Source: Alphaproteobacteria bacterium (lineage in GTDB: Bacteria > Pseudomonadota > Alphaproteobacteria > JAUHZY01). From it: a DNA stretch of 64,000 nt. The translations under genes were made by a program, and so were the position numbers. Shown one piece after another: positions 1-64,000 of this stretch (positions are counted from its first letter, which is position 1; the number at the start of each line of letters is the position of its first letter). The stretch spans positions 34,377 through 98,376 of the forward strand of contig JAUHZY010000002.1 of assembly GCA_030425825.1 (NCBI GenBank). The letters are read 5' to 3'. Below the pieces are notes generated by a model, which was not told the DNA's origin, ran no database searches, and was given only the letters and a program-made list of their open reading frames with translations.

Positions 1-680
1 ATGCAAAGCTGCCGTGTTTTGTTGTATTCTTGATCAAAGTAAAAGTTCTGATTCCATGCGTAAGGTGGTTTTCTAAAAATCTTTTTGTTGTTCAAGATAC
101 CTTTTATGTACTGGCTTTTGGGGAGCCACCTATGCCCATGCCCACAAAGCATTGGCGGTTGCCCTTGAAAGCTCAAGAAATCAATGAAGTTTTTAAAATG
201 CCCATTAAGAACAAAAGATTTTTTAATATATGTGGGAAGATTTTTTTCAATGTCAGTGATGTTGATTGATAGGGGGGTAACACAGCGGTGCTTAGGAAAA
301 AGTTCTTTTAGCCGCTTGCTTCCAGCTGTTTTATCATCATAAATAAACGGTGTTTTTTTTGCATATTCCTCTAAAATAGATTTGAGTGTTTTTGGTTTCT
401 CTTGTAGTTGCGAGATTTCTATTTTTGTTGTTACTTTGATGTGATCTTGTGGGTATAGGCGCCTCACATTTTGTAGAAACGTGAGATTAGAAGGGATAAA
501 ACCTATTTGCAGAAAACTATCAAATGCAGATTGTCGTATTTTGTTTGAAGGGCACCTTTGTAAGGTTTTGTTGATATCGTCACTGGCAAAGCAACCGCTT
601 TCTTTTTCTATAAAAAAGATGGGTTTTAGGCTGTGAAATGATTTTTGAAAAGAAATGTCTACGCAGTTTTTTCTTGGCAT
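1..680 (-). CDS. Partial ORF running off the left edge; divergent asparagine synthase (AsnB)-like protein
   Basis: Manual translation from ATG at 680 (overlapping the glycosyltransferase end) is open to base 1: MPRKNCVDISFQKSFHSLKPIFFIEKESGCFASDD...AFDSFLQIGFIPSNLTFLQNVRRLYP. This resembles the AsnB glutaminase-domain pattern KPLFY..FASE..L..GY.P..T.F..I..L.P. Absent from the ORF track because it has no stop in the window. Confidence 0.5.
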   Translation of the reverse strand, partial: MPRKNCVDISFQKSFHSLKPIFFIEKESGCFASDDINKTLQRCPSNKIRQSAFDSFLQIGFIPSNLTFLQNVRRLYPQDHIKVTTKIEISQLQEKPKTLKSILEEYAKKTPFIYDDKTAGSKRLKELFPKHRCVTPLSINITDIEKNLPTYIKKSFVLNGHFKNFIDFLSFQGQPPMLCGHGHRWLPKSQYIKGILNNKKIFRKPPYAWNQNFYFDQEYNKTRQLC

Positions 681-1693
681 AAGCGTTCAAAAAGCTCCAA
701 ATATTGAGAGATAATTTTTTCTTCACTAAAGCTTTTTTTATATTCCTTTTTACCTGCGGCAGCCATTTTTTTCATTGCTTTAAGGTCGTCTAGAGCTTTT
801 TGAATATTCTTACTGCACCCTTGTACGTCATCTATTTCAAATAAAAGACCATTTTTTTCGTGTGTGATCAGCTCGCATGGCCCTTGTGATTTTGCAGCAA
901 TGATGGGTGTTTCATGATGCCATGCCTCTAGAATCACATTCCCTAAAGGCTCATGACGTGATGGGCACAAAAACAAATCAGCTGTTTTGATAAGGTTTGC
1001 TGTGTCTTCTCGCCACCCTAAGAAACGTATCCGTTCCTTTAAGCCAAGTTCCACGGTCATTTTTTTCAAGCTTTCTTCTTCGGGGCCAGTGCCTGCGATC
1101 CACAGATGACAATGCGGTGTTGTCGCAAGAGCTTGGATGGCCGTGTCAAAGGCTTTGTTTTCATGTAACCTACCTAAGCAAAGCAAAACAGGCATGTCGC
1201 TTGGTGTGTCGAAGTCTGTTTTTTCTAAGGCATGGCCTTCGTCATGTTCGTTGGTAAAGTTTGAGATATAGCTTGATCTGTTCTGATCCCAGCCCTGCTC
1301 ACCAAGCCACTTTACAATGTCTTTGGTATTCCCGATTAGGTGATGGCAGTTTTGATAGTATTTTAAATTATAATATCCGCCCAGCCTTGCTGCGTGAATA
1401 AAATCTCCTTTAGGAAGCTTTGATGTTGCGCGATTCATCCATGTCAGAACGATGTCTGGTTTAAATTCTTCAACAAGCTTCTTAAGTTCTTTTGATGTCT
1501 TGAAATCAAAAACGCCTCCGAAGGGAAGTTGTATAGGTTCAACACCAGACTTTCTAAGTCGCTCATAGCGGCCAAAGTCATTGCGAATGACGACTTTTTG
1601 ATTCATTTTTTCATGCAAAGATACACAAAGCTTTTCAAAGAAATTCTCTGCACCACCATGCGGTGCGCCTGCCATAACCTGCATGAGTCTCAT
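659..1693 (-). CDS. Glycosyltransferase family 4 (GT-B fold)
   Basis: N-terminal GGAE motif, LGRLHENKAF, and PSRHEPLGNVILEAW (E-x7-E) motif. Confidence 0.9.
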   Translation of the reverse strand: MRLMQVMAGAPHGGAENFFEKLCVSLHEKMNQKVVIRNDFGRYERLRKSGVEPIQLPFGGVFDFKTSKELKKLVEEFKPDIVLTWMNRATSKLPKGDFIHAARLGGYYNLKYYQNCHHLIGNTKDIVKWLGEQGWDQNRSSYISNFTNEHDEGHALEKTDFDTPSDMPVLLCLGRLHENKAFDTAIQALATTPHCHLWIAGTGPEEESLKKMTVELGLKERIRFLGWREDTANLIKTADLFLCPSRHEPLGNVILEAWHHETPIIAAKSQGPCELITHEKNGLLFEIDDVQGCSKNIQKALDDLKAMKKMAAAGKKEYKKSFSEEKIISQYLELFERLCQEKTA

Positions 1694-1797
1694 TTTGATT
1701 TGATCCTTCTCTTCTTTTTAGTAATTTGCCATAGGCAAAACGCTTTGATCAAGTTATCATAGGTGTTCGTGTTAAAAAACATACAAGGAAATATGAG

Positions 1798-3168
1798 ATG
1801 GCAACACTGGCTTGGGATAAAAAGACATGGCGAGGGAAAAAGGTACAACAAGTTCCTGTTTATCAAGATGAAAATGCTTTGAAAGCTGTAGAGTCTAAGT
1901 TGGATACTTTTCCGCCACTTGTTTTTGCGGGCGAGGTTCGCCGTTTAAAGCGCCGTTTGGCGAAAGTATCTGCAGGACAAGCGTTCCTATTGCAGGGTGG
2001 TGATTGTGCAGAAAGCTTTGCGGAATTTAATGCCAGAAATATTCGCGATACTTTTCGTGTTCTTTTACAGATGGCAATTGTGATGACTTTTTCTGGTGGC
2101 GTTCCTGTTGTAAAGGTGGGGCGTATTGCGGGCCAGTTTGCAAAACCAAGATCTTCCGACATTGAGACGCAAGGTGATGTGACGCTGCCAAGTTATCGCG
2201 GTGATATGGTGAATGGAATGGACTTCTCTGATGCTGCACGCCTTCCTGATCCCGCACGCATGGTCGACGTTTATCATCAATCTGCCTCAACGCTAAACCT
2301 GTTGCGCGCCTTCGCGACGGGTGGCTACGCTGATTTGCATCGTCTTCACCGTTGGGTGTTGGACTTTGTTGATGACTCTCCGCAAGCAGAAAAATATAGT
2401 GAGCTTTCAGCTCGGATTACGCAGTGCCTTCAATTTATGGAGGCATGTGGTTTGACGTCTGAAACAATACCACAGCTGCGTGAAACTGAATTTTATACAT
2501 CACACGAAGCGCTTCTTTTGCAGTATGAAGAAGGCTTGACGCGTAATGACAGTACAACAGGTGACTGGTACGATTGCTCGGCACATATGCTTTGGATTGG
2601 GAATCGTACACGCAATCCTGACGAGGCACATGTTGAGTTTTTGCGTGGCGTAAAAAACCCTATAGGTATTAAAGTTGGCCCTGGGATGCCAACAGATGAC
2701 TTGAAAAAACTTCTCGCGACACTAAACCCAGAAAATGAAGCAGGACGAATTACCCTTATTTCACGCATGGGTGCTGGTAATGTTGAAAAAAACCTTCCAG
2801 ATCTTGTGCGCGCAGTTGAATCAGAAGGTGCTAAAGTTGTTTGGAGTTGTGACCCAATGCATGGGAACACAATTAAGTCTGATAATGGTTATAAGACACG
2901 ACCTGTTGATCGTATCCTCACAGAGATAGAGGAATTTTTCGCTGTGCATGCAGCTGAAGGGACCTATGCAGGCGGTATCCATGTCGAAATGACAGGGCAA
3001 GATGTGACAGAGTGCTTGGGCGGCTCACATAATATTACCGAAGAAGACCTCTCTAGTCGTTATCACACACATTGTGACCCACGCTTGAATGCGAACCAAG
3101 CTCTAGAGGTCGCATTCTTGATTGCTGACAGCTTGAAAAAACAACGTGAGAAATGGTCAGATAAGTAA
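1798..3168 (+). CDS. Class II DAHP synthase (3-deoxy-7-phosphoheptulonate synthase)
   Basis: [31 protein letters not shown] and [10 protein letters not shown] motifs. Confidence 0.95.
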
Positions 3169-3180
3169 AGTCGTGTCATC

Positions 3181-5397
3181 TTAACGATTATTGAATAATC
3201 CTTCACGGATTCTTAGCATAGAGGGATCAATTTGGCCCTGACTGTCCTGTTCTGGAGAGGCGTTGTTTTGCAGCGTCTCTTGTAAGCTTTGTGTGTTTGA
3301 CCAGTTTTCAACGGTTTTTCTCAGTATCTCAATGAGTTCTGTGCTTACTTCTTCAAATCTGTTTATGTAACGTTGAACGAACCTCAGTTGGTCTTCTGAG
3401 TACTTTATTGTTGGCTCTATATCCTTCGCAAAGTCATTGATTGTCCTGCCAAGCTTTGTCGGAAACCCCCTTTTATCAACGTCTTTCAGTTTCGTTTTTT
3501 GTTCTTCGGAAAGACTGTCATAGAATTTTTGGAAGTCGCCCTGTAATTCTTTCAAATTATCAATATATTCTTGTGATAACTCTGGGGAAACATTTCTGAC
3601 TTTTTCTGCGAAGGCTTGTAAGGCTTCTGTTTGTTCCTGGGTCAGAATTTTAGATGACTTATCACCTAATGCTTCTTCAATCCGATCGGGAAAAAAGCTG
3701 ACATAGTAAAAGTGATGGCTTTCATTTCTGTATGTAAGGTAATCAATTTCATCATCTAGTTTCTCCTTTGCGTTCCAGAAAACTTGTGTTTTCTGGTCAA
3801 GACGCGCCATGTCTTTAAGTGTTTGTAAGTCCCACGAATTAGTGATGACAGATCCGTTTCTTAAAATAATATCACTTTTTAGCACATCAGAAGAAATTTG
3901 TGAAAAAACAGCAGTGATGGATCTAAAAATATCTTGGTTCTCTTCATTTAATCCTTCTATTTTGGGCTCGTTTTCTACATTCATGAGAATATATTCAGAG
4001 GCTTTTTCCATTTTTTCGGCAATCGTTAGCCCTTCCATAGATGAGCATTTATCGTATATCTCTCCGTAGACCTTCATATCCAGTTCCAGCAGCTCAAGAT
4101 CTTCTGAACCCAGTTCACCATATTCTATGAAGTGGTCTTTGAGAAACTGCAGACGATCCTCTCTGGTGCTTTTACCTATGAATTCTTTGAAAATATTTAT
4201 GGAGCCAAGCGTTTTGAAAAAAACAGCGTACTCAATGTGGTCTGCCAGATAGGCCTGACCCTCTAGTGTTTCTTGACATTGTTGTGCAGTGCTGGAGCTG
4301 ATTTGATCTGTCAGTTTTGAGGTTGCTTTGAACGTTGTAAAAAATTCTAGATTCTCATCCGCAGCATTTTTCGCATTTTTTTCTATAAAATTATTTCTGT
4401 ATCCAAAATCAGTTTGGACTGTGATATCTCGCAGAATCTCTTCTTGTAACCCGTCTCGGCTATAATCGCTGAAATACTGCCTGTTGTTCCAGAATATATC
4501 TTTGTTGAAGAGGTATTTATTTCTACTTTCTTCCAGAAGGGCAGCTGCGTAGAGCTTTGTTTTTTCTTCTTCGCTTAAATTCTCATTTTCTGCATGTTGT
4601 TTGCCCCACTGAATAAGTTGGAATTGCGAGGCATGTTCGGCTTCTTCAAAAGCTGTTGCAAAGAAATAATTTGTATCTTGAGTTGCAATGAGTTCTCTGG
4701 AAAAAACAATTTGCTGCCTTGTAATATCATAATATGCCATTGCTGTTGACAGCTTACCTTTTCCAATCGCCAAGAGAGGGTCAAGCAAGACAGGGATCGT
4801 TGCATCAGGGTTTACATGTCCGATCCTTATGTTTGCATAGCTTTGTGCGATATTAAAACGAAGCGGCGCAGGAAGGCTTTCAAAGTTTGGGACAAGTTCT
4901 TTCAACAAAGGATCATTTTGAATGTCTGCATTAATCTTTTGTTGTGTTTTTGATTTCCAGTCATTGTAACCTTCAGGGGGCTCGATACTGTTAATCAGGG
5001 CGTTGTATAAATCAAGATAGTCAGGATAAATAGATCGGCCTCTTTTTCCTTCAATGGCCACCATTTGTTTTTTTTCCTTATCCCATTTAAAGAGATCTTC
5101 AGGGTTTGGAAATTCCTGTAATAATTTTAATTTCTCCAGATAGGGCATCGTCTCAAGTGTTTTTTTGAGGCCTTCTCTTTTGATGTCTCGCTCGGCTTGC
5201 AGGACTTTTTGGTCGTAAGCTTTCTCAATGGAGATGCCTTCTTTTTTTTGTTTAGGGGTGTCGATATTGTCGTATATGCCCTTAACATAGTAATAGGCTT
5301 GTTCCGAAGTCGTCTTGCCGTATTTCTTTTTGTGCCAGGAGAATTCTGTGATGGATGCCTTTTCAAGCAGGATGTCGAGGATTTTTTTATCAGTCAT
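3181..5397 (-). CDS. Hypothetical 738-aa hydrophilic protein with a zincin-like EExxH motif
   Basis: Long open frame; AYYD..IVFS...FEEAEHASQ followed by YRNNFIEKNA; helical, E/K-rich C-terminal half. Confidence 0.75.
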   Translation of the reverse strand: MTDKKILDILLEKASITEFSWHKKKYGKTTSEQAYYYVKGIYDNIDTPKQKKEGISIEKAYDQKVLQAERDIKREGLKKTLETMPYLEKLKLLQEFPNPEDLFKWDKEKKQMVAIEGKRGRSIYPDYLDLYNALINSIEPPEGYNDWKSKTQQKINADIQNDPLLKELVPNFESLPAPLRFNIAQSYANIRIGHVNPDATIPVLLDPLLAIGKGKLSTAMAYYDITRQQIVFSRELIATQDTNYFFATAFEEAEHASQFQLIQWGKQHAENENLSEEEKTKLYAAALLEESRNKYLFNKDIFWNNRQYFSDYSRDGLQEEILRDITVQTDFGYRNNFIEKNAKNAADENLEFFTTFKATSKLTDQISSSTAQQCQETLEGQAYLADHIEYAVFFKTLGSINIFKEFIGKSTREDRLQFLKDHFIEYGELGSEDLELLELDMKVYGEIYDKCSSMEGLTIAEKMEKASEYILMNVENEPKIEGLNEENQDIFRSITAVFSQISSDVLKSDIILRNGSVITNSWDLQTLKDMARLDQKTQVFWNAKEKLDDEIDYLTYRNESHHFYYVSFFPDRIEEALGDKSSKILTQEQTEALQAFAEKVRNVSPELSQEYIDNLKELQGDFQKFYDSLSEEQKTKLKDVDKRGFPTKLGRTINDFAKDIEPTIKYSEDQLRFVQRYINRFEEVSTELIEILRKTVENWSNTQSLQETLQNNASPEQDSQGQIDPSMLRIREGLFNNR

Positions 5398-5556
5398 TCA
5401 TCTTACTTTTCATTCATTTCTAGATCTTGATTATAAATGATTTCTTGGGTGATGACAAGTTGTGCAAGTGATCGACTTATATCCTGCCTACAAATAGTCA
5501 TTCGGCAGAAATTACCTACTAGATCGTGAAATCGGAAAAAAAATGCATCTTTGCGC

Positions 5557-5585
5557 TTGACAGGGGGGTATGAAAACACTAGTAT
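5557..5585 (+). promoter_or_regulatory. sigma70-type promoter of the str operon
   Basis: TTGACA-N17-TAGTAT about 140 nt upstream of rpsL. Confidence 0.7.
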
Positions 5586-5722
5586 CCGCCTTCCCAATTG
5601 GGGTTTGTGAGGTGTAAAAGCCTTGCTAAGATTTAGTTTTTTGAAATCTATTGATTTAAATTTGCTTGGCTTTCGGTTTATCCGGTCAGGCATTTTGTTG
5701 CTTAAAATTTAAGGAATGTTTG

Positions 5723-6094
5723 ATGCCAACAATTAACCAACTTGTCCGTAAGGGTAGAAAAGTCCCTGCTAAAAGAAATAAAGTGCCCGCGCTTAAAGCT
5801 TGTCCACAGCGTCGTGGTGTTTGTACACGTGTTTATACAACAACGCCAAAGAAGCCAAACTCGGCCTTGCGTAAGGTTGCACGTATTCGTTTAACAAGTG
5901 GTTTTGAGGTGACTGGATATATTCCAGGTGAGGGGCATAACCTTCAGGAGCACTCTGTCGTGATGATTCGCGGTGGTCGTGTGAAGGATTTGCCTGGTGT
6001 TCGTTATCATATTATTCGTGGTACTTTGGATACGCAAGGCGTGGGCGATCGTCGTCAGCGTCGTTCAAAGTATGGTGCGAAAAGACCTAAATAG
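5723..6094 (+). CDS. rpsL: 30S ribosomal protein S12
   Basis: [30 protein letters not shown]; start moved to ATG 5723 after AAGGA. Confidence 0.99.
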
Positions 6095-6107
6095 GTGGAG
6101 TTGAGAG

Positions 6108-6575
6108 ATGCGTCGTAGAAGACCTAAAAAATTACCCATTTTGCCTGATGCAAAATATAGCGATAAAAAGCTAGCTATGTTCATCAACAAAGTCATGTTG
6201 GATGGCAAAAAGTCTGTTTCTGAGAAAATCGTTTATGGTGCTTTTGATGAGATAGCAAAACAAACAAAGGAAGAGCCTTTGGCTTACTTCCACCAAGCTT
6301 TGGAAAACATTATGCCAACTGTTGAGGTTCGTTCTCGTCGTGTTGGTGGTGCAACATATCAGGTGCCTGTTGAGGTGCGTGCGACACGTGCGACAGCATT
6401 GGCAATGAAATGGATTATTGGCTTTGCGCGCAAGCGTGGCGAAAAAACAATGACTGAGCGTATGGCGAAAGAGCTTATGGATGCTTTCAACAAGCGCGGC
6501 GGTGCATTTAAAAAGCGTGAAGACACACACAAAATGGCTGAAGCAAACCGTGCGTTTGCTCACTATAAGTTTTAA
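6108..6575 (+). CDS. rpsG: 30S ribosomal protein S7
   Basis: [31 protein letters not shown]. Confidence 0.99.
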
Positions 6576-6588
6576 GGGATAGGAAAAA

Positions 6589-8664
6589 ATGAGTCGTAAA
6601 ACACCATTAGATAGATATCGTAATATTGGAATTATGGCGCACATTGATGCTGGTAAAACAACAACGACTGAGCGTATTCTTTATTACACAGGTCGTTCGC
6701 ATAAAATCGGTGAAGTGCATGATGGTGCTGCAACGATGGATTGGATGGAGCAAGAGCAAGAACGTGGTATTACAATTACGTCTGCTGCAACAACTTGTTT
6801 TTGGAATGATCACCGCATTAACATTATTGATACGCCTGGTCACGTTGACTTCACGATTGAGGTTGAGCGTTCTTTGCGTGTTCTAGATGGTGCGGTTGCT
6901 GTTTTTGATTCTGTTGCGGGTGTTGAGCCTCAGTCTGAAACTGTTTGGCGTCAGGCTGATAAGTATGGTGTTCCACGTATGTGTTTCGTGAACAAGATGG
7001 ATCGTATGGGTGCAGACTTTTATCGTTGTGTTGATATGATTATTGATCGCTTGGGTGCGACGCCTTTGGTGTTGCAGTTGCCTGTCGGTGCTGAAGCAGA
7101 GTATACGGGCTTGATTGATCTTGTTGAGATGAAAGAGGTTAAGTGGCTTGAAGAGTCTTTGGGCGCAAAATTTGAAGTGAATGATATTCCTGCTGATTTA
7201 CAAGAAAAAGCTGCTGAATATCGTGAGCGTCTTGTTGAGGCGGCTGTCGAAATGGATGACGCTGCGATGGAAGCATATCTTGGTGGTGAAGAGCCAAGTG
7301 TTGAAGTGCTTAAAAAATGCATCCGCAAAGGTACAATTGGCAACATGTTTGTGCCTGTTCTTTGTGGGACTGCTTTCAAGAACAAGGGTGTTCAGCCTCT
7401 TCTTGATGCGGTTGTTGATTACATGCCTTCACCTCTTGATATTGAGGATGTTAAGGGTGTCAAGATGAATAGCGAAGAAGAAGATACGCGTCCGACATCT
7501 GATGACGCGCCTTTCTCTGCGTTGGCCTTTAAAATTATGACAGATCCGTTTGTTGGTTCTTTGACTTTTGCGCGTGTTTATTCAGGCGTATTAGAGGCTG
7601 GATCATATGTGATGAATTCTGTTGCTGATAATAAAGAGCGTGTTGGTCGTATGTTGGAAATGCATGCAAACAGCCGTGAGGATATTAAAACAGCGCGTGC
7701 CGGTGACATTATTGCGATTGCGGGCCTTAAGAATACAAGAACAGGTGATACGCTTTGTGATTCAATCAAGCCAATTATTCTGGAGCGTATGGAATTTCCT
7801 GATCCTGTTATTGAAGTTGCTGTTGAGCCTAAAACAAAAGCTGACCAAGAGAAAATGGGGATTGCTTTGGGTCGTTTGGCAGCCGAAGATCCTTCTTTCC
7901 GTGTAACATCTGATCCTGAGAGTGGGCAGACTGTTATTAAGGGTATGGGTGAGCTTCACCTTGAAATCCTTGTTGATCGTATGAAGCGTGAGTTTGGTGT
8001 TGATGCAAATGTTGGTGCGCCACAAGTTGCTTACCGTGAAACAATTACACAAGCTGCTGAAATTGATTACACACACAAAAAGCAGTCTGGTGGTTCTGGT
8101 CAGTTTGCGCGTGTTAAGATTGAGTTCGAGCCGCATGTTTCTGAAACTGGTTTTGAGTTTGAAAGCAAGATTGTTGGTGGTAATGTTCCGCGTGAATATA
8201 TCCCAGGTGTTGAAAAAGGTCTGAAGACAGCTGCTGAAAACGGTATTATTGCTGGCTTCCCGTTGATTAACTTTAAAGCAACTTTGGTCGATGGTGCTTA
8301 TCATGATGTTGATTCATCTGTGATGGCTTTTGAAATTGCTGGCCGTGCTGCTTTTAGAGAAGGCGCAAGAAAGTCAGGCCCTGTTCTTCTTGAGCCAATC
8401 ATGAAGGTTGAAGTGGTGACACCAGAAGATTACACAGGCGATATTATTGGTGATTTGAACTCTCGTCGTGGTCAAGTGTCAGATATGGACACACGTGGAA
8501 ATGCAAAAGTTATTTCTGCGGAAGTGCCGCTTGCGAATATGTTTGGTTATGTGAACAATTTGCGTTCTCTTTCTCAAGGGCGCGCGCAGTACACAATGGT
8601 TTTTGAAAAATATGCACAAGTCCCTCAGAACGTAGCGGACGAGATTGCTGAAAAAGTAGCTTAA
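6589..8664 (+). CDS. fusA: Elongation factor G
   Basis: [27 protein letters not shown]; 691 aa. Confidence 0.99.
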
Positions 8665-8676
8665 AGGAGTTAAAAG

Positions 8677-9867
8677 ATGTCTAAAGAGAAGTTTGAGCGT
8701 AATAAGCCACATGTGAATGTTGGGACGATTGGTCACGTTGATCACGGTAAGACGACTTTGACGGCTGCGATTAGTCGTGTATTGAGTGATGCTGGTTTGG
8801 CTGCGAAGGTTGATTTTGATGGTATTGATAAGGCTCCTGAGGAGAAGGAGCGTGGTATTACGATTAGTGCTGCTCATATTGAGTATGAGACTGCGAATCG
8901 TCACTATGCGCACGTTGATTGTCCTGGTCACGCTGATTATGTGAAGAACATGATTACTGGTGCTGCTCAGATGGATGGTGCGATTTTGGTTGTGAACGCT
9001 GCTGATGGTCCTATGCCACAGACACGTGAGCATATTTTGTTGGCGCGTCAGGTTGGTGTTCCTGCTTTGGTTGTCTTTTTGAACAAAGTTGACATGGTTG
9101 ATGATGCTGAGTTGTTAGAGTTGGTTGAGCTTGAAGTTCGTGAGCTTTTAAGTTCTTATGATTTTCCTGGCGACGATATTCCGATTATTGCTGGTTCAGC
9201 TTTGGCTGCCCTTGAGGGTCGTGATGAGGAGATTGGTTCGAAGAAGATTATGGAATTGATGGATGCTGTTGATACTTATATTCCTGAGCCTAATCGTCCG
9301 AAGGACAAGCCATTTTTGATGCCGATTGAGGATGTGTTTAGTATTTCTGGTCGTGGTACAGTGACGACGGGTCGTATTGAGCAGGGTGTTGTGAACGTTG
9401 GTGACGAGATTGAGATTGTTGGTATTCGTGATACACAGAAGACGACGATTACAGGTGTTGAGATGTTCCGTAAGCTTCTTGATAGTGGTGAGGCTGGCGA
9501 TAATGTAGGTGCTTTGCTTCGTGGTTTGAAGCGTGAGGATGTTGAGCGTGGTCAGGTGTTGTGTGCGCCTGGTTCGATTAAGCCTCATACGAAGTTTGAA
9601 GCTGAGGCTTATATTTTGACGAAAGAAGAAGGTGGTCGTCATACACCATTTTTTAGTGGTTATCGTCCACAGTTTTACTTCCGTACGACGGATGTGACGG
9701 GTGATGTTGTGTTGCCTGATGGTGTTGAGATGGTTATGCCTGGTGATAACATTAAGATGTCTGTGACATTGGGTGCGCCGATTGCGATGGATGAAGGTTT
9801 ACGCTTTGCGATTCGTGAAGGTGGCCGTACCGTCGGTGCAGGGGTCGTCTCTAAAATTATTGAATAG
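8677..9867 (+). CDS. tuf: Elongation factor Tu
   Basis: [34 protein letters not shown]. Confidence 0.99.
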
Positions 9868-9903
9868 TTAAATTTGAGTTGATGAAGGTAAAGGTTTAAA
9901 AAT

Positions 9904-10230
9904 ATGGAAAACCAAAATATAAGAATCCGATTGAAAGCTTTTGATCACCGTGTTCTCGACCAGTCTACGAATGAGATTGTCAGTACTGCGAAAAGAACTG
10001 GTGCGAAAGTAAAGGGCCCAATCCCTTTGCCAACGAGATTCGAAAGATTCACAGTTCTTCGTTCACCTCATGTGAATAAGAAGTCTCGTGAGCAGTTCGA
10101 AATTAGAACGCATAAGAGATTATTGGATATCGTTGAGCCAACGCCTCAGACAGTTGACGCGTTGATGAAGTTAGACTTGGCGGCTGGTGTTGATGTTGAA
10201 ATCAAGCTGATGACAGCAGCGGTTGCATAA
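9904..10230 (+). CDS. rpsJ: 30S ribosomal protein S10
   Basis: [31 protein letters not shown]. Confidence 0.99.
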
Positions 10231-10248
10231 GAGATTTAGGTGGAGAAA

Positions 10249-10989
10249 ATGATGCGTACGGGATTAATTGCTGAAAAACTTGGAATGACACGCGTTTTTG
10301 ATCAAGCGGGTCGCCATATTCCTGTGACTGTTTTGCATGTCGATGGCTGTCAGGTTGTTGATGTAAAGACAGAAGAAAAAAACGGCTATACAGCTGTTCA
10401 GGTTGGTGTTGGCAAGGCAAAAACAAAAAATATTTCTAAAGCTGTGCGTGGAAGTTATGCAAAAGCGAAGGTTGAGCCAAAGAAAAAAACAGTTGAGTTT
10501 CGCGTAAGTGCAGACGCTCTTGTTACTGTTGGTGAAGAAATTACAGTTGATCACTTTGTTGATGGTCAGTTCGTTGATGTTGTTGGTACGTCAATTGGTA
10601 AAGGTTTTGCGGGTGCAATGAAGCGTCACAACTTTGCTGGTCTTGAGGCGTCACATGGTGTTTCTATTTCACACAGAGCACATGGTTCAACGGGTCAATG
10701 TCAAGATCCTGGTAAGGTTTTTAAGGGTAAGAAAATGGCTGGTCACATGGGCGCAAAGCGCGTGACTGTTCAAAACCTTCAGGTTGTTAAGACAGATACA
10801 GATAAGGGTCTTGTTTTTGTAAAGGGTGCTGTGCCTGGATCAAGAGGCGGTTATGTGTTGATAAAAGATGCGATTAAGAAAATGATGCCTGAAGGGCTTC
10901 CTTTTCCTGCAGCGCTAAAATCGGCAGCGAAAGCTGATGCGCCAAAAGAAGAAGTTTCTTCTGAGGCTGCTGAACAAACACAAGAATAA
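10249..10989 (+). CDS. rplC: 50S ribosomal protein L3
   Basis: [30 protein letters not shown]; start 10249 or 10252 after GGAG. Confidence 0.98.
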
Positions 10990-11001
10990 TTAGAGGTTAA
11001 A

Positions 11002-11634
11002 ATGCAAGTAACAGTTAAAACACTTGAGAATAAAGAAGCTGGTAAGGTTGATCTAAAAGATTCAATCTTTGCTGTTGAGCCGCGTGCTGATATTTTGCAC
11101 CGTGTCGTGAATTGGCAGCTGGCAAAAAGACAGGCTGGAACGCATAGTACAAAGCGTATTCAGGATATTCGTGGAACATCTGCGAAGCCGCATAAGCAAA
11201 AAGGAACAGGTAAGGCCCGTCAAGGTAGCTTGCGTTCCCCGCAAATGCGTGGTGGTGCGACAATGCACGGCCCTTTACCAAGGTCTCATGCGTATAGTTT
11301 ACCTAAAAAGGTTCGCGTTCTAGGATTGAAGATGGCGCTTTCAGAAAAGCAAAAATCAGGTGATTTGATTGTTGTTGACAGTTTAGATGTTAAGGGTTCA
11401 AAAACAAAATCACTCACTAATACTTTGAACGCTTCTGGTATTACTTCCCTTTTGGTTATTGATGGCTCAGAGGTAACACAGTCTTTCGCAAAGGCTGCAT
11501 CGAACATTGCTAATATTGATGTTTTGCCAATTCAAGGTGCAAATGTTTATGACATTATGAGACGTGAAAAATTAATGCTGACAAAAGAGGCTTTGGCTGC
11601 TTTGGAAGCAAGATTCAGCGAGGATAAGAAATAA
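11002..11634 (+). CDS. rplD: 50S ribosomal protein L4
   Basis: [16 protein letters not shown] motif; position in S10 operon. Confidence 0.98.
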
Positions 11635-11636
11635 AG

Positions 11637-11948
11637 ATGGCAGCAAAAAAAGACGCAGTTAAAGAAGCACTTTATAACGTTGTTCGTTCTCCGTTGGTAA
11701 CAGAGAAATCAACGCGTGGCTCTGAACATAATCAAGTCACCTTTAAGGTTGACAAGTCTTCAACAAAGCCTGAGATCAAGGCTGCTGTTGAGGGTATTTT
11801 TGGTGTGAAAGTGAAGTCTGTGAATACATTGATTCTTAAAGGTAAGAGTAAAGTATTCCGTGGCATTCGTGGTCGTCGTAGTGACTTGAAAAAAGCGATC
11901 GTTACGCTTGAAGAAGGTCAAACAATTGATATGACGTCGCAAGTATAA
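11637..11948 (+). CDS. rplW: 50S ribosomal protein L23
   Basis: PLVTEKS, KKAIVTL. Confidence 0.98.
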
Positions 11949-11972
11949 AAAAGATTTTGAGGTATTAAGAAA

Positions 11973-12797
11973 ATGGCTTTAAAGAAATATAAACCGATTA
12001 CACCGGCCCAAAGACAGCTAGTTCTTGTTGATAAGAGTGAGCTTTGGAAGGGTGGTCCTGAGAAATCTTTGGTGTTTGGCCTAAGTAAGTCAGGTGGTCG
12101 TAATAATAATGGGCGTATAACATCTCGTCATCGTGGTGGTGGGCATAAGCGTCGTTATCGTATTATTGATTTTAAGCGTAATAAGTTTGACGCTGTTGGA
12201 GTGGTTGAGCGTATTGAGTACGATCCTAATCGTACTTCTTTCATTGCTTTAATTAAATATGAAGATGGTGAGTTGTCTTACATCTTGGCACCTCAGCGCT
12301 TGAAGGTCGGCGATAAAGTTATTGCTGCAGAGAAGGCTGATGTTAAGCCTGGAAATGCGATGCCTTTGAAGAACATTCCTATTGGTACGATTGTACACAA
12401 TGTTGAAATGAAGCCTGCAAAAGGTGGTCAGATGGCAAGGTCTGCTGGTGCTTATATCCAGTTGGTTGGTCGTGATGGTCCAAATGCACAGCTTAAGTTG
12501 AGTTCTGGTGAACTTCGTGTTGTGTCGGCTGAGTGCATGGCAACTGTTGGTGCTGTTTCAAATGCAGATCATCAAAATGTTGTGATTGGTAAGGCTGGTC
12601 GTAGCAGGTGGTTAGGTAAGCGTCCGAAGGTTCGTGGTGTAGCGATGAACCCAGTTGATCATCCAATGGGTGGTGGTGAAGGGAAGACTTCCGGTGGTCG
12701 TCATCCTTGTACACCTTGGGGTAAGCCAACAAAGGGTGCGCGTACAAGAAGTAACAGAAGAACGGATAAATATATTATTCGTCGTCGTAAACCGTAA
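11973..12797 (+). CDS. rplB: 50S ribosomal protein L2
   Basis: [33 protein letters not shown]. Confidence 0.99.
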
Positions 12798-12812
12798 TTT
12801 AGGAGAAGATAA

Positions 12813-13091
12813 GTGACTCGTTCAGTTTGGAAAGGACCTTTTGTTGATGGCTATTTGCTTAAGAAGGCAGATAAGCTCGTTGAATCAGGTCGTAAGGAAA
12901 TCGTTAAAACTTGGTCACGTCGTTCGACGATTATGCCGCAGTTTGTTAACGTAACATTTGGCGTACATAACGGTCATAAATTTATACCGGTTCTTGTGAC
13001 GGAGCATATGATTGGGCATAAGTTTGGTGAGTTTTCGCCAACACGCACATATCACGGTCATGGTGCTGATAAAAAAGCAAAAAGAGGATAG
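12813..13091 (+). CDS. rpsS: 30S ribosomal protein S19
   Basis: [27 protein letters not shown]. Confidence 0.99.
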
Positions 13092-13097
13092 TGAGAA

Positions 13098-13505
13098 ATG
13101 GGTAAGAAATCTAATCCTAGAAGAGTTGCGGATAACGAGGCCTTTGCTGTTTTAAAGCAGCATCGCGGTTCTCCTCAAAAGTTAAATCTTTTGGCGCAGT
13201 TGATTCGTGGTAAGTCTGTTGGCCATGCTTTGGCTGAATTGACCTTTTCAACGAAGCGTCCTGCGAAAGATGTTAAAAAGCTTCTTGAGTCTGCAATTGC
13301 AAATGCAGAAAATAATCACGGTCTTGATATTGACCGCCTGTATATTAAAGAGGCGACTGTTGGTAAGGGTTTGGTGATGAAGCGTTTTCGTGCACGTGCA
13401 CGTGGTCGTGGAGCACGTATTTTGAAGCCTTTTTCTCAAATGCGTATTGTTGTGAAAGAGTATGAAGAAGTTGTTGAAGCTGATGCAAAAGAAGGGAATG
13501 CATAA
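13098..13505 (+). CDS. rplV: 50S ribosomal protein L22
   Basis: [19 protein letters not shown]. Confidence 0.98.
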
Positions 13506-14209
13506 TGGGTCAAAAAGTTAATCCAATTGGTCTTCGTCTGGGAATTAACAGAAATTGGGATTCTCGCTGGTACGCGGGCAAAAATTATGCTAATCTTCTC
13601 GCCCAAGATTTGGAATTGCGTGAATTCTTGAAGAAAAGACTTAAAGGTGCTGGCGTAAGTCGTATCATTATTGAGCGCCCTGCAAAGCGTGCAAAGGTCA
13701 CAATTCACACAGCGCGTCCAGGTGTTGTTATTGGTAAAAAAGGTGCTGATATTGAGGGTTTGAAAAAAGAATTAGAAAAGAAAACAAACTCTGAAGTTCA
13801 CCTTAATATTGTTGAGATTCGTAAGCCAGAGATCGATGCAACTTTAATTGCCGCAGGTATTGCGCAGCAATTAGAGCGTCGCGTTGGATTCCGTCGTGCG
13901 ATGAAAAGAGCTGTTCAGTCTGCAATGCGTACGGGCGCTGAAGGTGTTCGTATTAATTGTGCTGGTCGTTTGGGTGGCGCAGAAATCGCACGTACTGAAT
14001 GGTATCGTGAAGGTCGTGTGCCATTGCACACATTGCGTGCTGATGTTGATTACGGTATCGCTGAAGCTGCAACGACGTATGGTATTGTTGGCATTAAGGT
14101 TTGGGTCTTTAAGGGCGAAATTTTGGCTCATGATCCAATGGCTCAAGAAAAAAGAATTATTGAGCAACAAGGTGGTCGTAGTGTGAATACACAGGTGCCA
14201 GCAAATTAA
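13505..14209 (+). CDS. rpsC: 30S ribosomal protein S3
   Basis: [23 protein letters not shown]. Confidence 0.99.
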
Positions 14210-14244
14210 GCGTTGGCAAGTTAATAAATTGAGGTTTTTTAAAA

Positions 14245-14667
14245 ATGTTAAGTCCGAAGAAAACAAAATTTAGAAAAGCATTTAAAGGTCGTATCCACGG
14301 TAATGCAAAAGGTGGGACAAGCCTTAACTTTGGTGCTTTTGGCATGAAAGCTTTGTCTCCAGAGCGTATCACGGCACGTCAGATTGAATCTGCAAGGCGC
14401 GCAATGACACGTTACTTGAAGCGTGAAGGTCGTATTTGGATCCGCATCTTTCCAGATGTTCCTGTTTCTCAAAAGCCTGCTGAGGTTCGCCAAGGTAAAG
14501 GTAAAGGGTCCCCGGAATATTGGGCATGTCGCGTGAAGCCAGGTCGTATTATGTTTGAAATTGGTGGCGTTTCGCGTGAAAAAGCAGAAAAAGCGGTTGA
14601 GCTTGCTGCTGCGAAGCTTCCGAACAAGGTTAAATTCGTAAGCCGTATTGGTGAGGGAGATAGTTAA
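14245..14667 (+). CDS. rplP: 50S ribosomal protein L16
   Basis: [26 protein letters not shown]. Confidence 0.99.
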
Positions 14668-14668
14668 A

Positions 14669-15019
14669 ATGAAAGCCGTTGATTTAAGATTAAAAACGGA
14701 AGACGAGTTGCAGGCTGAGTTGCTTTCTTTGAAAAAAGAACAATTCAATCTTCGCTTCCAAATGGCAAGTGGTCAACTTGAGAATACATCTCGTACGCGT
14801 CAAGTGCGTCGTGCGATTGCGTCTATCAAAACAATTTTGACTGAAAAGAAAAAAGGCATTGTTGTTCCAAAAGCCGCTCCTAAGAAGAAGCCCGTTAAAA
14901 AGGCTGCTCCTAAAAAAGCTGCGGCAGAAGAAAAAACAGCTGCAAAGAAAGCAACAACGAAGAAGGCGCCTGCGAAAAAAGCAGCCCCTAAGAAAAAATC
15001 CGATGAGGGAGATAAGTAA
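14669..15019 (+). CDS. rpmC: 50S ribosomal protein L29 with long Lys/Ala/Pro-rich C-terminal extension
   Basis: [19 protein letters not shown] core, then AAPKKK-type repeats; start ATG 14669 after GAGGGAG. Confidence 0.95.
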
Positions 15020-15252
15020 TGCCAAAACGTATTTTGCAAGGTGATGTCGTAAGTGATAGCGGGGACAAAACAGTTGTTGTTCTTGTTGAGCGTCGTGTGA
15101 TGCACCCTAAATATAAAAAGTTTGTTAAGAAGTCTAAAAAATTTACTGCTCATGATGAAAAAAATGAGATCAAAAAGGGAGACATTGTGCGTATTCAAGA
15201 GTGTCGTCCGATCTCAAAAAGAAAGACATGGACAGTTATAGAAAAAGTTTAA
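15019..15252 (+). CDS. rpsQ: 30S ribosomal protein S17
   Basis: GDVVSD..DKTVVV, HPKYKK, ECRPISK. Confidence 0.98.
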
Positions 15253-15269
15253 GTCAAAGGATTTGAGAA

Positions 15270-15638
15270 ATGATTATAGCAGAAACAAGACTCGGTGTCG
15301 CAGATAACTCAGGTGCACAAGAAGTTCAGTGTATCAAGGTTTTGGGTGGTTCAAAAAGACGTTCCGCTAATATCGGTGACGTTATCGTTGTCTCTATTAA
15401 AAAAGCAATGCCACGCGGCAAGGTGAAAAAAGGTGATGTGCGTCGCGCTGTGATCGTTCGTACGGCATATGGTGTGAAGCGTCCAGACGGAAGCGCGATT
15501 CGATTCGATAAGAATGCCGTTGTTTTGTTAGGTAATAATAATGAGCCTGTGGGTACACGTGTTTTTGGTCCGGTTGCGAGAGAGCTTCGTGGACAAGGAT
15601 TCATGAAAATCGTATCTCTAGCTCCTGAAGTATTGTAA
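15270..15638 (+). CDS. rplN: 50S ribosomal protein L14
   Basis: [26 protein letters not shown]. Confidence 0.99.
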
Positions 15639-15654
15639 GAGAGGTTTTAAGAAA

Positions 15655-15984
15655 ATGGCTGCAAAATTTAGAAAAGGTGACGAAGTCATCATTCTTACTG
15701 GTAAAGATAAAGGTAAGAAGGGCGCGATCTTAAAAATGCTTGATAAAGGTGAGCGTGCTCTTGTACAGGGTGTTAATATGGTTAAGCGCCATATGCGTCC
15801 ATCACAAATGCAGGCTGGTGGAATTGTAAACAAAGAAGCTGCGCTTCACGTTTCAAACCTTTCTCACGTTGACCCAAAGTCTGGCGATGCAACACGTATC
15901 GGATTTAAGTCTTTGGAAGACGGCACAAAGGTAAGATTCGCTAAGAAGTCTGGTGAAATCATTAAGGCAGTAGGAGATAACTAA
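15655..15984 (+). CDS. rplX: 50S ribosomal protein L24
   Basis: [20 protein letters not shown] motif. Confidence 0.98.
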
Positions 15985-15986
15985 AA

Positions 15987-16529
15987 ATGACGCGTTTAGC
16001 TGAATTATATAACAAAGAAATTAAGCACGCTTTGATGAAAGAGCTTGGCTACAAAAATATTATGGAAGTGCCAAAGCTTGAGAAGATCGTCATCAATATG
16101 GGTGTTGGTGAGGGCTCTAAAGATAAGAAAAAAGTTGAGTCTGCTGTTAAAGATATGACACTTATTTCGGGCCAAAAGCCTGTCGTAACAAAAGCAAAAA
16201 AGGCGATTGCTGGATTTAAGATTCGTGAAGAAATGCCGATTGGATGTAAGGTTACATTGCGTCGTCAGCGTATGTACGAATTTTTGGATCGTTTGGTTAA
16301 TGTTGCGATGCCACGTATTCGTGACTTCCGAGGTATTTCAGGTAAAAGCTTTGATGGTAACGGTAACTATGCAATGGGTATTAAAGAGCAGTTGATCTTC
16401 CCAGAAATTAGTTATGACCAAGTGGATTCAATTCGTGGAATGGACATTATCTTTGTCACAACTGCGAAAACAGATGAGGAAGCAAAAGCGTTGCTTTCTA
16501 AATTTAACATGCCTTTTAAGAAGAGCTAG
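15987..16529 (+). CDS. rplE: 50S ribosomal protein L5
   Basis: [22 protein letters not shown]. Confidence 0.99.
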
Positions 16530-16539
16530 AGAGGGTCAA

Positions 16540-16851
16540 ATGGCTAAAAAAAGTTCAATCAAAAAGAATCTAAAGCGTAAAGCAATGTCTGATTTGCCAA
16601 GTGGTATGGCAAAAAGACAAGAGATTAAGAAACTGTTGAAAAACAAAGACCTTTCTTGGGCTGAAAGACAAGAGTTGCAAGACAAGCTTACAAAGATGCC
16701 GCGCGATACAGCAGCATCTCGTGTGCGCAATCGTTGTTTCTTGACAGGACGTTCAAGAGGTAACATTAGAAGATTTGGTATTTCACGTATTATGTTGCGT
16801 GAATTAGGTTCTCAGGGATTGGTCCCTGGTTTAAAGAAATCAAGCTGGTAA
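16540..16851 (+). CDS. rpsN: 30S ribosomal protein S14 (long, zinc-independent type)
   Basis: MAKKSS..., [22 protein letters not shown]; start ATG 16540. Confidence 0.97.
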
Positions 16852-16867
16852 TAAGGAGAATAAAGCC

Positions 16868-17263
16868 ATGATGACAGATCCTATTGCGGATATGTTGACG
16901 AGAATTAGAAACGGTCAAAGAGCAGGTAAAAAAACTGTCTCTGTGCCAGCGTCTAAGAGACATGCTAACATTTTAGATGTTCTTCAAAGAGAAGGATATA
17001 TTGTTGGTCACAAAACAGAGGAAGTCCGTAAGGGTATTTCTAATCTGGTTGTTGAACTGAAGTATTTTGAAGGTGATGCGGTTATTCAAGAGATTGATCG
17101 TGTGTCAAAGCCTGGTCGTCGCGTATACTCAAATGTTTCAGATATGCCACGTGTTCACAATGGTTTAGGTATCTCTATTCTTTCGACATCGAAAGGTGTG
17201 ATGTCTGATTTTGAAGCGCGCCAGTCAAAAGTTGGTGGTGAGGTTATTTGTACTGTCTTCTAA
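16868..17263 (+). CDS. rpsH: 30S ribosomal protein S8
   Basis: [26 protein letters not shown]. Confidence 0.99.
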
Positions 17264-17301
17264 TAAGTAGAAGATAATTGTAAAGTAAAAAGGATAAAAA
17301 A

Positions 17302-17835
17302 ATGTCTCGTATTGGTAAGAAACCTGCTCAGATTCCAGAAGGTGTTGATGTCGCCGTTGCTAATGGTGCCGTAACAGTTAAAGGTAAGCAGGGTGAACTT
17401 TCAATGCCTTTGACAAATCTTGTTGAAGTTAAAGTTCAAGAGAGTCTTTTGTCTGTAACGCCGAATGATAATTCGCGTGAAGCAAAGCTTATGTGGGGAA
17501 CAACACAAAGAAACATCATGAACATGATGACGGGTGTGTCTGAAGGTTTTTCACGCAGATTGAAGCTTATTGGTGTTGGTTATCGCGCTAATGTTCAGGG
17601 TAAAACACTGGTTTTGCAGCTGGGCTATAGCCACGATATTAACCATGAAATTCCAGACGGCATTAAAATTACTTGTGAAGACCAAACAACTGTTGTTGTT
17701 AGCGGTATTGATAAGCAGCTTGTCGGAGCTGTTGCTGCTAAAATTCGTTCATACCGTAAGCCAGAGCCTTATAAAGGTAAGGGTGTTCGTTATGAAGATG
17801 AGTATGTAGAACGTAAAGAAGGAAAGAAGAAATAA
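17302..17835 (+). CDS. rplF: 50S ribosomal protein L6
   Basis: [15 protein letters not shown]. Confidence 0.99.
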
Positions 17836-17836
17836 A

Positions 17837-18199
17837 ATGGCTGTTTCATCTAGAGATAAATTTACAAGACGCAAAAGAAGAGCACGTTACGCATTACGTC
17901 AACGTTCAAAAGGTAAACTTCGTTTGTCAGTTTTTCGTTCTGGTCAAAACATTTATGCGCAGGTCATTAATGATGCTGAAGGTGTAACTATTACGCAGGC
18001 TTCAACACTTGATAAAGAACTGAAGTCTTTGAAATCTAAAAGCAACAAGGATGCTGCTGCTGAAGTTGGAAAACTTATTGGTAAGCGCGCAGTTGCTGCA
18101 GGTGTCGATCAAGTTGTATTTGATCGCGGTGGTTATTTGTTCCATGGTCGTGTGAAGGCTGTTGCCGATGGTGCACGCGAAGCTGGACTTAAGTTTTAA
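17837..18199 (+). CDS. rplR: 50S ribosomal protein L18
   Basis: [20 protein letters not shown]. Confidence 0.98.
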
Positions 18200-18215
18200 T
18201 CGTAGAGGATAAAAA

Positions 18216-18794
18216 ATGTCAAAAAACGCTCGTGCAAAAAAAGAACAAACGGAACAAGAATACATTGATAAGCTTGTCCACATTAATCGCGTTGCTAAAG
18301 TTGTAAAAGGGGGTCGTCGTTTCGGCTTTGCAGCTTTGGTTGTTGTTGGTGATGGTAAGGGACGTGTTGGTTTCGGTTCTGGTAAAGCAAAAGAAGTGCC
18401 AGAAGCTGTGAGAAAAGCTTCAGAGCAAGCAAAGAAAAAGATGATTCGTGTTCCTTTACGTGAAGGCCGTACGCTTCATCATGATATTGAGAAGTCGTTT
18501 GGCGCAGGCCACGTTGTTATTCGATCAGCACCAGTTGGTACAGGGATTATCGCCGGTGGTCCGACGCGTGCAATTTTTGAAGCACTTGGTGTACATGATG
18601 TTGTTGCTAAATCGATTGGTTCTTCAAACCCTTACAACATGGTTAAGGCAACTTTTGAAGCATTGAAGGCAATTAACTCACCAAAGCTTGTGGCATCGCG
18701 CCGTGGTAAAAAAGTAAGTGATATTGTTGTGCGTCGTGGAGATGTTGCTGTTGAAACATCCTCTACTGACCAAGCAAAAAAAGATGAGGCTTAA
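18216..18794 (+). CDS. rpsE: 30S ribosomal protein S5
   Basis: [22 protein letters not shown]. Confidence 0.99.
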
Positions 18795-18799
18795 GAAAA

Positions 18800-19024
18800 A
18801 TGATTAAGGTTACTCAAACAGGAAGTCCAATTGGACGTAAAGCAGATCAAAGAGCGACATTGGTTGGTCTTGGTTTAAATAAGATGAATCGTTCCCGCAT
18901 TTTGGAAGATACGCCAGCTGTTCGCGGTATGATCAAGAAGGTAGGCCATCTTATTACGGTTGAAGAAGGTGTTGCAGCACCTAAGGCTGCTGCCCCAAAG
19001 AAAAAAACTGCTGCAAAGAAATAG
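18800..19024 (+). CDS. rpmD: 50S ribosomal protein L30 with short basic tail
   Basis: [19 protein letters not shown]. Confidence 0.97.
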
Positions 19025-19068
19025 GTTGCAGTAAAGATTAATTGAGCATCCAAGTAGGGGATATAAAA

Positions 19069-19539
19069 ATGAAATTAAATGAACTAAAAGATAATCAAGG
19101 CGCCCGCCAGGCGAAAAAACGTCTTGGTCAAGGTATTGGGTCTGGTAAGGGTAAAACTGCTGGTCGCGGTCATAAGGGACAGAAAGCACGTTCAGGCGTT
19201 TCATTGAACGGTTTTGAAGGTGGTCAAATGCCTTTATACCAACGTCTTCCAAAGCGTGGGTTCAACAGCCGTAATCGTGTTGAAAATCGCGTTATCAATC
19301 TGGGTCGTCTTCAGGCTGCTATTGAAAAAGGTACATTGAAAAAAGGAAGTGACTTGACAGAAGAAACACTTTCAACGCTTGGTCTAGTGGGTAAAGGCTC
19401 AACGCCAGTTCGCTTGCTTGCAAAGGGCGATTTGAAGGATCCTTTGAACATTACAGTGACATCAGCTTCTGAGGCAGCAATTAAAGCTGTTGAAAAAATT
19501 GGTGGAAAGGTTACACTAACCGCTTCTAAGGCATCTTAA
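19069..19539 (+). CDS. rplO: 50S ribosomal protein L15
   Basis: GIGSGKGKTAGRGHKGQKAR, GFEGGQMPL. Confidence 0.98.
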   Translation: MKLNELKDNQGARQAKKRLGQGIGSGKGKTAGRGHKGQKARSGVSLNGFEGGQMPLYQRLPKRGFNSRNRVENRVINLGRLQAAIEKGTLKKGSDLTEETLSTLGLVGKGSTPVRLLAKGDLKDPLNITVTSASEAAIKAVEKIGGKVTLTASKAS

Positions 19540-19581
19540 TTCGCCTTAATAGTCTTCTGATCTGTTCAAGAGGGGGTTACA

Positions 19582-20922
19582 GTGTCATCTGCCGATCGGC
19601 TAGCAAGCCAATTTAGTGCGTCAGCTTTTTCAAAAGCTGTTGAGCTTAAAAAAAGAATACTTTTTACATTAGGAGCTTTAATTGTCTACCGTTTGGGGAC
19701 ATACGTTCCTCTTCCTGGTATTGATGCTACGATTTTATCTCAAGTCTTCCAACAAAATGCAGGTGGTATTCTGGGCATGTTTGACATGCTTGCAGGTGGT
19801 GCCTTAAGCCGGATGACAATCTTTGCACTTAATATTATGCCCTATATTTCAGCTTCTATCATTGTTCAGTTGATGGCTGTGGTTTCACCGCATATTGATC
19901 AACTGAAAAAAGAAGGCGAAGCAGGTCGTCGTACATTAAACCAATACACACGTTACGGAACTGTTTTTCTCGCGGCGATTCAAGGATATGGTATTGCGGT
20001 TGGCTTGGAAGGTATGACAGGTGGTGCCGGTGCATCAGCCGTTATTGATCCTGGGTTTATGTTTAGACTGACAACAGTGATAACGCTGGTTGGCGGAACT
20101 GTTTTTCTCATGTGGTTAGGTGAACAAATTACGGACCGCGGAATTGGTAATGGAATTTCTTTGATTATCTTTGCGGGGATTGTTGCCAATCTTCCATTGG
20201 GTGTGGCTCAGACATTTGAGTTGGCAAGAACAGGCTCTATCTCATCAGGGTTTTTGTTGTTTATAGGTATTATGGTTGTTGCAGTGATTGCCTTCATTGT
20301 TTATATGGAGCGTGCGCAGCGACGTGTTATCGTCCAATATCCTAAAAGACAAGTGAGTGGGAATAAAATGGCTGGTGGGAACAGTTCTCATATGCCTTTA
20401 AAATTAAATACGGCTGGTGTTATTCCACCAATTTTTGCAAGTTCATTGTTGCTGCTTCCTGTGACGTTGGCTAATTTTACAGCGGGTCAAGGGCCTGCAT
20501 GGCTTGAACAAACAACACAAATGTTGGCGCATGGTAAGCCTCTTTATATCGCTGTTTATACATTTATGATTATTTTCTTCTGTTTCTTTTACACGGCTGT
20601 TGTTTTTAATCCAAAAGATACAGCTGATAACCTAAGAAAATATGGTGGATTCGTTCCTGGCATCAGGCCTGGTAAAAATACAGCAGATTATTTTGATCAT
20701 GTTTTAACTCGTTTAACAGCAGTTGGTGCGCTTTATCTTGCCGCGATCTGTGTCTTGCCGGAATTATTGATTGCAAAAACAGCTGTGCCGTTTTACTTTG
20801 GAGGGACAAGTCTTCTTATTGTTGTGACAGTTACAATGGATACAGTGACACAAGTTCAGTCTCACCTTCTAGCGCATCAATATGAGGGTTTAATCAAGAA
20901 ATCCAAATTGCGAGGACGTTAA
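19582..20922 (+). CDS. secY: Preprotein translocase subunit SecY
   Basis: Multi-TM protein; IMPYISASI, WLGEQIT, GIGNGISL, PGIRPG, GGTSLLI. Confidence 0.99.
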   Translation: MSSADRLASQFSASAFSKAVELKKRILFTLGALIVYRLGTYVPLPGIDATILSQVFQQNAGGILGMFDMLAGGALSRMTIFALNIMPYISASIIVQLMAVVSPHIDQLKKEGEAGRRTLNQYTRYGTVFLAAIQGYGIAVGLEGMTGGAGASAVIDPGFMFRLTTVITLVGGTVFLMWLGEQITDRGIGNGISLIIFAGIVANLPLGVAQTFELARTGSISSGFLLFIGIMVVAVIAFIVYMERAQRRVIVQYPKRQVSGNKMAGGNSSHMPLKLNTAGVIPPIFASSLLLLPVTLANFTAGQGPAWLEQTTQMLAHGKPLYIAVYTFMIIFFCFFYTAVVFNPKDTADNLRKYGGFVPGIRPGKNTADYFDHVLTRLTAVGALYLAAICVLPELLIAKTAVPFYFGGTSLLIVVTVTMDTVTQVQSHLLAHQYEGLIKKSKLRGR

Positions 20923-20924
20923 TA

Positions 20925-21569
20925 ATGAATATTATTCTTCTGGGTCCACCAGGTGCTGGAAAAGGAACACAAGCAAAACGACTAGAAAAAAAGTTCGAGC
21001 TTGTTCATCTTTCGACAGGTGATATGTTGCGTGCTGTTGTAGCGTCTGGATCTGACTTTGGTACCAAGCTTAAGGGTATCATGGAAGCTGGTCAGTTAAT
21101 CTCAGATGATATTATGATTCAGATGATCGAAGAAAGAATCGGTCAACCAGATTGTGAAAAAGGCTTTATTCTAGACGGCTTCCCAAGAACAATACCTCAA
21201 GCAGAAGCGTTAGATGAAATGCTTTCTAGCAACCAAATCTCTTTAGACTATGTTGTGAAGATGGATGTTGATGAGGAAGACCTTGTTAGACGTATTGTTG
21301 GTCGCTTTTCTTGCGCAAAATGTGGTGCAGGTTATCATGATAAATTTAGCCCTCCTGTAAAGGAAGGTGTTTGTGATTCATGTGGTAACGTAGAGTTTGT
21401 ACGTCGTCCAGATGATAATGAAGAGACAGTTCGTGCGCGTTTTGATGCTTATCGCAAGCAAACAGAGCCTATCTTACCGTACTATAAATCGAAAAATATT
21501 TTGAAAACGATTGACGGTATGGGGTCGATTGACGATGTGACTGCACAAATCCAACAAATCATTGTATAA
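20925..21569 (+). CDS. adk: Adenylate kinase (long, Cys4 LID)
   Basis: [10 protein letters not shown]-loop, LDGFPR, CAKC...CDSC. Confidence 0.98.
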
Positions 21570-21596
21570 TTTTTGAAAAAATATACGCAAGACTTG

Positions 21597-21624
21597 TTGA
21601 CAGTGTTGAATTATACTGTATAAT
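21597..21624 (+). promoter_or_regulatory. sigma70-type promoter of the alpha operon
   Basis: TTGACA-N16-TATAAT in the adk-rpsM intergenic region. Confidence 0.75.
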
Positions 21625-21703
21625 CCGTCGCCCTGGCCCTTTTTTTGGGCACAGAAAGACAAATATATTGCTTGAAAAAAGCTTTAAAATTAGGAGTAAG
21701 ATC

Positions 21704-22072
21704 GTGCCACGTATTGCGGGTGTAAACATTAGAGATAGTAAGAGAGCCGTTATCGCTTTGACTGATATTTACGGCATTGGACCAAAGTTCGCGAAAGACA
21801 TTTGTGAAAAAGCAAATATTTCGCTGACGTGTCGTGCAAACGAGCTGACTGAAGATGAAGTTGTTCGTATTCGTGAAATTATTGATGCAGATTACAAAGT
21901 TGAAGGTGATCTTCGTCGTGAAATTTCTATGAATATTAAAAGATTGACAGATTTAGGTTGCTATCGCGGTCTTCGTCACAGAAAAGGTCTTCCTGTTAGA
22001 GGGCAAAGAACCCATACAAATGCAAGAACGCGTAAGGGTAAAGCTGTACCGATTGCTGGTAAGAAAAAATAA
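21704..22072 (+). CDS. rpsM: 30S ribosomal protein S13
   Basis: [28 protein letters not shown]; GTG start at 21704 after AGGAG. Confidence 0.98.
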
Positions 22073-22091
22073 GAAATAAGGAATCATATAA

Positions 22092-22481
22092 ATGGCAAAA
22101 CCTCAGACACGATCACGTAAAAAAACGTCTAAGAACATTACAGAGGGCGTTGTACACATTAACTCAACGTTCAATAATACGACGATCAATATTACAGATG
22201 AGCAAGGTAACACAGTTTGCTGGTGTACCGCAGGTGCTAAAGGCTTTAAAGGGTCTCGTAAGTCAACACCTTTTGCTGCACAGATTGCTGCTGAAGATGT
22301 GGCTGCTAAGGCAGTTGAGAATGGTCTTAAGTCTGTAAAGGTCCACGTAAAAGGCCCTGGTTCAGGTCGTGAGTCTGCTATCCGCGCGATACAGGCTGCT
22401 GGTATTGTTATCACAGAAATTCGTGACGTTACACCTGTTCCTCATAACGGTTGTCGCCCACCAAAGCGTCGTCGCGTATAA
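22092..22481 (+). CDS. rpsK: 30S ribosomal protein S11
   Basis: [33 protein letters not shown]. Confidence 0.99.
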
Positions 22482-22532
22482 GTTTATTTTAGTATATTTT
22501 TGTATATAACCTTCAAAATAGGGGATTGTTAA

Positions 22533-23549
22533 GTGATTCAGGAAAATTGGAATAGTTTGATTAAACCAAACAAATTAGAAATCGTTCCCGGTTCTGATCC
22601 TAAGAGATTCGCGTCATTAGTTGCAGAGCCTTTGGAATGTGGTTTTGGTATGACGCTTGGTAATGGTTTGCGTCGTATTTTGTTGTCATCTATCCAAGGT
22701 GCAGCAATTACAGCTATCCAGGTTGACAATGTTCTTCATGAGTTCTCTTCTATTCCAGGTGTTCGTGAAGATGTGACAAATATTATTTTGAATATTAAAT
22801 CAATCGCTTTGCGTGTTGGTACTGAAGGTTCTAAGCGTCTGACGCTGAAAGCAAAAGGTCCATGTGAAGTAACTGCAGGTATGATTGATCTGACTCATGA
22901 TGTTGAAATCATTAACCCTGATCTTGTGATTTGTACACTGGATAAAGATGAAGAGCTTTCTATGGTCTTCACTGTTGATACAGGTAAGGGTTATGTTCCT
23001 GCAAATCAAAACCGTCCCGATGATGCGCCAATTGGTTATATTCCAATTGATGCAATTTTCTCGCCTGTTCGTAAGGTAACTTACAATGTTGAGAATGCAC
23101 GTGTTGGACAGGTGACGGATTATGACAAGCTGACTGTAAAGGTTGAGACAGATGGATCTGTTACACCTGAAGATGCGATTGCTTTTGCTGCACGCATTAT
23201 GCAAGATCAGCTAAGATTGTTCATTAACTTTGATGAGCCTGAAGAGGATACATCAAAAGATAAAGCAGATGAGCTTCCATTTGATCGCAATCTTCTTCGT
23301 AAGGTTGAGGAGCTTGAGCTTTCTGTTCGTTCTGCGAACTGCTTGAAAAATGATAATATCGTTTATATTGGTGACCTTGTGCAAAAAACAGAAGCAGAAA
23401 TGCTGCGCACACCAAACTTTGGTCGTAAATCTTTGAATGAAATCAAAGAAATATTAGCTGCGATGGGTCTTCGTTTTGGGATGGATGTCGATGGATGGCC
23501 GCCTGAGAATATCGAAGAGCTTTCCAGACAAATCGAAGATCCTTTTTAA
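22533..23549 (+). CDS. rpoA: RNA polymerase alpha subunit
   Basis: [37 protein letters not shown]. Confidence 0.99.
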
Positions 23550-23573
23550 GGATTAGTTTTAGGAGTTAACACA

Positions 23574-24020
23574 ATGCGTCATAGAAGAGCACATAGAAAA
23601 TTAAATAGAACAAGTTCTCACCGTAAAGCGATGTTTATGAACATGGCTAATGCGCTTGTGAAGCATGAGCAAATTAAAACAACTTTGCCAAAAGCAAAAG
23701 AGCTTCGTCCTTACACAGAAAAGCTTGTAACAATTGCAAAGAAGGGTGATCTTGCGGCGCGTCGTCAGCTAATTTCAATTCTTCAAGACAATAAGATGGC
23801 TGAAAAGCTTATGGCTGTTCTGGCGCCACGCTATAAAGAGCGTAAAGGTGGCTATACACGCATTATTAAAGCAGGTTTTCGTCACGGCGATGCTGCACCA
23901 GTAGCATTTATCGAGTTTGTTGACCGTGATGTAGACGCAAAAGGCCAAGACTCTGGTCCTGTTCAAAACTTTGTTGAAGATGAAGTTGTTGAGCAAGAAG
24001 AAGCTGCGGCAACTGCATAA
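23574..24020 (+). CDS. rplQ: 50S ribosomal protein L17
   Basis: [20 protein letters not shown]. Confidence 0.99.
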
Positions 24021-24035
24021 CAAGAGGCCTGGTAA

Positions 24036-24917
24036 GTGGCTAGGATAGGGTTTGTCACGACTGATAAAATCCTTCAACATGCCTGCTCTGATCAAAATTC
24101 TTATTTCACTTCTGATGACCAACTTGTGGTGAATGTTTTATCTGCCAGAGGACACTTAGTAGAACCTATTCTTTGGAAAGGTTTTGAACAATTCCACGAG
24201 TATGACCTGTTTGTTTTAAGGTCACCTTGGGATTATACGGAACATGCCTCCGACTTTTTTAATTGGTTAAAAAAAGCCTAAGCATCAGGTGCTCGCATCC
24301 AAAATAACTTTGATATTATCAGGTGGAATATAGATAAACATTATCTCTTTGATCTCAAAAAATTTGGAGTAGAGATAATTCCAACAAAAATCGTACATCA
24401 AAATGATTGTTTAGATTTAACATCGCACTGTCAGCAATGCAATTATGACGCCTTGGTAATTAAGCCAACTGTCGCTGCAGGAGCTTATGAAACTTATAAG
24501 GTAGATGCTCATAACATTGCCGAAATGCAGAAAAAAATAGATGTTCTTCTGACAAGGCATGACATGATTATTCAGCCCTTTTTCAAAGAGGTGTTGGACG
24601 GAGAGTGGTCATTAATATTTTTTGGAGATGAGTATTCCCATAGTGTCTTCAAAAAACCTAAAAAAGGTGACTATCGTGTCCAAGATGATCATGGTGGTAC
24701 GGTACACTTTAAAGACCCTGATGCGAAAATATTAGAAACTGCTTTAGGTGTCATACGTTACTTTGAAGTGCCTCCTCTTTATACGCGTGTTGATGGCCTC
24801 ATTAGAGAAGGTGTTTTTTATGTGATGGAGGTTGAAGCTTTCGAGCCAGAGCTTTTTTTGCGGGCACATCCTTATGCAGCTAAAAGATTTGCAGATAAGA
24901 TTGAGTCAATTCTTTAG
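24036..24917 (+). pseudogene. RimK/glutathione-synthetase-like ATP-grasp ligase interrupted by one in-frame TAA (24279-24281)
   Basis: ORFs 24036-24281 and 24453-24917 are in the same frame. The intervening codons read ASGARIQNNFDIIRWNIDKHYLFDLKKFGVEIIPT. RSPWDY, VIKP, GEWSL, DYRVQ..HGG, RVDG and MEVEAFEP motifs are all present. Confidence 0.8.
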
Positions 24918-26219
24918 ACTTTTTTGCCTTTTATCAACTTTCTTAGAATCAAACCCTTCAATTAATGCTTCAAACATTTGATGCCAATTTAGTTCTGCTT
25001 GCAGGCGCAAAAATGCTGAGCCTAAACCAACAGCAGCACGGTCAACAAAGACAAACTCTTGAGGAGGCTGTATACCACCATTTTTCTGGAGTTGTTTATA
25101 AGTTGCAAGGGCGACTTCTTTCCCATGTTCTGGGCCGCCATGTTCTTGTATTTTTCGCACACGATCTTCAAGTAAGGGGTCATAAACATAGCGTGCCCAG
25201 TTTTCCAGCGCGTCAATAAGGTCATTGTTTAGGTCTTTAAATCCCCATGTTTCATAAGCATGTACCATCATTTCCTTGTCATTTTTGAGCAAGGCCTTAT
25301 AAAGATCGATAATACCTTGAACAAAAGCGCCTGGAAATATACGTATGCACCCAAAATCCAATAGGTTTAATGTGTTGTCCTGACGTACAGTATAATTGCC
25401 AAGATGAGGATCTCCATGAATAACACCATAATGGTAAAGGGGCATATACCAGGCGTGAAAGAGCTTCTGAGCGAGATCATTGCGTTGCTCTAGTGAGGTA
25501 TCAAAAAAATCCTTGATTGAGCAGCCATCAAGCCACTGCATGGTTAGAAGTTTTGATGTTGAAAGCTTTTCTATCGCTTCAGGAATATAGATAAATTCTG
25601 TTTTCTTAAAGATCTTTTGGAAGAGCTTCATGTTGTCAAGCTCTTGCGTATAGTCAAGCTCTTCGCGTAGTCGTTCTGAAACTTCGGTGTAAATATTTTT
25701 TGTATTAATACCAGAACGGGTTTCGAAGATTTTAAAGAATAGTTTTAATTGTTTGAGATCTGCTTCAATAGCAGAAGACATATCTGGATATTGTAGTTTG
25801 CAAGCAAGCTTTTCTTTTGATGTTTCAGCGATGTGGACTTGCCCAAGAGAAGCTGCGAAAGAAGCATTTAGATTAAATGTTTGGAAGTTTTCTTGCCAGC
25901 CGTCTCCAAGCTCTCCACGCATACGGCGTTTTACAAAGAGTTTACCCATAGGGGGTGCATTAGACTGCAGCTCTGCAAGCTCTTTTTCATAAGCTTCAGG
26001 CAGAATGCCTGGAATTGTTGAAAGAATTTGTGCAATCTTCATCAATGGGCCGCGTAGATTACTAAGCATCTTTTTTATATCTTCTGCATGCATTTCTTCG
26101 TCGATTTTGATGCCAAGATACTTGCTTGCCAACAGTCTAAATGTTGTTGAGCTTGCGTTCTTTGTGACGCTTGCATAACGTTTTGCACGTTTTGAGAAGG
26201 TGTTTGTTTCTTCGGTCAC
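24906..26219 (-). CDS. AarF/ABC1/UbiB-family atypical kinase
   Basis: MKIAQ (KxGQ-like), AASLGQVH, KLQYP, HGDPHLGN, LLDFG. Confidence 0.93.
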   Translation of the reverse strand: MTEETNTFSKRAKRYASVTKNASSTTFRLLASKYLGIKIDEEMHAEDIKKMLSNLRGPLMKIAQILSTIPGILPEAYEKELAELQSNAPPMGKLFVKRRMRGELGDGWQENFQTFNLNASFAASLGQVHIAETSKEKLACKLQYPDMSSAIEADLKQLKLFFKIFETRSGINTKNIYTEVSERLREELDYTQELDNMKLFQKIFKKTEFIYIPEAIEKLSTSKLLTMQWLDGCSIKDFFDTSLEQRNDLAQKLFHAWYMPLYHYGVIHGDPHLGNYTVRQDNTLNLLDFGCIRIFPGAFVQGIIDLYKALLKNDKEMMVHAYETWGFKDLNNDLIDALENWARYVYDPLLEDRVRKIQEHGGPEHGKEVALATYKQLQKNGGIQPPQEFVFVDRAAVGLGSAFLRLQAELNWHQMFEALIEGFDSKKVDKRQKSLKN

Positions 26220-26225
26220 TATTTT

Positions 26226-27209
26226 CTACTTTAAAAAACGTTTTTTAATTTCTGCAGCAATTTCTTGAGATGCATCAGGCGCCTTGTAGGACCATAGATC
26301 GAAGTTATCATCTTTCAAAGGTCTTGCTACAGACTTTTCATATAATGATGAATGTAAACGTTGATGTGATTTCGAACAACTCCCTTGTGGAGCATATATG
26401 AAAATAGGTTTGCCTGTCATGGAGGCTTCTGAAATCATCGAGACAGAATCACCTGTGATAACAAACATATCTGCAAAGGCTAACAGTCCCATATACGGGT
26501 TTTCATGGGCATCTTGATTCCAGAGATGTGCATAGTGAGGAATATCTGTTTTTTCTAAGAATGACTTGATAAGACGGGTTGATTGATTATTTGTGCGTCG
26601 GCTAGAGGTAACAAGCAGAGAAGCATTATGTTGTTTTGCCAGTTTTTCAGTGAGAGTCAGCAGGTCAGATATTTGGTTTTGGGTAAAGTCATTTGATTTG
26701 TTTTTTCCGCCGATTAATATCACCAAGCGAGGAGAGGGAAGAAAATCTAAAGACTCTTTCCATTCAGAACGTGCAAGTTTTAGAAGTTTTTTAGACACCT
26801 TGTGTGGTGCTGTTAATGTTTCAATAATATTGCCTTGCTGCGTGGCATTGTCATGCTGGGGGACGGCGACAAGATCAAATTTTTTAGCAAGGCCACCTGG
26901 ATGCATAATTTGCACAAGCTTAGGGGCTTTCTTGCCTGCATGAATTGCTTTCTTCTTAACGCTTAAGGCGACAGGTGCTGTTCGTCTGCCTGCGCCAATG
27001 ATAATGTCGGGGTAAGGTGGAAGCAAAGCTTCTTGTGCATCTTTTTCGATACCCATATCTGATGTGTTGAGAATAAAATTAGGAAGGGAGCCCAATCTAT
27101 TATAGGAGATTTTTTTTATTTCGAAGGGTATTCCCAAAGCTTCCGCGACCCCAACAACTTGAGTCACATTACCAGGTCGATGATCTGCCAGAACCCATGC
27201 TTTGGCCAT
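26226..27209 (-). CDS. ELM1/GtrOC1-family protein (putative nucleoside-diphosphate-sugar-related enzyme)
   Basis: D.RPGN..Q..G, PQHD, LIGG, TSSRRT, NPY.G.L, VITGDSVSMISEA. Confidence 0.88.
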   Translation of the reverse strand: MAKAWVLADHRPGNVTQVVGVAEALGIPFEIKKISYNRLGSLPNFILNTSDMGIEKDAQEALLPPYPDIIIGAGRRTAPVALSVKKKAIHAGKKAPKLVQIMHPGGLAKKFDLVAVPQHDNATQQGNIIETLTAPHKVSKKLLKLARSEWKESLDFLPSPRLVILIGGKNKSNDFTQNQISDLLTLTEKLAKQHNASLLVTSSRRTNNQSTRLIKSFLEKTDIPHYAHLWNQDAHENPYMGLLAFADMFVITGDSVSMISEASMTGKPIFIYAPQGSCSKSHQRLHSSLYEKSVARPLKDDNFDLWSYKAPDASQEIAAEIKKRFLK

Positions 27210-27210
27210 C

Positions 27211-27681
27211 TTATATTTCTGTATTCAATGTATAGCTTTGAGACCCTAATGCGCCAGGAGCTTGGTTTTGTGCATCAGAATATGTTGCACCTTTCGCAGT
27301 TTCACGTCGAATTGCTGTAATAATGGTATTCGCAACTCTTTCACTTGTTTTCTTTGTGATGTCCAGCAGCCTTGCATTCTCTTTAACCAGTTCGGCAAAT
27401 TCTTTTGATGCTATTTTTAGTTTTTCTTTTGACTCAGGTGCTATATTTCTAAAAAAGTCAGGGTTTTCACGTAAGAACTCAATATGTCCTTCGTAAATAC
27501 GCGAAAGACCAGTTTTCTTTTGTTGAATCAGTGCAATTTCTTCTGCTAGCCCTTCAGGCCTTGCGTTTAAAAGGTCTATTTCTTCGCTTAAAACATCACT
27601 GAGTTGATCAGTTATGCGTAAAAGCTCGTTTAAACGCACGCTTTGGGGGGTAGACTTTTCAGTATTTTGTACATGTTCCAT
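27211..27681 (-). CDS. FlgN-like flagellar export chaperone
   Basis: All-helical 156-aa protein (L..VL.EE..LL, K..L...YE, EN.RLL) directly after flgI-flgJ, the usual alphaproteobacterial position. Confidence 0.6.
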   Translation of the reverse strand: MEHVQNTEKSTPQSVRLNELLRITDQLSDVLSEEIDLLNARPEGLAEEIALIQQKKTGLSRIYEGHIEFLRENPDFFRNIAPESKEKLKIASKEFAELVKENARLLDITKKTSERVANTIITAIRRETAKGATYSDAQNQAPGALGSQSYTLNTEI

Positions 27682-27989
27682 TAAATTACCTCCTGATATC
27701 TTCTAAGGGATTGTTCAATTTGATCGCTTAAAGGGGATGTTTTTGAAAGACTAACAGCATATTCTTGCGTAGCCATAGACCTAAAAATATCTTGGCCATT
27801 AGAGTTGCCATAAAAACTATCTTCATTCACACTTTCAAACATTTTCTCAACCATCTGAGAGAGAAAAACAGCAGCAAATCCTTCAGAAGCCTCGCGAATT
27901 TTTGAAGCAGATGATTGTATTTTAGGTAGTGCTGCTTTGGGTTGGGTTGCTTGCTGTAGATGAAAGTTTGCACCAGAAATATCGTTCAT
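27681..27989 (-). CDS. flgJ: Short rod-binding FlgJ (no muramidase domain)
   Basis: A..F.AVFL.QM...MF, D.F.SM...EYA; 1-nt overlap with flgI. Confidence 0.8.
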   Translation of the reverse strand: MNDISGANFHLQQATQPKAALPKIQSSASKIREASEGFAAVFLSQMVEKMFESVNEDSFYGNSNGQDIFRSMATQEYAVSLSKTSPLSDQIEQSLRRYQEVI

Positions 27990-29053
27990 TACATCACCTC
28001 AATATCTGCTTGTAATGCGCCAGCTGCACGAATGCCTTGTAAAATTGAGATCAAATCTCTTGGCGAGATCCCCAAGGCATTTAATCCTTCTACAAGCTCA
28101 CTTAGGTTTACGCCTGTTTCAAGGATAGATATTTTCTTTTCAGGCCCTGCAGGCGCTGCGATTTCTTCTGGTTGTGGCGCTGCTTCGTTGACGGGTTGTT
28201 CGTTTCCTTTAACATTGACGGTTAGGTTTCCATGGGCAATAGCAACTTCGTCAATGCGGACAGCTTGCCCCATAACAACCATCCCTGTTTGGTCATCCAC
28301 TAAGACCCTGGCGGCTTGATCAGGCTGAACAGTGAGTTGCTCTACCATTGTTATAAAGCTAACAGGATTAGAATGGAACATATAGGGCAGTGTAAGTTCC
28401 ACAGTTCCTGGGTCAATAGATCTTGCCGTATCAATCCCAGTGGATGAGTTTATGACATCAGCCATGCGCTTTGATGTCGTGAAATCAGGGTTTTTGAGTG
28501 CTAGCTTAATAGACTTTAAGTTTGAAAAGTCAAAGGCAATTTCTTTTTCAATCAGTGCGCCATTAGAAATACGTGCAGCTGTTGGTACGGCCTTACCTTC
28601 ACCTTCTATTCCTTCAACTTTCAGGGATCCTTGTGCAATCGCGTAAACTTCCCCATCTGCGCCTAAAAGAGGCGTTACAAGCAATGTTCCGCCTTGTAAT
28701 GATCCAGCATCTCCAATTGTTGAAACGGTAACGTCTATTTTAGACCCCTGTCGTGAAAAGGCAGGAAGCGTTGCTGTTACAACCACGGCAGCGACATTTT
28801 TTGTTTTCAAGGTGTCATCTCTTGCGTTGACGCCAAGTCTATCTAGCATGCCAATCAGGCTTTCGCGCGTGAAAATAGATTTTGTGAGAGAGTCTCCACT
28901 ACCATTCAAACCAACAACAAGCCCATAACCGATGAGCATATTGTCTCGAACACCTTCTATATCAGCGATATCTTTGATCCGTGAAGAAGCATGAGTGTCT
29001 GCAGAAAATAAAATAAAGAGCAAGGAAAAAGAAAGGGTAAAAAAGGACTTCAT
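27989..29053 (-). CDS. flgI: Flagellar P-ring protein
   Basis: Signal peptide, RIKDI, N.LIGYGLVVGLNGSGD, SLQGGTLL.TPL, ILQ.I..AGALQA. Confidence 0.97.
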   Translation of the reverse strand: MKSFFTLSFSLLFILFSADTHASSRIKDIADIEGVRDNMLIGYGLVVGLNGSGDSLTKSIFTRESLIGMLDRLGVNARDDTLKTKNVAAVVVTATLPAFSRQGSKIDVTVSTIGDAGSLQGGTLLVTPLLGADGEVYAIAQGSLKVEGIEGEGKAVPTAARISNGALIEKEIAFDFSNLKSIKLALKNPDFTTSKRMADVINSSTGIDTARSIDPGTVELTLPYMFHSNPVSFITMVEQLTVQPDQAARVLVDDQTGMVVMGQAVRIDEVAIAHGNLTVNVKGNEQPVNEAAPQPEEIAAPAGPEKKISILETGVNLSELVEGLNALGISPRDLISILQGIRAAGALQADIEVM

Positions 29054-29092
29054 GAAAGGACACTCCAGTATTTGAAAAACGTCCTAAGAATA

Positions 29093-29108
29093 TGCATGAA
29101 GTATGCCA
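29093..29108 (-). promoter_or_regulatory. sigma54 (-24/-12) promoter of the flgI operon
   Basis: Minus strand TGGCATACTTCATGCA (GG-N10-GC), about 40 nt upstream of the flgI ATG. Confidence 0.75.
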
Positions 29109-29247
29109 ATATTCATAATTCTGGCATTATTGAAGAAATAAATTTAAAAACCCTCATTATCAACGCACCCTAGGCGGCGATCAATCTTATATAAGGAAGA
29201 GGTGGAGAAATATTCTTCATGTGAGGTTAAAATGTGACAGTTATTTT

Positions 29248-29682
29248 TTATGTGCACCAGCTTTGTCTTTTGCCGCCATTATATTTTTGTGCAAGGCCAC
29301 TTTTTATCATGACCTCAGAAACGTCGCTGGGGCCAACATGCGCATTTGCAATAATACGATTGCCGTATTTACCAAAGCTAATATTCGTCAGGACCAAGGA
29401 TTGTCCTTTTGTTAGCTTTTCCATTGTTTCTTTTGCCCGTTCAGCCAAGTCAATTTCACTTTGGCACTTTCCTTTGATTTCAGGTGTGTCAATATTTCTA
29501 AGGCGAACGCGTGTCACAACATCTTGCCCAAGCCAAACTTTTATCTTTGCCTCAAACGTATCGCCATCAATAACTTGTTTGACTGTCGCAATATAAGGAC
29601 CAGGGAGATATTCTTTTGCAAAGGCCATTTTTGCAAGAAGTACGAAAAAGGTTATTGTAATGATGATTTTAAAAGTCTTCAT
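29248..29682 (-). CDS. Secreted thermonuclease (SNase-like) family protein
   Basis: Signal peptide MKTFKII...AFA; VIDGDT, RVRLRNIDTPE, KYGNR; start ATG 29682 after AGGGA. Confidence 0.9.
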   Translation of the reverse strand: MKTFKIIITITFFVLLAKMAFAKEYLPGPYIATVKQVIDGDTFEAKIKVWLGQDVVTRVRLRNIDTPEIKGKCQSEIDLAERAKETMEKLTKGQSLVLTNISFGKYGNRIIANAHVGPSDVSEVMIKSGLAQKYNGGKRQSWCT

Positions 29683-29751
29683 ATAAAAATCCCTATACGT
29701 GTGTTGTTTTTCAATTATACACGCATAGAGTGCCATTATCAACCCTGCAAC

Positions 29752-30417
29752 TTAAAGTTTAATTTTATTCAGGAAATTAGATGCAGCATCTTGTTCAGCT
29801 TGCTTCTTTGAACGCCCTTTTCCTTTTGCAGGGGGGTAGTGCTCGATATTTACCTGAACGCAGAAAGTAGGTTCATGGTCTGGGCCAGATGTTTCTATTA
29901 ATTGGTATTCTGGTAAAGGCATAGAGTGAGACTGAACCCATTCTTGTAGAGTTGTTTTTGGATCGCTTGGAGGTGGAGATTGATTGCTTTCCAGGCATAG
30001 ATCTTTCCAATGCTCAAGAATAAATGAGGCCGCTGTTTTGATGTCACTATCAAGATAAATAGCGCCAATAATGCTTTCAATCATATCAGAGAAGTAAGAG
30101 TTGTAGCGTGCTTGTATATCTTCTTTCTTAATAGTCAAAATTTGAGGAAGTTCTATTTTTTCAGCAATTTTTACAAGCGCGTCTTGGCAAACAAGTGCAG
30201 CATGTCGTTTGGCGATATCACCTTCATTCTCGGCTTGAAAAGTGTTTAAAAGGTGTTCAGCAATAACGAGCCCCAAAACACGATCCCCAAGAAACTCTAA
30301 TCTTTCAAAACTTTTAAGAAGATTATCACCTTTGAGGGAAATGATAGCGTGCTTGAGAAGTGTTTTATTAACAAAATTGTAACCAATTTTCTTTTCAATT
30401 TCTGGGAAGTTGGCCAT
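29752..30417 (-). CDS. rnc: Ribonuclease III
   Basis: ERLEFLGD signature, D..ES.IGAIYLD, C-terminal dsRBD (DPKT.LQEW...G.SKK.AEQ.AA). Confidence 0.97.
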   Translation of the reverse strand: MANFPEIEKKIGYNFVNKTLLKHAIISLKGDNLLKSFERLEFLGDRVLGLVIAEHLLNTFQAENEGDIAKRHAALVCQDALVKIAEKIELPQILTIKKEDIQARYNSYFSDMIESIIGAIYLDSDIKTAASFILEHWKDLCLESNQSPPPSDPKTTLQEWVQSHSMPLPEYQLIETSGPDHEPTFCVQVNIEHYPPAKGKGRSKKQAEQDAASNFLNKIKL

Positions 30418-30427
30418 GATTTCCTTA

Positions 30428-31168
30428 TTAGTTAATCAGTTTCAAAAGTCTATATCCGCGAATGGAAGATGGAATATTTAAAGGGTTCCACCAGCTAACG
30501 TTGTTGTCAACAGAGAAGAAGATGATTTCTGCGCGTCCAATGAGGTTTTTGAAGGGCACGAAACCAACATGGCCTGATTCTGCACGGCTGTCTAAAGAGT
30601 TATCTCTATTGTCGCCCATAGCAAAGAAATGCCCTTCTGGCACAACAAAAATAGGTGTATTATCTAGGGGCCCGCGATCGGAGAATTCCATAATTTTGTG
30701 GCTTTCAGTATCGTCGGGGAAAGTTTCTAAATAAATAGAATATGACCCCCCAGAAATGATGCGTCTTTCAATTGCTTTATCATTGATATAAAGGATGCCT
30801 TTTTTAACTTGCACTTTATCGCCTGGAAGCCCGATGACACGCTTGATATAGTCAATTTTGTCGTCAGAAGGAAGCCTGAAAACAACAACATCACCACGTT
30901 TCGGTGTTGATCCAAAAAGCCTATCAGACAAGATATTAGGACTAAAAGGGAAAGAGTAGTTGCTATAACCGTACGAGAATTTAGAAACAAACAGATAGTC
31001 ACCAACAAGAAGTGAAGGCTCCATAGAACCTGATGGAATGTGAAAGGGCTCATAAAAGAACGTTCTAACCGTTAATGCAACAAGTGCAGCAATAAAAAGG
31101 GTCTTGATGTGGTCCATGAGAGATTCTGTTTTCTTCTCAGGTACTTTATCTGTTTTTTCTTCTGACAT
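30428..31168 (-). CDS. lepB: Signal peptidase I
   Basis: IPSGSM.P.L, DYIKRVIG, MGDNRDNSLDSR; probable start MSEEK at 31168. Confidence 0.97.
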   Translation of the reverse strand: MSEEKTDKVPEKKTESLMDHIKTLFIAALVALTVRTFFYEPFHIPSGSMEPSLLVGDYLFVSKFSYGYSNYSFPFSPNILSDRLFGSTPKRGDVVVFRLPSDDKIDYIKRVIGLPGDKVQVKKGILYINDKAIERRIISGGSYSIYLETFPDDTESHKIMEFSDRGPLDNTPIFVVPEGHFFAMGDNRDNSLDSRAESGHVGFVPFKNLIGRAEIIFFSVDNNVSWWNPLNIPSSIRGYRLLKLIN

Positions 31169-31169
31169 T

Positions 31170-31562
31170 TTATTGACCATGAATAATTGAAAAGGCTTGG
31201 GCGAAAGGGTACTCGTCTGTGATGGATATTTCAATTACAACTTCACTTTTGTTTGGGAAAAGCTCTTTAACAGAGGCGTGTGCTTTATCACTTAACAGGA
31301 TGATGGGTTTGCCCATTTTATCATGTGTCGTTGTGATGTCGAGAAAGCTGAAATATACACCGATCCCTGTTCCAAAAGCTTTTGATACAGCCTCTTTTGC
31401 TGCAAATTGTTTTGCATAACTTAAAAAAGAGTTCTCTTTTTTTGAGGAATATTTTTGTTCTTCATGGCTAAAGAGGCGATTAATGAACTTTGTGCCAAAC
31501 TGATTAATTGATTTTTCAAGTCGACGGCTGTCTACTAAATCTGTTCCAATCCCTAAAATCAC
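31170..31562 (-). CDS. acpS: Holo-[acyl-carrier-protein] synthase
   Basis: ILGIGTDLV, FAAKEAVSKAFGTG, ISITDE. Confidence 0.95.
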   Translation of the reverse strand: MILGIGTDLVDSRRLEKSINQFGTKFINRLFSHEEQKYSSKKENSFLSYAKQFAAKEAVSKAFGTGIGVYFSFLDITTTHDKMGKPIILLSDKAHASVKELFPNKSEVVIEISITDEYPFAQAFSIIHGQ

Positions 31563-31634
31563 GATGATAATACTTTCTAGACAATTTTCAAATAAGCGAT
31601 ATATTAGCGTCTTTAATGTTTAAGGAAAAGAAAA

Positions 31635-32735
31635 ATGGGATTTAAATGTGGAATTGTTGGCCTTCCGAATGTTGGTAAGTCAACTTTGTTTAACGCATTA
31701 ACATCAACGGCAACAGCCGAGGCTGCAAACTATCCGTTTTGTACGATTGAGCCGAATGTAGGGCGTGTTGCTGTTCCTGACGATCGTCTGAACAAGATTG
31801 TTGCAATTTCTAAGTCCGCCCAGGTTATCCCTACACAGCTTGAGTTTGTTGATATTGCTGGTTTGGTTAAGGGCGCCTCGAAAGGCGAGGGGCTTGGCAA
31901 CCAGTTTCTGGCTAATATTCGTGAAGTTGACGCGATTGTTCACGTTTTGAGATGCTTTGAAGACGGTAATATTACGCATGTTGAAGGTTCAGTAGACCCC
32001 ATACGTGATGCCGAAATCGTTGAAACAGAGCTTTTGATTGCAGATATGGAAAGCCTTGAAAAACAAAAACAACGCGTCGAAAAGCGCGCCAAAACAGGCG
32101 ATAAAGAATCGAAAGAAATTTTAAGTGTTGTTGAGAAGGTTCTACCAGTTTTACAGGATGGCCTTCCTGCCAGGACCGTTGAGCTAGAAGAAGAAGAGGA
32201 AAAGATTTGTGCATCGCTTTGCTTGATGACAAAAAAACCTATTCTTTATGTTTGTAATGTTGAAGAAGAAAATGCTGCTAATGGAAACTCTTTTAGTGAG
32301 AAGGTCAGTGAAAAAGCATCTTCAGAAAATGCAAAATCTGTTATTATCTCTGCATCGATAGAAGCAGAAGTATCAAGTCTTGAGTCGCAAGAAGAAAAAC
32401 TAGAGTTTTTGAAAGATTTAGGCCTTAGTGAAACCGGTCTTAGTCGCGTTATTCGTGCTGGCTATGAACTTTTAGGGTTGATTACTTTTTTCACAGTTGG
32501 TCCAAAAGAAGCGCGCGCATGGACTGTGCGCGAAAAGTCTACGGCGCCACAAGCCGCAGGTGTTATCCACACTGACTTTGAGCGTGGTTTTATTTGTGCT
32601 GATACCATGGCATATGATGATTTTATTTCTTGTGGTGGTGAGCAAGCAGCAAAAGAGCAGGGTAAACTGCGTCAAGAAGGGCGTGGATATATAGCAAAAG
32701 ATGGTGACATTTTTCACTTTAAATTTAACGTTTAA
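31635..32735 (+). CDS. ychF: Ribosome-associated ATPase YchF
   Basis: GIVGLPNVGKSTLFN, NYPFCTIEPN, DIAGLV.GAS.GEGLGN, IHTDFERGFI. Confidence 0.98.
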   Translation: MGFKCGIVGLPNVGKSTLFNALTSTATAEAANYPFCTIEPNVGRVAVPDDRLNKIVAISKSAQVIPTQLEFVDIAGLVKGASKGEGLGNQFLANIREVDAIVHVLRCFEDGNITHVEGSVDPIRDAEIVETELLIADMESLEKQKQRVEKRAKTGDKESKEILSVVEKVLPVLQDGLPARTVELEEEEEKICASLCLMTKKPILYVCNVEEENAANGNSFSEKVSEKASSENAKSVIISASIEAEVSSLESQEEKLEFLKDLGLSETGLSRVIRAGYELLGLITFFTVGPKEARAWTVREKSTAPQAAGVIHTDFERGFICADTMAYDDFISCGGEQAAKEQGKLRQEGRGYIAKDGDIFHFKFNV

Positions 32736-35700
32736 ACAACCATGATTCCATCAAGCCAGATATTATAACCTTCTGCAACAGCAAAAGAACGCAGGTCTGA
32801 TACACCGCCTAGAGGGGCAAGACCTGTTTGGTTAACAATCCTGATATTCTGCATGCCTGCACCTAAATTAGCTAAGTCATCCATTTTTATTTCAAATTCT
32901 GTTCCACCGCCATTGACGCTGACAACAAAGCCAACTGCACTGATTGAATATGAACCGCCCCCAAGATTTAAGGAAGATTCATTGAGGTATGAAATATATA
33001 GTATGTCGCCACCGGCTCTTGAGAAGTCAACAATGACATCATTTCCATCACCTACAAGTGACAAGAAAAGATTATCGTATGATTGTCCACCATTAACATT
33101 TATCAAGTCATACTCAAAATGGAATTGGTCTCCGCCTGTTCCGCCATACAACATATCATCGCCGCTATTTCCGTGTATAAAGTCACTACCAGAGTTACCA
33201 TAGAGAATATCGCTACCATCATTGCCAGAAATAAAGTCAGCTCCACTGCCACCAATAATGCTGTCGTTATCATTGTTACCTAAAAGGCTATCGTTTCCGT
33301 CGTCGCCAATAATAGTATCATCGCTATTATCACCAAGTATTGTGTCATTTCCTGCATCTCCACTGATGCTGTCTTCATCATTACCACCACGAATGGAGTC
33401 TGCACCGCTGCCACCAAAAATCGTGTCATCATCATCATCACCAATAATGGTATCATCATCATCACCACCTAAAATACTGTCACGACCACTGCCGCCATCT
33501 ATGGAGTCATTTCCTGAACTTCCGAACAATGTGTCACCACCGCCATCACCAAATAGTGTATCGTCATCATCACCACCATCAAGTGTGTCATCTCCGCTGT
33601 CGCCACCTAGAGAATCATCTCCTGTATTCCCAGCGATGGAGTCATCATCATCCCCGCCATAAAGGGTATCATTTCCTGTTTCACCGGAGATTGTATCATC
33701 ACCGCTGCCACCATTCATTGTGTCATCACCACTACCACCAAGAAGCGTATCATCTCCTGTATCACCAAAGACAGTGTCAAAGCCTGTGTCGCCGTCTAAT
33801 GAGTCATTTCCTGTGCCGCCTCTGATAGAATCCTCATTTGTGCCGCCACCAATTGTGTCATTTCCATCGCCACCATAAAGGGTATCATTTCCATCATCCC
33901 CTTCAATGCTATCATCTCCTGATCCGCCATCAATTGTATCTTGACCGCTGCTACCATCAATCGTGTCATCTCCACTATCGCCATTAATCGTGTCGTCACC
34001 GTCGTCACCGTCTAAGGTATCATTAGCGCTGTTTCCTTGAATAATATTGCTAGCTGTGTTCCCAAACCCATGTTGTGATCCTGTGCTTAGGTAAAGGTCT
34101 TCAATGTCATAGGTTGCTGTGATATTTCCAAGTGTTGCGGAGGTTATGCCCGCTACAACAAGTGCATCTCTTGTGCCTTCACCAGTTAATTCAGTAATAT
34201 TGTCTGTTCCTGAGTTGTCAGCGAAATATGAGTCATTTCCGATACCACCAATAAGCTCTTCTGTTCCGCTGCCACCATTTAGGAAGTCATTTCCGCTGCC
34301 ACCAAGTAATGTGTCATCACCCGATCCACCATTGAGGGTGTCATCACCACTTTGGCCAAGAACGGTGTCATCACCATCTTCACCGCTTAGTGTGTCGTCA
34401 CCATCATCGCCAATAATTGTGTTGTCTCGATCATTCCCGATGAGTTCTAGGTTAGTTCCAACATTAGCGATAATCCATTCAACATAGTCAGCACGTGTTA
34501 ACGCATCAAAGTTGACAGATGCATAGATGCTATCTGTTCCTTCTGCTGCAATTTCAACAATATTTGTGCCACTGTGACCAACATAATAAATGTCGTCATT
34601 CGCACCACCAACCATAGATCCTGCACCTACATTTGATCCAATAAAGGTATCATCGCCAATGCCGCCAATAAGTGTGTTGCTGTTAATTGAGCCATCAAGG
34701 TAATCGTTGCCAGAATTACCGTAAAGGAAGTCTTGTCCACTTGCGCCATAAAGCGAGTCATCACCAGATCCACCATAAGTGGTGTCATCACCAGATCCGC
34801 CATGAAGCGTATCATCGCCTGACTCTCCAGAAATAAGATCATTCCCATCATCACCTAAAACAGAATCGTCACCAATACCAGCATAGACAGAGTCATCAGC
34901 CTCAAGCGCATTTAATACATTATCTTCGTCATTCCCAATAATTGTGTTGGCAAGGTCATTTGCTGTTCCTGTTGTGGCTGTTCCTAGCAATCTCAAACCT
35001 TCAATACGTGGGCTGTTTGTAAGAACACTCAGGTCTATATTGCCATATGACCAAACTTCATCATTCCCACCACCTGCGGTGTCAGTGATCGTGAAGGTTT
35101 TTGAGGGATCAATAATATAAATATCGTCACCAAGGTCACCAATCAGTGTATTTGTTCCAGACATTGCATAGAAGGTGTCATTCCCCCATCCACCAACAAG
35201 TGTATTTACCCCACTATTCCCATCAAGGACGTCATTTCCTGTTGATCCATAAAGGCTGTCGTCATTACTGCCACCATATAATGTGTCGTCATCTTCTCCA
35301 CCGTCTATTGTGTCGTCACCGTCGCCACCAAAAACAGTATCATCGCCAGACCCACCATCTACAGTGTCATCACCGCTATGTCCTAAAACAGTGTCGTCAC
35401 CGCTGTCACCACCAACAGTATCGTCGCCAGACCCACCATAAAGAGTATTGTCTTCTGAGTTTCCTGTGATCATGTTGTCGCCATCATTACCGATACCGAT
35501 GATCCCGTTTCCAAGAAGTGTTAGGTTCTCAATATTAGAAATTGAAGAAAGGTCATAGTCTTGATTAATGGCTTGAACTTCGTCTGTTCCTTCACCAACA
35601 TTTTCTGAGAAGGTGTCTGTCGCAGCACCATTTATGATGTAGGTGTCATCGCCATTGCCGCCAAGAAGGGAGTTAGTTCCACCACCTCCAAACAAGGTGT

Positions 35701-38700
35701 CATTTCCAATGCCGCCAAGTAACGTATCATTTTCATCACCACCATAAAGGCTATCATCACCGTCATCTCCGTAAAGAGTGTCATCGCCAGACCCACTGTA
35801 GACAGTGTCATCACCAGATCCGCCGCTTAAGGTGTCATTTCCGCTGCTGCCACTTATCTCGTCATTTCCACTGTCACCTTCAATATGGCTGTCACCTGTT
35901 TGTCCAAGGATATAGTCATCCCCAATACCGCCAAGAAGGGTGTCATTCCCATCGCCACCAAGGAGTGTGTTGTCGCCATCAACAGCTGAAATATAATTAT
36001 CTAAATCATTTCCTGTAACAGTATGATTTCCTGTGCCCAGTAAGAAAACATTTTCGATTTGTAGTAATGCTGCCGTTGTCAAATCAACATCAGTATCTGT
36101 CGCTTCGATTGTGTCATTACCTGCTAGTTCAACAACCGTATCACCCGCATTATCAAACACGTAATAGTCATCACCAGAATTACCAATCAGAAGGTCAGAT
36201 CCACTACCGCCATCAAGCGTATCATTTGCACTTCCTGCAACGATTGTATCAGTGCCAGAACCCCCATCAAAAGAGTTGTTCCCTGATGTTCCGTAGAGGG
36301 AGTCGTCGCCCGTTCCTCCTCCTAAAGTGTCATCACCACTGCCGCCATGAAGTGTGTCATCATCATCATTGCCTTCCAATGTGTCATCGCCATCATCACC
36401 AGAAATATGATCATTTCCTGTGTTGCCTCGCAAAACATTGTCTAAAGCGTTTCCGAAAATGTTGTTGTCATAACTATTTGCCGTTGCATCAGTCGCTGTT
36501 CCAAGCAAAACAATGTTTTCAACTTCTTCATCGCTGGCGCCTCCTGAAAGGTTAATATCAGAATAGGCATAAACAACGTCTGTTCCTTCGCCAACACCTT
36601 CTTGGATCAGGAGTCCACCAGCAGGGTCAACATAATATGTGTCATTACCATCACCGCCATCAAGTGTGTTGTCACCATTCAATCCATAAAGAACATCTTC
36701 GCCAGACCCGCCATCAAGTGAGTCGTCACCGCTGTCACCATTAAGAGTATCATCACCGCTGCCACCAAAAACGGTGTCATCTGCACTGTCTCCACTTAAG
36801 GAGTTGTCTTCATCATTTCCTGTGATGATATTGTTGACTTCATTTCCTCTTCCGCTGATACCCGTGCCCAGAAGCGTTAAGTTTTCAATGTCCTCACCAC
36901 CAACAAGTGTATAGCTTGAGTTGATGACTTGAACTTCGTCTGTTCCTTCGCCAGGGTTCTCAGAAAAGCTGTTTGTTGCAGAGGGGTCGATAACATAAAC
37001 ATCATCACCAATGCCGCCAACCAGTGAGTTTATACCAACATCACCGATGAGTGTATCGTCGCCAACATCACCGATGAGTGTGTCGTTGTCACCACCACCA
37101 ACAAGAGAATCATTCCCTGTCGAGCCATCAAGCGTATTGTTTCCTGATCCACCATAAAGCGAGTCATCATCTTCACCACCATCAAGTGTATCATCTCCTG
37201 CGCCTGCAGATAAAACGTCATCACCTGTTCCGCCATGTGCTGTGTCGTTGCCGCTGCCACCTAATATAGAGTCATCATTTTCACCGCCCTCTATACTATC
37301 ATCACCATCATTGCCATCTAAGGTATCTTCACCTGTTCCACCACCAAGCGTGTCATTGCCATTTCCACCATCTAGTGTGTCATCGCCCTCATTCCCATCA
37401 AGCGTGTCATTGCCATTTCCACCGTCCAGTGTATCGTCGCCGTCATTCCCATCAAGCGTATCATCGCCGTCATTCCCATTAATCCAATCTTCATCGACTC
37501 CACCAACACCGCTGTCATCACCGCTGTCACCATAAATTGTATTGTTTCCTGATCCACCGAGTATTGTATCATTCCCAGAACCACCGCCTACACTGTCATC
37601 GCCACTGCCACCCATAACAGAGTCATCATCATCACCGCCGCCAAGTGTATCATCGCCTGTTTGTCCATAAAGGGTGTCGTCACCGCTGCCTCCGCTGCCG
37701 CTGTCATCACCGCTGCCACCAAAGATAGTGTCATCATCGTCTCCACCATCTAGTGTGTCATCACCTGTATTTCCAAAAATAGTATCATTTCCGCTGCCAC
37801 CGCCTAGGTTGTCATCACCTGTTTCTCCAAAAACAGAATCATTGCCTGATCCACCACGTAAGCTGTCATCGCCTGTTTGTCCGGAGACCGTGTCGTTGCC
37901 GTTGCCACCGTCTAATGTATCATTCCCATCGCCACCATAGACAGTATCGTCGCCACCTCCTCCTGTGCCAGAATCATTACCTGATCCACCATCAAGGGTA
38001 TCGTTATCTTCACCCCCGTCTAGATAGTCATTCCCAGTGCCACCATCCAGATAATCATTGCCTGATCCACCAGAAACATAATCATTACCCGCTTGGCCAA
38101 GAACAGAATCAATACCATCTTGCCCATCAAGTGTGTCGTTCCCAATACCACCACCTAGCGTGTCGTTATCACCGCCACCTAATAGGATATCATTCCCTGT
38201 ATTTCCTTCGACGCTATCATTTCCATCACCGCCCTGGAGGCTATCGTCACCATCTTCGCCACTTACACTGTCATTACCCGATCCACCGTCAAGTGTATCA
38301 TCACCAGACTTACCGCTGAGTGTATCTTCGCCTGAACCACCAAGGCCAGAATCATCCCCAGAGCCGCCATCAAGTGTGTCATTTCCATTGCCGCCATCAA
38401 GTGTGTCATCATCATTTCCACCATCAAGCGTGTCATTTCCATCGCCACCATCAAGAGAGTCATTTCCGCTCTCTCCTTCAAGTGTGTCATTTCCTGACCC
38501 GCCATCAAGAGTATCATCGTCGTCATCACCTAGGAGGCTATCTTCACCTGTGTTTCCTGACTCATAGTCATTCCCAGAACCGCCATGCAAAGTATCATCA
38601 TCTTCACCACCTTCAAGCGTGTCATTTCCGCTGTCACCAGACAGTGTATCTTCGCCTTCATTTCCTTGGATAGAGTCGTCGTCGTCATTCCCCATCAGGC

Positions 38701-41284
38701 TGTCATCATCTTCACCACCTAGAATGGTGTCATCTCCGTCGCCTCCTGATCCTGTGTCATTACTACTATGTCCAAGGATAAGGTCGTCACCACTTTCTCC
38801 TAGAAGGCTGTCTTCACCGCTGTCACCTTTTAGTGTGTCTTCATCGTCACCACCAAAAAGAGTATCGTCACCGCTGTCGCCGCTGACACAATCGTTCCCT
38901 GATCCACCATGAAGATTGTCATCTCCACTACCACCCAAAACGTCATCATTGCCTGATCCACCGTCAAGAGAGTCACTGCCTGTGCCGCCTTCTAAGACAT
39001 CATTTCCATTACCGCCAAGAAGAGTATCTTCTCCTGTGTTACCTTTTACAGTATCGTCACCATCACCACCATTTGCGCTATCATCACCGCTGCCGCCGAT
39101 GACACTGTCATTCCCACTGCCGCCATCTAGTGTGTCGTCACCATCATTTCCAAAAACGGTGTCATTCCCACTGTCTCCATTGCCGTAATCATCCCCAGAG
39201 TTTCCTTCAAGTGTGTCGTCGCCATCGCCACCACGCACGGTATCATCACCATCATTTCCTGATACGGTATCGTTCCCTGATCCGCCATCCAGTGTGTCAT
39301 CGCCAGTTGCACCTGATAACGTGTTATCTCCAGAGTTTCCTCTAATAGAGTTGTCATCTTCGTTTCCGGTGCCTGTATAGTTAGAAGAACCAAGTAGCGT
39401 AAGGTTTTCGAAGTTATTTGTTAAGGTATAGTCGTTGGCAATTTGGATTTCATCCGTGCCACTATTGATGTTTTCCTGAATGATGTCGCTGATATCAATG
39501 ATGTAAACATCATTTCCTGCGCCACCTGCCAAGGTATCGTTACCATCACCACCATCTAAAGTATCATTTCCTGCACCACCGATAAGAGAGTCTTGACCCT
39601 CATCGCCAACAAGAGAATCATCATCATTGCCACCATCCAGTGTGTCATCGCCGTCACCACCAAGAAGCGTGTCTTCGCCGTCTTCACCGATAACAGAATC
39701 GTTTCCACGACGAGCATTCACAAGATCATCACCAGAAAGTGCCGAAACGACATCATTTCCATTGCCGATGTTTAGTGTATCATCATTTGATGTTCCTACG
39801 ACCGTTGAGTCAGGGTCAGTGTTATCGAGTGTGATGTTGTAGTTATAATTTGCGCGTAATTCAGTCAAGTTTGCTGCGTCAAAGTCAGCACTGGCTATTT
39901 TTTGGTCACGCAGCCTCACAGCTTGGGCGCCACCTTGACCGGATATATGAAGAACAATGTCATCACCATCAGCCTCAACAGAAATAAGATCACTGTCATA
40001 AAAATCAAAAGTGCCATCGCCAAGCTGTACGGTTCTTGCATTTCCTATGTGTAAAACAAGCGCATCATTTTCATAGTCAAAATCAAGGATAAGATCACTA
40101 CCATCACCAGAAATATCATCAAGGTTGCTAATGTCACTATCAGAAACAAAATCTGACATATCATATTCAAACCTGAAAAGATCCTGGTCTTTCCCACCCA
40201 GCAGTGTGTCATTTCCTGCGCCACCGATAAGAGAGTCTTGCCCTTTATCTCCTTGAACCCAATCGTTGCCGTCGCCACCTAGCAGTGTGTCATGATCTTT
40301 TCCACCAATAATGAGGTCATTTCCATCGCCACCATCAAGGCTGTCATTGTCTTGTCCGCCCAGCAAGCTATCATGGCCAAGGCCACCCAATAACGTGTCA
40401 TTCCCAAAGCGCCCTTGGATAATGTCGTGATCAGCACCGCCGTCGGCAAAGTCATCACCAATATCACCAATGATACTGTCGTTGCCACCATCCCCTAGTA
40501 GAGAGTCGTCGTCTTTTCCGCCGCGAAGCGTATCCGATCCATTGCCGCCTAAGACAGTGTCTTGTCCTACATTTCCTTGCAGGTAGTCATTGCCTGTTTC
40601 TCCGTCTAGAAAATCGGCGCCATCTCCGCCAGACTGAATATCTTTTCCGTCGCCGCCACGAAGCGTGTCTCCGTCTTTATCGCCAAAAATAAGGTCATTG
40701 CCGCTATTGCCGTCGATGATGTCGCTGCCTTTTCCGCCACGAATTTTATCATCATCATCACCGCCTTGGATTGAGTCATTGCCGCGGTTTCCTTGCAGAT
40801 AATCTTTTCCTTCTCCACCTTCCACAGTGTCGTTATCGCCGCCACCGTAAATTGAGTCTTTGCCTTTGTTTCCTCTTAGGATGTCATCTCCAGCATTGCC
40901 AAAAATAATATCATTGCCATCGCCGCCATTAAGCTCGTCATCGCCGTCATCGCCATAAATTTGGTCGCCATATTTTCCGCCGTTTAAGGTGTTTTCATCC
41001 AAGTCTTCAAAAACGTCACTTGTGTTGTCGCCAACCAAAAGCTGCGTCCCATTTGCGAAGACAACACTTGGCTGCGTTCCTTCGCCAACAATAGCTTGCA
41101 GTGTGAGGTTGGGGATGAAAAGGCTGCCAATGTTTTTGACAACGAAAAGAGAGCCGTTTTCATTGGGATAAACAGTAACTTCTGAAGCTGTCACATTCGT
41201 TAGGTCAAGAATATCTTCTAGCGGATCAAATCCCAAGACAAGCCAAGGGTTTGCTACAGCAGATGTGAAAAGAATAGTCGACAT
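32732..41284 (-). CDS. Giant (2850 aa) RTX/hemolysin-type Ca-binding repeat protein, probable type I secretion substrate
   Basis: Very many GGxGxDxLx nonapeptides, Asp/Gly-rich, no signal peptide, eight spacer modules and non-repeat terminal domains. Confidence 0.92.
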   Translation of the reverse strand: MSTILFTSAVANPWLVLGFDPLEDILDLTNVTASEVTVYPNENGSLFVVKNIGSLFIPNLTLQAIVGEGTQPSVVFANGTQLLVGDNTSDVFEDLDENTLNGGKYGDQIYGDDGDDELNGGDGNDIIFGNAGDDILRGNKGKDSIYGGGDNDTVEGGEGKDYLQGNRGNDSIQGGDDDDKIRGGKGSDIIDGNSGNDLIFGDKDGDTLRGGDGKDIQSGGDGADFLDGETGNDYLQGNVGQDTVLGGNGSDTLRGGKDDDSLLGDGGNDSIIGDIGDDFADGGADHDIIQGRFGNDTLLGGLGHDSLLGGQDNDSLDGGDGNDLIIGGKDHDTLLGGDGNDWVQGDKGQDSLIGGAGNDTLLGGKDQDLFRFEYDMSDFVSDSDISNLDDISGDGSDLILDFDYENDALVLHIGNARTVQLGDGTFDFYDSDLISVEADGDDIVLHISGQGGAQAVRLRDQKIASADFDAANLTELRANYNYNITLDNTDPDSTVVGTSNDDTLNIGNGNDVVSALSGDDLVNARRGNDSVIGEDGEDTLLGGDGDDTLDGGNDDDSLVGDEGQDSLIGGAGNDTLDGGDGNDTLAGGAGNDVYIIDISDIIQENINSGTDEIQIANDYTLTNNFENLTLLGSSNYTGTGNEDDNSIRGNSGDNTLSGATGDDTLDGGSGNDTVSGNDGDDTVRGGDGDDTLEGNSGDDYGNGDSGNDTVFGNDGDDTLDGGSGNDSVIGGSGDDSANGGDGDDTVKGNTGEDTLLGGNGNDVLEGGTGSDSLDGGSGNDDVLGGSGDDNLHGGSGNDCVSGDSGDDTLFGGDDEDTLKGDSGEDSLLGESGDDLILGHSSNDTGSGGDGDDTILGGEDDDSLMGNDDDDSIQGNEGEDTLSGDSGNDTLEGGEDDDTLHGGSGNDYESGNTGEDSLLGDDDDDTLDGGSGNDTLEGESGNDSLDGGDGNDTLDGGNDDDTLDGGNGNDTLDGGSGDDSGLGGSGEDTLSGKSGDDTLDGGSGNDSVSGEDGDDSLQGGDGNDSVEGNTGNDILLGGGDNDTLGGGIGNDTLDGQDGIDSVLGQAGNDYVSGGSGNDYLDGGTGNDYLDGGEDNDTLDGGSGNDSGTGGGGDDTVYGGDGNDTLDGGNGNDTVSGQTGDDSLRGGSGNDSVFGETGDDNLGGGSGNDTIFGNTGDDTLDGGDDDDTIFGGSGDDSGSGGSGDDTLYGQTGDDTLGGGDDDDSVMGGSGDDSVGGGSGNDTILGGSGNNTIYGDSGDDSGVGGVDEDWINGNDGDDTLDGNDGDDTLDGGNGNDTLDGNEGDDTLDGGNGNDTLGGGTGEDTLDGNDGDDSIEGGENDDSILGGSGNDTAHGGTGDDVLSAGAGDDTLDGGEDDDSLYGGSGNNTLDGSTGNDSLVGGGDNDTLIGDVGDDTLIGDVGINSLVGGIGDDVYVIDPSATNSFSENPGEGTDEVQVINSSYTLVGGEDIENLTLLGTGISGRGNEVNNIITGNDEDNSLSGDSADDTVFGGSGDDTLNGDSGDDSLDGGSGEDVLYGLNGDNTLDGGDGNDTYYVDPAGGLLIQEGVGEGTDVVYAYSDINLSGGASDEEVENIVLLGTATDATANSYDNNIFGNALDNVLRGNTGNDHISGDDGDDTLEGNDDDDTLHGGSGDDTLGGGTGDDSLYGTSGNNSFDGGSGTDTIVAGSANDTLDGGSGSDLLIGNSGDDYYVFDNAGDTVVELAGNDTIEATDTDVDLTTAALLQIENVFLLGTGNHTVTGNDLDNYISAVDGDNTLLGGDGNDTLLGGIGDDYILGQTGDSHIEGDSGNDEISGSSGNDTLSGGSGDDTVYSGSGDDTLYGDDGDDSLYGGDENDTLLGGIGNDTLFGGGGTNSLLGGNGDDTYIINGAATDTFSENVGEGTDEVQAINQDYDLSSISNIENLTLLGNGIIGIGNDGDNMITGNSEDNTLYGGSGDDTVGGDSGDDTVLGHSGDDTVDGGSGDDTVFGGDGDDTIDGGEDDDTLYGGSNDDSLYGSTGNDVLDGNSGVNTLVGGWGNDTFYAMSGTNTLIGDLGDDIYIIDPSKTFTITDTAGGGNDEVWSYGNIDLSVLTNSPRIEGLRLLGTATTGTANDLANTIIGNDEDNVLNALEADDSVYAGIGDDSVLGDDGNDLISGESGDDTLHGGSGDDTTYGGSGDDSLYGASGQDFLYGNSGNDYLDGSINSNTLIGGIGDDTFIGSNVGAGSMVGGANDDIYYVGHSGTNIVEIAAEGTDSIYASVNFDALTRADYVEWIIANVGTNLELIGNDRDNTIIGDDGDDTLSGEDGDDTVLGQSGDDTLNGGSGDDTLLGGSGNDFLNGGSGTEELIGGIGNDSYFADNSGTDNITELTGEGTRDALVVAGITSATLGNITATYDIEDLYLSTGSQHGFGNTASNIIQGNSANDTLDGDDGDDTINGDSGDDTIDGSSGQDTIDGGSGDDSIEGDDGNDTLYGGDGNDTIGGGTNEDSIRGGTGNDSLDGDTGFDTVFGDTGDDTLLGGSGDDTMNGGSGDDTISGETGNDTLYGGDDDDSIAGNTGDDSLGGDSGDDTLDGGDDDDTLFGDGGGDTLFGSSGNDSIDGGSGRDSILGGDDDDTIIGDDDDDTIFGGSGADSIRGGNDEDSISGDAGNDTILGDNSDDTIIGDDGNDSLLGNNDNDSIIGGSGADFISGNDGSDILYGNSGSDFIHGNSGDDMLYGGTGGDQFHFEYDLINVNGGQSYDNLFLSLVGDGNDVIVDFSRAGGDILYISYLNESSLNLGGGSYSISAVGFVVSVNGGGTEFEIKMDDLANLGAGMQNIRIVNQTGLAPLGGVSDLRSFAVAEGYNIWLDGIMVV
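37351..37458 (-). repeat. Near-identical 54-bp tandem duplication inside the RTX gene
   Basis: tgtcattgccatttccacc.tc.agtgt.tc.tcgcc.tcattcccatcaagcg occurs twice in tandem. Confidence 0.75.
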
Positions 41285-41330
41285 TTATTTCCCAACAGCA
41301 ATGACTTAATAACAATGACGCATATAAATA

Positions 41331-41346
41331 TGCAGGAATTGTGCCA
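41331..41346 (-). promoter_or_regulatory. sigma54 (-24/-12) promoter of the giant RTX gene
   Basis: Minus strand TGGCACAATTCCTGCA (GG-N10-GC), about 47 nt upstream of ATG 41284. Confidence 0.75.
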
Positions 41347-41419
41347 AATTTCTTGCTTGAGCTTTGTTTTTAACCAGTTTAAGACTTTTATAATGAGAAA
41401 AAGAATAGGAAGGCGTTAA

Positions 41420-42160
41420 ATGAAGCAAGAGAGCTTGGTGTTAGGCGATAAGAAAATAGCATATTGTCAGTCAAAAGGTGCGTTGCCAGGTGTCATTTTT
41501 CTTGGTGGATTTCAATCCAATATGCAAGGAACAAAAGCATTGGCTTTAGAGCAATATTGTATGGAAAGAAACCATTCTTTTTTGAGATTTGATTATCGGG
41601 GCCATGGAGAGTCTTCAGGAGATTTTCTGGAATGGTCAATTGGTGAGTGGTTGGACGACGCCATTGATGTTTTTGATCACTTAACAAAAGGGCCTCAAAT
41701 TCTAATTGGATCAAGTATGGGGGCATGGATTATGTTGCATCTTGCTTTGCGAAGAAAGCAGCGTATTCAGGCGTTAATAGGGGTTGCCTCTGCGCCTGAT
41801 TTTACACAAAAGCTGATGTGGGATATTTTTTCAGAACAGCAGAAAGAAGACCTTCGAAAAAACGGTTTTGTTGAGATGCCTAATGATTATGACGATCAAC
41901 ATTATCGTATCACAAAAAAGCTAATCGATAATGGTAAAAAGTATCTTTTGTTAGATAAGAAAATAGATTTAGAGTGCCCTGTAAGGTTGATTCACGGGGT
42001 GAAAGACAAAGACGTTCCTTGGTCGTTTTCAACATGTTTATCAGAAAATATAACCTCTAAAGATGTTGAAGTTATTTTACTCGAAAATGGTGATCATCGA
42101 TTGTCTGATCCACTGAGTCTTGATAGGATAACTGAAACGTTAGGACAACTTCTGATATGA
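41420..42160 (+). CDS. Alpha/beta hydrolase (ABHD10-like)
   Basis: RFDYRGHG, GSSMG nucleophile elbow, HG..D..VP, GDHRLS. Confidence 0.9.
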   Translation: MKQESLVLGDKKIAYCQSKGALPGVIFLGGFQSNMQGTKALALEQYCMERNHSFLRFDYRGHGESSGDFLEWSIGEWLDDAIDVFDHLTKGPQILIGSSMGAWIMLHLALRRKQRIQALIGVASAPDFTQKLMWDIFSEQQKEDLRKNGFVEMPNDYDDQHYRITKKLIDNGKKYLLLDKKIDLECPVRLIHGVKDKDVPWSFSTCLSENITSKDVEVILLENGDHRLSDPLSLDRITETLGQLLI

Positions 42161-42675
42161 TAAATAAAAAATTGCCGGTTTATACGCTGGCGTATATTTT
42201 TTCCATTTTCTTTATTAATTGGGGCTTCGTATTTTTTCCAACATTTGAATTGTCGAATGGCACCCCTTGGGCACCTTTCACAATTGTTGTTGGTCTTGTT
42301 TTTATCATACGAGACTTCGCTCAGCGTGAGATAGGTCATTATGTCTTGATTGCGACGTTGATCGGATGTGTTTTGGCCTATTTAACATCCGATCCAGGTG
42401 TGGCAATTGCAAGTGCTGGTGCATTTTTAATCAGTGAAGTTGTTGATTGGGGTGTTTACAGTTTTACAGGTAAAACATTGGCGCAAAGAATATTGATTTC
42501 TAGTGCTGTTGCAACACCTGTTGATACAACTTTTTTCTTGTGGGCAGTGGCGTATTTTTCTCCTGATATTGATGTTGGGGGAGTGTTCCATCTTTTCTCT
42601 ATTTTTGTTATGACAGCAAGCAAGATGATTGGCGCAATCGCTGTTTATTTTATGATAAAAAACAAGCCAAATTGA
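42157..42675 (+). CDS. VUT-family (YhhQ-like, putative queuosine-precursor) membrane transporter
   Basis: Hydrophobic; F..RDFAQREIG, AIAS..AFLISE..DW.VY, P.DT..F; ATGA overlap with the hydrolase gene. Confidence 0.8.
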   Translation: MINKKLPVYTLAYIFSIFFINWGFVFFPTFELSNGTPWAPFTIVVGLVFIIRDFAQREIGHYVLIATLIGCVLAYLTSDPGVAIASAGAFLISEVVDWGVYSFTGKTLAQRILISSAVATPVDTTFFLWAVAYFSPDIDVGGVFHLFSIFVMTASKMIGAIAVYFMIKNKPN

Positions 42676-42677
42676 TT

Positions 42678-42693
42678 TGGCACGTTTTTAGCA
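42678..42693 (+). promoter_or_regulatory. sigma54 (-24/-12) promoter of the flagellin gene
   Basis: TGGCACGTTTTTAGCA (GG-N10-GC), about 32 nt upstream of ATG 42725. Confidence 0.75.
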
Positions 42694-42724
42694 TCTTTAT
42701 ACTTTAAAGCTTTAAGAGGGTGAT

Positions 42725-43999
42725 ATGGTTGGTGGTATTCAACTTTCAACATTGTTAAGAAATAGTATTTTGAGTCGTGCGCAGGTTCAAGAGCAACTTT
42801 CTATTGTTGACCAACGCCTTCAAACAGGTGAAAAAGTAAATGACTTATTTGATAACCCTGCCGTTTTCTTTAAAGCGCAGTCTTTGTCAAAAGACGCAGC
42901 TGTTATGCTTCAGCGCAAAACAGAAATAGATCAAGGAATTAGCGCGCTAAAGGTGACAACAGATTCTATTGGACGCATTGAAGAAATGGTTGAAGGTATC
43001 AAGGGCCTTGCAGAGGAGGCAAAAAACCTGCCTGTTGATCAACGAGGTCATTTACAAAAACAAGCTGTCGCATTGGCGCAAGAGATTGATAAATATGCCG
43101 TTGATGCGAGCTATAATGGTGTGAACTTGCTCACAGGGGATGGTCGCCTATATGGTCCAGAACTTGTCTCAAATGGCAGCTTTGAAGATGGCGTGAATGG
43201 TTGGAGTGGTGGTGGAACACCTTCTGCGGCAATTATTGATGGATTGACCGCGGCAAATGTTGTTGATGCCGATGCGAGTAATAGAGACGGCATATTGCAG
43301 GCGGTTAACTTGACGTCAGGGAGTAATTATCTTATTTCGGGGCTTGCACAAAAATCAGATGTGAATCCAGCTGCAGGAACCCTTGACTTGGGAATATATT
43401 TTGGGTTGGGATTTAATACAACACCTAATCAAGAGGTTACTTTGTCTAATTATAATAACTGGGAAGAGTATGAGTTTGAATTCACGGCAGGGGGACAAAA
43501 TTCATTTTTCCAAATGTTCCCAACACGTTACAATAACCCACATACAGGAGAAGCATATTTTACACAAACCTCTGTGCGTGAGGTTGAATCTGATCCAACA
43601 TTTGAAGATACATTGACGATAAATTATTCAGACAGTGAAACGCGTACAATCAGCAGTGTTGATTTAAGAGCGCGCGCCTTGGGTATTTATAATGGTGAAA
43701 TTAATTTTTCTTCACAAGCTAATCTAGAAGCAACAATAGCACGTGTTGAAACAGCACTTGATACGATTGATGCAACAATGGATAATTTTTCAATAGAGTT
43801 TTCAGTCTTTCAACAAAGATTACAAATGACAGAGGTGCTTATTAATACAGCGCAAGAAGCAGAAAACAAGTTGATTGCTGCTGATATAACAGAAGAAGCA
43901 GCAAACAAACTTGCCCTGGAAACAAGAGATCAGTTGGTCATGGAGACACTGTCACTTGCAGCAAGTGCTCAGCGCAGCATAGTGTCATTGTTGGGCTAG
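42725..43999 (+). CDS. Flagellin with inserted carbohydrate-binding-module-like domain
   Basis: Flagellin N-terminus (RLQTGEKVN..FDNP..FF.A; DASYNGVNLL) and C-terminus (ADITEEAAN.LAL.TR.QL...LSLA...Q.SIVSLL); insert at residues ~144-287 runs ELVSNGSFE..W...SVREV. Confidence 0.85.
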   Translation: MVGGIQLSTLLRNSILSRAQVQEQLSIVDQRLQTGEKVNDLFDNPAVFFKAQSLSKDAAVMLQRKTEIDQGISALKVTTDSIGRIEEMVEGIKGLAEEAKNLPVDQRGHLQKQAVALAQEIDKYAVDASYNGVNLLTGDGRLYGPELVSNGSFEDGVNGWSGGGTPSAAIIDGLTAANVVDADASNRDGILQAVNLTSGSNYLISGLAQKSDVNPAAGTLDLGIYFGLGFNTTPNQEVTLSNYNNWEEYEFEFTAGGQNSFFQMFPTRYNNPHTGEAYFTQTSVREVESDPTFEDTLTINYSDSETRTISSVDLRARALGIYNGEINFSSQANLEATIARVETALDTIDATMDNFSIEFSVFQQRLQMTEVLINTAQEAENKLIAADITEEAANKLALETRDQLVMETLSLAASAQRSIVSLLG

Positions 44000-44085
44000 G
44001 TGATAAGTTGTGTCATTGGATATAAGGTTGAAGAGCACTTCATTATGTGCTCATACAATCATCTGTCATTATTGGGAGGCAAAGT

Positions 44086-44532
44086 ATGTTGGATATATAT
44101 GTTGATGGCGATGCTTGCCCAGTAAAAAAAGAAGTGATACGAGTGGCTGAACGCCATAATCTTACCGCTTATATTGTGAGCAACTCAGGCTTACGCCCTG
44201 TTGCCAGCCCTAATATTCATATGATTTTGGTAGATGCTGGGGCAGATGTGGCGGATGACTGGATAGCAGAGCGTGTTGGTGAAGGAGATATTGCTGTGAC
44301 AGCAGACATCTTATTGGCGGCGCGATGCTTGAAGAGCAAAGCGTCTGTGATGAGTCCGACCGGTAAGCCATTTACGGATGATAATATTGGCAATGCAGTA
44401 GCCGGACGAACGCTGAGTGCGCATTTGCGTGAGCTGGGTGGGGCGTCTTATAACCCCGCATTCAGCAAGCAAGATCGCTCACGTTTTCTAGAAGCGCTGG
44501 AAAACACCATACAAGCGATTAAACGTGGTTAG
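44086..44532 (+). CDS. YaiI/YqxD (UPF0178) family protein
   Basis: IYVDGDACPVK, DVADDWI, VTADILLA, F...DRSRF; ATG 44086 after GGGAGG. Confidence 0.9.
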   Translation: MLDIYVDGDACPVKKEVIRVAERHNLTAYIVSNSGLRPVASPNIHMILVDAGADVADDWIAERVGEGDIAVTADILLAARCLKSKASVMSPTGKPFTDDNIGNAVAGRTLSAHLRELGGASYNPAFSKQDRSRFLEALENTIQAIKRG

Positions 44533-44641
44533 CGCATTCATGATAAGCAGCGCTCTATCATAATTCGCATATATATTTTGATGGGAAAATACCTGCTGGC
44601 TATTTTGGAAGAGATAAGCCCACCTAAATCATTGATTTAAA

Positions 44642-44717
44642 TGGTGCCCCCTACGGGGTTCGAACCCGTGTTTCCGCCGTGAAAGGGCGGCGTCCTAGGC
44701 CACTAGACGAAGGGGAC
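44642..44717 (-). tRNA. tRNA-Glu (anticodon TTC)
   Basis: Minus strand GTCCCCTTCGTCTAGTGGCCTAGGACGCCGCCCTTTCACGGCGGAAACACGGGTTCGAACCCCGTAGGGGGCACCA: 76 nt, CCGCC/GGCGG anticodon stem, GTTCGAA T-loop, encoded CCA. Confidence 0.97.
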
Positions 44718-44734
44718 GTGAAAAAGGAAGGCGA

Positions 44735-44763
44735 AATATACCGCCTTGTTTTGAAAAAGGCAA
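44735..44763 (-). promoter_or_regulatory. sigma70-type promoter of tRNA-Glu
   Basis: Minus strand TTGCCT-N17-TATATT just upstream of the tRNA. Confidence 0.55.
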
Positions 44764-44780
44764 GTAATTTTATCACTTTT

Positions 44781-46556
44781 TTATAAGACTTTTATACCAT
44801 CTTCAATTTGAAACTGTGGCGTGATATATCCTTGCCAACGGTTTAGGCGAAGCTTTCCGACAAGATCTATTTTTGAAGACTTATTAGCTTTCAAAATAGC
44901 TTGTCCTAAAGCTGTGTCTGCCATGCGAAATCCAATGGCGTTTAGGGTGCGTTCACCACCATTCGTAAGTTTGGCTGATACGTGATCTGTGCCAACAATG
45001 CGAGAAAAGCTAACTCTTACCCCTCGAATCAAAAAGCGAGGTTCTGCGTTACCCATACCAAAAGGGGCCAATTGCTCAAGCGTTTCACAAAAAGGCCGCG
45101 TAGCTGTACTTGTATTGATAACCCCATCAATATAAACACGCTCAACAAGCTGATCTTCGTGTATTTCGCCATGGAATCTTTCATTCAAAAAGGCTTCCAA
45201 ACCATCTACTTTTTCAGGTTCTATGGTCAGGCCTGCTGCCATATCATGCCCACCACCATTGACAAGCAATCCAGCCTGTTTAGCAGCAATAATAGCATTC
45301 CCAAAAGAAAAGCCTTTGATAGAGCGTGCCGATCCTTTGCCATAACCATCAAAAAAGCTGATGACACAAGTGGGGCGATGATATTTTTCTGTTAAACGAC
45401 TTGCAACGATGCCAATAACACCAGGGTGCCAATCTTTTGATGCGACAATAATAACACCATCAGTTGCTTTTTTTGCAGCCATTTCCAAAGCCTCTTCCAA
45501 GATCTTGGCTTCAATTTCACGGCGTTCATGGTTCAGGCGGTCTAGCTCAACAGAGATCATGTTTGCTTTTTCAGGGGCAGTTGTCGTCAGCAAGTTCTTC
45601 CCCATATCTGCTTTGCCAATGCGTCCTCCTGCATTAATGCGAGGTCCTAAAATAAAACCAAGATGATAAGCTGTTGGTGCTTCATCAACACCACCAATGT
45701 CGGCAAGTGTTTTCATTCCCAGATTTTGACGTTTTGCCATGACTTTTAGACCTTGCGTTACAAAAGCACGATTCAAGCCTTCAAGCTGTACAACGTCACA
45801 CACAGTTCCCAGAGCCACAAGATCAAGGAGAGAAAGAAGATCAGGTTCAGGCCTTTCTTTATAATGGCCTTGATCACGTAAGCAGCGATTAATTGCAACG
45901 GCTAACAAAAAGCAAACGCCAACAGCAGCAAGATTTTTACATGTTGTTTCACCTTGGTCAAAACGATTTGGGTTAACAACAGCAAAGGCTATGGGTAGGG
46001 CAGACTCCGATATATGATGGTCGATAACAATGACTTCGATGTTGTTTTCTGCAGCTTTTTCCAGCACGTCGAATGATGTTGTGCCACAATCAAGGGTCAG
46101 GATCGTTTCTGCGCCTTGGTCTTTGAGTTTTTGAAGAGCAATAATGTTAGGACCATAACCTTCTTTCATGCGGTCAGGAATATAATCAACAATCTTGCCG
46201 CCAGCAGATTCTATGAAAAGGTGTAGCAGTGAAACTGAGGTTGCGCCATCAACATCATAATCACCAAAAAGGCCGATTGTTTTGCCACTTATGATCAAAG
46301 ATGAAATTCTTTCAGCCGCTTTGTCCATATCCTTGAGGTGAGAAGGATCGGGTAAGAAGTGACGAATGCTTGGGTCTAGGAAATGTGGCGCTTGTTCAAG
46401 AGAAATATTACGGCAGCTTAGCAGGCGTCCAATAACCTCTGGTAGTTGAAGGCGTTGTGAAAGCATTGTGGCTTCACGTTCATCATGTGGCTTGAAAAGC
46501 CATTTTTTACCAAGAAGAGAAGAGGGGAAATCTTGTTGTGGCTCGGCAAGCGTCAT
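44781..46556 (-). CDS. recJ: Single-stranded-DNA exonuclease RecJ
   Basis: GDYDVDG, DCG, IDHH, ALGTVCDVV, PRINAGGR, GGHDMAAG; probable start 46556 (GAGGGA RBS). Confidence 0.97.
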   Translation of the reverse strand: MTLAEPQQDFPSSLLGKKWLFKPHDEREATMLSQRLQLPEVIGRLLSCRNISLEQAPHFLDPSIRHFLPDPSHLKDMDKAAERISSLIISGKTIGLFGDYDVDGATSVSLLHLFIESAGGKIVDYIPDRMKEGYGPNIIALQKLKDQGAETILTLDCGTTSFDVLEKAAENNIEVIVIDHHISESALPIAFAVVNPNRFDQGETTCKNLAAVGVCFLLAVAINRCLRDQGHYKERPEPDLLSLLDLVALGTVCDVVQLEGLNRAFVTQGLKVMAKRQNLGMKTLADIGGVDEAPTAYHLGFILGPRINAGGRIGKADMGKNLLTTTAPEKANMISVELDRLNHERREIEAKILEEALEMAAKKATDGVIIVASKDWHPGVIGIVASRLTEKYHRPTCVISFFDGYGKGSARSIKGFSFGNAIIAAKQAGLLVNGGGHDMAAGLTIEPEKVDGLEAFLNERFHGEIHEDQLVERVYIDGVINTSTATRPFCETLEQLAPFGMGNAEPRFLIRGVRVSFSRIVGTDHVSAKLTNGGERTLNAIGFRMADTALGQAILKANKSSKIDLVGKLRLNRWQGYITPQFQIEDGIKVL

Positions 46557-46572
46557 TCCCTCAGTCCTTTCT

Positions 46573-48495
46573 TTAGGCACCTTGCGGTGTCATGCCACCA
46601 AAGCTTCCTTTTTTACCAAAAGAAGGAACAGAACCTCTGGGTTTTTCATCAACAGTGTCTTCGTCTGTTTCTTCTGTCTCTTCAGTGCGTTTAATTTTTT
46701 TACCCTTAACGATCATGTCAATATCTTCGCCTGTTAGTGTTTCAAATTCCAACATAGCTTCGGCAATACTTTCTAACTTCTTCTTATGCTTCTTAATAAG
46801 TTTCTCTGCATATTCATATGTTTCATCAACAATACGACGTACTTCGGCATCAATTTTTTTTGATGTTTCTTCAGAAACACTTTGTTGCTCGGTTACCGAG
46901 CGGCCTAGAAACACTTCGCGTTCTGGTACAGAGTAAGATAAAAAGCCAAGCTCATCACTCATGCCCCATTCCATCACCATACGGCGTGCCATATTGGTTG
47001 CCATTTTAATGTCTGAGGACGCACCTGTTGTAACAGCATCCTTGCCAAAGAATATTTCTTCTGCAATTCGACCGCCGCTGGCAACAGCCAAGTCAGCAAA
47101 TAGTTTTTCACGAGAAACCGAAATGCGGTCGTTTTCAGGAAGGCGCATCACCATCCCCAACGCTTGACCACGTGGGACAATTGTTGCTTTGTGAATAGGA
47201 TCAGAGGCAGGAGTATAATATGCAACAACGGCATGCCCTGCTTCGTGGTATGCTGTTAGCTTTTTCTCTTCATCAGACATAACCATTGATCGACGTTCGC
47301 GACCCATCATGACTTTGTCTTTGGCATGTTCTAATTCCTCTAAGCCAACAAACTTTTTGCCTTCACGTGCGGCAAGAAGCGCAGCTTCATTCACAAGGTT
47401 TGCAAGGTCTGCGCCTGAAAATCCAGGTGTTCCCTGTGCAATAACACGTGGTTTGAGATTTTTGCCTGTTTTAACTTTTTTCAGGTGCACTTTAAGAATT
47501 TGTTCACGGCCTTTAATGTCAGGGTTTGATACATAAACTTGACGATCAAAACGACCAGGACGCAAGAGGGCTGGATCAAGAACATCTGGGCGGTTGGTTG
47601 CTGCAATAATAATGACGCTTTCATTTGCTTCAAAACCATCCATTTCAACAAGAAGTTGATTCAACGTTTGCTCGCGTTCGTCGTTACCACCACCAAGGCC
47701 AGCGCCACGATGACGTCCAACAGCATCAATTTCATCGATGAAAATCAAGCAAGGTGCACTTTTCTTGCCTTGTTCAAACATTGATCGGACGCGGCTTGCA
47801 CCAACACCCACAAACATTTCAACAAAATCAGAGCCTGAAATTGTAAAGAATGGCACGTCTGCCTCACCTGCAATGGCACGTGCAAGCAGTGTTTTTCCCG
47901 TTCCAGGAGGACCAACAAGCAAGACACCTCTGGGTATTTTCCCACCCAGCTTCTGGAATTTGTTTGGGTCTTTGAGGTATTCAACAATTTCAACAACTTC
48001 TTCCTTGGCTTCTTCAACGCCAGCAACGTCTTTAAAAGTCACTTTTTTGTTTTTTTCCATCAAGCGGGCTTTTGATTTTCCAAATCCCATTGCTTTACCA
48101 CCACCGCCGCCCATTTGACGCATGAAGAAAATCCACACACCAATAAAAAGAAGCATTGGAATCCAAGAGAGAAAAACACCTAAAAATCCACCGCTGCTGT
48201 CTTCAGGAGGAGTGGCGCTGATGCGAACGTTCTTTGAAATCAGACGGTCAATAAGTTTAGGGTCGTTTGGTGCAAAGCTTTGGTAAATAGATCCATCTTT
48301 TTGGTATCCTTGGATAACATTGCCACGAATCAAAGCATCTTTAATGTTGCCTGCTTCTACCTCTTCTAGGAAGTCAGAAAAAACAAGGGTCGTTATGTTG
48401 CCAGGCTGTTGGGATGTTTGGACCATGCTGTAAAGCGATATTAGCAGGACGCCAATGACAATCCATAAAATAAAATTCTTCCCGAGATGATTCAT
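46573..48495 (-). CDS. ftsH: ATP-dependent zinc metalloprotease FtsH
   Basis: Two TM segments, [27 protein letters not shown]. Confidence 0.99.
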
Positions 48496-48554
48496 TTTGT
48501 ATCCTTCAAAAAACTGTGTTTTACATATATAGGGACTTTCTTACGTCCTCGCAA

Positions 48555-49532
48555 TTATTTTTCAGGAGAAAAAGCCAACATATTATCTTGAATGTTGATG
48601 ATGCAGTCGTGCAGCGTTTTCCCCTGTGTGTTTCCTTCTTTAAAATGTATAAAGAGAGATTCTAAGCTATTCAGTCTTGGGCCATAGTTTTTTTGACTTA
48701 TTTGCATTAATGCTTTTGTAAGAATGCGGTATGTGACTTCTTCTGGCAGTTCATATAATTCTTTCAGAGGAATCTTTATTTGATGTTGGCTTTCTTGTGC
48801 AAGCTTGTGCCACGCCTGATTGACATAATATTCAATCGCTTCTTTTGAGCGTGTTAAGTTTTTCATTGCCAGTAAAACCCGATCTTGTGGCAATTCTTCC
48901 GAATGGGTTGCAAGCAGTTGGCGCATTTTGATGCGTAGAAAATCTTCATTTTGGTTTGAAGGATCTTCAATCCACTCTTGTTGCATTTCTTGTAATGTTG
49001 CAATGATTTGATTTTTATATGTTTTCAAAAAAGGCCTTAGAAGACTGACACCTTCTCTTTTTTCAGAAGGTTTTATGCCGCTTAAACCGTAAAGTCCGCT
49101 GCCACGCTGTAGTCGGATAAAGAAGTTTTCGGCTTGGTCATCTGCGTGGTGAGCTAGAAACAACTGTGAAATATTGTTTTCTTTGCACCATTTTGTCATT
49201 AATGCATATCGTGCACGCCTCGCTTGATCTTGAATGTTGGATGTTATTTCGCCATGAGACCATGTGAGTATTTCATGATGTATTCCTCTTTTTCCAAGCC
49301 ATATTTTGACGCGCTGACCTTCTTTTTTTGATCCTGCTCTCAGGGTATGATCAACAGTTAGGGCAGATAGTTTTTTATTCTGCGCCAGGCACCATTCATG
49401 GAGTAGGAGTGTGAGGCACATGCTGTCCGCACCACCAGAGACAGCGACAGCAATGTGGTCACTGATATCAAGGGGGAGCTCTTGAATCATTTGTGTGATA
49501 TTGTGAAGAGAGATCGTATTCGTTTTATTCAC
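48555..49532 (-). CDS. tilS: tRNA(Ile)-lysidine synthetase (short form)
   Basis: AVSGGADS PP-loop, VDH.LR, AR.ARY, AHHADDQAE, EDPSN. Confidence 0.95.
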   Translation of the reverse strand: MNKTNTISLHNITQMIQELPLDISDHIAVAVSGGADSMCLTLLLHEWCLAQNKKLSALTVDHTLRAGSKKEGQRVKIWLGKRGIHHEILTWSHGEITSNIQDQARRARYALMTKWCKENNISQLFLAHHADDQAENFFIRLQRGSGLYGLSGIKPSEKREGVSLLRPFLKTYKNQIIATLQEMQQEWIEDPSNQNEDFLRIKMRQLLATHSEELPQDRVLLAMKNLTRSKEAIEYYVNQAWHKLAQESQHQIKIPLKELYELPEEVTYRILTKALMQISQKNYGPRLNSLESLFIHFKEGNTQGKTLHDCIINIQDNMLAFSPEK

Positions 49533-50448
49533 AGCTCAACAAACTTTTAAATTCACGCGCTTTTGCATTTACTTGCGCTGCTGTGCTTGTCTTGTACTGA
49601 CTTTCAATAACGCCTAAAGCTTCACATGCTTCATCTCGCTGACCAATCTTATTCAGAGATTTTGCAAGCTTCAAAAGAGCTTCTGGCGCTTCTGCTGAGG
49701 TTGGATAGTTTTCGTATACTTTCACATATTCAATCGCGGCATTTGTAAAGTCATCATTTAAAAAGTAACTTTCTGCTGACAAAAATTGAGCATTGCCTGC
49801 AAGTGGAGATTTTGGTTTTTCGCTGACAAACTTTTTAAAGACATGCGCAGATTGCTTGTATTTTTTCTGCCCTAAAAAGTAGCGTCCTTTTTCAAAGAGT
49901 TGATCTACAGGAATCTTTTCAGCCTCTTTCTCTTCTTTCTCTTGTATGGATGTGTTCGCAGCATCTTTTTTATTAACCAGCTTCAGAATCTTTTTAGGTT
50001 CAGTTGTTTGAACTAAATTTGGGATTACTTTGATCTCTTTGTGAATTGCTGGGGTGGAGGTTTCGACAGAAGGTAAAACCGTACCTGTTTTTTGTTCTAG
50101 CACAGCGAGCCTGCGATCATAGTCACGATTCATGCGGCTAAGATAAGATTCAAGACGTGCAAACTGGTAAGAAAGTTCTTCCAGCTTATTTGCAATCTTG
50201 CGCACTTCACGGTCCACTTGTGCAAATCTTAATTCCATATGTGCAGCAAGGTTTGAGGAAGACGCTTCTGCTGAAAGAGGTGTATTTCGGGATTCTTTTT
50301 TTAATTTTAAGAGGTTTTTTTCCAAGATTTGTAACTTGTCCTGGAGCTCTTCCGTTTTGCCGGCACCTGCTTGGATTGCATTTATTTGTGCAAAAGAGGT
50401 TGAAGAGACGCTGAACAATAAAAGAAAAATTAAAAGTCTTACTGACAT
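49525..50448 (-). CDS. cpoB: Tol-Pal-associated TPR protein CpoB/YbgF
   Basis: Signal peptide, N-terminal coiled coil, C-terminal TPRs (P.S.LAGNAQF...ESYF, APEALLKLA); between pal and tilS. Confidence 0.85.
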   Translation of the reverse strand: MSVRLLIFLLLFSVSSTSFAQINAIQAGAGKTEELQDKLQILEKNLLKLKKESRNTPLSAEASSSNLAAHMELRFAQVDREVRKIANKLEELSYQFARLESYLSRMNRDYDRRLAVLEQKTGTVLPSVETSTPAIHKEIKVIPNLVQTTEPKKILKLVNKKDAANTSIQEKEEKEAEKIPVDQLFEKGRYFLGQKKYKQSAHVFKKFVSEKPKSPLAGNAQFLSAESYFLNDDFTNAAIEYVKVYENYPTSAEAPEALLKLAKSLNKIGQRDEACEALGVIESQYKTSTAAQVNAKAREFKSLLSCE

Positions 50449-50465
50449 ATCATAACCTTGTAATC

Positions 50466-50506
50466 AAAAAAAGGGCTGTTACAAGTCTAGATGTAACAGC
50501 CCTTTT
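50466..50506 (-). terminator. Rho-independent terminator downstream of pal
   Basis: AAAAGGGCTGTTACA-loop-TGTAACAGCCCTTTT perfect stem followed by a T run on the minus strand. Confidence 0.85.
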
Positions 50507-50524
50507 ATAGAAGAAAAATATTAT

Positions 50525-50998
50525 TTATTTTGCAATTGTCACAGAGCGACGATTACGTGCATGGTCATCTTCGCTATCACCAAAAGCAACAGGCTTTTCT
50601 TTGCCGTAAGAAACTGTTTTTACGCGTTCAGCTTGTATGCCAAGGCTTGAAAGGTATTTTTTAACAGAATCCGCACGACGCTCACCTAGTGCAAGGTTGT
50701 ATTCACGTGTTCCACGTTTATCAGCGTGCCCCTCAATCAAAACAGAAATGTCAGGGTTTTGTTTCATCCACTCCGCTTGTGCGTTGAGAATTTCACGCGC
50801 CTCTTCTTTAAGTTCATATTTGTCAAAATCAAAGAAAACACGATCGCCAACATTTACGATAAGGTCTCTTTGTACTTCTGATGTTTTGCTTGCATCAATG
50901 CCTGCGCCAGAGTCTTCACGTGCGCTTGTGTAAACGCCATCAGTTGCTGAACAAGCTGCAAGAACAGCAATAAATAGAAAGGAAATTATTTTTTTCAT
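50525..50998 (-). CDS. pal: Peptidoglycan-associated lipoprotein
   Basis: Lipobox LAAC, VFFDFDK, EGHAD.RGTREYNLALGERRA, SYGKEKP, NRR. Confidence 0.98.
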   Translation of the reverse strand: MKKIISFLFIAVLAACSATDGVYTSAREDSGAGIDASKTSEVQRDLIVNVGDRVFFDFDKYELKEEAREILNAQAEWMKQNPDISVLIEGHADKRGTREYNLALGERRADSVKKYLSSLGIQAERVKTVSYGKEKPVAFGDSEDDHARNRRSVTIAK

Positions 50999-51051
50999 GT
51001 CACACCCTCTTATGGTTTAGTATTCTACATTCGAAATGTACCCCAAAAACT

Positions 51052-52368
51052 TTATGGAATCAAGGGGGACCAAGCAGGATCTGATGCATCTGTGGGGGTT
51101 ATTATTTCTCTTAGATTATCTCCTGTCAAATCAATGGAAAAAATCGCAGATTGTTTTCCATTAACGGATTCCCCAGGAGGATACTCTCTAAAAAATAGAA
51201 GAACACGACCGTTCGGCGACCATGTTGGGCCTTCATCCAAATAACTCTCCGAAAGAAGCCTTTCGCCGCTGCCATCGGGCCTCATGACGCCAATATAGAA
51301 TGTACCAGAAAGCATTTTTGTGAATGCAATCCAGTCACCACGTGGTGACCAAACAGGCGTTGCGTATCTGCCACGTTCACCAAAGCTGATCCGCTTCACG
51401 TTTTTACCATCGTTATCCATCACGTAAAGCTGTTGCGAACCATGTCTGTCAGAGTTAAAGACAACTTTCTTTCCATCTGGTGAGAAGGAGGGTGACGTAT
51501 CAATAGAAGAGTCTTTAGTAAGGCGTTTTATTTTTTTTGTGTCCAGGTTCATAGTGTAGATATCCGAGTTCCCATTTTTGGCCATACTGAAAATAATTGT
51601 ATTGCCAACAGGTGAAAAGCGCGGAGCAAACGTCATACCTTTAAAGTGCCCTAAAAGCTTTTGCTGTCCTGTTTCAAGGTCTAAAATGTAGACGCGTGGT
51701 GTTTCGTTAAAATATGCCATATATGCAATTTTCTGAACTTTTGGAGAAAAGCGTGGCGTCATAACAATATAATCACCACTTGTTAAAAAGCGGTGGTTTG
51801 CACCATCTTGATCCATGATTGCCAAACGTTTTTTGCGTCTATTGGGCGGCCCGGTTTCAGCAACATAAACAATGCGACTATCAAAATAACCTTTTTCACC
51901 TGTCATACGGTTATAGATCACATCGCTGATCATGTGCGCAACACGTCTCTGATTTTCTTTGGGCGTTGTCAGGGCAAGCCCAGCGATTTGTTTTTCTGCC
52001 AGAACATCCCAAAGACGAAATTCAGTTTTTATTTGTTTTTTATCATTTGACTGAATGTTGCCATGAACAAGGGCTTCGGCGTTGATAACGCGCCAGTCTG
52101 CAAACTCAGGCTCCAATTCATCTGTTTGTGTGTCTTGGATAAAGTCTTCATCGTCGATCAGGCTGAAAAGCCCTGTACGAGAAAGGTTCGCACGAATGAT
52201 GTTTGTGATTTCTTGCGCCGCGGCACTCTCTTTGTTTTCTCCACTGTAAAAGTCAGGAAGGGCAATTGGTAAAGAGCGGTAGCTGCCCTGTGTGATATAT
52301 ACTTTCAAGTCAGCCAAGACAGGTGCGGAAAGCAGTACGATAAAAAAGAAGATAAAAAAACGTTTCAT
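51052..52368 (-). CDS. tolB: Tol-Pal beta-propeller protein TolB
   Basis: Signal peptide, TGEKGYFDSRI, repeated P.(F/W)SP.G PD40 motifs. Confidence 0.97.
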   Translation of the reverse strand: MKRFFIFFFIVLLSAPVLADLKVYITQGSYRSLPIALPDFYSGENKESAAAQEITNIIRANLSRTGLFSLIDDEDFIQDTQTDELEPEFADWRVINAEALVHGNIQSNDKKQIKTEFRLWDVLAEKQIAGLALTTPKENQRRVAHMISDVIYNRMTGEKGYFDSRIVYVAETGPPNRRKKRLAIMDQDGANHRFLTSGDYIVMTPRFSPKVQKIAYMAYFNETPRVYILDLETGQQKLLGHFKGMTFAPRFSPVGNTIIFSMAKNGNSDIYTMNLDTKKIKRLTKDSSIDTSPSFSPDGKKVVFNSDRHGSQQLYVMDNDGKNVKRISFGERGRYATPVWSPRGDWIAFTKMLSGTFYIGVMRPDGSGERLLSESYLDEGPTWSPNGRVLLFFREYPPGESVNGKQSAIFSIDLTGDNLREIITPTDASDPAWSPLIP

Positions 52369-53196
52369 TTAAAATCCCAAAATATTTCTTGGATTAAAGA
52401 CAAGAGTCAGAGTTTTCCATTTCTCGTATTTATTTAATGGCAAGTGTAACGGGCTGCAGAGTGGATTGTAAATAGCGCGTAATGCACTTTCCGCAGCTGT
52501 TCTGAAAAAAGAATCATTCGCCATCCGTGCTTGGTCGACAATTTTGACAGATTTTACGGTTGCATCAGGGTTGACCTCTAGCGTCATTTCAACAAGCAAC
52601 TCTTCTGCATTTTTTGCACCAACAGGAATGTTCCAGCATTGTGCCATTTGTGTGCGAAGAGCTGCCATTTCTTGATAGGTGAAAATAGCTTCGCCCAGTT
52701 TTTCTGACCATGATGCCTTTTTTTCTTCTTCTTTTTGTATGGTTTGTTGTTGTTCAAGGTTTTTCACAGACTTTAAAAAAGAAGGCTTTTGGTCTTTTGT
52801 TTTTATGTCTCCTTTTTTTTGACTATCTTCTTGTTTTTGAATCGGCGCCTTTTTTGTTTCTAGTTTTTGGATATGTACCTTTTCTTTTTTCTTTGGCTTT
52901 GTTGGCGCAGGAACGGCCTTTTCTTTTTTTGGCAGGACAACAGCATTCTTATTTATTTCTTTTTTAGGGGCGGGTTTTGCATAAGTTGCTTGTTTGGGTT
53001 TTTTAGATGCTTTTTTTTGTCGCTTTGCAGGTTTGAGGTCTTTTTCACTTACCAAATCAGCGGTAATTGTTTGCTCTAAGTTTATTAATGGTGTGATTTC
53101 TGGAGATATGGTGAGAAAAGCCAGCGCGAAAACACCTAGGTGCAAGAGCGTTGAAAAAAATGCTGCGCGTTTTAAAGGATCAATATTTTTTATCAT
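52369..53196 (-). CDS. tolA: TolA-like cell envelope protein
   Basis: N-terminal TM with S..LH, Lys-rich linker, C-terminal Q...CWN.P.GA...AAESALRA...C.PL..P..KY..WK. Confidence 0.85.
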   Translation of the reverse strand: MIKNIDPLKRAAFFSTLLHLGVFALAFLTISPEITPLINLEQTITADLVSEKDLKPAKRQKKASKKPKQATYAKPAPKKEINKNAVVLPKKEKAVPAPTKPKKKEKVHIQKLETKKAPIQKQEDSQKKGDIKTKDQKPSFLKSVKNLEQQQTIQKEEEKKASWSEKLGEAIFTYQEMAALRTQMAQCWNIPVGAKNAEELLVEMTLEVNPDATVKSVKIVDQARMANDSFFRTAAESALRAIYNPLCSPLHLPLNKYEKWKTLTLVFNPRNILGF

Positions 53197-53621
53197 CGTG
53201 GAATTTCGGTAATGAGGGAAACCTTTTTATATCCGCCCCTGTGAATGACTCCCATCACATCCATGATTGTTCCATATTTTAGTTTTTTATCAGCACGCAA
53301 AAAAACGCGTAAATCAGCATTCTTTTTTGATAGCTTTCTCAAGCGGTCAAGCAGCTCTTTGCGCTTGATTCTTGTTTTTTGCATGTAAATACCACCATCT
53401 TTTTTGATGCTGATAATCAAAGGTTCATTGTGTTTGTTCGCTTTTATGGGCGCTGTTTTTACTTTTGGCAAGTCAACAGGAACACCCATGGACATCATGG
53501 GGGCTGTAACCATAAAAACAATCAGCAAAACAAGCATGACATCAACAAAAGGCGTGATGTTAATCTCGCTCATTGGTTGATATGCACGCCTTGATGACTT
53601 TCTTTTGAAGCTTACTGCCAT
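53193..53621 (-). CDS. tolR: TolR
   Basis: EINITPFVDVMLVLLIVFMVTAP, RADK...YG..M.VM. Confidence 0.95.
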   Translation of the reverse strand: MAVSFKRKSSRRAYQPMSEINITPFVDVMLVLLIVFMVTAPMMSMGVPVDLPKVKTAPIKANKHNEPLIISIKKDGGIYMQKTRIKRKELLDRLRKLSKKNADLRVFLRADKKLKYGTIMDVMGVIHRGGYKKVSLITEIPR

Positions 53622-55051
53622 TATGCTTGCGTGCCTCCCACAGTGATTGAGTCGAGCAAAAGGCTAGGCTGTCCGACGCCAACAGGCACGCTTTGTCCAT
53701 CTTTTCCGCACGTGCCAACGCCACGATCAAGTTCAAAGTCATTCCCGATCATTTTGATTTTTGTGAGGCAGTCAGGACCATTCCCGATCAGCGTTGCACC
53801 TTTAACGGCAGGGCCAATTTTACCATTCTCAATAAGATAAGCTTCAGAGGCGCAGAAGACAAACTTCCCAGAGACGATGTCGACTTGCCCACCACCAAAA
53901 TTCACAGCATAGAGACCTTTATCAACAGAAGAGATCATTTCATCAACTGTATGATTGCCATTTAACATATATGTGTTAGTCATGCGTGGCATCGGTGTGT
54001 GTGCATAACTTTCTCGGCGACCATTTCCTGTAGGGCTTACGCCCATAAGTCGTGCATTTAAACGATCTTGCATGTACCCTTTCAAGATGCCGTCTTCAAT
54101 CAAAACAGTATTATTTGTTGATGTTCCTTCATCATCCACGGTTAAAGACCCGCGCCTGTTTTCTAGTGTGCCATCATCAACAACAGTGACGCCTTTTGCT
54201 GCAATTCTTTCACCAACAAGGCCAGAAAAGGCAGATGTTTTTTTGCGGTTAAAGTCGCCTTCAAGGCCGTGCCCGATCGCTTCATGTAAAAGAACGCCAG
54301 GCCATCCTGGACCCAAGACAACAGGCATGTCTCCTGCCGGTGTATCAATTGATTCAAGGTTTACAAGTGCCTGACGAATGGCATCATCAGCCTGTGCCTG
54401 CCATGAAGATTTTTTAAAATAGTCGTTATAACCAACACGACCACCAACACCCATTGATCCACTTTCCATGCGTTGTCCATCGCTTGCAATGACGGAAATG
54501 TTCAGGCGAACAAGAGGGCGAACATCGAAATGCTTCGATCCATCTGCTCTAATAATATCAACAACCTGCCATGTGCCTGCTAGTGACGCTGTCACCTGCT
54601 TGATCTTGGGGTCCTTTGCGCGAGCATACGCGTCAATTTCTTCCAGCAGCTTGATTTTTTCGTTAATGTTTTTTGAAAAAAGAGGGTTGTCAGGTGTATA
54701 AAGCGGTGTGTTTTCCTGAGAGGTGTGTTGTGCATATGATCCTTCATATCCATCAGCAATTGCTCCAACAGTTTGGCTTGCCCGCTTTACACTTTCTTCA
54801 TCAAGGAGGGATGAGTGTGCATAGGCCACTTTGTCTTCTACGACGCCACGAAATCCGAATCCTTGGCGTGTATGGGTGGAAGATGTTTTTAATTTACCGT
54901 CTTCGAATACATAGTTTTCGTTTTGTTTGTACTCCAAAAAAAGCTCGCCATCGTCTGTTTTATGAAGTGCTTCGCTGACAATTTTCTCGAGTGTCGAGCG
55001 TTGCAAATTATTATTTTTATAAAAAACTTTTTCTAAAATCTCAAAACTCAT
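53621..55051 (-). CDS. tldD: Metalloprotease TldD
   Basis: DDGELFLE, D.RPLVR, LLHEAIGHGLEGDFNRK, PRMTNT, CGKDGQ.VPVGVGQP. Confidence 0.97.
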   Translation of the reverse strand: MSFEILEKVFYKNNNLQRSTLEKIVSEALHKTDDGELFLEYKQNENYVFEDGKLKTSSTHTRQGFGFRGVVEDKVAYAHSSLLDEESVKRASQTVGAIADGYEGSYAQHTSQENTPLYTPDNPLFSKNINEKIKLLEEIDAYARAKDPKIKQVTASLAGTWQVVDIIRADGSKHFDVRPLVRLNISVIASDGQRMESGSMGVGGRVGYNDYFKKSSWQAQADDAIRQALVNLESIDTPAGDMPVVLGPGWPGVLLHEAIGHGLEGDFNRKKTSAFSGLVGERIAAKGVTVVDDGTLENRRGSLTVDDEGTSTNNTVLIEDGILKGYMQDRLNARLMGVSPTGNGRRESYAHTPMPRMTNTYMLNGNHTVDEMISSVDKGLYAVNFGGGQVDIVSGKFVFCASEAYLIENGKIGPAVKGATLIGNGPDCLTKIKMIGNDFELDRGVGTCGKDGQSVPVGVGQPSLLLDSITVGGTQA

Positions 55052-55122
55052 ATTTACTAATCCTTCACTTGGGTCTATAAATCAATTATCACGATGTAGA
55101 TGAGGGATCAACGGAGGATACA

Positions 55123-55974
55123 TTGAAAAAGCTTTTTTCTTACATAAATACTGTTTTTTTTGTTGCACTGGTGCTAGTGTCTGCGGACGCATTTGCTGCT
55201 GAAGGCCTTGCGAAGGCTTGGCAGCTAGGGTTTCAGGATCCGGCTTCTCCAGTTGCGGAGAAGATGCACGAATTTCATGACTTGCTACTTTATATTATCA
55301 CGGGCATTGTCATTTTTGTGCTGGCTCTTTTGGTGTATGTGCTTGTTCGATTCCGCGCAAAGGCGAATCCAGTTCCTTCTAAAACAACGCATAATGTGTT
55401 AATTGAAATTATTTGGACGGCCATCCCGGTCTTAATTTTAATTGTTATTGCGATTCCTTCTTTCAAGCTTTTGTACTACCAAGGAAGCGTTCCTGAAACT
55501 GAGATGACACTAAAGGTGACAGGTCACCAGTGGTACTGGTCTTATGAATATCCAGACCATGGTGATATCGCATTTGACAGTTATATGATTCCTGATGATG
55601 AGATTAAGCCTGGTCAACAGCGCTTATTGGAGGTTGATAACGTTGTTGTTCTTCCTGTTAATACCAAAATTAAAGTCCAGATGACATCTGCTGATGTTCT
55701 TCACGCGTGGGCTGTTCCTGCTTTTGGCTTTAAGATGGACACTGTTCCTGGTCGCTTGTCAGAAGGGTGGATCTATATTAACAAGCCTGGTACATATTAT
55801 GGTCAGTGCTCTGAGTTGTGCGGCGTTAATCATGGGTTTATGCCTATTAAGATCGAAGCTGTATCAAAGAAAAAATTTAAAGATTGGGTTGAGAAAGCAA
55901 AAGAAGAGTTTTCAGCACTTGAGACAGTATGGCCTGTTTTGGCATTTAATAAACCAGCATATATTCGTAACTAA
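55123..55974 (+). CDS. coxB: Cytochrome c oxidase subunit II
   Basis: GHQWYWSYEY, DVLHAW, CuA motif CSELCGVNHGFM. Confidence 0.98.
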   Translation: MKKLFSYINTVFFVALVLVSADAFAAEGLAKAWQLGFQDPASPVAEKMHEFHDLLLYIITGIVIFVLALLVYVLVRFRAKANPVPSKTTHNVLIEIIWTAIPVLILIVIAIPSFKLLYYQGSVPETEMTLKVTGHQWYWSYEYPDHGDIAFDSYMIPDDEIKPGQQRLLEVDNVVVLPVNTKIKVQMTSADVLHAWAVPAFGFKMDTVPGRLSEGWIYINKPGTYYGQCSELCGVNHGFMPIKIEAVSKKKFKDWVEKAKEEFSALETVWPVLAFNKPAYIRN

Positions 55975-55986
55975 GGAGAACTCCTC

Positions 55987-57564
55987 ATGAGTGATACCCC
56001 TAAATTTTGGACAAGATGGCTTTTTTCAACAAACCATAAAGACATTGGTGTTCTGTATTTTATTTTCTCGATTTTCGCCGGTATTGTTGGTGGATTATTC
56101 TCTGTCTTCATGAGGATGGAACTTCAAGATCCAGGTATGCAGTACTTTGCTGATGGTCAAATGTGGAATGTGGTCATTTCAGCGCATGGCTTAATTATGG
56201 TTTTCTTTGTTGTGATGCCTGCTTTGATTGGGGGCTTTGGGAACTATTTCGTGCCTCTTTTGATAGGTGCGCCAGATATGGCTTTCCCGCGCCTAAACAA
56301 CATTAGTTTTTGGTTAATTATACCAGCTTTTCTTTTACTGTTAGGGTCTGCCTTTGTTGGTGGTGGCGCAGGAACAGGGTGGACAGTTTATCCGCCGCTT
56401 TCAACTGTTGGGCAATCTGGTCCTGCGGTTGATATGGCTATTTTCTCTCTTCACCTAGCAGGCGCTTCATCAATTTTGGGTGCCGCAAACTTTATTACGA
56501 CAATTTTTAATATGCGCGCACCAGGGATGACGTTGCATCGTATGCCATTATTTGTTTGGGGTATGTTGATTACGGCCTTTCTTCTGGTTTTATCCTTACC
56601 TGTTTTGGGCGGTGCAATTACGATGTTGCTGACAGACCGTAACTTTGGATCTGCGTTTTTCGATCCTGCGGCGGGCGGTGATCCCTTGTTATTCCAGCAC
56701 TTGTTCTGGTTCTTTGGCCACCCTGAGGTTTACATTATGATTTTGCCAGCCTTTGGTATTATCAGCCATATTATTTCAACGTTTTCTAAGAAGCCTGTTT
56801 TTGGTTATCTTGGAATGGCTTATGCAATGATTTCAATTGGTTTTGTTGGATTTATTGTTTGGGCACACCATATGTTTACTGCTGGAATAGGTGTTGATAC
56901 GCGTGCCTACTTTACGATTGCGACATTGATTATTGCAGTTCCGACAGGGATCAAAATTTTCAGCTGGATTGCAACAATGTGGGGTGGTTCTATTGAATTC
57001 AAGACACCAATGCTTTGGGCAATCGGATTTATCTTTTTGTTCACAGTCGGCGGTGTGACGGGTGTTGTACTTGCTAATGGCGGTATGTCGCCAATGTTCC
57101 ATGATACGTATTATGTTGTTGGACATTTCCACTATGTTCTGTCACTTGGTGCTGTATTTGCAATTTTTGCTGGGTTCTATTACTGGTTCTCTAAGATGAC
57201 TGGTAAAGAAATCAATGAGTGCCTGGGGAAAATACATTTTTGGATGACGTTTATCGGTGTTAATCTTGCCTTCTTCCCAATGCATTTCTTAGGGCTTGCA
57301 GGTATGCCAAGGCGTATTCCAGACTATCCTGATGTTTATGCTGGGTGGAATTACATAGCTTCTATTGGTTCATACATCTCTTTTGCATCTGTTTTCTTCT
57401 TCTTGTTTGTTGTTTTCCATGCTTTCAAGTATGGCAAAAAAGCTGGGAACAGCCCATGGGGAGATCATGCAGGAACACAGACGCTTGAGTGGACAATTTC
57501 TTCACCGCCTGAGTTCCATACATTTGAAAAACCACCTGTGATTAAGGGTGGGGATGCACATTAG
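55987..57564 (+). CDS. coxA: Cytochrome c oxidase subunit I (aa3, type A1)
   Basis: [38 protein letters not shown]. Confidence 0.99.
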
Positions 57565-57569
57565 AGCAA

Positions 57570-58472
57570 ATGGCATCTAAGGCGCAAAGTTCTAATATCA
57601 CACGGTTTGAGGATTACTTTTCTCTCCTTAAGCCACGTGTGATGTCCCTGGTGATTTTTACAGGATTTGTCGGGCTTGTTTTGGCGCCAGGCTCTCTTCA
57701 TCCTATTTTAAGCGTTACAGCATTGCTTTGTATTTCGGTGGGTTCTGGTGCTTCTGGTGCTATAAACATGTGGTATGAACGGCATCTGGACGCAGGAATG
57801 GCACGTACATCAAAAAGACCTTTGCCGCTTGGTAAGATTCATCCAGATGATTGTTTGTTCCTAGGTGTTTTCCTTTCTATGATGTCTGTTATGATTATGG
57901 GGCTGGCGCTAAATTATTTAGCAGCAGGTTTGCTTGCACTTGCGATTTTCATTTACGTTTTTGTTTATACAATCTGGTTAAAGCCACGTACGGTTCAAAA
58001 CATTGTGATCGGTGGGGCTTCTGGCGCTTTGCCTCCTATGATCGGTTGGGCGGCTGTAACGGGAGATGTTTCTATTCAATCTTTCTTTATGTTTTTTATT
58101 ATTTTCATGTGGACACCACCACATTTCTGGGCCTTGGCAATTTTTAAATCAGATGATTACAAAAAAGTTGGGTTGCCCATGTTGCCTGTTGTTAAGGGTG
58201 TTGATTCAACATGTCGCCATATCTTTGTATACAGTATATTGCTTGCTCTAACGACCTTTCCGCTGATTTTTTTGGGGTTTGGTCATGGTGTTTATGCCTT
58301 GACGGCAGTGTTGTTAAACACCAAGTTAATTATGATGGCTTGGAAGTTGCTACGTCTTCCTGAGAAGGGAAAAGAGCCGTTGTCAAAAAGGTTTTTTGGC
58401 TTTTCTATTTTTTATTTATTTGCTTTATTCGTAGCACTTGTGATTGATCAAAAATTGATAGGATTATTTTAA
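57570..58472 (+). CDS. ctaB: Protoheme IX farnesyltransferase
   Basis: LLKPRVMSL, M.RT..RP, YT.WLK.RT.QNIVIGG, WTPPHFWAL. Confidence 0.97.
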   Translation: MASKAQSSNITRFEDYFSLLKPRVMSLVIFTGFVGLVLAPGSLHPILSVTALLCISVGSGASGAINMWYERHLDAGMARTSKRPLPLGKIHPDDCLFLGVFLSMMSVMIMGLALNYLAAGLLALAIFIYVFVYTIWLKPRTVQNIVIGGASGALPPMIGWAAVTGDVSIQSFFMFFIIFMWTPPHFWALAIFKSDDYKKVGLPMLPVVKGVDSTCRHIFVYSILLALTTFPLIFLGFGHGVYALTAVLLNTKLIMMAWKLLRLPEKGKEPLSKRFFGFSIFYLFALFVALVIDQKLIGLF

Positions 58473-58585
58473 TGTCAGAAATTGAAAAAGAACGTAAACG
58501 TAAGAACAAGATTGTTTTTGGTCTGATAGCAGGCTTTGTTACACTTATTTTCTTAATTACAATTGTGCGCATGCAAGGGCTGTAA
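58472..58585 (+). CDS. 37-aa single-TM protein (CoxF-like) between ctaB and ctaG
   Basis: MSEIEKERKRKNKIVFGLIAGFVTLIFLITIVRMQGL*; TAATG overlaps with both neighbours; too short for the ORF track. Confidence 0.75.
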   Translation: MSEIEKERKRKNKIVFGLIAGFVTLIFLITIVRMQGL

Positions 58586-59103
58586 TGAAGAAAAATAATA
58601 AAACCCTTTTAACTGTATTATTGATCGTGGTGGCAATGGTTGGCCTCTCTTATGCTGCGGTGCCTTTGTACGACATGTTTTGTCGTATTACAGGGTATGG
58701 TGGGACAACTCAAGTTGCAGAGAGTTATAGCGGTATTGATGTTATTGATCGAGATATTACGATTCGTTTTGATAGTAATATTGATGAAGGTCTGCCTTGG
58801 GATTTTAAACCCGTTCAAAAAAGCATTACTTTAAAAATTGGTGAAAATACGGTTGTTTATTATACAGCGAAAAACATAAGTGAGAAGCCGACTACTGGTA
58901 TGGCAACATTCAATGTAACTCCAGCAGAGGCAGGTTCTTACTTTAATAAAATACAATGCTTTTGTTTTAATGAGCAGACGCTTCAACCTGGTGAAGAAGT
59001 GAAAATGCCTGTGCAGTTTTTTGTTGATCCAGAAATTGTTGATGACCCTAATATTCCTCATTTAAAGGAAATTACACTTTCTTACACCTTTTTTGAGAAA
59101 TGA
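58585..59103 (+). CDS. ctaG: Cytochrome c oxidase assembly protein CtaG/Cox11
   Basis: YAAVPLY.MFC..TGYGGT, YFNKIQCFCF, TLSYTFF. Confidence 0.97.
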   Translation: MKKNNKTLLTVLLIVVAMVGLSYAAVPLYDMFCRITGYGGTTQVAESYSGIDVIDRDITIRFDSNIDEGLPWDFKPVQKSITLKIGENTVVYYTAKNISEKPTTGMATFNVTPAEAGSYFNKIQCFCFNEQTLQPGEEVKMPVQFFVDPEIVDDPNIPHLKEITLSYTFFEK

Positions 59104-59166
59104 TTTTTTCTAAAAAAACTCTTAAAAACTTTGATTTATTGGTTCTGACGGAATGAAAGTTACTTC

Positions 59167-59850
59167 ATGTCTAAAATAAACTCTTCACCAAAACCGCTCC
59201 TTGTATTTGTCCACGGTTGGGCTGTAGATCAGTCAATTTTTAACTTATTAGAAGAAAGCTTGCCTGATTTTGATATTCTTAAATATGACCTGGGTTTTTA
59301 TGGCGACGCGCAACATCCAGACATTCCAAAAGACAGAACTGTGATTGCCGTAGGATATTCACTAGGCCTTCTTTGGCTTTTACATGAAAAGCCTTTCCAA
59401 TGGGATGGGTTGGTCAGTATTTGTGGGTTTACACGCTTTACACGTACAGATGGCTTTATGGGTGGCATGATGACGATGGTGCTGGAGGGGATGAAGATGC
59501 GCCTTTCGATTGATCCAAAAGGGTTGCTTGGAGAGACATACGATGTATGTGGGTTTGATAGACCATTTCCTGAAAACTATGATACAAGACAACTTCATCA
59601 AGGGTTGAATTGGTTAAAAAATTGGGATTGTCGAGACATTTTTGAAGAGCACAAAGAGAAGACAATCGCGCTTGCTGCTGTACCTGATCCTGTTGTTTCT
59701 GAATCTTTAACAAAAGCTTCCTTTGAAGGTAAGTGTCCAACTTATTGGTCACCAGATGGTGGTGGTCATGGTTTGCCAGTAACACGACCAAAGTGGTGTG
59801 CTGAGAAAATCTGTGAATTTGCTGAAAAAATAGCAGATTCTTCCAACTAA
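59167..59850 (+). CDS. Alpha/beta hydrolase, BioH-like carboxylesterase
   Basis: VFVHGWA oxyanion motif, GYSLG nucleophile, D.VV, GHGLP. Confidence 0.7.
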   Translation: MSKINSSPKPLLVFVHGWAVDQSIFNLLEESLPDFDILKYDLGFYGDAQHPDIPKDRTVIAVGYSLGLLWLLHEKPFQWDGLVSICGFTRFTRTDGFMGGMMTMVLEGMKMRLSIDPKGLLGETYDVCGFDRPFPENYDTRQLHQGLNWLKNWDCRDIFEEHKEKTIALAAVPDPVVSESLTKASFEGKCPTYWSPDGGGHGLPVTRPKWCAEKICEFAEKIADSSN

Positions 59851-59954
59851 ATGTTGATTATTTCCTGATAATATACCACTATATGCTGTAATTACCGCCT
59901 TAAAAATACATCCATCTTCCTAAAAAGGGAAGCAGCCGCCGGAGTTTTGGTTCT

Positions 59955-62900
59955 GTGACCCAAATTTTATTCACATCTGCGCTTGCAAATCCTGCTTTAA
60001 TCGCGAATTTCGATCCTTCTGCAGATCAGCTGATCATTGATGCTGGTGCGTTTGAAACGCGCATTGATCGCAGCGGTAGCGGTACAGTTCTTGTTGTTGA
60101 TGGCGTTGGCAGCCTCATTATCCCAACACTTACACCAGAACAAATTGAAGCGAATGTAAATGTGAAGTTTACAGATGGCAGCGTCTTATTGGTTGGTGAT
60201 AACAAAATTGCTGATAGTGATGATGATGACGAAAACTTGCTTGTTGGTACAAGCGCAAGCGACAGAGTTTCTGGCCTTGATGGTGATGATACTCTGGATG
60301 GTGGCGCTGGGAATGATGTTTTGCAAGGTAATCAAGGAGACGATTCTGTTGTTGGTGGACTGGGTAATGATTATCTGTTTGGTGGGCAAGATGAAGACAC
60401 GCTAGAAGGTGGTGATGGCAACGATTACCTTCAAGGAAATAAAGGGCATGACTCACTTGCTGGTGGTGACGGTATTGATGTGATACTTGGTGGACAAGAC
60501 AATGATACGCTGCTTGGCGGTAATGATAATGACCATCTTCAAGGAAATAAAGGCGACGACTTTCTATATGGAGAAGGTGGCAATGACTATCTTTCAGGCG
60601 CAACAGGAAATGACAAGCTTTATGGCGGTACAGGTGCAGATTATCTGCAAGGTAATATTGGTGACGATGAATTGCGTGGCCAAGATGGTGATGACACGAT
60701 TTTGGGTGGACAAGGTAATGACCTTGCTGTTGGTGGTGACGGTCATGACCGTATTAGCGGAAATAAAGGCGATGACCTGATCTCCGGCCAAACAGGGAAC
60801 GACTTGCTGCAAGGTGACTCAGGTAATGATCAGATTTTTGGTGGATCGGGAAATGACAGCCTTTACGGTAATGAGGGCGATGATCATTTAGACGGGAATG
60901 AAGGCGCAGACTTATTGATTGGCGGCAATGGTAATGACATTGTTACAGGCGGTGATGGTGCGGATACAATTCTAGGGGATGCAGGTGAGGATCAGATTTT
61001 TGGCGGAAATGGTGATGACACGATCCAGGCAGGTGATGATGCAGACTCTGTCTTTGGCCAAGAGGGTGATGACACAATTCAAGGTGGTGCAGGTGATGAC
61101 CATATAGAAGGTCGCGAAGGTGTTGACCTGATTTATGGTGGAATTGATGGTGATACACTATTTGGCGGTGATGGCCATGATTCGCTTTTTGGGGAAGAAG
61201 GTGACGACTTTCTCAGTGGAGGTGATGGCGCTGACTTTTTGACAGGGCAACAAGGAGAAGACTCAATACAAGGCGCTGATGGCGATGACACGGTTATGGG
61301 TGGTCGTGATGACGATTCGTTAGACGGTGGCAATGATGAAGACTCAATTTTTGCAGATGAAGGTGATGACAGCGTTGAAGGTGGTGCAGGAAATGACACG
61401 CTAGATGGCGGTCTAGGAAATGATGTGATCTCTGGTCAAGATGGTGCAGATGTTATCACGGGTGACCTGGGTGACGATGTGATTGAAGGTGGTGGTGATA
61501 ATGACCTGCTTTCAGGCGCAGAAGGCAACGACACTTTTGTTTTTAATTATGATATGCAATCTATCAATTATGATGCTTCAGTCGGTGATTTGATTCGTCT
61601 TGAAGGTGATGATGTGGATCAGATTATTGATTTTGAAAGAGCAGAGGATGCTCTAATCATTAGCGTTGATAATGCTAAGACTCTTTCTTTGTCAAATGGC
61701 AGTTGGGGATTTTTATCTGCAGAAATGATTGCTGTATCCTATGATCCCAATGGTATTGTAAAAATATATATGGATGGGAATGCAGAAAACCAAGTTGTTG
61801 AGCTGCATAATCAAGATATTAATAATACCTTCTCTGCAACAAATCTGGCCGAATTAATCGCGAATTATAGCTATGACATCACAATTAATTTGGGATCTAC
61901 GTCCGAAGACATGTTGGTCACAGGAACAGATGCGGATGACACGCTTGCAGCACTTAGCGGCGATGACACAATTTATGGCGGATCAGCTGATGATACGTTA
62001 CATGGTAATTCTGGCGATGACACATTAGATGGTGGGTCAGGAAATGACACATTAGATGGTGGCGATGGCGATGACACATTATTTGGTAATGATGGTGATG
62101 ATACCTTAAATGGTGGGTCAGGAAATGACTCAGGTATGGGGGGAAGCAGTAATGACACAGTGAATGGTGGATCTGGTCATGACACGCTATTTGGTAATGA
62201 CGGTGATGACTCGTTGTCAGGTAATGATGGTGATGACTCATTAGATGGTGGATCAGGAAATGATTCAGGCTTTGGCGGTTCTGGCAATGACACGCTAGAA
62301 GGTGGATCAGGAAATGATGTTCTTGACGGCGGCGGCAGTCAAGATACGCTCTTAGGTGGTAGTGGAAATGATACCCTTCAAGGTAACTCTGGTGATGATT
62401 CATTAAACGGTGGTGATGGGAATGATTCATTAGATGGTGGATCTGCGAATGACACGTTGCACGGTGGCACGGGGAATGACACTTTGACTGGGTCAACAGG
62501 TGATGACAGCTTACATGGTGACAGCGGTGATGACCATCTTGATGGTGGTGCAGGGAATGACACGCTTTCTGGATCAAGTGGTGATGATACGCTAGGTGGC
62601 GGTAGTGATGATGACACTGTTATGGGAGAGTCTGGTGATGATACCCTACATGGTGACAGTGGTGATGATACTTTGGTCGGTGGCAGCGGTGTTGATACAC
62701 TGAATGGTGGCACCGGCAATGATTCGCTTCTTGGTGGCGATACAACTGATATTCTTTCAGGTGGTAGTGGTCGTGATATTTTACATGGCGGCACAGCAGG
62801 TGATTCTTTGTTTGGCGGCGAAGGAAAAGATACGCTTTCAGGTGAAGGCGGTGATGACACCCTAGAAGGTGGTGTTGGGAATGATACATTTGATGGCGGA

Positions 62901-63680
62901 AGCGGCTTGGATGTTATTTATGGTGGCGCGGGTGATGATTCTGCGCATGGCGGCGTTGATGCCGATACGATTTATGGTGGAGAGAACAATGACCGACTTT
63001 TTGGTGGGTCAGCTGCCGACTTTATCTTTGGTGAAGAAGATGAAGATTACATAGACGGCGGAGAAAATGATGACTCACTAGACGGTGGCGAGCAAGATGA
63101 CACGGTTGTTGGTGGTGCAGGTGATGACACTGTTATTGGTCAAGACGAAGATGATTCGTTAATGGGTGATGATGGTAACGATTTTATCATTGGCGGGTCA
63201 GATAATGATGTTCTGCGTGGCGGATCTGGTGTTGATATCCTCAGCGGTGGCCAAGATAACGATACGATTGAAGGTGGTATCGGTGACGACAGTCTTTGGG
63301 GGAATGATGACAATGACATGTTTGTCTTTAACTATGATATGTCAGGTATTGTTGGTACGGTAAGTTATGATAACTTTGCCGCATTAACAGGTGCTGGCAG
63401 TGATGTTGTTGTTGATTATTGTAAAACAGAAGATGTTTTATACATCAGTTTTGCTAATACATGGAATGATGTCACAAACGCTGGTGTTCTTGAAAGCTTT
63501 AGCGCAGGCCATATTGAAGTTTCTTGGTCTTCAAGTGTGCTAGAAATTTACGTTGATGGGCAAGCTAATCGTGATCACATTATCAGATTGGAAGATCAGT
63601 CTGCAGGCGCAGCAACAAATCTTGACGAACTTTCCAACATCGATAGCTATACAATCTACCTCAACGGTACCCAAATTTAG
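59955..63680 (+). CDS. RTX/hemolysin-type Ca-binding repeat protein (1241 aa), paralog of 32732-41284
   Basis: GGxGxDxLx arrays; N-terminal and two non-repeat domains similar to the larger RTX protein; GTG start after GGAG. Confidence 0.92.
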   Translation: MTQILFTSALANPALIANFDPSADQLIIDAGAFETRIDRSGSGTVLVVDGVGSLIIPTLTPEQIEANVNVKFTDGSVLLVGDNKIADSDDDDENLLVGTSASDRVSGLDGDDTLDGGAGNDVLQGNQGDDSVVGGLGNDYLFGGQDEDTLEGGDGNDYLQGNKGHDSLAGGDGIDVILGGQDNDTLLGGNDNDHLQGNKGDDFLYGEGGNDYLSGATGNDKLYGGTGADYLQGNIGDDELRGQDGDDTILGGQGNDLAVGGDGHDRISGNKGDDLISGQTGNDLLQGDSGNDQIFGGSGNDSLYGNEGDDHLDGNEGADLLIGGNGNDIVTGGDGADTILGDAGEDQIFGGNGDDTIQAGDDADSVFGQEGDDTIQGGAGDDHIEGREGVDLIYGGIDGDTLFGGDGHDSLFGEEGDDFLSGGDGADFLTGQQGEDSIQGADGDDTVMGGRDDDSLDGGNDEDSIFADEGDDSVEGGAGNDTLDGGLGNDVISGQDGADVITGDLGDDVIEGGGDNDLLSGAEGNDTFVFNYDMQSINYDASVGDLIRLEGDDVDQIIDFERAEDALIISVDNAKTLSLSNGSWGFLSAEMIAVSYDPNGIVKIYMDGNAENQVVELHNQDINNTFSATNLAELIANYSYDITINLGSTSEDMLVTGTDADDTLAALSGDDTIYGGSADDTLHGNSGDDTLDGGSGNDTLDGGDGDDTLFGNDGDDTLNGGSGNDSGMGGSSNDTVNGGSGHDTLFGNDGDDSLSGNDGDDSLDGGSGNDSGFGGSGNDTLEGGSGNDVLDGGGSQDTLLGGSGNDTLQGNSGDDSLNGGDGNDSLDGGSANDTLHGGTGNDTLTGSTGDDSLHGDSGDDHLDGGAGNDTLSGSSGDDTLGGGSDDDTVMGESGDDTLHGDSGDDTLVGGSGVDTLNGGTGNDSLLGGDTTDILSGGSGRDILHGGTAGDSLFGGEGKDTLSGEGGDDTLEGGVGNDTFDGGSGLDVIYGGAGDDSAHGGVDADTIYGGENNDRLFGGSAADFIFGEEDEDYIDGGENDDSLDGGEQDDTVVGGAGDDTVIGQDEDDSLMGDDGNDFIIGGSDNDVLRGGSGVDILSGGQDNDTIEGGIGDDSLWGNDDNDMFVFNYDMSGIVGTVSYDNFAALTGAGSDVVVDYCKTEDVLYISFANTWNDVTNAGVLESFSAGHIEVSWSSSVLEIYVDGQANRDHIIRLEDQSAGAATNLDELSNIDSYTIYLNGTQI

Positions 63681-63689
63681 TAATAATGC

Positions 63690-64000
63690 TTAAAACTTTT
63701 CGACTGTGAAGACCATTGCTTTGAAGCTGTCGGACCAGTGGTTTTCTTTCATGCCAGCTTTTTGTTTTAGGCGTGTGAGGAAAAGTTTTGGGTCTGGTAT
63801 ACCTTCCCACACTTGAGGTAAGAAGATGGCGTTTTTGCCTTTGTCTTGGATAACCAAGCCTTCCTCAAAAGGCTTTAGTTTTGTCAGGAGGTCTTCTTCG
63901 CTGCTTATTTCTAGTGGACGGAGGCAACCCATAACGGAGAGGGACATGCTTGTGCTTTTCCATTCTTCTGTCGTCATAGGCTTGAAACGTTTGTCTCCAA
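63690..64000 (-). CDS. AMMECR1-domain (AmmeMemoRadiSam protein A-like), 3' part only
   Basis: Frame is open from the window edge: GDKRFKPM..EE..., FLPQVWE..PDP..FL..LKQKAG. Confidence 0.85.
   Translation of the reverse strand, partial: GDKRFKPMTTEEWKSTSMSLSVMGCLRPLEISSEEDLLTKLKPFEEGLVIQDKGKNAIFLPQVWEGIPDPKLFLTRLKQKAGMKENHWSDSFKAMVFTVEKF

Follow-up and report, generated by a model that had tools for sequence, protein, structure and literature searches.

Why should the gene of a giant, calcium-binding RTX protein carry the same type of promoter as the genes of a flagellar P-ring protein and a flagellin? This question is raised by a 64,000-nucleotide stretch of an alphaproteobacterial genome (contig JAUHZY010000002.1; hereafter, the window), in which similar GG-N10-GC elements lie upstream of all three genes. 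Our analysis, based on sequence comparisons within the window and across the genome, suggests an answer: a genome-wide set of predicted sigma-54 promoters drives the late flagellar genes together with 3 of the 12 RTX genes.

Promoter elements and genes of the window

The features that we refer to are the following:

27211-27681, minus strand: 156-aa protein, overlapping stop/start with the rod-binding gene; no Pfam or NCBIfam family
27681-27989, minus strand: rod-binding protein (FlgJ N-terminal type; Pfam Rod-binding, E = 2e-8), its start overlapping the flgI stop
27989-29053, minus strand: flgI, flagellar P-ring protein (Pfam FlgI, E = 1.7e-122)
29093-29108, minus strand: probable sigma-54 promoter of the flgI operon, TGGCATACTTCATGCA, predicted +1 at about 29082
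32732-41284, minus strand: 2850-aa RTX beta-roll protein (RTX2850; Pfam HemolysinCabind), monocistronic and convergent with ychF
41331-41346, minus strand: predicted RTX sigma-54 (-24/-12) promoter, TGGCACAATTCCTGCA, predicted +1 at about 41320
42678-42693, plus strand: predicted sigma-54 promoter of the CBM-flagellin, TGGCACGTTTTTAGCA, predicted +1 at about 42704
42725-43999, plus strand: 424-aa flagellin with a CBM_4_9 outer-domain insert (CBM-flagellin; Pfam Flagellin_N at residues 19-138, CBM_4_9 at 146-258)
59955-63680, plus strand: second RTX paralog of the window, 1241 aa, sharing the N- and C-terminal modules

The three elements, originally predicted to lie in the correct orientation some 30-50 nt before start codons, were found at these positions and strands, the distance from the end of the 16-mer to the ATG being 39 nt for flgI, 46 nt for RTX2850 and 31 nt for the CBM-flagellin. 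The GG and GC doublets are exactly 10 nt apart in each of them, and this spacing, together with the matches to a sigma-54 matrix, bears out the view that they represent a single promoter type. The matrix was a generic one, its frequencies approximating the published consensus (extended form TGGCAC-N5-TTGCW), and it gave scores of 17.2 for the RTX site, 16.9 for the flagellin site and 14.1 for the flgI site. For the loose pattern TGGCA-N8-GCA, 3.24 occurrences would be expected in the window and 8 are present, a count that none of 100 shuffles reached. The best upstream site of RTX2850 ranks 9th among 1826 genes. Judged by its score only, the flgI site is a weak match because the bin to which it belongs (14-16) is barely above expectation: 4 of its 76 sites are in non-coding DNA and point at a start no more than 300 nt away, as against 2.6 expected, and these four precede flgI, fliK, an ATP-synthase b-subunit gene and a false open reading frame inside the 16S rRNA. 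The gene of the 156-aa protein is probably part of the flgI operon.

RTX2850 contains 74 HemolysinCabind stretches and 97 GxGxD motifs, in keeping with the tandem GGxGxD nonapeptides of RTX proteins. HemolysinCabind is the only family reported by Pfam; those non-repeat pieces of the protein that were scanned gave no family match, and no lectin domain was detected by Pfam. Its N- and C-terminal modules are common to its 11 paralogs, which validates the start codon, and the C-terminal module is kept among the RTX paralogs. Taken together, the 12 RTX genes code for 21,005 aa, i.e. about 3% of the genome. The second RTX gene of the window was predicted to have no such promoter, and indeed its best upstream score is only 1.8; the same lack of a site extends to 9 of the 12 RTX genes. 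The original prediction saw in this a stage-specific alternation of the paralogs, which is a conjecture.

The CBM-flagellin starts 1.4 kb from RTX2850 on the opposite strand, the two being divergent, separate transcription units with two unrelated genes (a hydrolase and a membrane protein) in between. Its C-terminus (residues 298-423) matches the NCBIfam flagellin models, and its CBM part has its closest paralog in a segment of another RTX protein (45% identity), the gene of which has no sigma-54 site (best score 5.7). Flagellin_N has 13 matches in the genome, 10 of them in open frames of 427-617 aa.

Sigma-54 sites across the genome

A genome-wide matrix scan had been suggested as a check of the original prediction, and when run it placed the motifs in a clearly enriched set. 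Genes were called by a crude longest-ORF caller (1826 genes), a site was considered eligible if it was non-coding, oriented and at most 300 nt from a start, and scores of at least 16 formed the top class. There are 24 sites of this class in the genome, 11 of which are eligible as compared to 0.82 expected (binomial P = 1.3e-10). Downstream of the eligible sites we find two copies of flgE, flgF, two lectin-type flagellins, an nrdB-flagellin operon (nrdB and, after an 11-nt gap, two flagellins, flbT and flaF), rpoN, one orphan gene and three RTX genes. Lower-scoring sites precede flgI, fliK and a third flgE, and an identical lower-scoring element, present in three copies, precedes further flagellin arrays. 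The other 13 top-class sites are inside genes and are presumably due to chance. Four sites scoring at least 16 fall within the coding sequence of an upstream gene and serve as a control; the genes that follow them have housekeeping roles (a Cys/Met PLP enzyme, a SprT-like protein, an Ala_racemase_N-domain protein and an ArsC-family protein).

The RTX genes with a top-class site encode proteins of 2850, 1352 and 449 aa (the latter two hereafter RTX1352 and RTX449), and 3 of 12 RTX genes as against 12 of 1814 other genes is a significant excess (Fisher P = 9e-5). RTX1352 sits between glnA and cydAB, and RTX449 among non-flagellar genes. The upstream regions of the three genes share no extended similarity, which means that their sites did not arise by duplication of one segment. 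In all three proteins Pfam finds HemolysinCabind alone; the RTX genes have joined the regulon without coding for parts of the flagellum.

A second matrix was trained on nine flagellar sites only. Its 14 best sites are all intergenic and oriented, and the RTX2850 site, with a score of 26.2, is third overall and first among the untrained sites of the genome; most flagellar sites are less similar to one another than this RTX site is to them. The sites of RTX1352 and RTX449 score 19.5 and 16.8, respectively. An upstream activator motif of the ftr type, common to the 15-16 upstream regions and above controls, was not found by k-mer, dyad or palindromic EM searches. Note that non-coding DNA is nearly absent upstream of the promoters of RTX2850, RTX449 and the flagellin; an enhancer of these promoters, if there is one, must be sought in neighbouring coding sequence.

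Regulators and the control of the RTX genes

The sigma-54 holoenzyme opens DNA only with the help of an ATPase activator bearing a GAFTGA loop, which is needed for contact with sigma-54. The presence of rpoN and flbD, on which the original prediction depends, was confirmed: RpoN has all three domains (AID, CBD, DBD), and an FlbD orthologue is accompanied by FliX (PF10768, 110.7 bits). Sigma54_activat has five matches in the genome and the GAFTGA motif is intact in FlbD alone ('HEKGAFTGA'). Only two of the matches are strong, FlbD and NtrX, and in NtrX the GAFTGA stretch is deleted; the remaining three, in proteins of 864, 505 and 431 aa, are weak matches that stay below 27 bits. For FlbD the NCBIfam model NF050807 is the best by far (732 bits, E = 2.5e-220), even though the score is 18 bits under the equivalog cut-off of 750, and FlbD regions of genomes titled Caulobacter, Phenylobacterium, Hyphomonadaceae, Paracaedibacteraceae and Sneathiella match the protein with 57-62% identity. 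The gene adjoining flbD, read by eye from the sequence, presumably codes for a MotA-type stator protein. No FliA was found at the cut-off of TIGR02479 (matches of 106 and 75 bits versus 189.6, in frames of 694 and 318 aa).

Since FlbD is the sole activator with a GAFTGA loop, the wiring of RTX2850 into the late flagellar regulon is the most economical reading, and this part of the original prediction agrees with a promoter match that equals those of the late flagellar genes. We therefore think it likely that RpoN does use the three motifs as promoters, within a late flagellar regulon of the Caulobacter type that is gated by FlbD and includes 3 of the 12 RTX genes. In this small genome the regulon would consist of the hook, rod, P-ring, hook-length and flagellin genes plus three recruited RTX genes, RTX2850 among them. 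By analogy with Caulobacter, FliX would hold FlbD inactive until the early basal body is complete, and RTX transcription would be turned on together with the late flagellar genes. As rpoN and fliX are present and FlbD is the only intact activator, we infer that flagellar assembly gates the expression of these RTX genes, in which case a cell would probably produce the sigma-54 RTX proteins only when it has begun to build a flagellum. They would then leave the cell via the single type I system of the genome, a PrtD-type ABC transporter (TIGR01842, 637.9 bits), HlyD (TIGR01843, 399.7 bits) and TolC (TIGR01844, 293.5 bits), all above the curated cut-offs and lacking a sigma-54 site. The motifs, their enrichment and gene associations across the genome, and the presence of rpoN, flbD and fliX are seen in the sequence itself; the FlbD dependence, the timing, the type I secretion and a surface function of the RTX proteins are what we infer.

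Other readings have to be weighed against this one. It is quite improbable that the RTX-associated motifs are mere chance matches without function. Non-coding DNA is AT-rich here, the motif has a T-rich -12 half and more than half of the top-class sites are located inside genes, but chance would place only about 0.8 sites in eligible positions where 11 are found, and RTX genes, 12 of the 1826 called, take 3 of these 11 with upstream regions that do not derive from one duplicated segment. The RTX sites might also be real and yet stand outside the flagellar checkpoint, answering to another activator or signal (e.g. NtrY/NtrX or an unrecognised activator) or acting negatively, with a closed sigma-54 complex blocking a weak housekeeping promoter, so that RTX expression would be uncoupled from, or inverse to, flagellar assembly. 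The non-flagellar members of the regulon (rpoN, nrdB, the orphan gene), the non-flagellar surroundings of RTX1352 and RTX449 and the failure to find a common FlbD-type enhancer in the upstream regions speak for such a control; so does the site before rpoN, since in some bacteria sigma-54 sites at this position serve negative autoregulation. We nevertheless consider it unlikely: NtrX has no GAFTGA loop, FlbD alone among the five matches has one, the RTX2850 site strongly resembles the flagellar sites, and the minus strand of the 135-nt intergenic region upstream of RTX2850 has no detectable sigma-70-like promoter that could be occluded.

The original prediction went further and proposed that the RTX protein could make up a sheath or attachment system together with the CBM-flagellin. 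One physical structure of the motile cell (sheath, filament coat or attachment organelle) would fit with the common predicted promoter class, the distance of 1.4 kb, and the exchange of lectin-like modules between flagellin outer domains and RTX proteins that is suggested by the 45% identity of the CBM. Our data lend this idea no support, and we regard it as rather improbable. RTX2850 and the flagellin gene diverge from each other as independent units, with the hydrolase and membrane-protein genes in between; neither of the other sigma-54 RTX genes has flagellar genes nearby; and the RTX protein that does have the CBM module lacks a sigma-54 site, whereas RTX2850 consists, according to Pfam, of beta-roll repeats without a lectin domain. 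In addition, the secretion routes differ, being the flagellar export channel for flagellins and a type I system for RTX proteins, and nothing here connects the two.

Returning to the FlbD-gated regulon, no close relatives were present in the collections searched, and in five distant relatives none of the 11 strict consensus sites precedes an RTX-like open reading frame. We may speculate, with considerable doubt, about a broader picture in which sigma-54 control has been reduced to FlbD/FliX and directly switches on a subset of the genes of secreted giant RTX proteins, so that motile and non-motile cells would differ in their RTX coats and, with filaments decorated by lectin domains that were traded with this RTX family, a co-regulated 'adhesive swimmer' surface programme would result.

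Comparison with known systems

The regulatory core resembles the FlbD/FliX/sigma-54 class III-IV hierarchy of Caulobacter crescentus: there is an FlbD orthologue, FliX, RpoN and no FliA, and -24/-12 promoters are found on flgI, flgF, the flgE/flgK operon and flagellins. In Caulobacter, FliX keeps FlbD inactive until the early basal-body structure is complete (excerpt of PMC3930126), and the FlbD targets detected by ChIP-seq include fljK, fljL, flgI, flgF and flaN, with no RTX gene among the 18 annotated peaks (PMC4083442). There are differences as well. Here the promoter is also found on three RTX genes, on rpoN and on the nrdB-flagellin operon; FlbD is the sole competent activator, whereas the excerpted Caulobacter literature names TacA and NtrC as further ones; and our motif searches gave no ftr-like enhancer.

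The closest precedent is FrhA of Vibrio cholerae, an RTX adhesin under the flagellar hierarchy. According to the excerpted text of PMC6890996, this large RTX protein is secreted by a type I system and its gene requires the flagellar regulatory cascade for transcription; frhA behaves as a class 4 gene and needs FliA as well as the diguanylate cyclase CdgD, by a route that is unclear. Unlike frhA, the RTX genes described here carry the sigma-54 promoter themselves, in a genome without FliA. FrhA is moreover a LapD/LapG-controlled adhesin, while no LapG protease (Peptidase_C93, PF06035) was matched at E <= 0.01 in this 99% complete genome. LapA/FrhA-type adhesins also have a long run of Ig-like extenders and ligand-binding domains, in contrast to RTX2850, which shows HemolysinCabind only.

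The Pseudomonas regulator FleQ sets adhesins against motility, whereas the canonical -24/-12 promoter found here predicts that RTX genes are activated together with the flagellar genes. FleQ belongs to the sigma-54 activators and, besides being the flagellar master regulator, governs giant RTX surface proteins; both FleQ and adhesin retention are linked to c-di-GMP (excerpts of PMC5026340 and bioRxiv 10.1101/2023.05.09.540025), and according to the title of the latter, a P. fluorescens study, FleQ acts on the adhesins post-transcriptionally. Finally, the CBM-flagellin is similar to other flagellins with co-opted outer domains in that CBM_4_9 is held between conserved N- and C-terminal helices; the difference is a regulatory one, in that the promoter class of these flagellins is also found on RTX genes.

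FrhA of Vibrio and, in a different form, FleQ/LapA of Pseudomonas are earlier cases of large surface adhesins coupled to the flagellar hierarchy, with links that are indirect or unclear. If our reading is true, the link in this bacterium is a plain -24/-12 promoter, with one checkpoint-controlled activator as the only way to fire sigma-54, which would make it an unusually clean case. A single mutation (in flbD, fliX or the GG doublet) should then turn off three RTX proteins, and the nine RTX paralogs without a site provide internal controls. The system would be an example of a minimal sigma-54 regulon taking up non-flagellar cargo, and it would give a regulatory context to a poorly sampled lineage in which about 3% of the genome is RTX and 13 genes are flagellin-like.

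Sigma-54 sites in the window and the genome

The three GG-N10-GC 16-mers that the original prediction placed before flgI, a giant RTX gene and a flagellin gene lie exactly at those positions in the window, each oriented to a start codon.

29093-29108, minus strand: site ending 39 nt 5' of the flgI ATG
27989-29053, minus strand: flgI (Pfam FlgI, E = 1.7e-122)
41331-41346, minus strand: site ending 46 nt 5' of the RTX2850 start
32732-41284, minus strand: RTX2850, the 2850-aa RTX ORF, with 74 HemolysinCabind stretches
42678-42693, plus strand: site ending 31 nt 5' of the CBM-flagellin start
42725-43999, plus strand: CBM-flagellin, 424 aa, with Flagellin_N and CBM_4_9 domains

The window contains 8 matches to the loose pattern TGGCA-N8-GCA, where 3.24 are expected, and none of 100 shuffles contained that many. 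The start codon of RTX2850 is confirmed, since the first ~70 residues align with the N-termini of ten paralogs, and the 135 nt between this start and the divergent hydrolase gene contain no sigma-70-like match on the minus strand. On the other side of the hydrolase gene, ahead of the flagellin gene, a 172-aa membrane protein is encoded (42157-42675, plus strand), whose sole match, Vut_1 (vitamin uptake transporter), is sub-threshold (E = 0.011). Its stop codon and the TGGC of the CBM-flagellin -24 element are overlapped by a 6-bp hairpin, GCCAAATTGATTTGGC (42666-42681, plus strand), which, with the T-run that follows it, resembles a terminator joined to the flagellin promoter.

The genome-wide matrix scan proposed along with these sites was carried out on the genome containing the window (G000; 1.95 Mb, 41% GC, 11 contigs, 99% complete), using 1826 genes from a crude longest-ORF procedure. 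Every GG-N10-GC site was scored with a generic sigma-54 matrix based on the published consensus, and a site was called eligible if it was non-coding and oriented to a start at most 300 nt away. There are 832 sites scoring at least 10, and the eligible share climbs steeply with the score.

Eligible sites and all sites by score bin
10-12: 6 eligible, 500 in all
12-14: 8 eligible, 232 in all
14-16: 4 eligible, 76 in all
16 or more: 11 eligible, 24 in all

Since eligible strand positions make up just 3.4% of the total, 0.82 eligible sites would be expected among the 24 in the top bin, as against the 11 found (P = 1.3e-10). Five of these precede flagellar genes, i.e. flgE as the first gene of a flgE-flgK-flgL-like operon, a second flgE, flgF, the CBM-flagellin gene and a LamG-type flagellin gene. 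One precedes nrdB, which is followed 11 nt later by two short flagellins, flbT and flaF; the others stand before rpoN, the gene of an orphan acidic 300-aa protein, and three RTX genes (2850, 1352 and 449 aa). Eligible sites of lower score precede flgI (14.1), fliK (14.1) and a third flgE (12.8), and an identical element, CGGCACGTATTTGGCA, is present in three copies, each heading further flagellin arrays. Four sites of at least 16 fall within an upstream ORF and all of them precede housekeeping genes, a pattern that should be expected of chance sites. Another site in the window, TGGCACTTCTTTTGCT (18386-18401, minus strand, score 16.8), is antisense within a plus-strand run of short ORFs at ~15-19 kb, presumed to be ribosomal-protein genes; we take this site for a chance one. 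A candidate labelled 'unk98' was rejected as a false positive of ORF calling, as it is positioned inside 16S rRNA.

The genome was rescanned with a second, 28-nt matrix, trained on nine flagellar-gene sites of the same genome with the RTX sites excluded. The RTX2850 site scored 26.2, which makes it third overall, the top untrained site of the genome and higher than 7 of the 9 training sites. The nrdB, RTX1352, rpoN and RTX449 sites scored 20.9, 19.5, 19.3 and 16.8, respectively, and the best 14 sites under this matrix are all intergenic and oriented. The sites of the ATP-synthase b-subunit gene (15.9 with the generic matrix) and of the orphan gene (18.0) are uncertain because they fall outside the top 40 of the flagellar-trained scan.

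Other loci behind sigma-54 sites

The nrdB locus (L137, G000:C2:1341206-1346918, on contig C2 of the genome) consists of nrdA, the nearly palindromic site TGGCATGCAAGTTGCA (18.0), nrdB and, past the 11-nt gap, the genes of two short flagellins of canonical type (273 and 289 aa), then flbT and flaF. Here a flagellin operon under sigma-54 seems to contain a subunit of ribonucleotide reductase; the palindrome may instead bind another factor. The orphan protein (P0003, G000:C2:435796-436698, minus strand) has an S/Q-rich N-terminus and no Pfam or NCBIfam family. Its Atlas feature leads are a DUF5610 cluster (0.94), a FliK-family cluster (0.88) and a cluster of the flagellar-dependent secreted protein Cj0814 (0.87). 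The protein may be secreted through the flagellar export apparatus.

All three full-length flgE paralogs of the genome (497, 502 and 504 aa) are preceded by a sigma-54-like site, and there are 13 Flagellin_N matches, ten of them within frames of 427-617 aa; the inserts among the frames scanned are Laminin_G_3, CBM_4_9 or beta-propeller (Lactonase). These are unusually high counts for a 1.95-Mb genome.

Regulators and the RTX family

Sigma-54 requires an ATPase with a GAFTGA motif. Both RpoN and FlbD, whose confirmation the original prediction asked for, are represented, the former by a complete protein and the latter by an FlbD-like one. Among five Sigma54_activat matches in the genome just two are strong. 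One, of 443 aa, has its GAFTGA loop intact; FlbD is by far its best NCBIfam model (732 bits, cut-off 750), and it shares 57-62% identity with FlbD-matching regions of genomes titled Caulobacter, Phenylobacterium, Hyphomonadaceae, Paracaedibacteraceae and Sneathiella; the adjoining gene reads as encoding a MotA-type stator protein. The other is NtrX (557.6 bits), from whose sequence the GAFTGA stretch is absent. FliX is described as keeping FlbD inactive until early flagellar structures are assembled (PMC3930126, section 2.4; PMC3096577). FliX is present in this genome, and no match up to the cut-off was found for FliA. Given the GAFTGA requirement and the hold of FliX on FlbD, functional sigma-54 promoters here would be switched on together with the late flagellar genes. 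The upstream regions yielded no common enhancer motif: 7-9 nt k-mers recovered only the promoter itself, a 4+4 dyad search gave a best P of 1e-4 before correction with all candidates AT-rich, and palindromic EM returned T/A tracts only, which scored slightly higher than controls with coding DNA among them. The rpoN gene (C2:667347-668828) has a consensus site 92 nt upstream (G000:C2:668921-668936, minus strand, 18.5), which suggests autoregulation, positive or negative.

The genome encodes 12 RTX paralogs, the shortest of 449 and the longest of 3816 aa (21,005 aa summed). Three are preceded by a site scoring 16.0-18.5 and the remaining nine score at most 9.4; at the threshold of 16 this is 3 of 12 RTX genes versus 12 of 1814 others (Fisher P = 9e-5). 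The second RTX paralog of the window (59955-63680, plus strand) indeed lacks a sigma-54 site, its best upstream score being 1.8. The three RTX sites did not arise by copying a single segment, because their upstream regions have no extended similarity, and promoter capture by duplication was rejected, blastn-short among upstream regions having matched known flagellin leader repeats only. No trait was found that sets the three proteins apart from the nine other paralogs. C-terminal modules are common to all 12 and an N-terminal module to 11, the N-terminus of RTX1352 (298 aa) being different. Neither module matches a Pfam family, and the N-terminal one falls in unnamed Atlas clusters only; it gave one weak match (E = 6e-4) in a sample of 400 other genomes of the class, and is almost confined to this genome.

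In RTX2850 beta-roll repeats are the sole Pfam result, and the non-repeat pieces scanned match no family. One complete, unlinked type I secretion system is present (PrtD-type ABC transporter, HlyD and TolC, all above cut-offs), with no eligible upstream sigma-54 site of at least 12.4. LapG was not found in the genome and, by this criterion, RTX2850 is therefore not a retained adhesin of the LapA/FrhA type. Surface coat, fibril and adhesin are possible roles. The RTX1352 gene (locus L133, G000:C2:1529314-1533372) lies between glnA, downstream on the same strand, and divergent cydAB. Caulobacter cydA has a weak FlbD ChIP-seq peak (PMC4083442); the parallel is probably a coincidence.

The flagellar filament and other bacteria

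For the idea that RTX2850 and the flagellin form a joint sheath or attachment system, no physical link was found. The genes belong to divergent units, separated by two unrelated genes. Residues 138-296 of the CBM-flagellin, its CBM_4_9 part, share 45% identity (E = 5e-36) with a segment (G000:C2:514220-514705) inside a 2383-aa RTX protein whose gene has no sigma-54 site. This is an exchange of modules by flagellins and RTX proteins, and it provides no link between RTX2850 and the filament.

The 18 annotated peaks of Caulobacter FlbD ChIP-seq include fljK, fliF, flaN, flgI, fljL and flgF (PMC4083442, Supplementary Data 3), but no RTX gene, whereas here three RTX genes have sigma-54 sites. The closest precedent for RTX-flagellum coupling is the Vibrio cholerae RTX adhesin FrhA, regulated as a class 4 flagellar gene via FliA and CdgD (PMC6890996); a further analogue is the control of FleQ over LapA and MapA in Pseudomonas. 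Within the literature collection searched we found no paper that describes an RTX gene with a sigma-54 or FlbD promoter immediately upstream. The 25 relatives compared share only the class with this genome and none the family. Searching metagenomes for close relatives by flagellin gave only distant matches (27-50% identity, short segments, 11 loci), and none of the 11 strict-pattern sites in five distant relatives is followed by an ORF with GxGxD repeats.

The three sigma-54 sites of the window are confirmed and the observation is extended to the whole genome. A single structure made of RTX2850 and the flagellin is unsupported. The proposed membership of the RTX gene in the late flagellar sigma-54 regulon is well supported at the level of sequence, and all functional sigma-54 promoters of the genome, the RTX ones included, would fire alongside the late flagellar genes.

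Follow-up and report, generated by a model that had tools for sequence, protein, structure and literature searches.

A Caulobacter-type flagellin with a CBM4/16/22-type jelly-roll domain in its hypervariable region, and the kinship of this domain to a module in one of the genome's own RTX-repeat proteins

The 64,000-nucleotide stretch of DNA analysed here (the window) contains an open reading frame that starts with ATG, is free of internal stops and encodes a protein of 424 residues (Table 1). This protein has two Pfam matches, Flagellin_N and CBM_4_9, both above the curated cut-offs. The motifs quoted in the first-pass annotation, namely GVNLLTGD, GPELVSNGSFEDG..GW, GILQAVNLTSGSNYLISG, WEEYEFEFTA, AYFTQTSVREV and DTLTINYSD...SVDL, are all found in the translation as given. 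The same annotation had placed a foreign block between NLLTGD and DTLTINYSD, and this insertion point is borne out by alignment to the solved 273-residue Caulobacter flagellin 6xl0_A. Indeed, residues 22-139 align with 23-142 of 6xl0_A and residues 302-422 with 152-271, so that about 160 residues replace about 9. The genome's own 273-residue flagellin reads GVNLL...LHVDFTDDTFTTINSVD and has no insert. We thus confirm the observation of a flagellin with an inserted CBM-type domain. Two public runs were assembled with the entire stretch inside a single contig at even depth; since both runs may be the source of the DNA, contiguity in the two is not independent support. The gene is solitary, amid housekeeping genes and distant from other flagellar genes.

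Table 1. Features of the CBM flagellin gene and its upstream region (positions in the window; residues of the 424-residue protein)
Feature	Position	Strand	Basis
Whole gene, flagellin with inserted CBM domain	42725..43999, stop codon counted in	+	ORF list, translation, Pfam
N-terminal D0/D1 helical region, residues 1-137	42725..43135	+	Flagellin_N, 6xl0_A residues 23-142
Inserted β-jelly-roll of CBM4/16/22 type with linkers, residues 138-297	43136..43615	+	Pfam, profile, model, Foldseek, VIA-align
CBM_4_9 match, residues 146-258	43160-43498	+	Pfam
C-terminal D1/D0 helical region, residues 298-424	43616..43996	+	6xl0_A 152-271, PRK12688, single-sequence model helices
Candidate sigma-54 -24/-12 element TGGCACGTTTTTAGCA	42678..42693	+	Sequence; 31 nt 5' of ATG
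6-bp hairpin and T-run, possible terminator of upstream ORF	42666..42681	+	Terminator-like scan
Shine-Dalgarno-like GAGGG	42716..42720	+	Read from sequence; 4 nt 5' of ATG

The candidate sigma-54 element lies in the 49-nt intergenic gap upstream of the gene and differs from TGGCACGNNNNTTGCW by one mismatch; it would place the transcript start near 42703. It is weak on its own, because the window holds two TGGCACGNNNNTTGCW-like matches against 0.77 expected, a number reached in 14 of 100 shuffles. Similar -24/-12 elements precede flgE and four other flagellin loci, and rpoN was found in the genome. The upstream ORF ends at 42675, and its putative terminator hairpin overlaps the -24 element; the three terminator-like elements of the region, against 1.9 expected, are not a significant excess.

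Both ends of the protein are of flagellin type, as had been claimed at the outset. At the N-terminus, Flagellin_N covers residues 19-138 (E 1.1e-10, 42.1 bits, cut-off 26.6). For Flagellin_C, Pfam reported no match to the 424-residue protein at E <= 10. Homology of the C-terminal part is seen by other means: residues 302-422 match 6xl0_A with an i-E of 0.011, NCBIfam PRK12688 matches residues 298-423 (E 1.1e-22, with a score far under its full-length cut-off), and the last 120 residues are 34-50% identical to 18 other flagellins in the comparison. These 120 residues show 45% identity to the genome's 273-residue flagellin, which itself matches Flagellin_C. Judged by this homology, a C-terminal D1/D0 region is present despite the silent Flagellin_C model. 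The best solved sequence relatives are Caulobacter flagellins of 270-273 residues (E ~2e-10), and in the ESM Atlas the whole protein lies closest to clusters of plain flagellins (0.93). The NCBIfam FlgL model TIGR02550 gives only 25.5 bits where its cut-off is 127, and the genome has a separate FlgL, adjoining flgK and flgE. A weak match (E 7.4e-5) is to 3k8v (PDB title 'Flagellin homolog'), which we take to be Sphingomonas p5. The D0/D1 regions are 34-49% identical to those of the 11 paralogs in the genome, in keeping with the divergent ends noticed in the first-pass annotation. Since the identity is this low, the CBM flagellin may assemble with its paralogs poorly or not at all.

The CBM4/9/16-type β-sandwich initially proposed for the hypervariable region is supported by both sequence and predicted fold. 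The CBM_4_9 match (PF02018, E 1.7e-7, 32.1 bits) spans profile positions 2-121 of 136 and exceeds the cut-off of 25.9 by a margin of only 6 bits; in a six-frame search of the genome, the insert scores 34.5 bits. A family profile compared with PDB sequences matched 1gui (E 2.6e-11) and 2zex (E 4e-8), and PF02018 was found in 27 of the 43 other scanned matches to the insert. In the ESM Atlas, the insert is nearest to CBM_4_9 clusters, with scores of 0.76-0.79 that serve as leads only. Single-sequence AlphaFold2 of the whole protein reached a pLDDT of 41, unusable for the insert, so that a model of residues 138-297, made by AF2 on an alignment with 18 relatives, was used in its place. This model is all-β, with ten strands (pLDDT 88, pTM 0.84). 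The AlphaFold and Foldseek check proposed along with the original assignment returned CBM16, CBM22 and CBM4 modules as best matches: Foldseek ranked 2zex_A highest (E 1.4e-8, TM 0.66/0.71), and VIA-align gave Z scores of 14.1 for 2w5f_A, 13.8 for 4xup_A, 13.6 for 2zew_A and 12.6 for 1gui_A. These best solved matches, CBM22, CBM16 and CBM4 modules at Z 12.6-14.1, superimpose on the model with an rmsd of 2.3-2.9 over 124-141 residues, at 17-21% identity.

Residues N150, F153, W160 and Y202 are invariant across all 19 aligned domains. In a pairwise alignment that spans one half of the putative cleft and is without the second, W160 is aligned with the Trp at 2zex chain position 20 (motif S-W-Q), presumably a ligand contact in CBM16. 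The fold does not give the function, because it is shared by proteins with no sugar-binding activity; Cry and Vip toxin domains, phage fibres and Stig cyclases are likewise among the fold matches of the insert.

A search of 1.84 billion representative proteins turned up just one further CBM-flagellin, P0037, in answer to the suggestion that further architectures combining flagellin and CBM_4_9-like domains be sought. P0037 has 435 residues, is encoded on a contig of another organism and shares 43% identity over its full length with the 424-residue protein. The junctions GDGRLYGPEL and EDTLTI are identical in the two proteins and, in the domain tree, both flagellin CBMs pair (support 81/85), which indicates that the chimera arose once and was retained through much divergence. 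The D0/D1 of P0037 resembles that of an eight-member group of flagellins in the genome, the MINDIK group, with 67-70% identity in the N-terminal part and 53-64% in the C-terminal part. In word-indexed searches, PF02018 was present only in the query among 36 matches to the whole protein, and with the insert alone the one candidate of 966 that passed was the query itself. None of 60 relatives' genomes, same-class kin only, matched the insert. With the alignment of the two CBM flagellins, genome contigs gave 155 pattern matches, 0 of them confirmed, and metagenome contigs gave three loci, two of small-flagellin length and one with a C-terminal piece only. An alignment of 14 flagellins detected 12 loci in genome contigs; the five that were checked, including all three with matches longer than 1.8 kb, encode insert-free flagellins of 291-329 residues, either small or in tandem. 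Among the papers listed by word searches of open-access main texts, none was found to describe a CBM- or LamG-bearing flagellin.

The 1.95-Mb genome encodes 12 flagellins, so that the count of other flagellins proposed in the first-pass annotation gives 11. An insert is present in 10 of the 12: two flagellins are plain, five have LamG inserts, three have β-propellers, one has an unassigned insert and one has the CBM. Eight of the insert-bearing paralogs are 93-100% identical in nucleotide sequence across the first 180 nt and are arranged like cassettes, with a repeated leader unit, carrying a mini-ORF, between genes; the CBM flagellin gene is outside this near-identical group. FlgE, FlgK, FlgL, FlbT, FlaF and a TPR-glycosyltransferase are encoded beside the two plain 273-residue flagellins. 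FlhA, FliF and RpoN complete the evidence for a flagellar apparatus, and a gene for a sigma-54 activator lies some 1.3 kb away from flhA. Neither FliS nor FliD was detected, but a search of Caulobacter as the control was likewise silent for both. With its FlbT, FlaF and sigma-54, and with FliS and FliD not found, the set resembles the multi-flagellin system of Caulobacter (FljJ-O, under FlaF/FlbT control); however, Caulobacter flagellins are without an outer domain.

The closest relative of the insert is in a giant protein of the same genome. Residues ~2009-2160 of a 2383-residue RTX-repeat protein, which has 48 RTX-repeat matches and two LamG domains, are 46-48% identical to it (E 1.6e-37); this module is encoded at C2:514232-514687, and the six-frame search for CBM_4_9 found only these two matches in the genome. 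On sequence similarity, the CBM insert is homologous to a module of the cell's own RTX-repeat giant protein. The relationship extends to other inserts: the unassigned one, three of the LamG inserts and the CBM, five of the ten in all, have their best non-flagellin match in the genome in a large LamG-rich protein. Three of the five match two RTX-repeat proteins, and the other two match two proteins of ~1000 residues without an RTX match. The CBM paralog in one of the cell's RTX-repeat proteins, together with ten insert-bearing flagellins, strengthens the reading of the insert as a binding module borrowed from a surface protein.

To our knowledge, the outer domains of flagellins vary widely and a function is known for hardly any of them, with the protease-bearing flagellinolysin as the clear exception. 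In flagellinolysin of Clostridium haemolyticum and Hylemonella gracilis, a foreign globular functional domain occupies the hypervariable region between the N- and C-terminal D1 helices and is displayed in many copies on the filament (PMC5595980, PMC7643111), as the insert described here would be, and flagellinolysin filaments are described as displaying active enzyme (PMC5595980). The flagellinolysin insert is an HExxH metallopeptidase, whereas that of the 424-residue protein is a non-catalytic CBM-type jelly roll; no HExxH motif was read in its 424-residue translation. Flagellinolysin offers a fair analogy for foreign-domain display. Identity with it was considered and rejected, as its NCBIfam model NF033876 has a cut-off of 205 bits but gives only 21.1 here, and matches the flagellin part only (residues 110-141). 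The modules CBM4, CBM16 and CBM22 (1GUI, 2ZEX, 2W5F, 4XUP) share with the insert the CBM_4_9 sequence family and the jelly-roll fold, but they are appended to glycoside hydrolases and have known ligands, while the insert is embedded in a flagellin. The alphaproteobacterial flagellins p5 and p6 of Sphingomonas sp. [quoted passage not shown] Fields et al. 2024 describe 682 structural clusters of flagellin outer domains, the majority lacking an assigned function, and the co-option of pre-existing cellular domains, with peptidase, protease and WD40 clusters (PMC11532411). The recruitment seen here is of the same kind, and that WD40 cluster may be where the genome's three propeller flagellins belong. 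In the main text of that paper, the words carbohydrate, lectin, jelly, laminin and concanavalin do not occur; its supplementary table may list a CBM-like cluster.

Collectively, these data describe a Caulobacter-type flagellin whose exposed hypervariable region is a CBM4/16/22-type jelly roll, and hint that the filament is used for sticking as well as for swimming. Transcription would be that of a late flagellar gene and might start from a sigma-54 promoter, and the product would be exported via the flagellar type III system, directed by the N-terminal D0 region. Polymerisation through D0/D1 would then incorporate it into the filament, either mixed with other flagellins or as a segment of its own. 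One CBM per subunit would point outward, forming a dense repeating array of binding modules, and such an array could bind a polysaccharide or glycoconjugate at high avidity, so that the flagellum would double as an attachment organelle. We put this forward tentatively, as a reading with a substantial chance of being right. The gene product is a real and rare form of domain-displaying flagellin, for which a lectin role is plausible.

Since the CBM flagellin is only one of ten insert-bearing flagellins in the genome, outer domains could also have been diversified for their own sake. CBM, LamG and propeller domains would then be sturdy β-rich domains that vary or thicken the filament surface, with glycan binding lost or irrelevant. 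The benefit would be evasion of flagellotropic phages or grazers, or improved swimming where the medium is viscous or rich in particles. The ten flagellins show at least three unrelated fold classes at this one position, and the eight near-identical 5' ends with their repeated leader unit have the look of a recombining cassette family. Such a purpose is also consistent with the motility in viscous media to which outer domains have been tied (PMC8931119, PMC10256154) and with the lack of a known function for most of the 682 clusters (PMC11532411). However, the inserts are not arbitrary folds, as half of them are best matched by large LamG-rich proteins of the genome, and the CBM flagellin gene is not in the cassette group. 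Moreover, conservation of the CBM chimera in a second organism, with identical junctions at 43% identity, argues for retained function over quick turnover. We therefore consider diversification without a lectin function somewhat unlikely.

The protein could instead be a flagellin-like secreted or cell-surface binding protein and not a filament subunit. The flagellar type III system would export it, and it would then be set free or stay attached to the cell surface. Campylobacter FlaC, a flagellin-like secreted or surface protein, is a model for such a role. The divergence of D0/D1 from all 11 paralogs, the Flagellin_C match not reported by Pfam, the solitary locus among housekeeping genes and the weak 3k8v match point in this direction, as does the polysaccharide binding of the surface homologues p5 and p6 (PMC9751261). 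Nevertheless, neither helical region is truncated and each can be aligned over its whole length with Caulobacter flagellins that form filaments, the top-ranking solved structures are filament flagellins and not FlgL or FlaC-like proteins, and P0037 carries the same insert on a MINDIK-like D0/D1, which makes a non-filament protein improbable in our view. An assembly chimera or a decaying gene is hardly credible. The gene is held by one genome only, and both runs that contain it may be its source, but the frame is intact and has a good ribosome-binding site, the insert model is confident, the whole stretch is on one contig of even depth, and the junctions recur in the independent P0037.

The proposal of a CBM-bearing filament that also attaches can be extended to a modular 'adhesive flagellum', although we regard the extended form as unlikely. 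CBM, LamG and propeller modules would recombine between RTX-repeat or LamG-rich surface proteins and flagellin cassettes, giving switchable or segmental lectin-like arrays; within this system the CBM flagellin would be an older member with a promoter of its own, kept across lineages for its recognition of one particular polysaccharide. A filament subunit with a recognisable CBM, of which the cell's RTX-repeat protein has a relative, is a testable case of a flagellum built for a defined ligand class, and the case is made stronger by the 12 flagellins in 1.95 Mb, ten with inserts and eight in near-identical cassettes. The genome is a natural system for how foreign domains enter flagellin and how outer domains of different size share a filament, and it bears on whether one organelle combines motility and attachment. 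The CBM flagellin would, in addition, be a natural scaffold for protein display on filaments.

The target gene reads as one uninterrupted frame of 424 codons; it starts with ATG and has GAGGG 4 nt upstream of this start. All motifs quoted by the first-pass annotation were found in its translation, and the observation made there, a flagellin carrying a CBM-type insert, was confirmed by Pfam matches to Flagellin_N and CBM_4_9 and by a two-piece alignment to Caulobacter flagellins. Among sequences of solved structures, these Caulobacter proteins (270-273 aa, E about 2e-10) are the best matches, with target residues 22-139 aligned to chain residues 23-142 and residues 302-422 to 152-271. Since the match is split in two pieces, about 160 target residues occupy a place that takes up about 9 in a minimal flagellin; in the genome's own 273-aa flagellin, GVNLL continues to LHVDFTDDTFTTINSVD without an insert. 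Pfam Flagellin_C gave no reported match in the target. Homology of the C-terminal region is based on the alignment to the solved-structure sequence 6xl0_A, on NCBIfam PRK12688 (residues 298-423, E 1.1e-22, well under the model's full-length cut-off) and on the last 120 residues, which are 34-50% identical to those of the 18 other flagellins compared. The stretch is contained in two DNA runs, and both may be its source.

When 1.84 billion representative proteins were searched in full with HMMER, the insert (residues 138-297) had 45 matches at E <= 0.001. The Pfam scan took in 43 of the 44 non-self matches, P0038 (7241 aa) being left out as too long; CBM_4_9 was present in 27 of these 43, and the others carried mostly Laminin_G_3 or DUF642, with a few having other families or none. 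Alignment of the insert with 18 relatives from the HMMER matches revealed four invariant residues, N150, F153, W160 and Y202, among which W160, aligned with a Trp of the CBM16 module 2zex, may be a ligand contact. The profile built from this 19-domain alignment retrieves genuine carbohydrate-binding modules from the PDB, namely 1GUI (CBM4, E 2.6e-11), 2ZEX (CBM16, E 4e-8) and, at E 4e-7, 1GU3 and 1ULO, both titled 'Endoglucanase C', the former also 'CBM4 structure and function'. The AlphaFold2 model of the insert, generated with the same alignment, is all-beta (mean pLDDT 88.0, pTM 0.84); a single-sequence model of the whole target (pLDDT 41) was useless and was discarded. With this model, Foldseek against the PDB placed CBM16 first (2zex_A, E 1.4e-8, TM 0.66/0.71), followed by CBM4, CBM22 and porphyran-, hyaluronan- and alginate-binding modules. 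The top matches of a Foldseek-independent search were 2w5f_A (CBM22, Z 14.1, rmsd 2.5 Å, 131 aligned residues), 4xup_A (CBM22, Z 13.8, 2.7 Å, 141 residues), 2zew_A (CBM16, Z 13.6, 2.9 Å, 132 residues), 8xmz_B (porphyran-binding CBM, Z 13.6, 2.5 Å, 128 residues) and 1gui_A (CBM4, Z 12.6, 2.3 Å, 124 residues). Both structure lists also contain non-lectin users of the fold, namely Cry and Vip toxin domains, phage fibres and Stig cyclases. The predicted structure establishes the fold class of the insert, not sugar binding.

Within the same genome the insert matches just one further place (46-48% identical, E 1.6e-37), at about residues 2009-2160 of a protein 2383 aa long that also contains two LamG domains and 48 RTX-repeat matches; the genome has CBM_4_9 matches at these two places only. 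Four more flagellin inserts likewise match large proteins of the same genome: the LamG insert of the 493-aa flagellin matches a 3532-aa RTX-repeat protein (61.5% identity), that of the 486-aa flagellin the domain that immediately precedes the CBM in the 2383-aa protein (42%) and that of the 504-aa flagellin a 1054-aa LamG protein without RTX match (44%), while the unassigned insert of the 462-aa flagellin matches a 1013-aa LamG protein, also without RTX match (33%). The propeller inserts match one another only. Since the matches lie in large LamG-rich proteins, two of them with RTX repeats, flagellins and these proteins have one pool of beta-sandwich modules in common, and transfer may have gone in either direction. 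The translation of a 2850-aa ORF near the target gene is full of GGxGxD-type nonapeptide repeats and is RTX-like by eye; none of the flagellin inserts matched it in tblastn.

Among the 43 scanned matches to the insert, a single one, P0037 (435 aa, from another organism), is a flagellin. Its match occupies the same position (residues 138-305), full-length identity between the two proteins is 43%, and they have the junctions GVNLL(T/S)GDGRLYGPEL and (F/Y)EDTLTI in common. In a tree of the 19 domains the two flagellin CBMs pair with support of 81/85; the RTX copy falls in the same unresolved clade, and P0037 is on a long branch. The shared junctions and this pairing point to one insertion event, retained since, and the chimera is, as far as these homologues tell, conserved but rare. 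P0081, a second flagellin (436 aa) and a homologue of P0037 on the same 143,724-bp contig, is 83-84% identical to it in the helical D0/D1 regions and carries a different beta-rich insert of ~170 aa with no Pfam family match. Three further homologues, the LamG flagellins P0093, P0094 and P0095, come from another organism, where they share a contig of 918,100 bp. No additional flagellin with an insert turned up when public genome and metagenome collections were scanned; the last scan gave 12 loci, and all five that were checked were small or tandem flagellins.

The genome (1.95 Mb, 11 contigs, about 41% G+C, 99% complete) contains Flagellin_N at 13 places in a six-frame search, corresponding to one FlgL and 12 flagellins. 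When Pfam was used to class the inserts of the 11 other flagellins, with the target (424 aa, CBM_4_9) as the twelfth, two were plain (273 aa), five carried Laminin_G_3 (458-504 aa), three a seven-bladed-propeller-type domain (PF10282, 574-592 aa) and one an insert outside any assigned family (462 aa). The genome also encodes flgE, flgK, flgL, flhA, fliF and rpoN, with a sigma-54 activator gene about 1.3 kb from flhA, and flbT, flaF and a TPR-glycosyltransferase gene adjoin the two plain flagellins. FliS and FliD were not found in the genome, and the search was likewise silent in the Caulobacter control genome. By its gene content, the flagellum is alphaproteobacterial and Caulobacter-type, and its set of filament genes is extraordinary. 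The TPR/GT41-like protein is similar to FlmG, the flagellin glycosyltransferase of Caulobacter, so the flagellins may be glycosylated. Two ORFs without clear family downstream of flgL, whose sole match was a sub-threshold one to ArabFuran-catal (E 6e-6, no stretch passing), may encode additional components of the flagellum or the surface. All 60 nearest genomes compared belong to the same class only, none to the same order, family or genus, and within this comparison the lineage appears isolated.

Eight paralogs form the MINDIK group, named for their common N-terminus MINDIKLTSAMR; their nucleotide identity is 93-100% in the first 180 nt and 64-91% in the last 300 nt. Upstream of their genes lies a repeated unit of about 105 nt; in the tandem arrays, its beginning duplicates the first 22 nt of the gene itself, and its end is formed by the next gene's ribosome-binding site and ATG. 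This unit holds a 36-codon mini-ORF with a flagellin-like start (MINDIKL) and end (GGGS), whose ATG overlaps the preceding gene's stop and whose stop overlaps the next gene's ATG; as RNA it folds at -37.4 kcal/mol, a figure without shuffle control. The unit may serve as a leader, either for translational coupling or as a target of FlbT/FlaF, or else as a recombination substrate. Neither the target nor the 486-aa LamG flagellin belongs to this group, and the target, whose D0/D1 regions are 34-49% identical to all 11 genome paralogs, has no such unit. Its 49-nt upstream gap contains the candidate sigma-54 element TGGCACGTTTTTAGCA, which overlaps a terminator-like hairpin. Comparable elements lie at the start of three flagellin clusters, among them CGGCACGTATTTGGCA ahead of the first gene of the four-flagellin array, and before the gene for the 486-aa flagellin; the one before flgE fits the consensus perfectly. 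Matches to the consensus like that of the target number 2 in the window against 0.77 expected, so that TGGCACGTTTTTAGCA alone is not significant, and its role as the target's promoter is a lead.

Coordinates of the target and of related loci (G000, source genome; C2 and C5, its contigs; L numbers, locus excerpts with their own numbering)
Feature	Position	Strand	Details
Target gene	window:42725-43999	+	CBM-insert flagellin
Flagellin_N	target residues 19-138		E 1.1e-10, 42.1 bits, curated cut-off 26.6
CBM_4_9	target residues 146-258		E 1.7e-7, 32.1 bits, curated cut-off 25.9
Candidate sigma-54 element	window:42678-42693		31 nt before ATG, one mismatch to consensus
2850-aa ORF	window:32732-41284	-	1.4 kb from target gene
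Match to target insert	G000:C2:514232-514687		in second giant gene (2383 aa) of L017
Adjacent giant genes	G000:C2:497613-515359 (L017)		3532 and 2383 aa, each 47-48 RTX-repeat matches and LamG domains
LamG flagellin gene pair	G000:C2:532739-535788		17 kb from giant gene pair
Two tandem flagellin genes	G000:C5:28389-31314 (L009:8390-11315)		462 aa, insert without Pfam family match; 477 aa, Laminin_G_3; about 3 kb upstream of window start; flanked by TPR/Sel1 gene and citrate synthase
Four tandem flagellin genes	G000:C2:1255096-1262058 (L011:5097-12059)	-	590 aa propeller, 458 aa LamG, 592 aa propeller, 574 aa propeller
TPR/GT41-like protein	G000:C2:1346933-1349185 (L012:10934-13186)		751 aa, TPR repeats and GT41-like glycosyltransferase domain; directly after flbT, flaF, two plain flagellins
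ORFs downstream of flgL	G000:C2:882734-885507 (L013:4735-7507)	-	586 and 337 aa, directly after flgL
~105-nt unit copies, C2	1256818-1256944, 1258700-1258826, 1260180-1260306, 535786-536014, 780-861		535786-536014, two in tandem
~105-nt unit copies, C5	28307-28391, 29757-29883		

The nearest functional analogy to the target is flagellinolysin, although the protein itself was rejected as one (21.1 bits against a cut-off of 205, HExxH absent from the sequence). The terms carbohydrate, lectin, jelly, laminin and concanavalin are absent from the main text of Fields et al. (PMC11532411), whose supplementary table may list CBM-like clusters, and among the papers covered by our literature search none was found that described a CBM- or LamG-bearing flagellin. 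On these grounds we rate the target as a domain-displaying flagellin, a known kind with a new CBM insert, and not as a new category.

Several explanations of the chimera can be weighed. Our analysis demonstrates the insert's fold, its paralogue in an RTX-repeat protein and a conserved chimera; export, assembly and binding are inferred. The cassette organisation of the flagellin genes and the mix of folds among the inserts would suit a diversification of outer domains devoid of lectin function, which we consider rather unlikely. Less probable still is a flagellin-like binding protein that is secreted or stays on the surface instead of joining the filament, a reading favoured by the divergent D0/D1 of the target and by the Sphingomonas p5/p6 precedent (PMC9751261). 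That the gene is an artefact or decaying seems very improbable. We tentatively prefer a lectin flagellum, as the first-pass annotation had proposed, while giving the whole chain slightly less than an even chance: the target protein would be a late flagellar export substrate and would polymerise through D0/D1, each subunit projecting one CBM, and the resulting high-avidity array would bind a polysaccharide or glycoconjugate.
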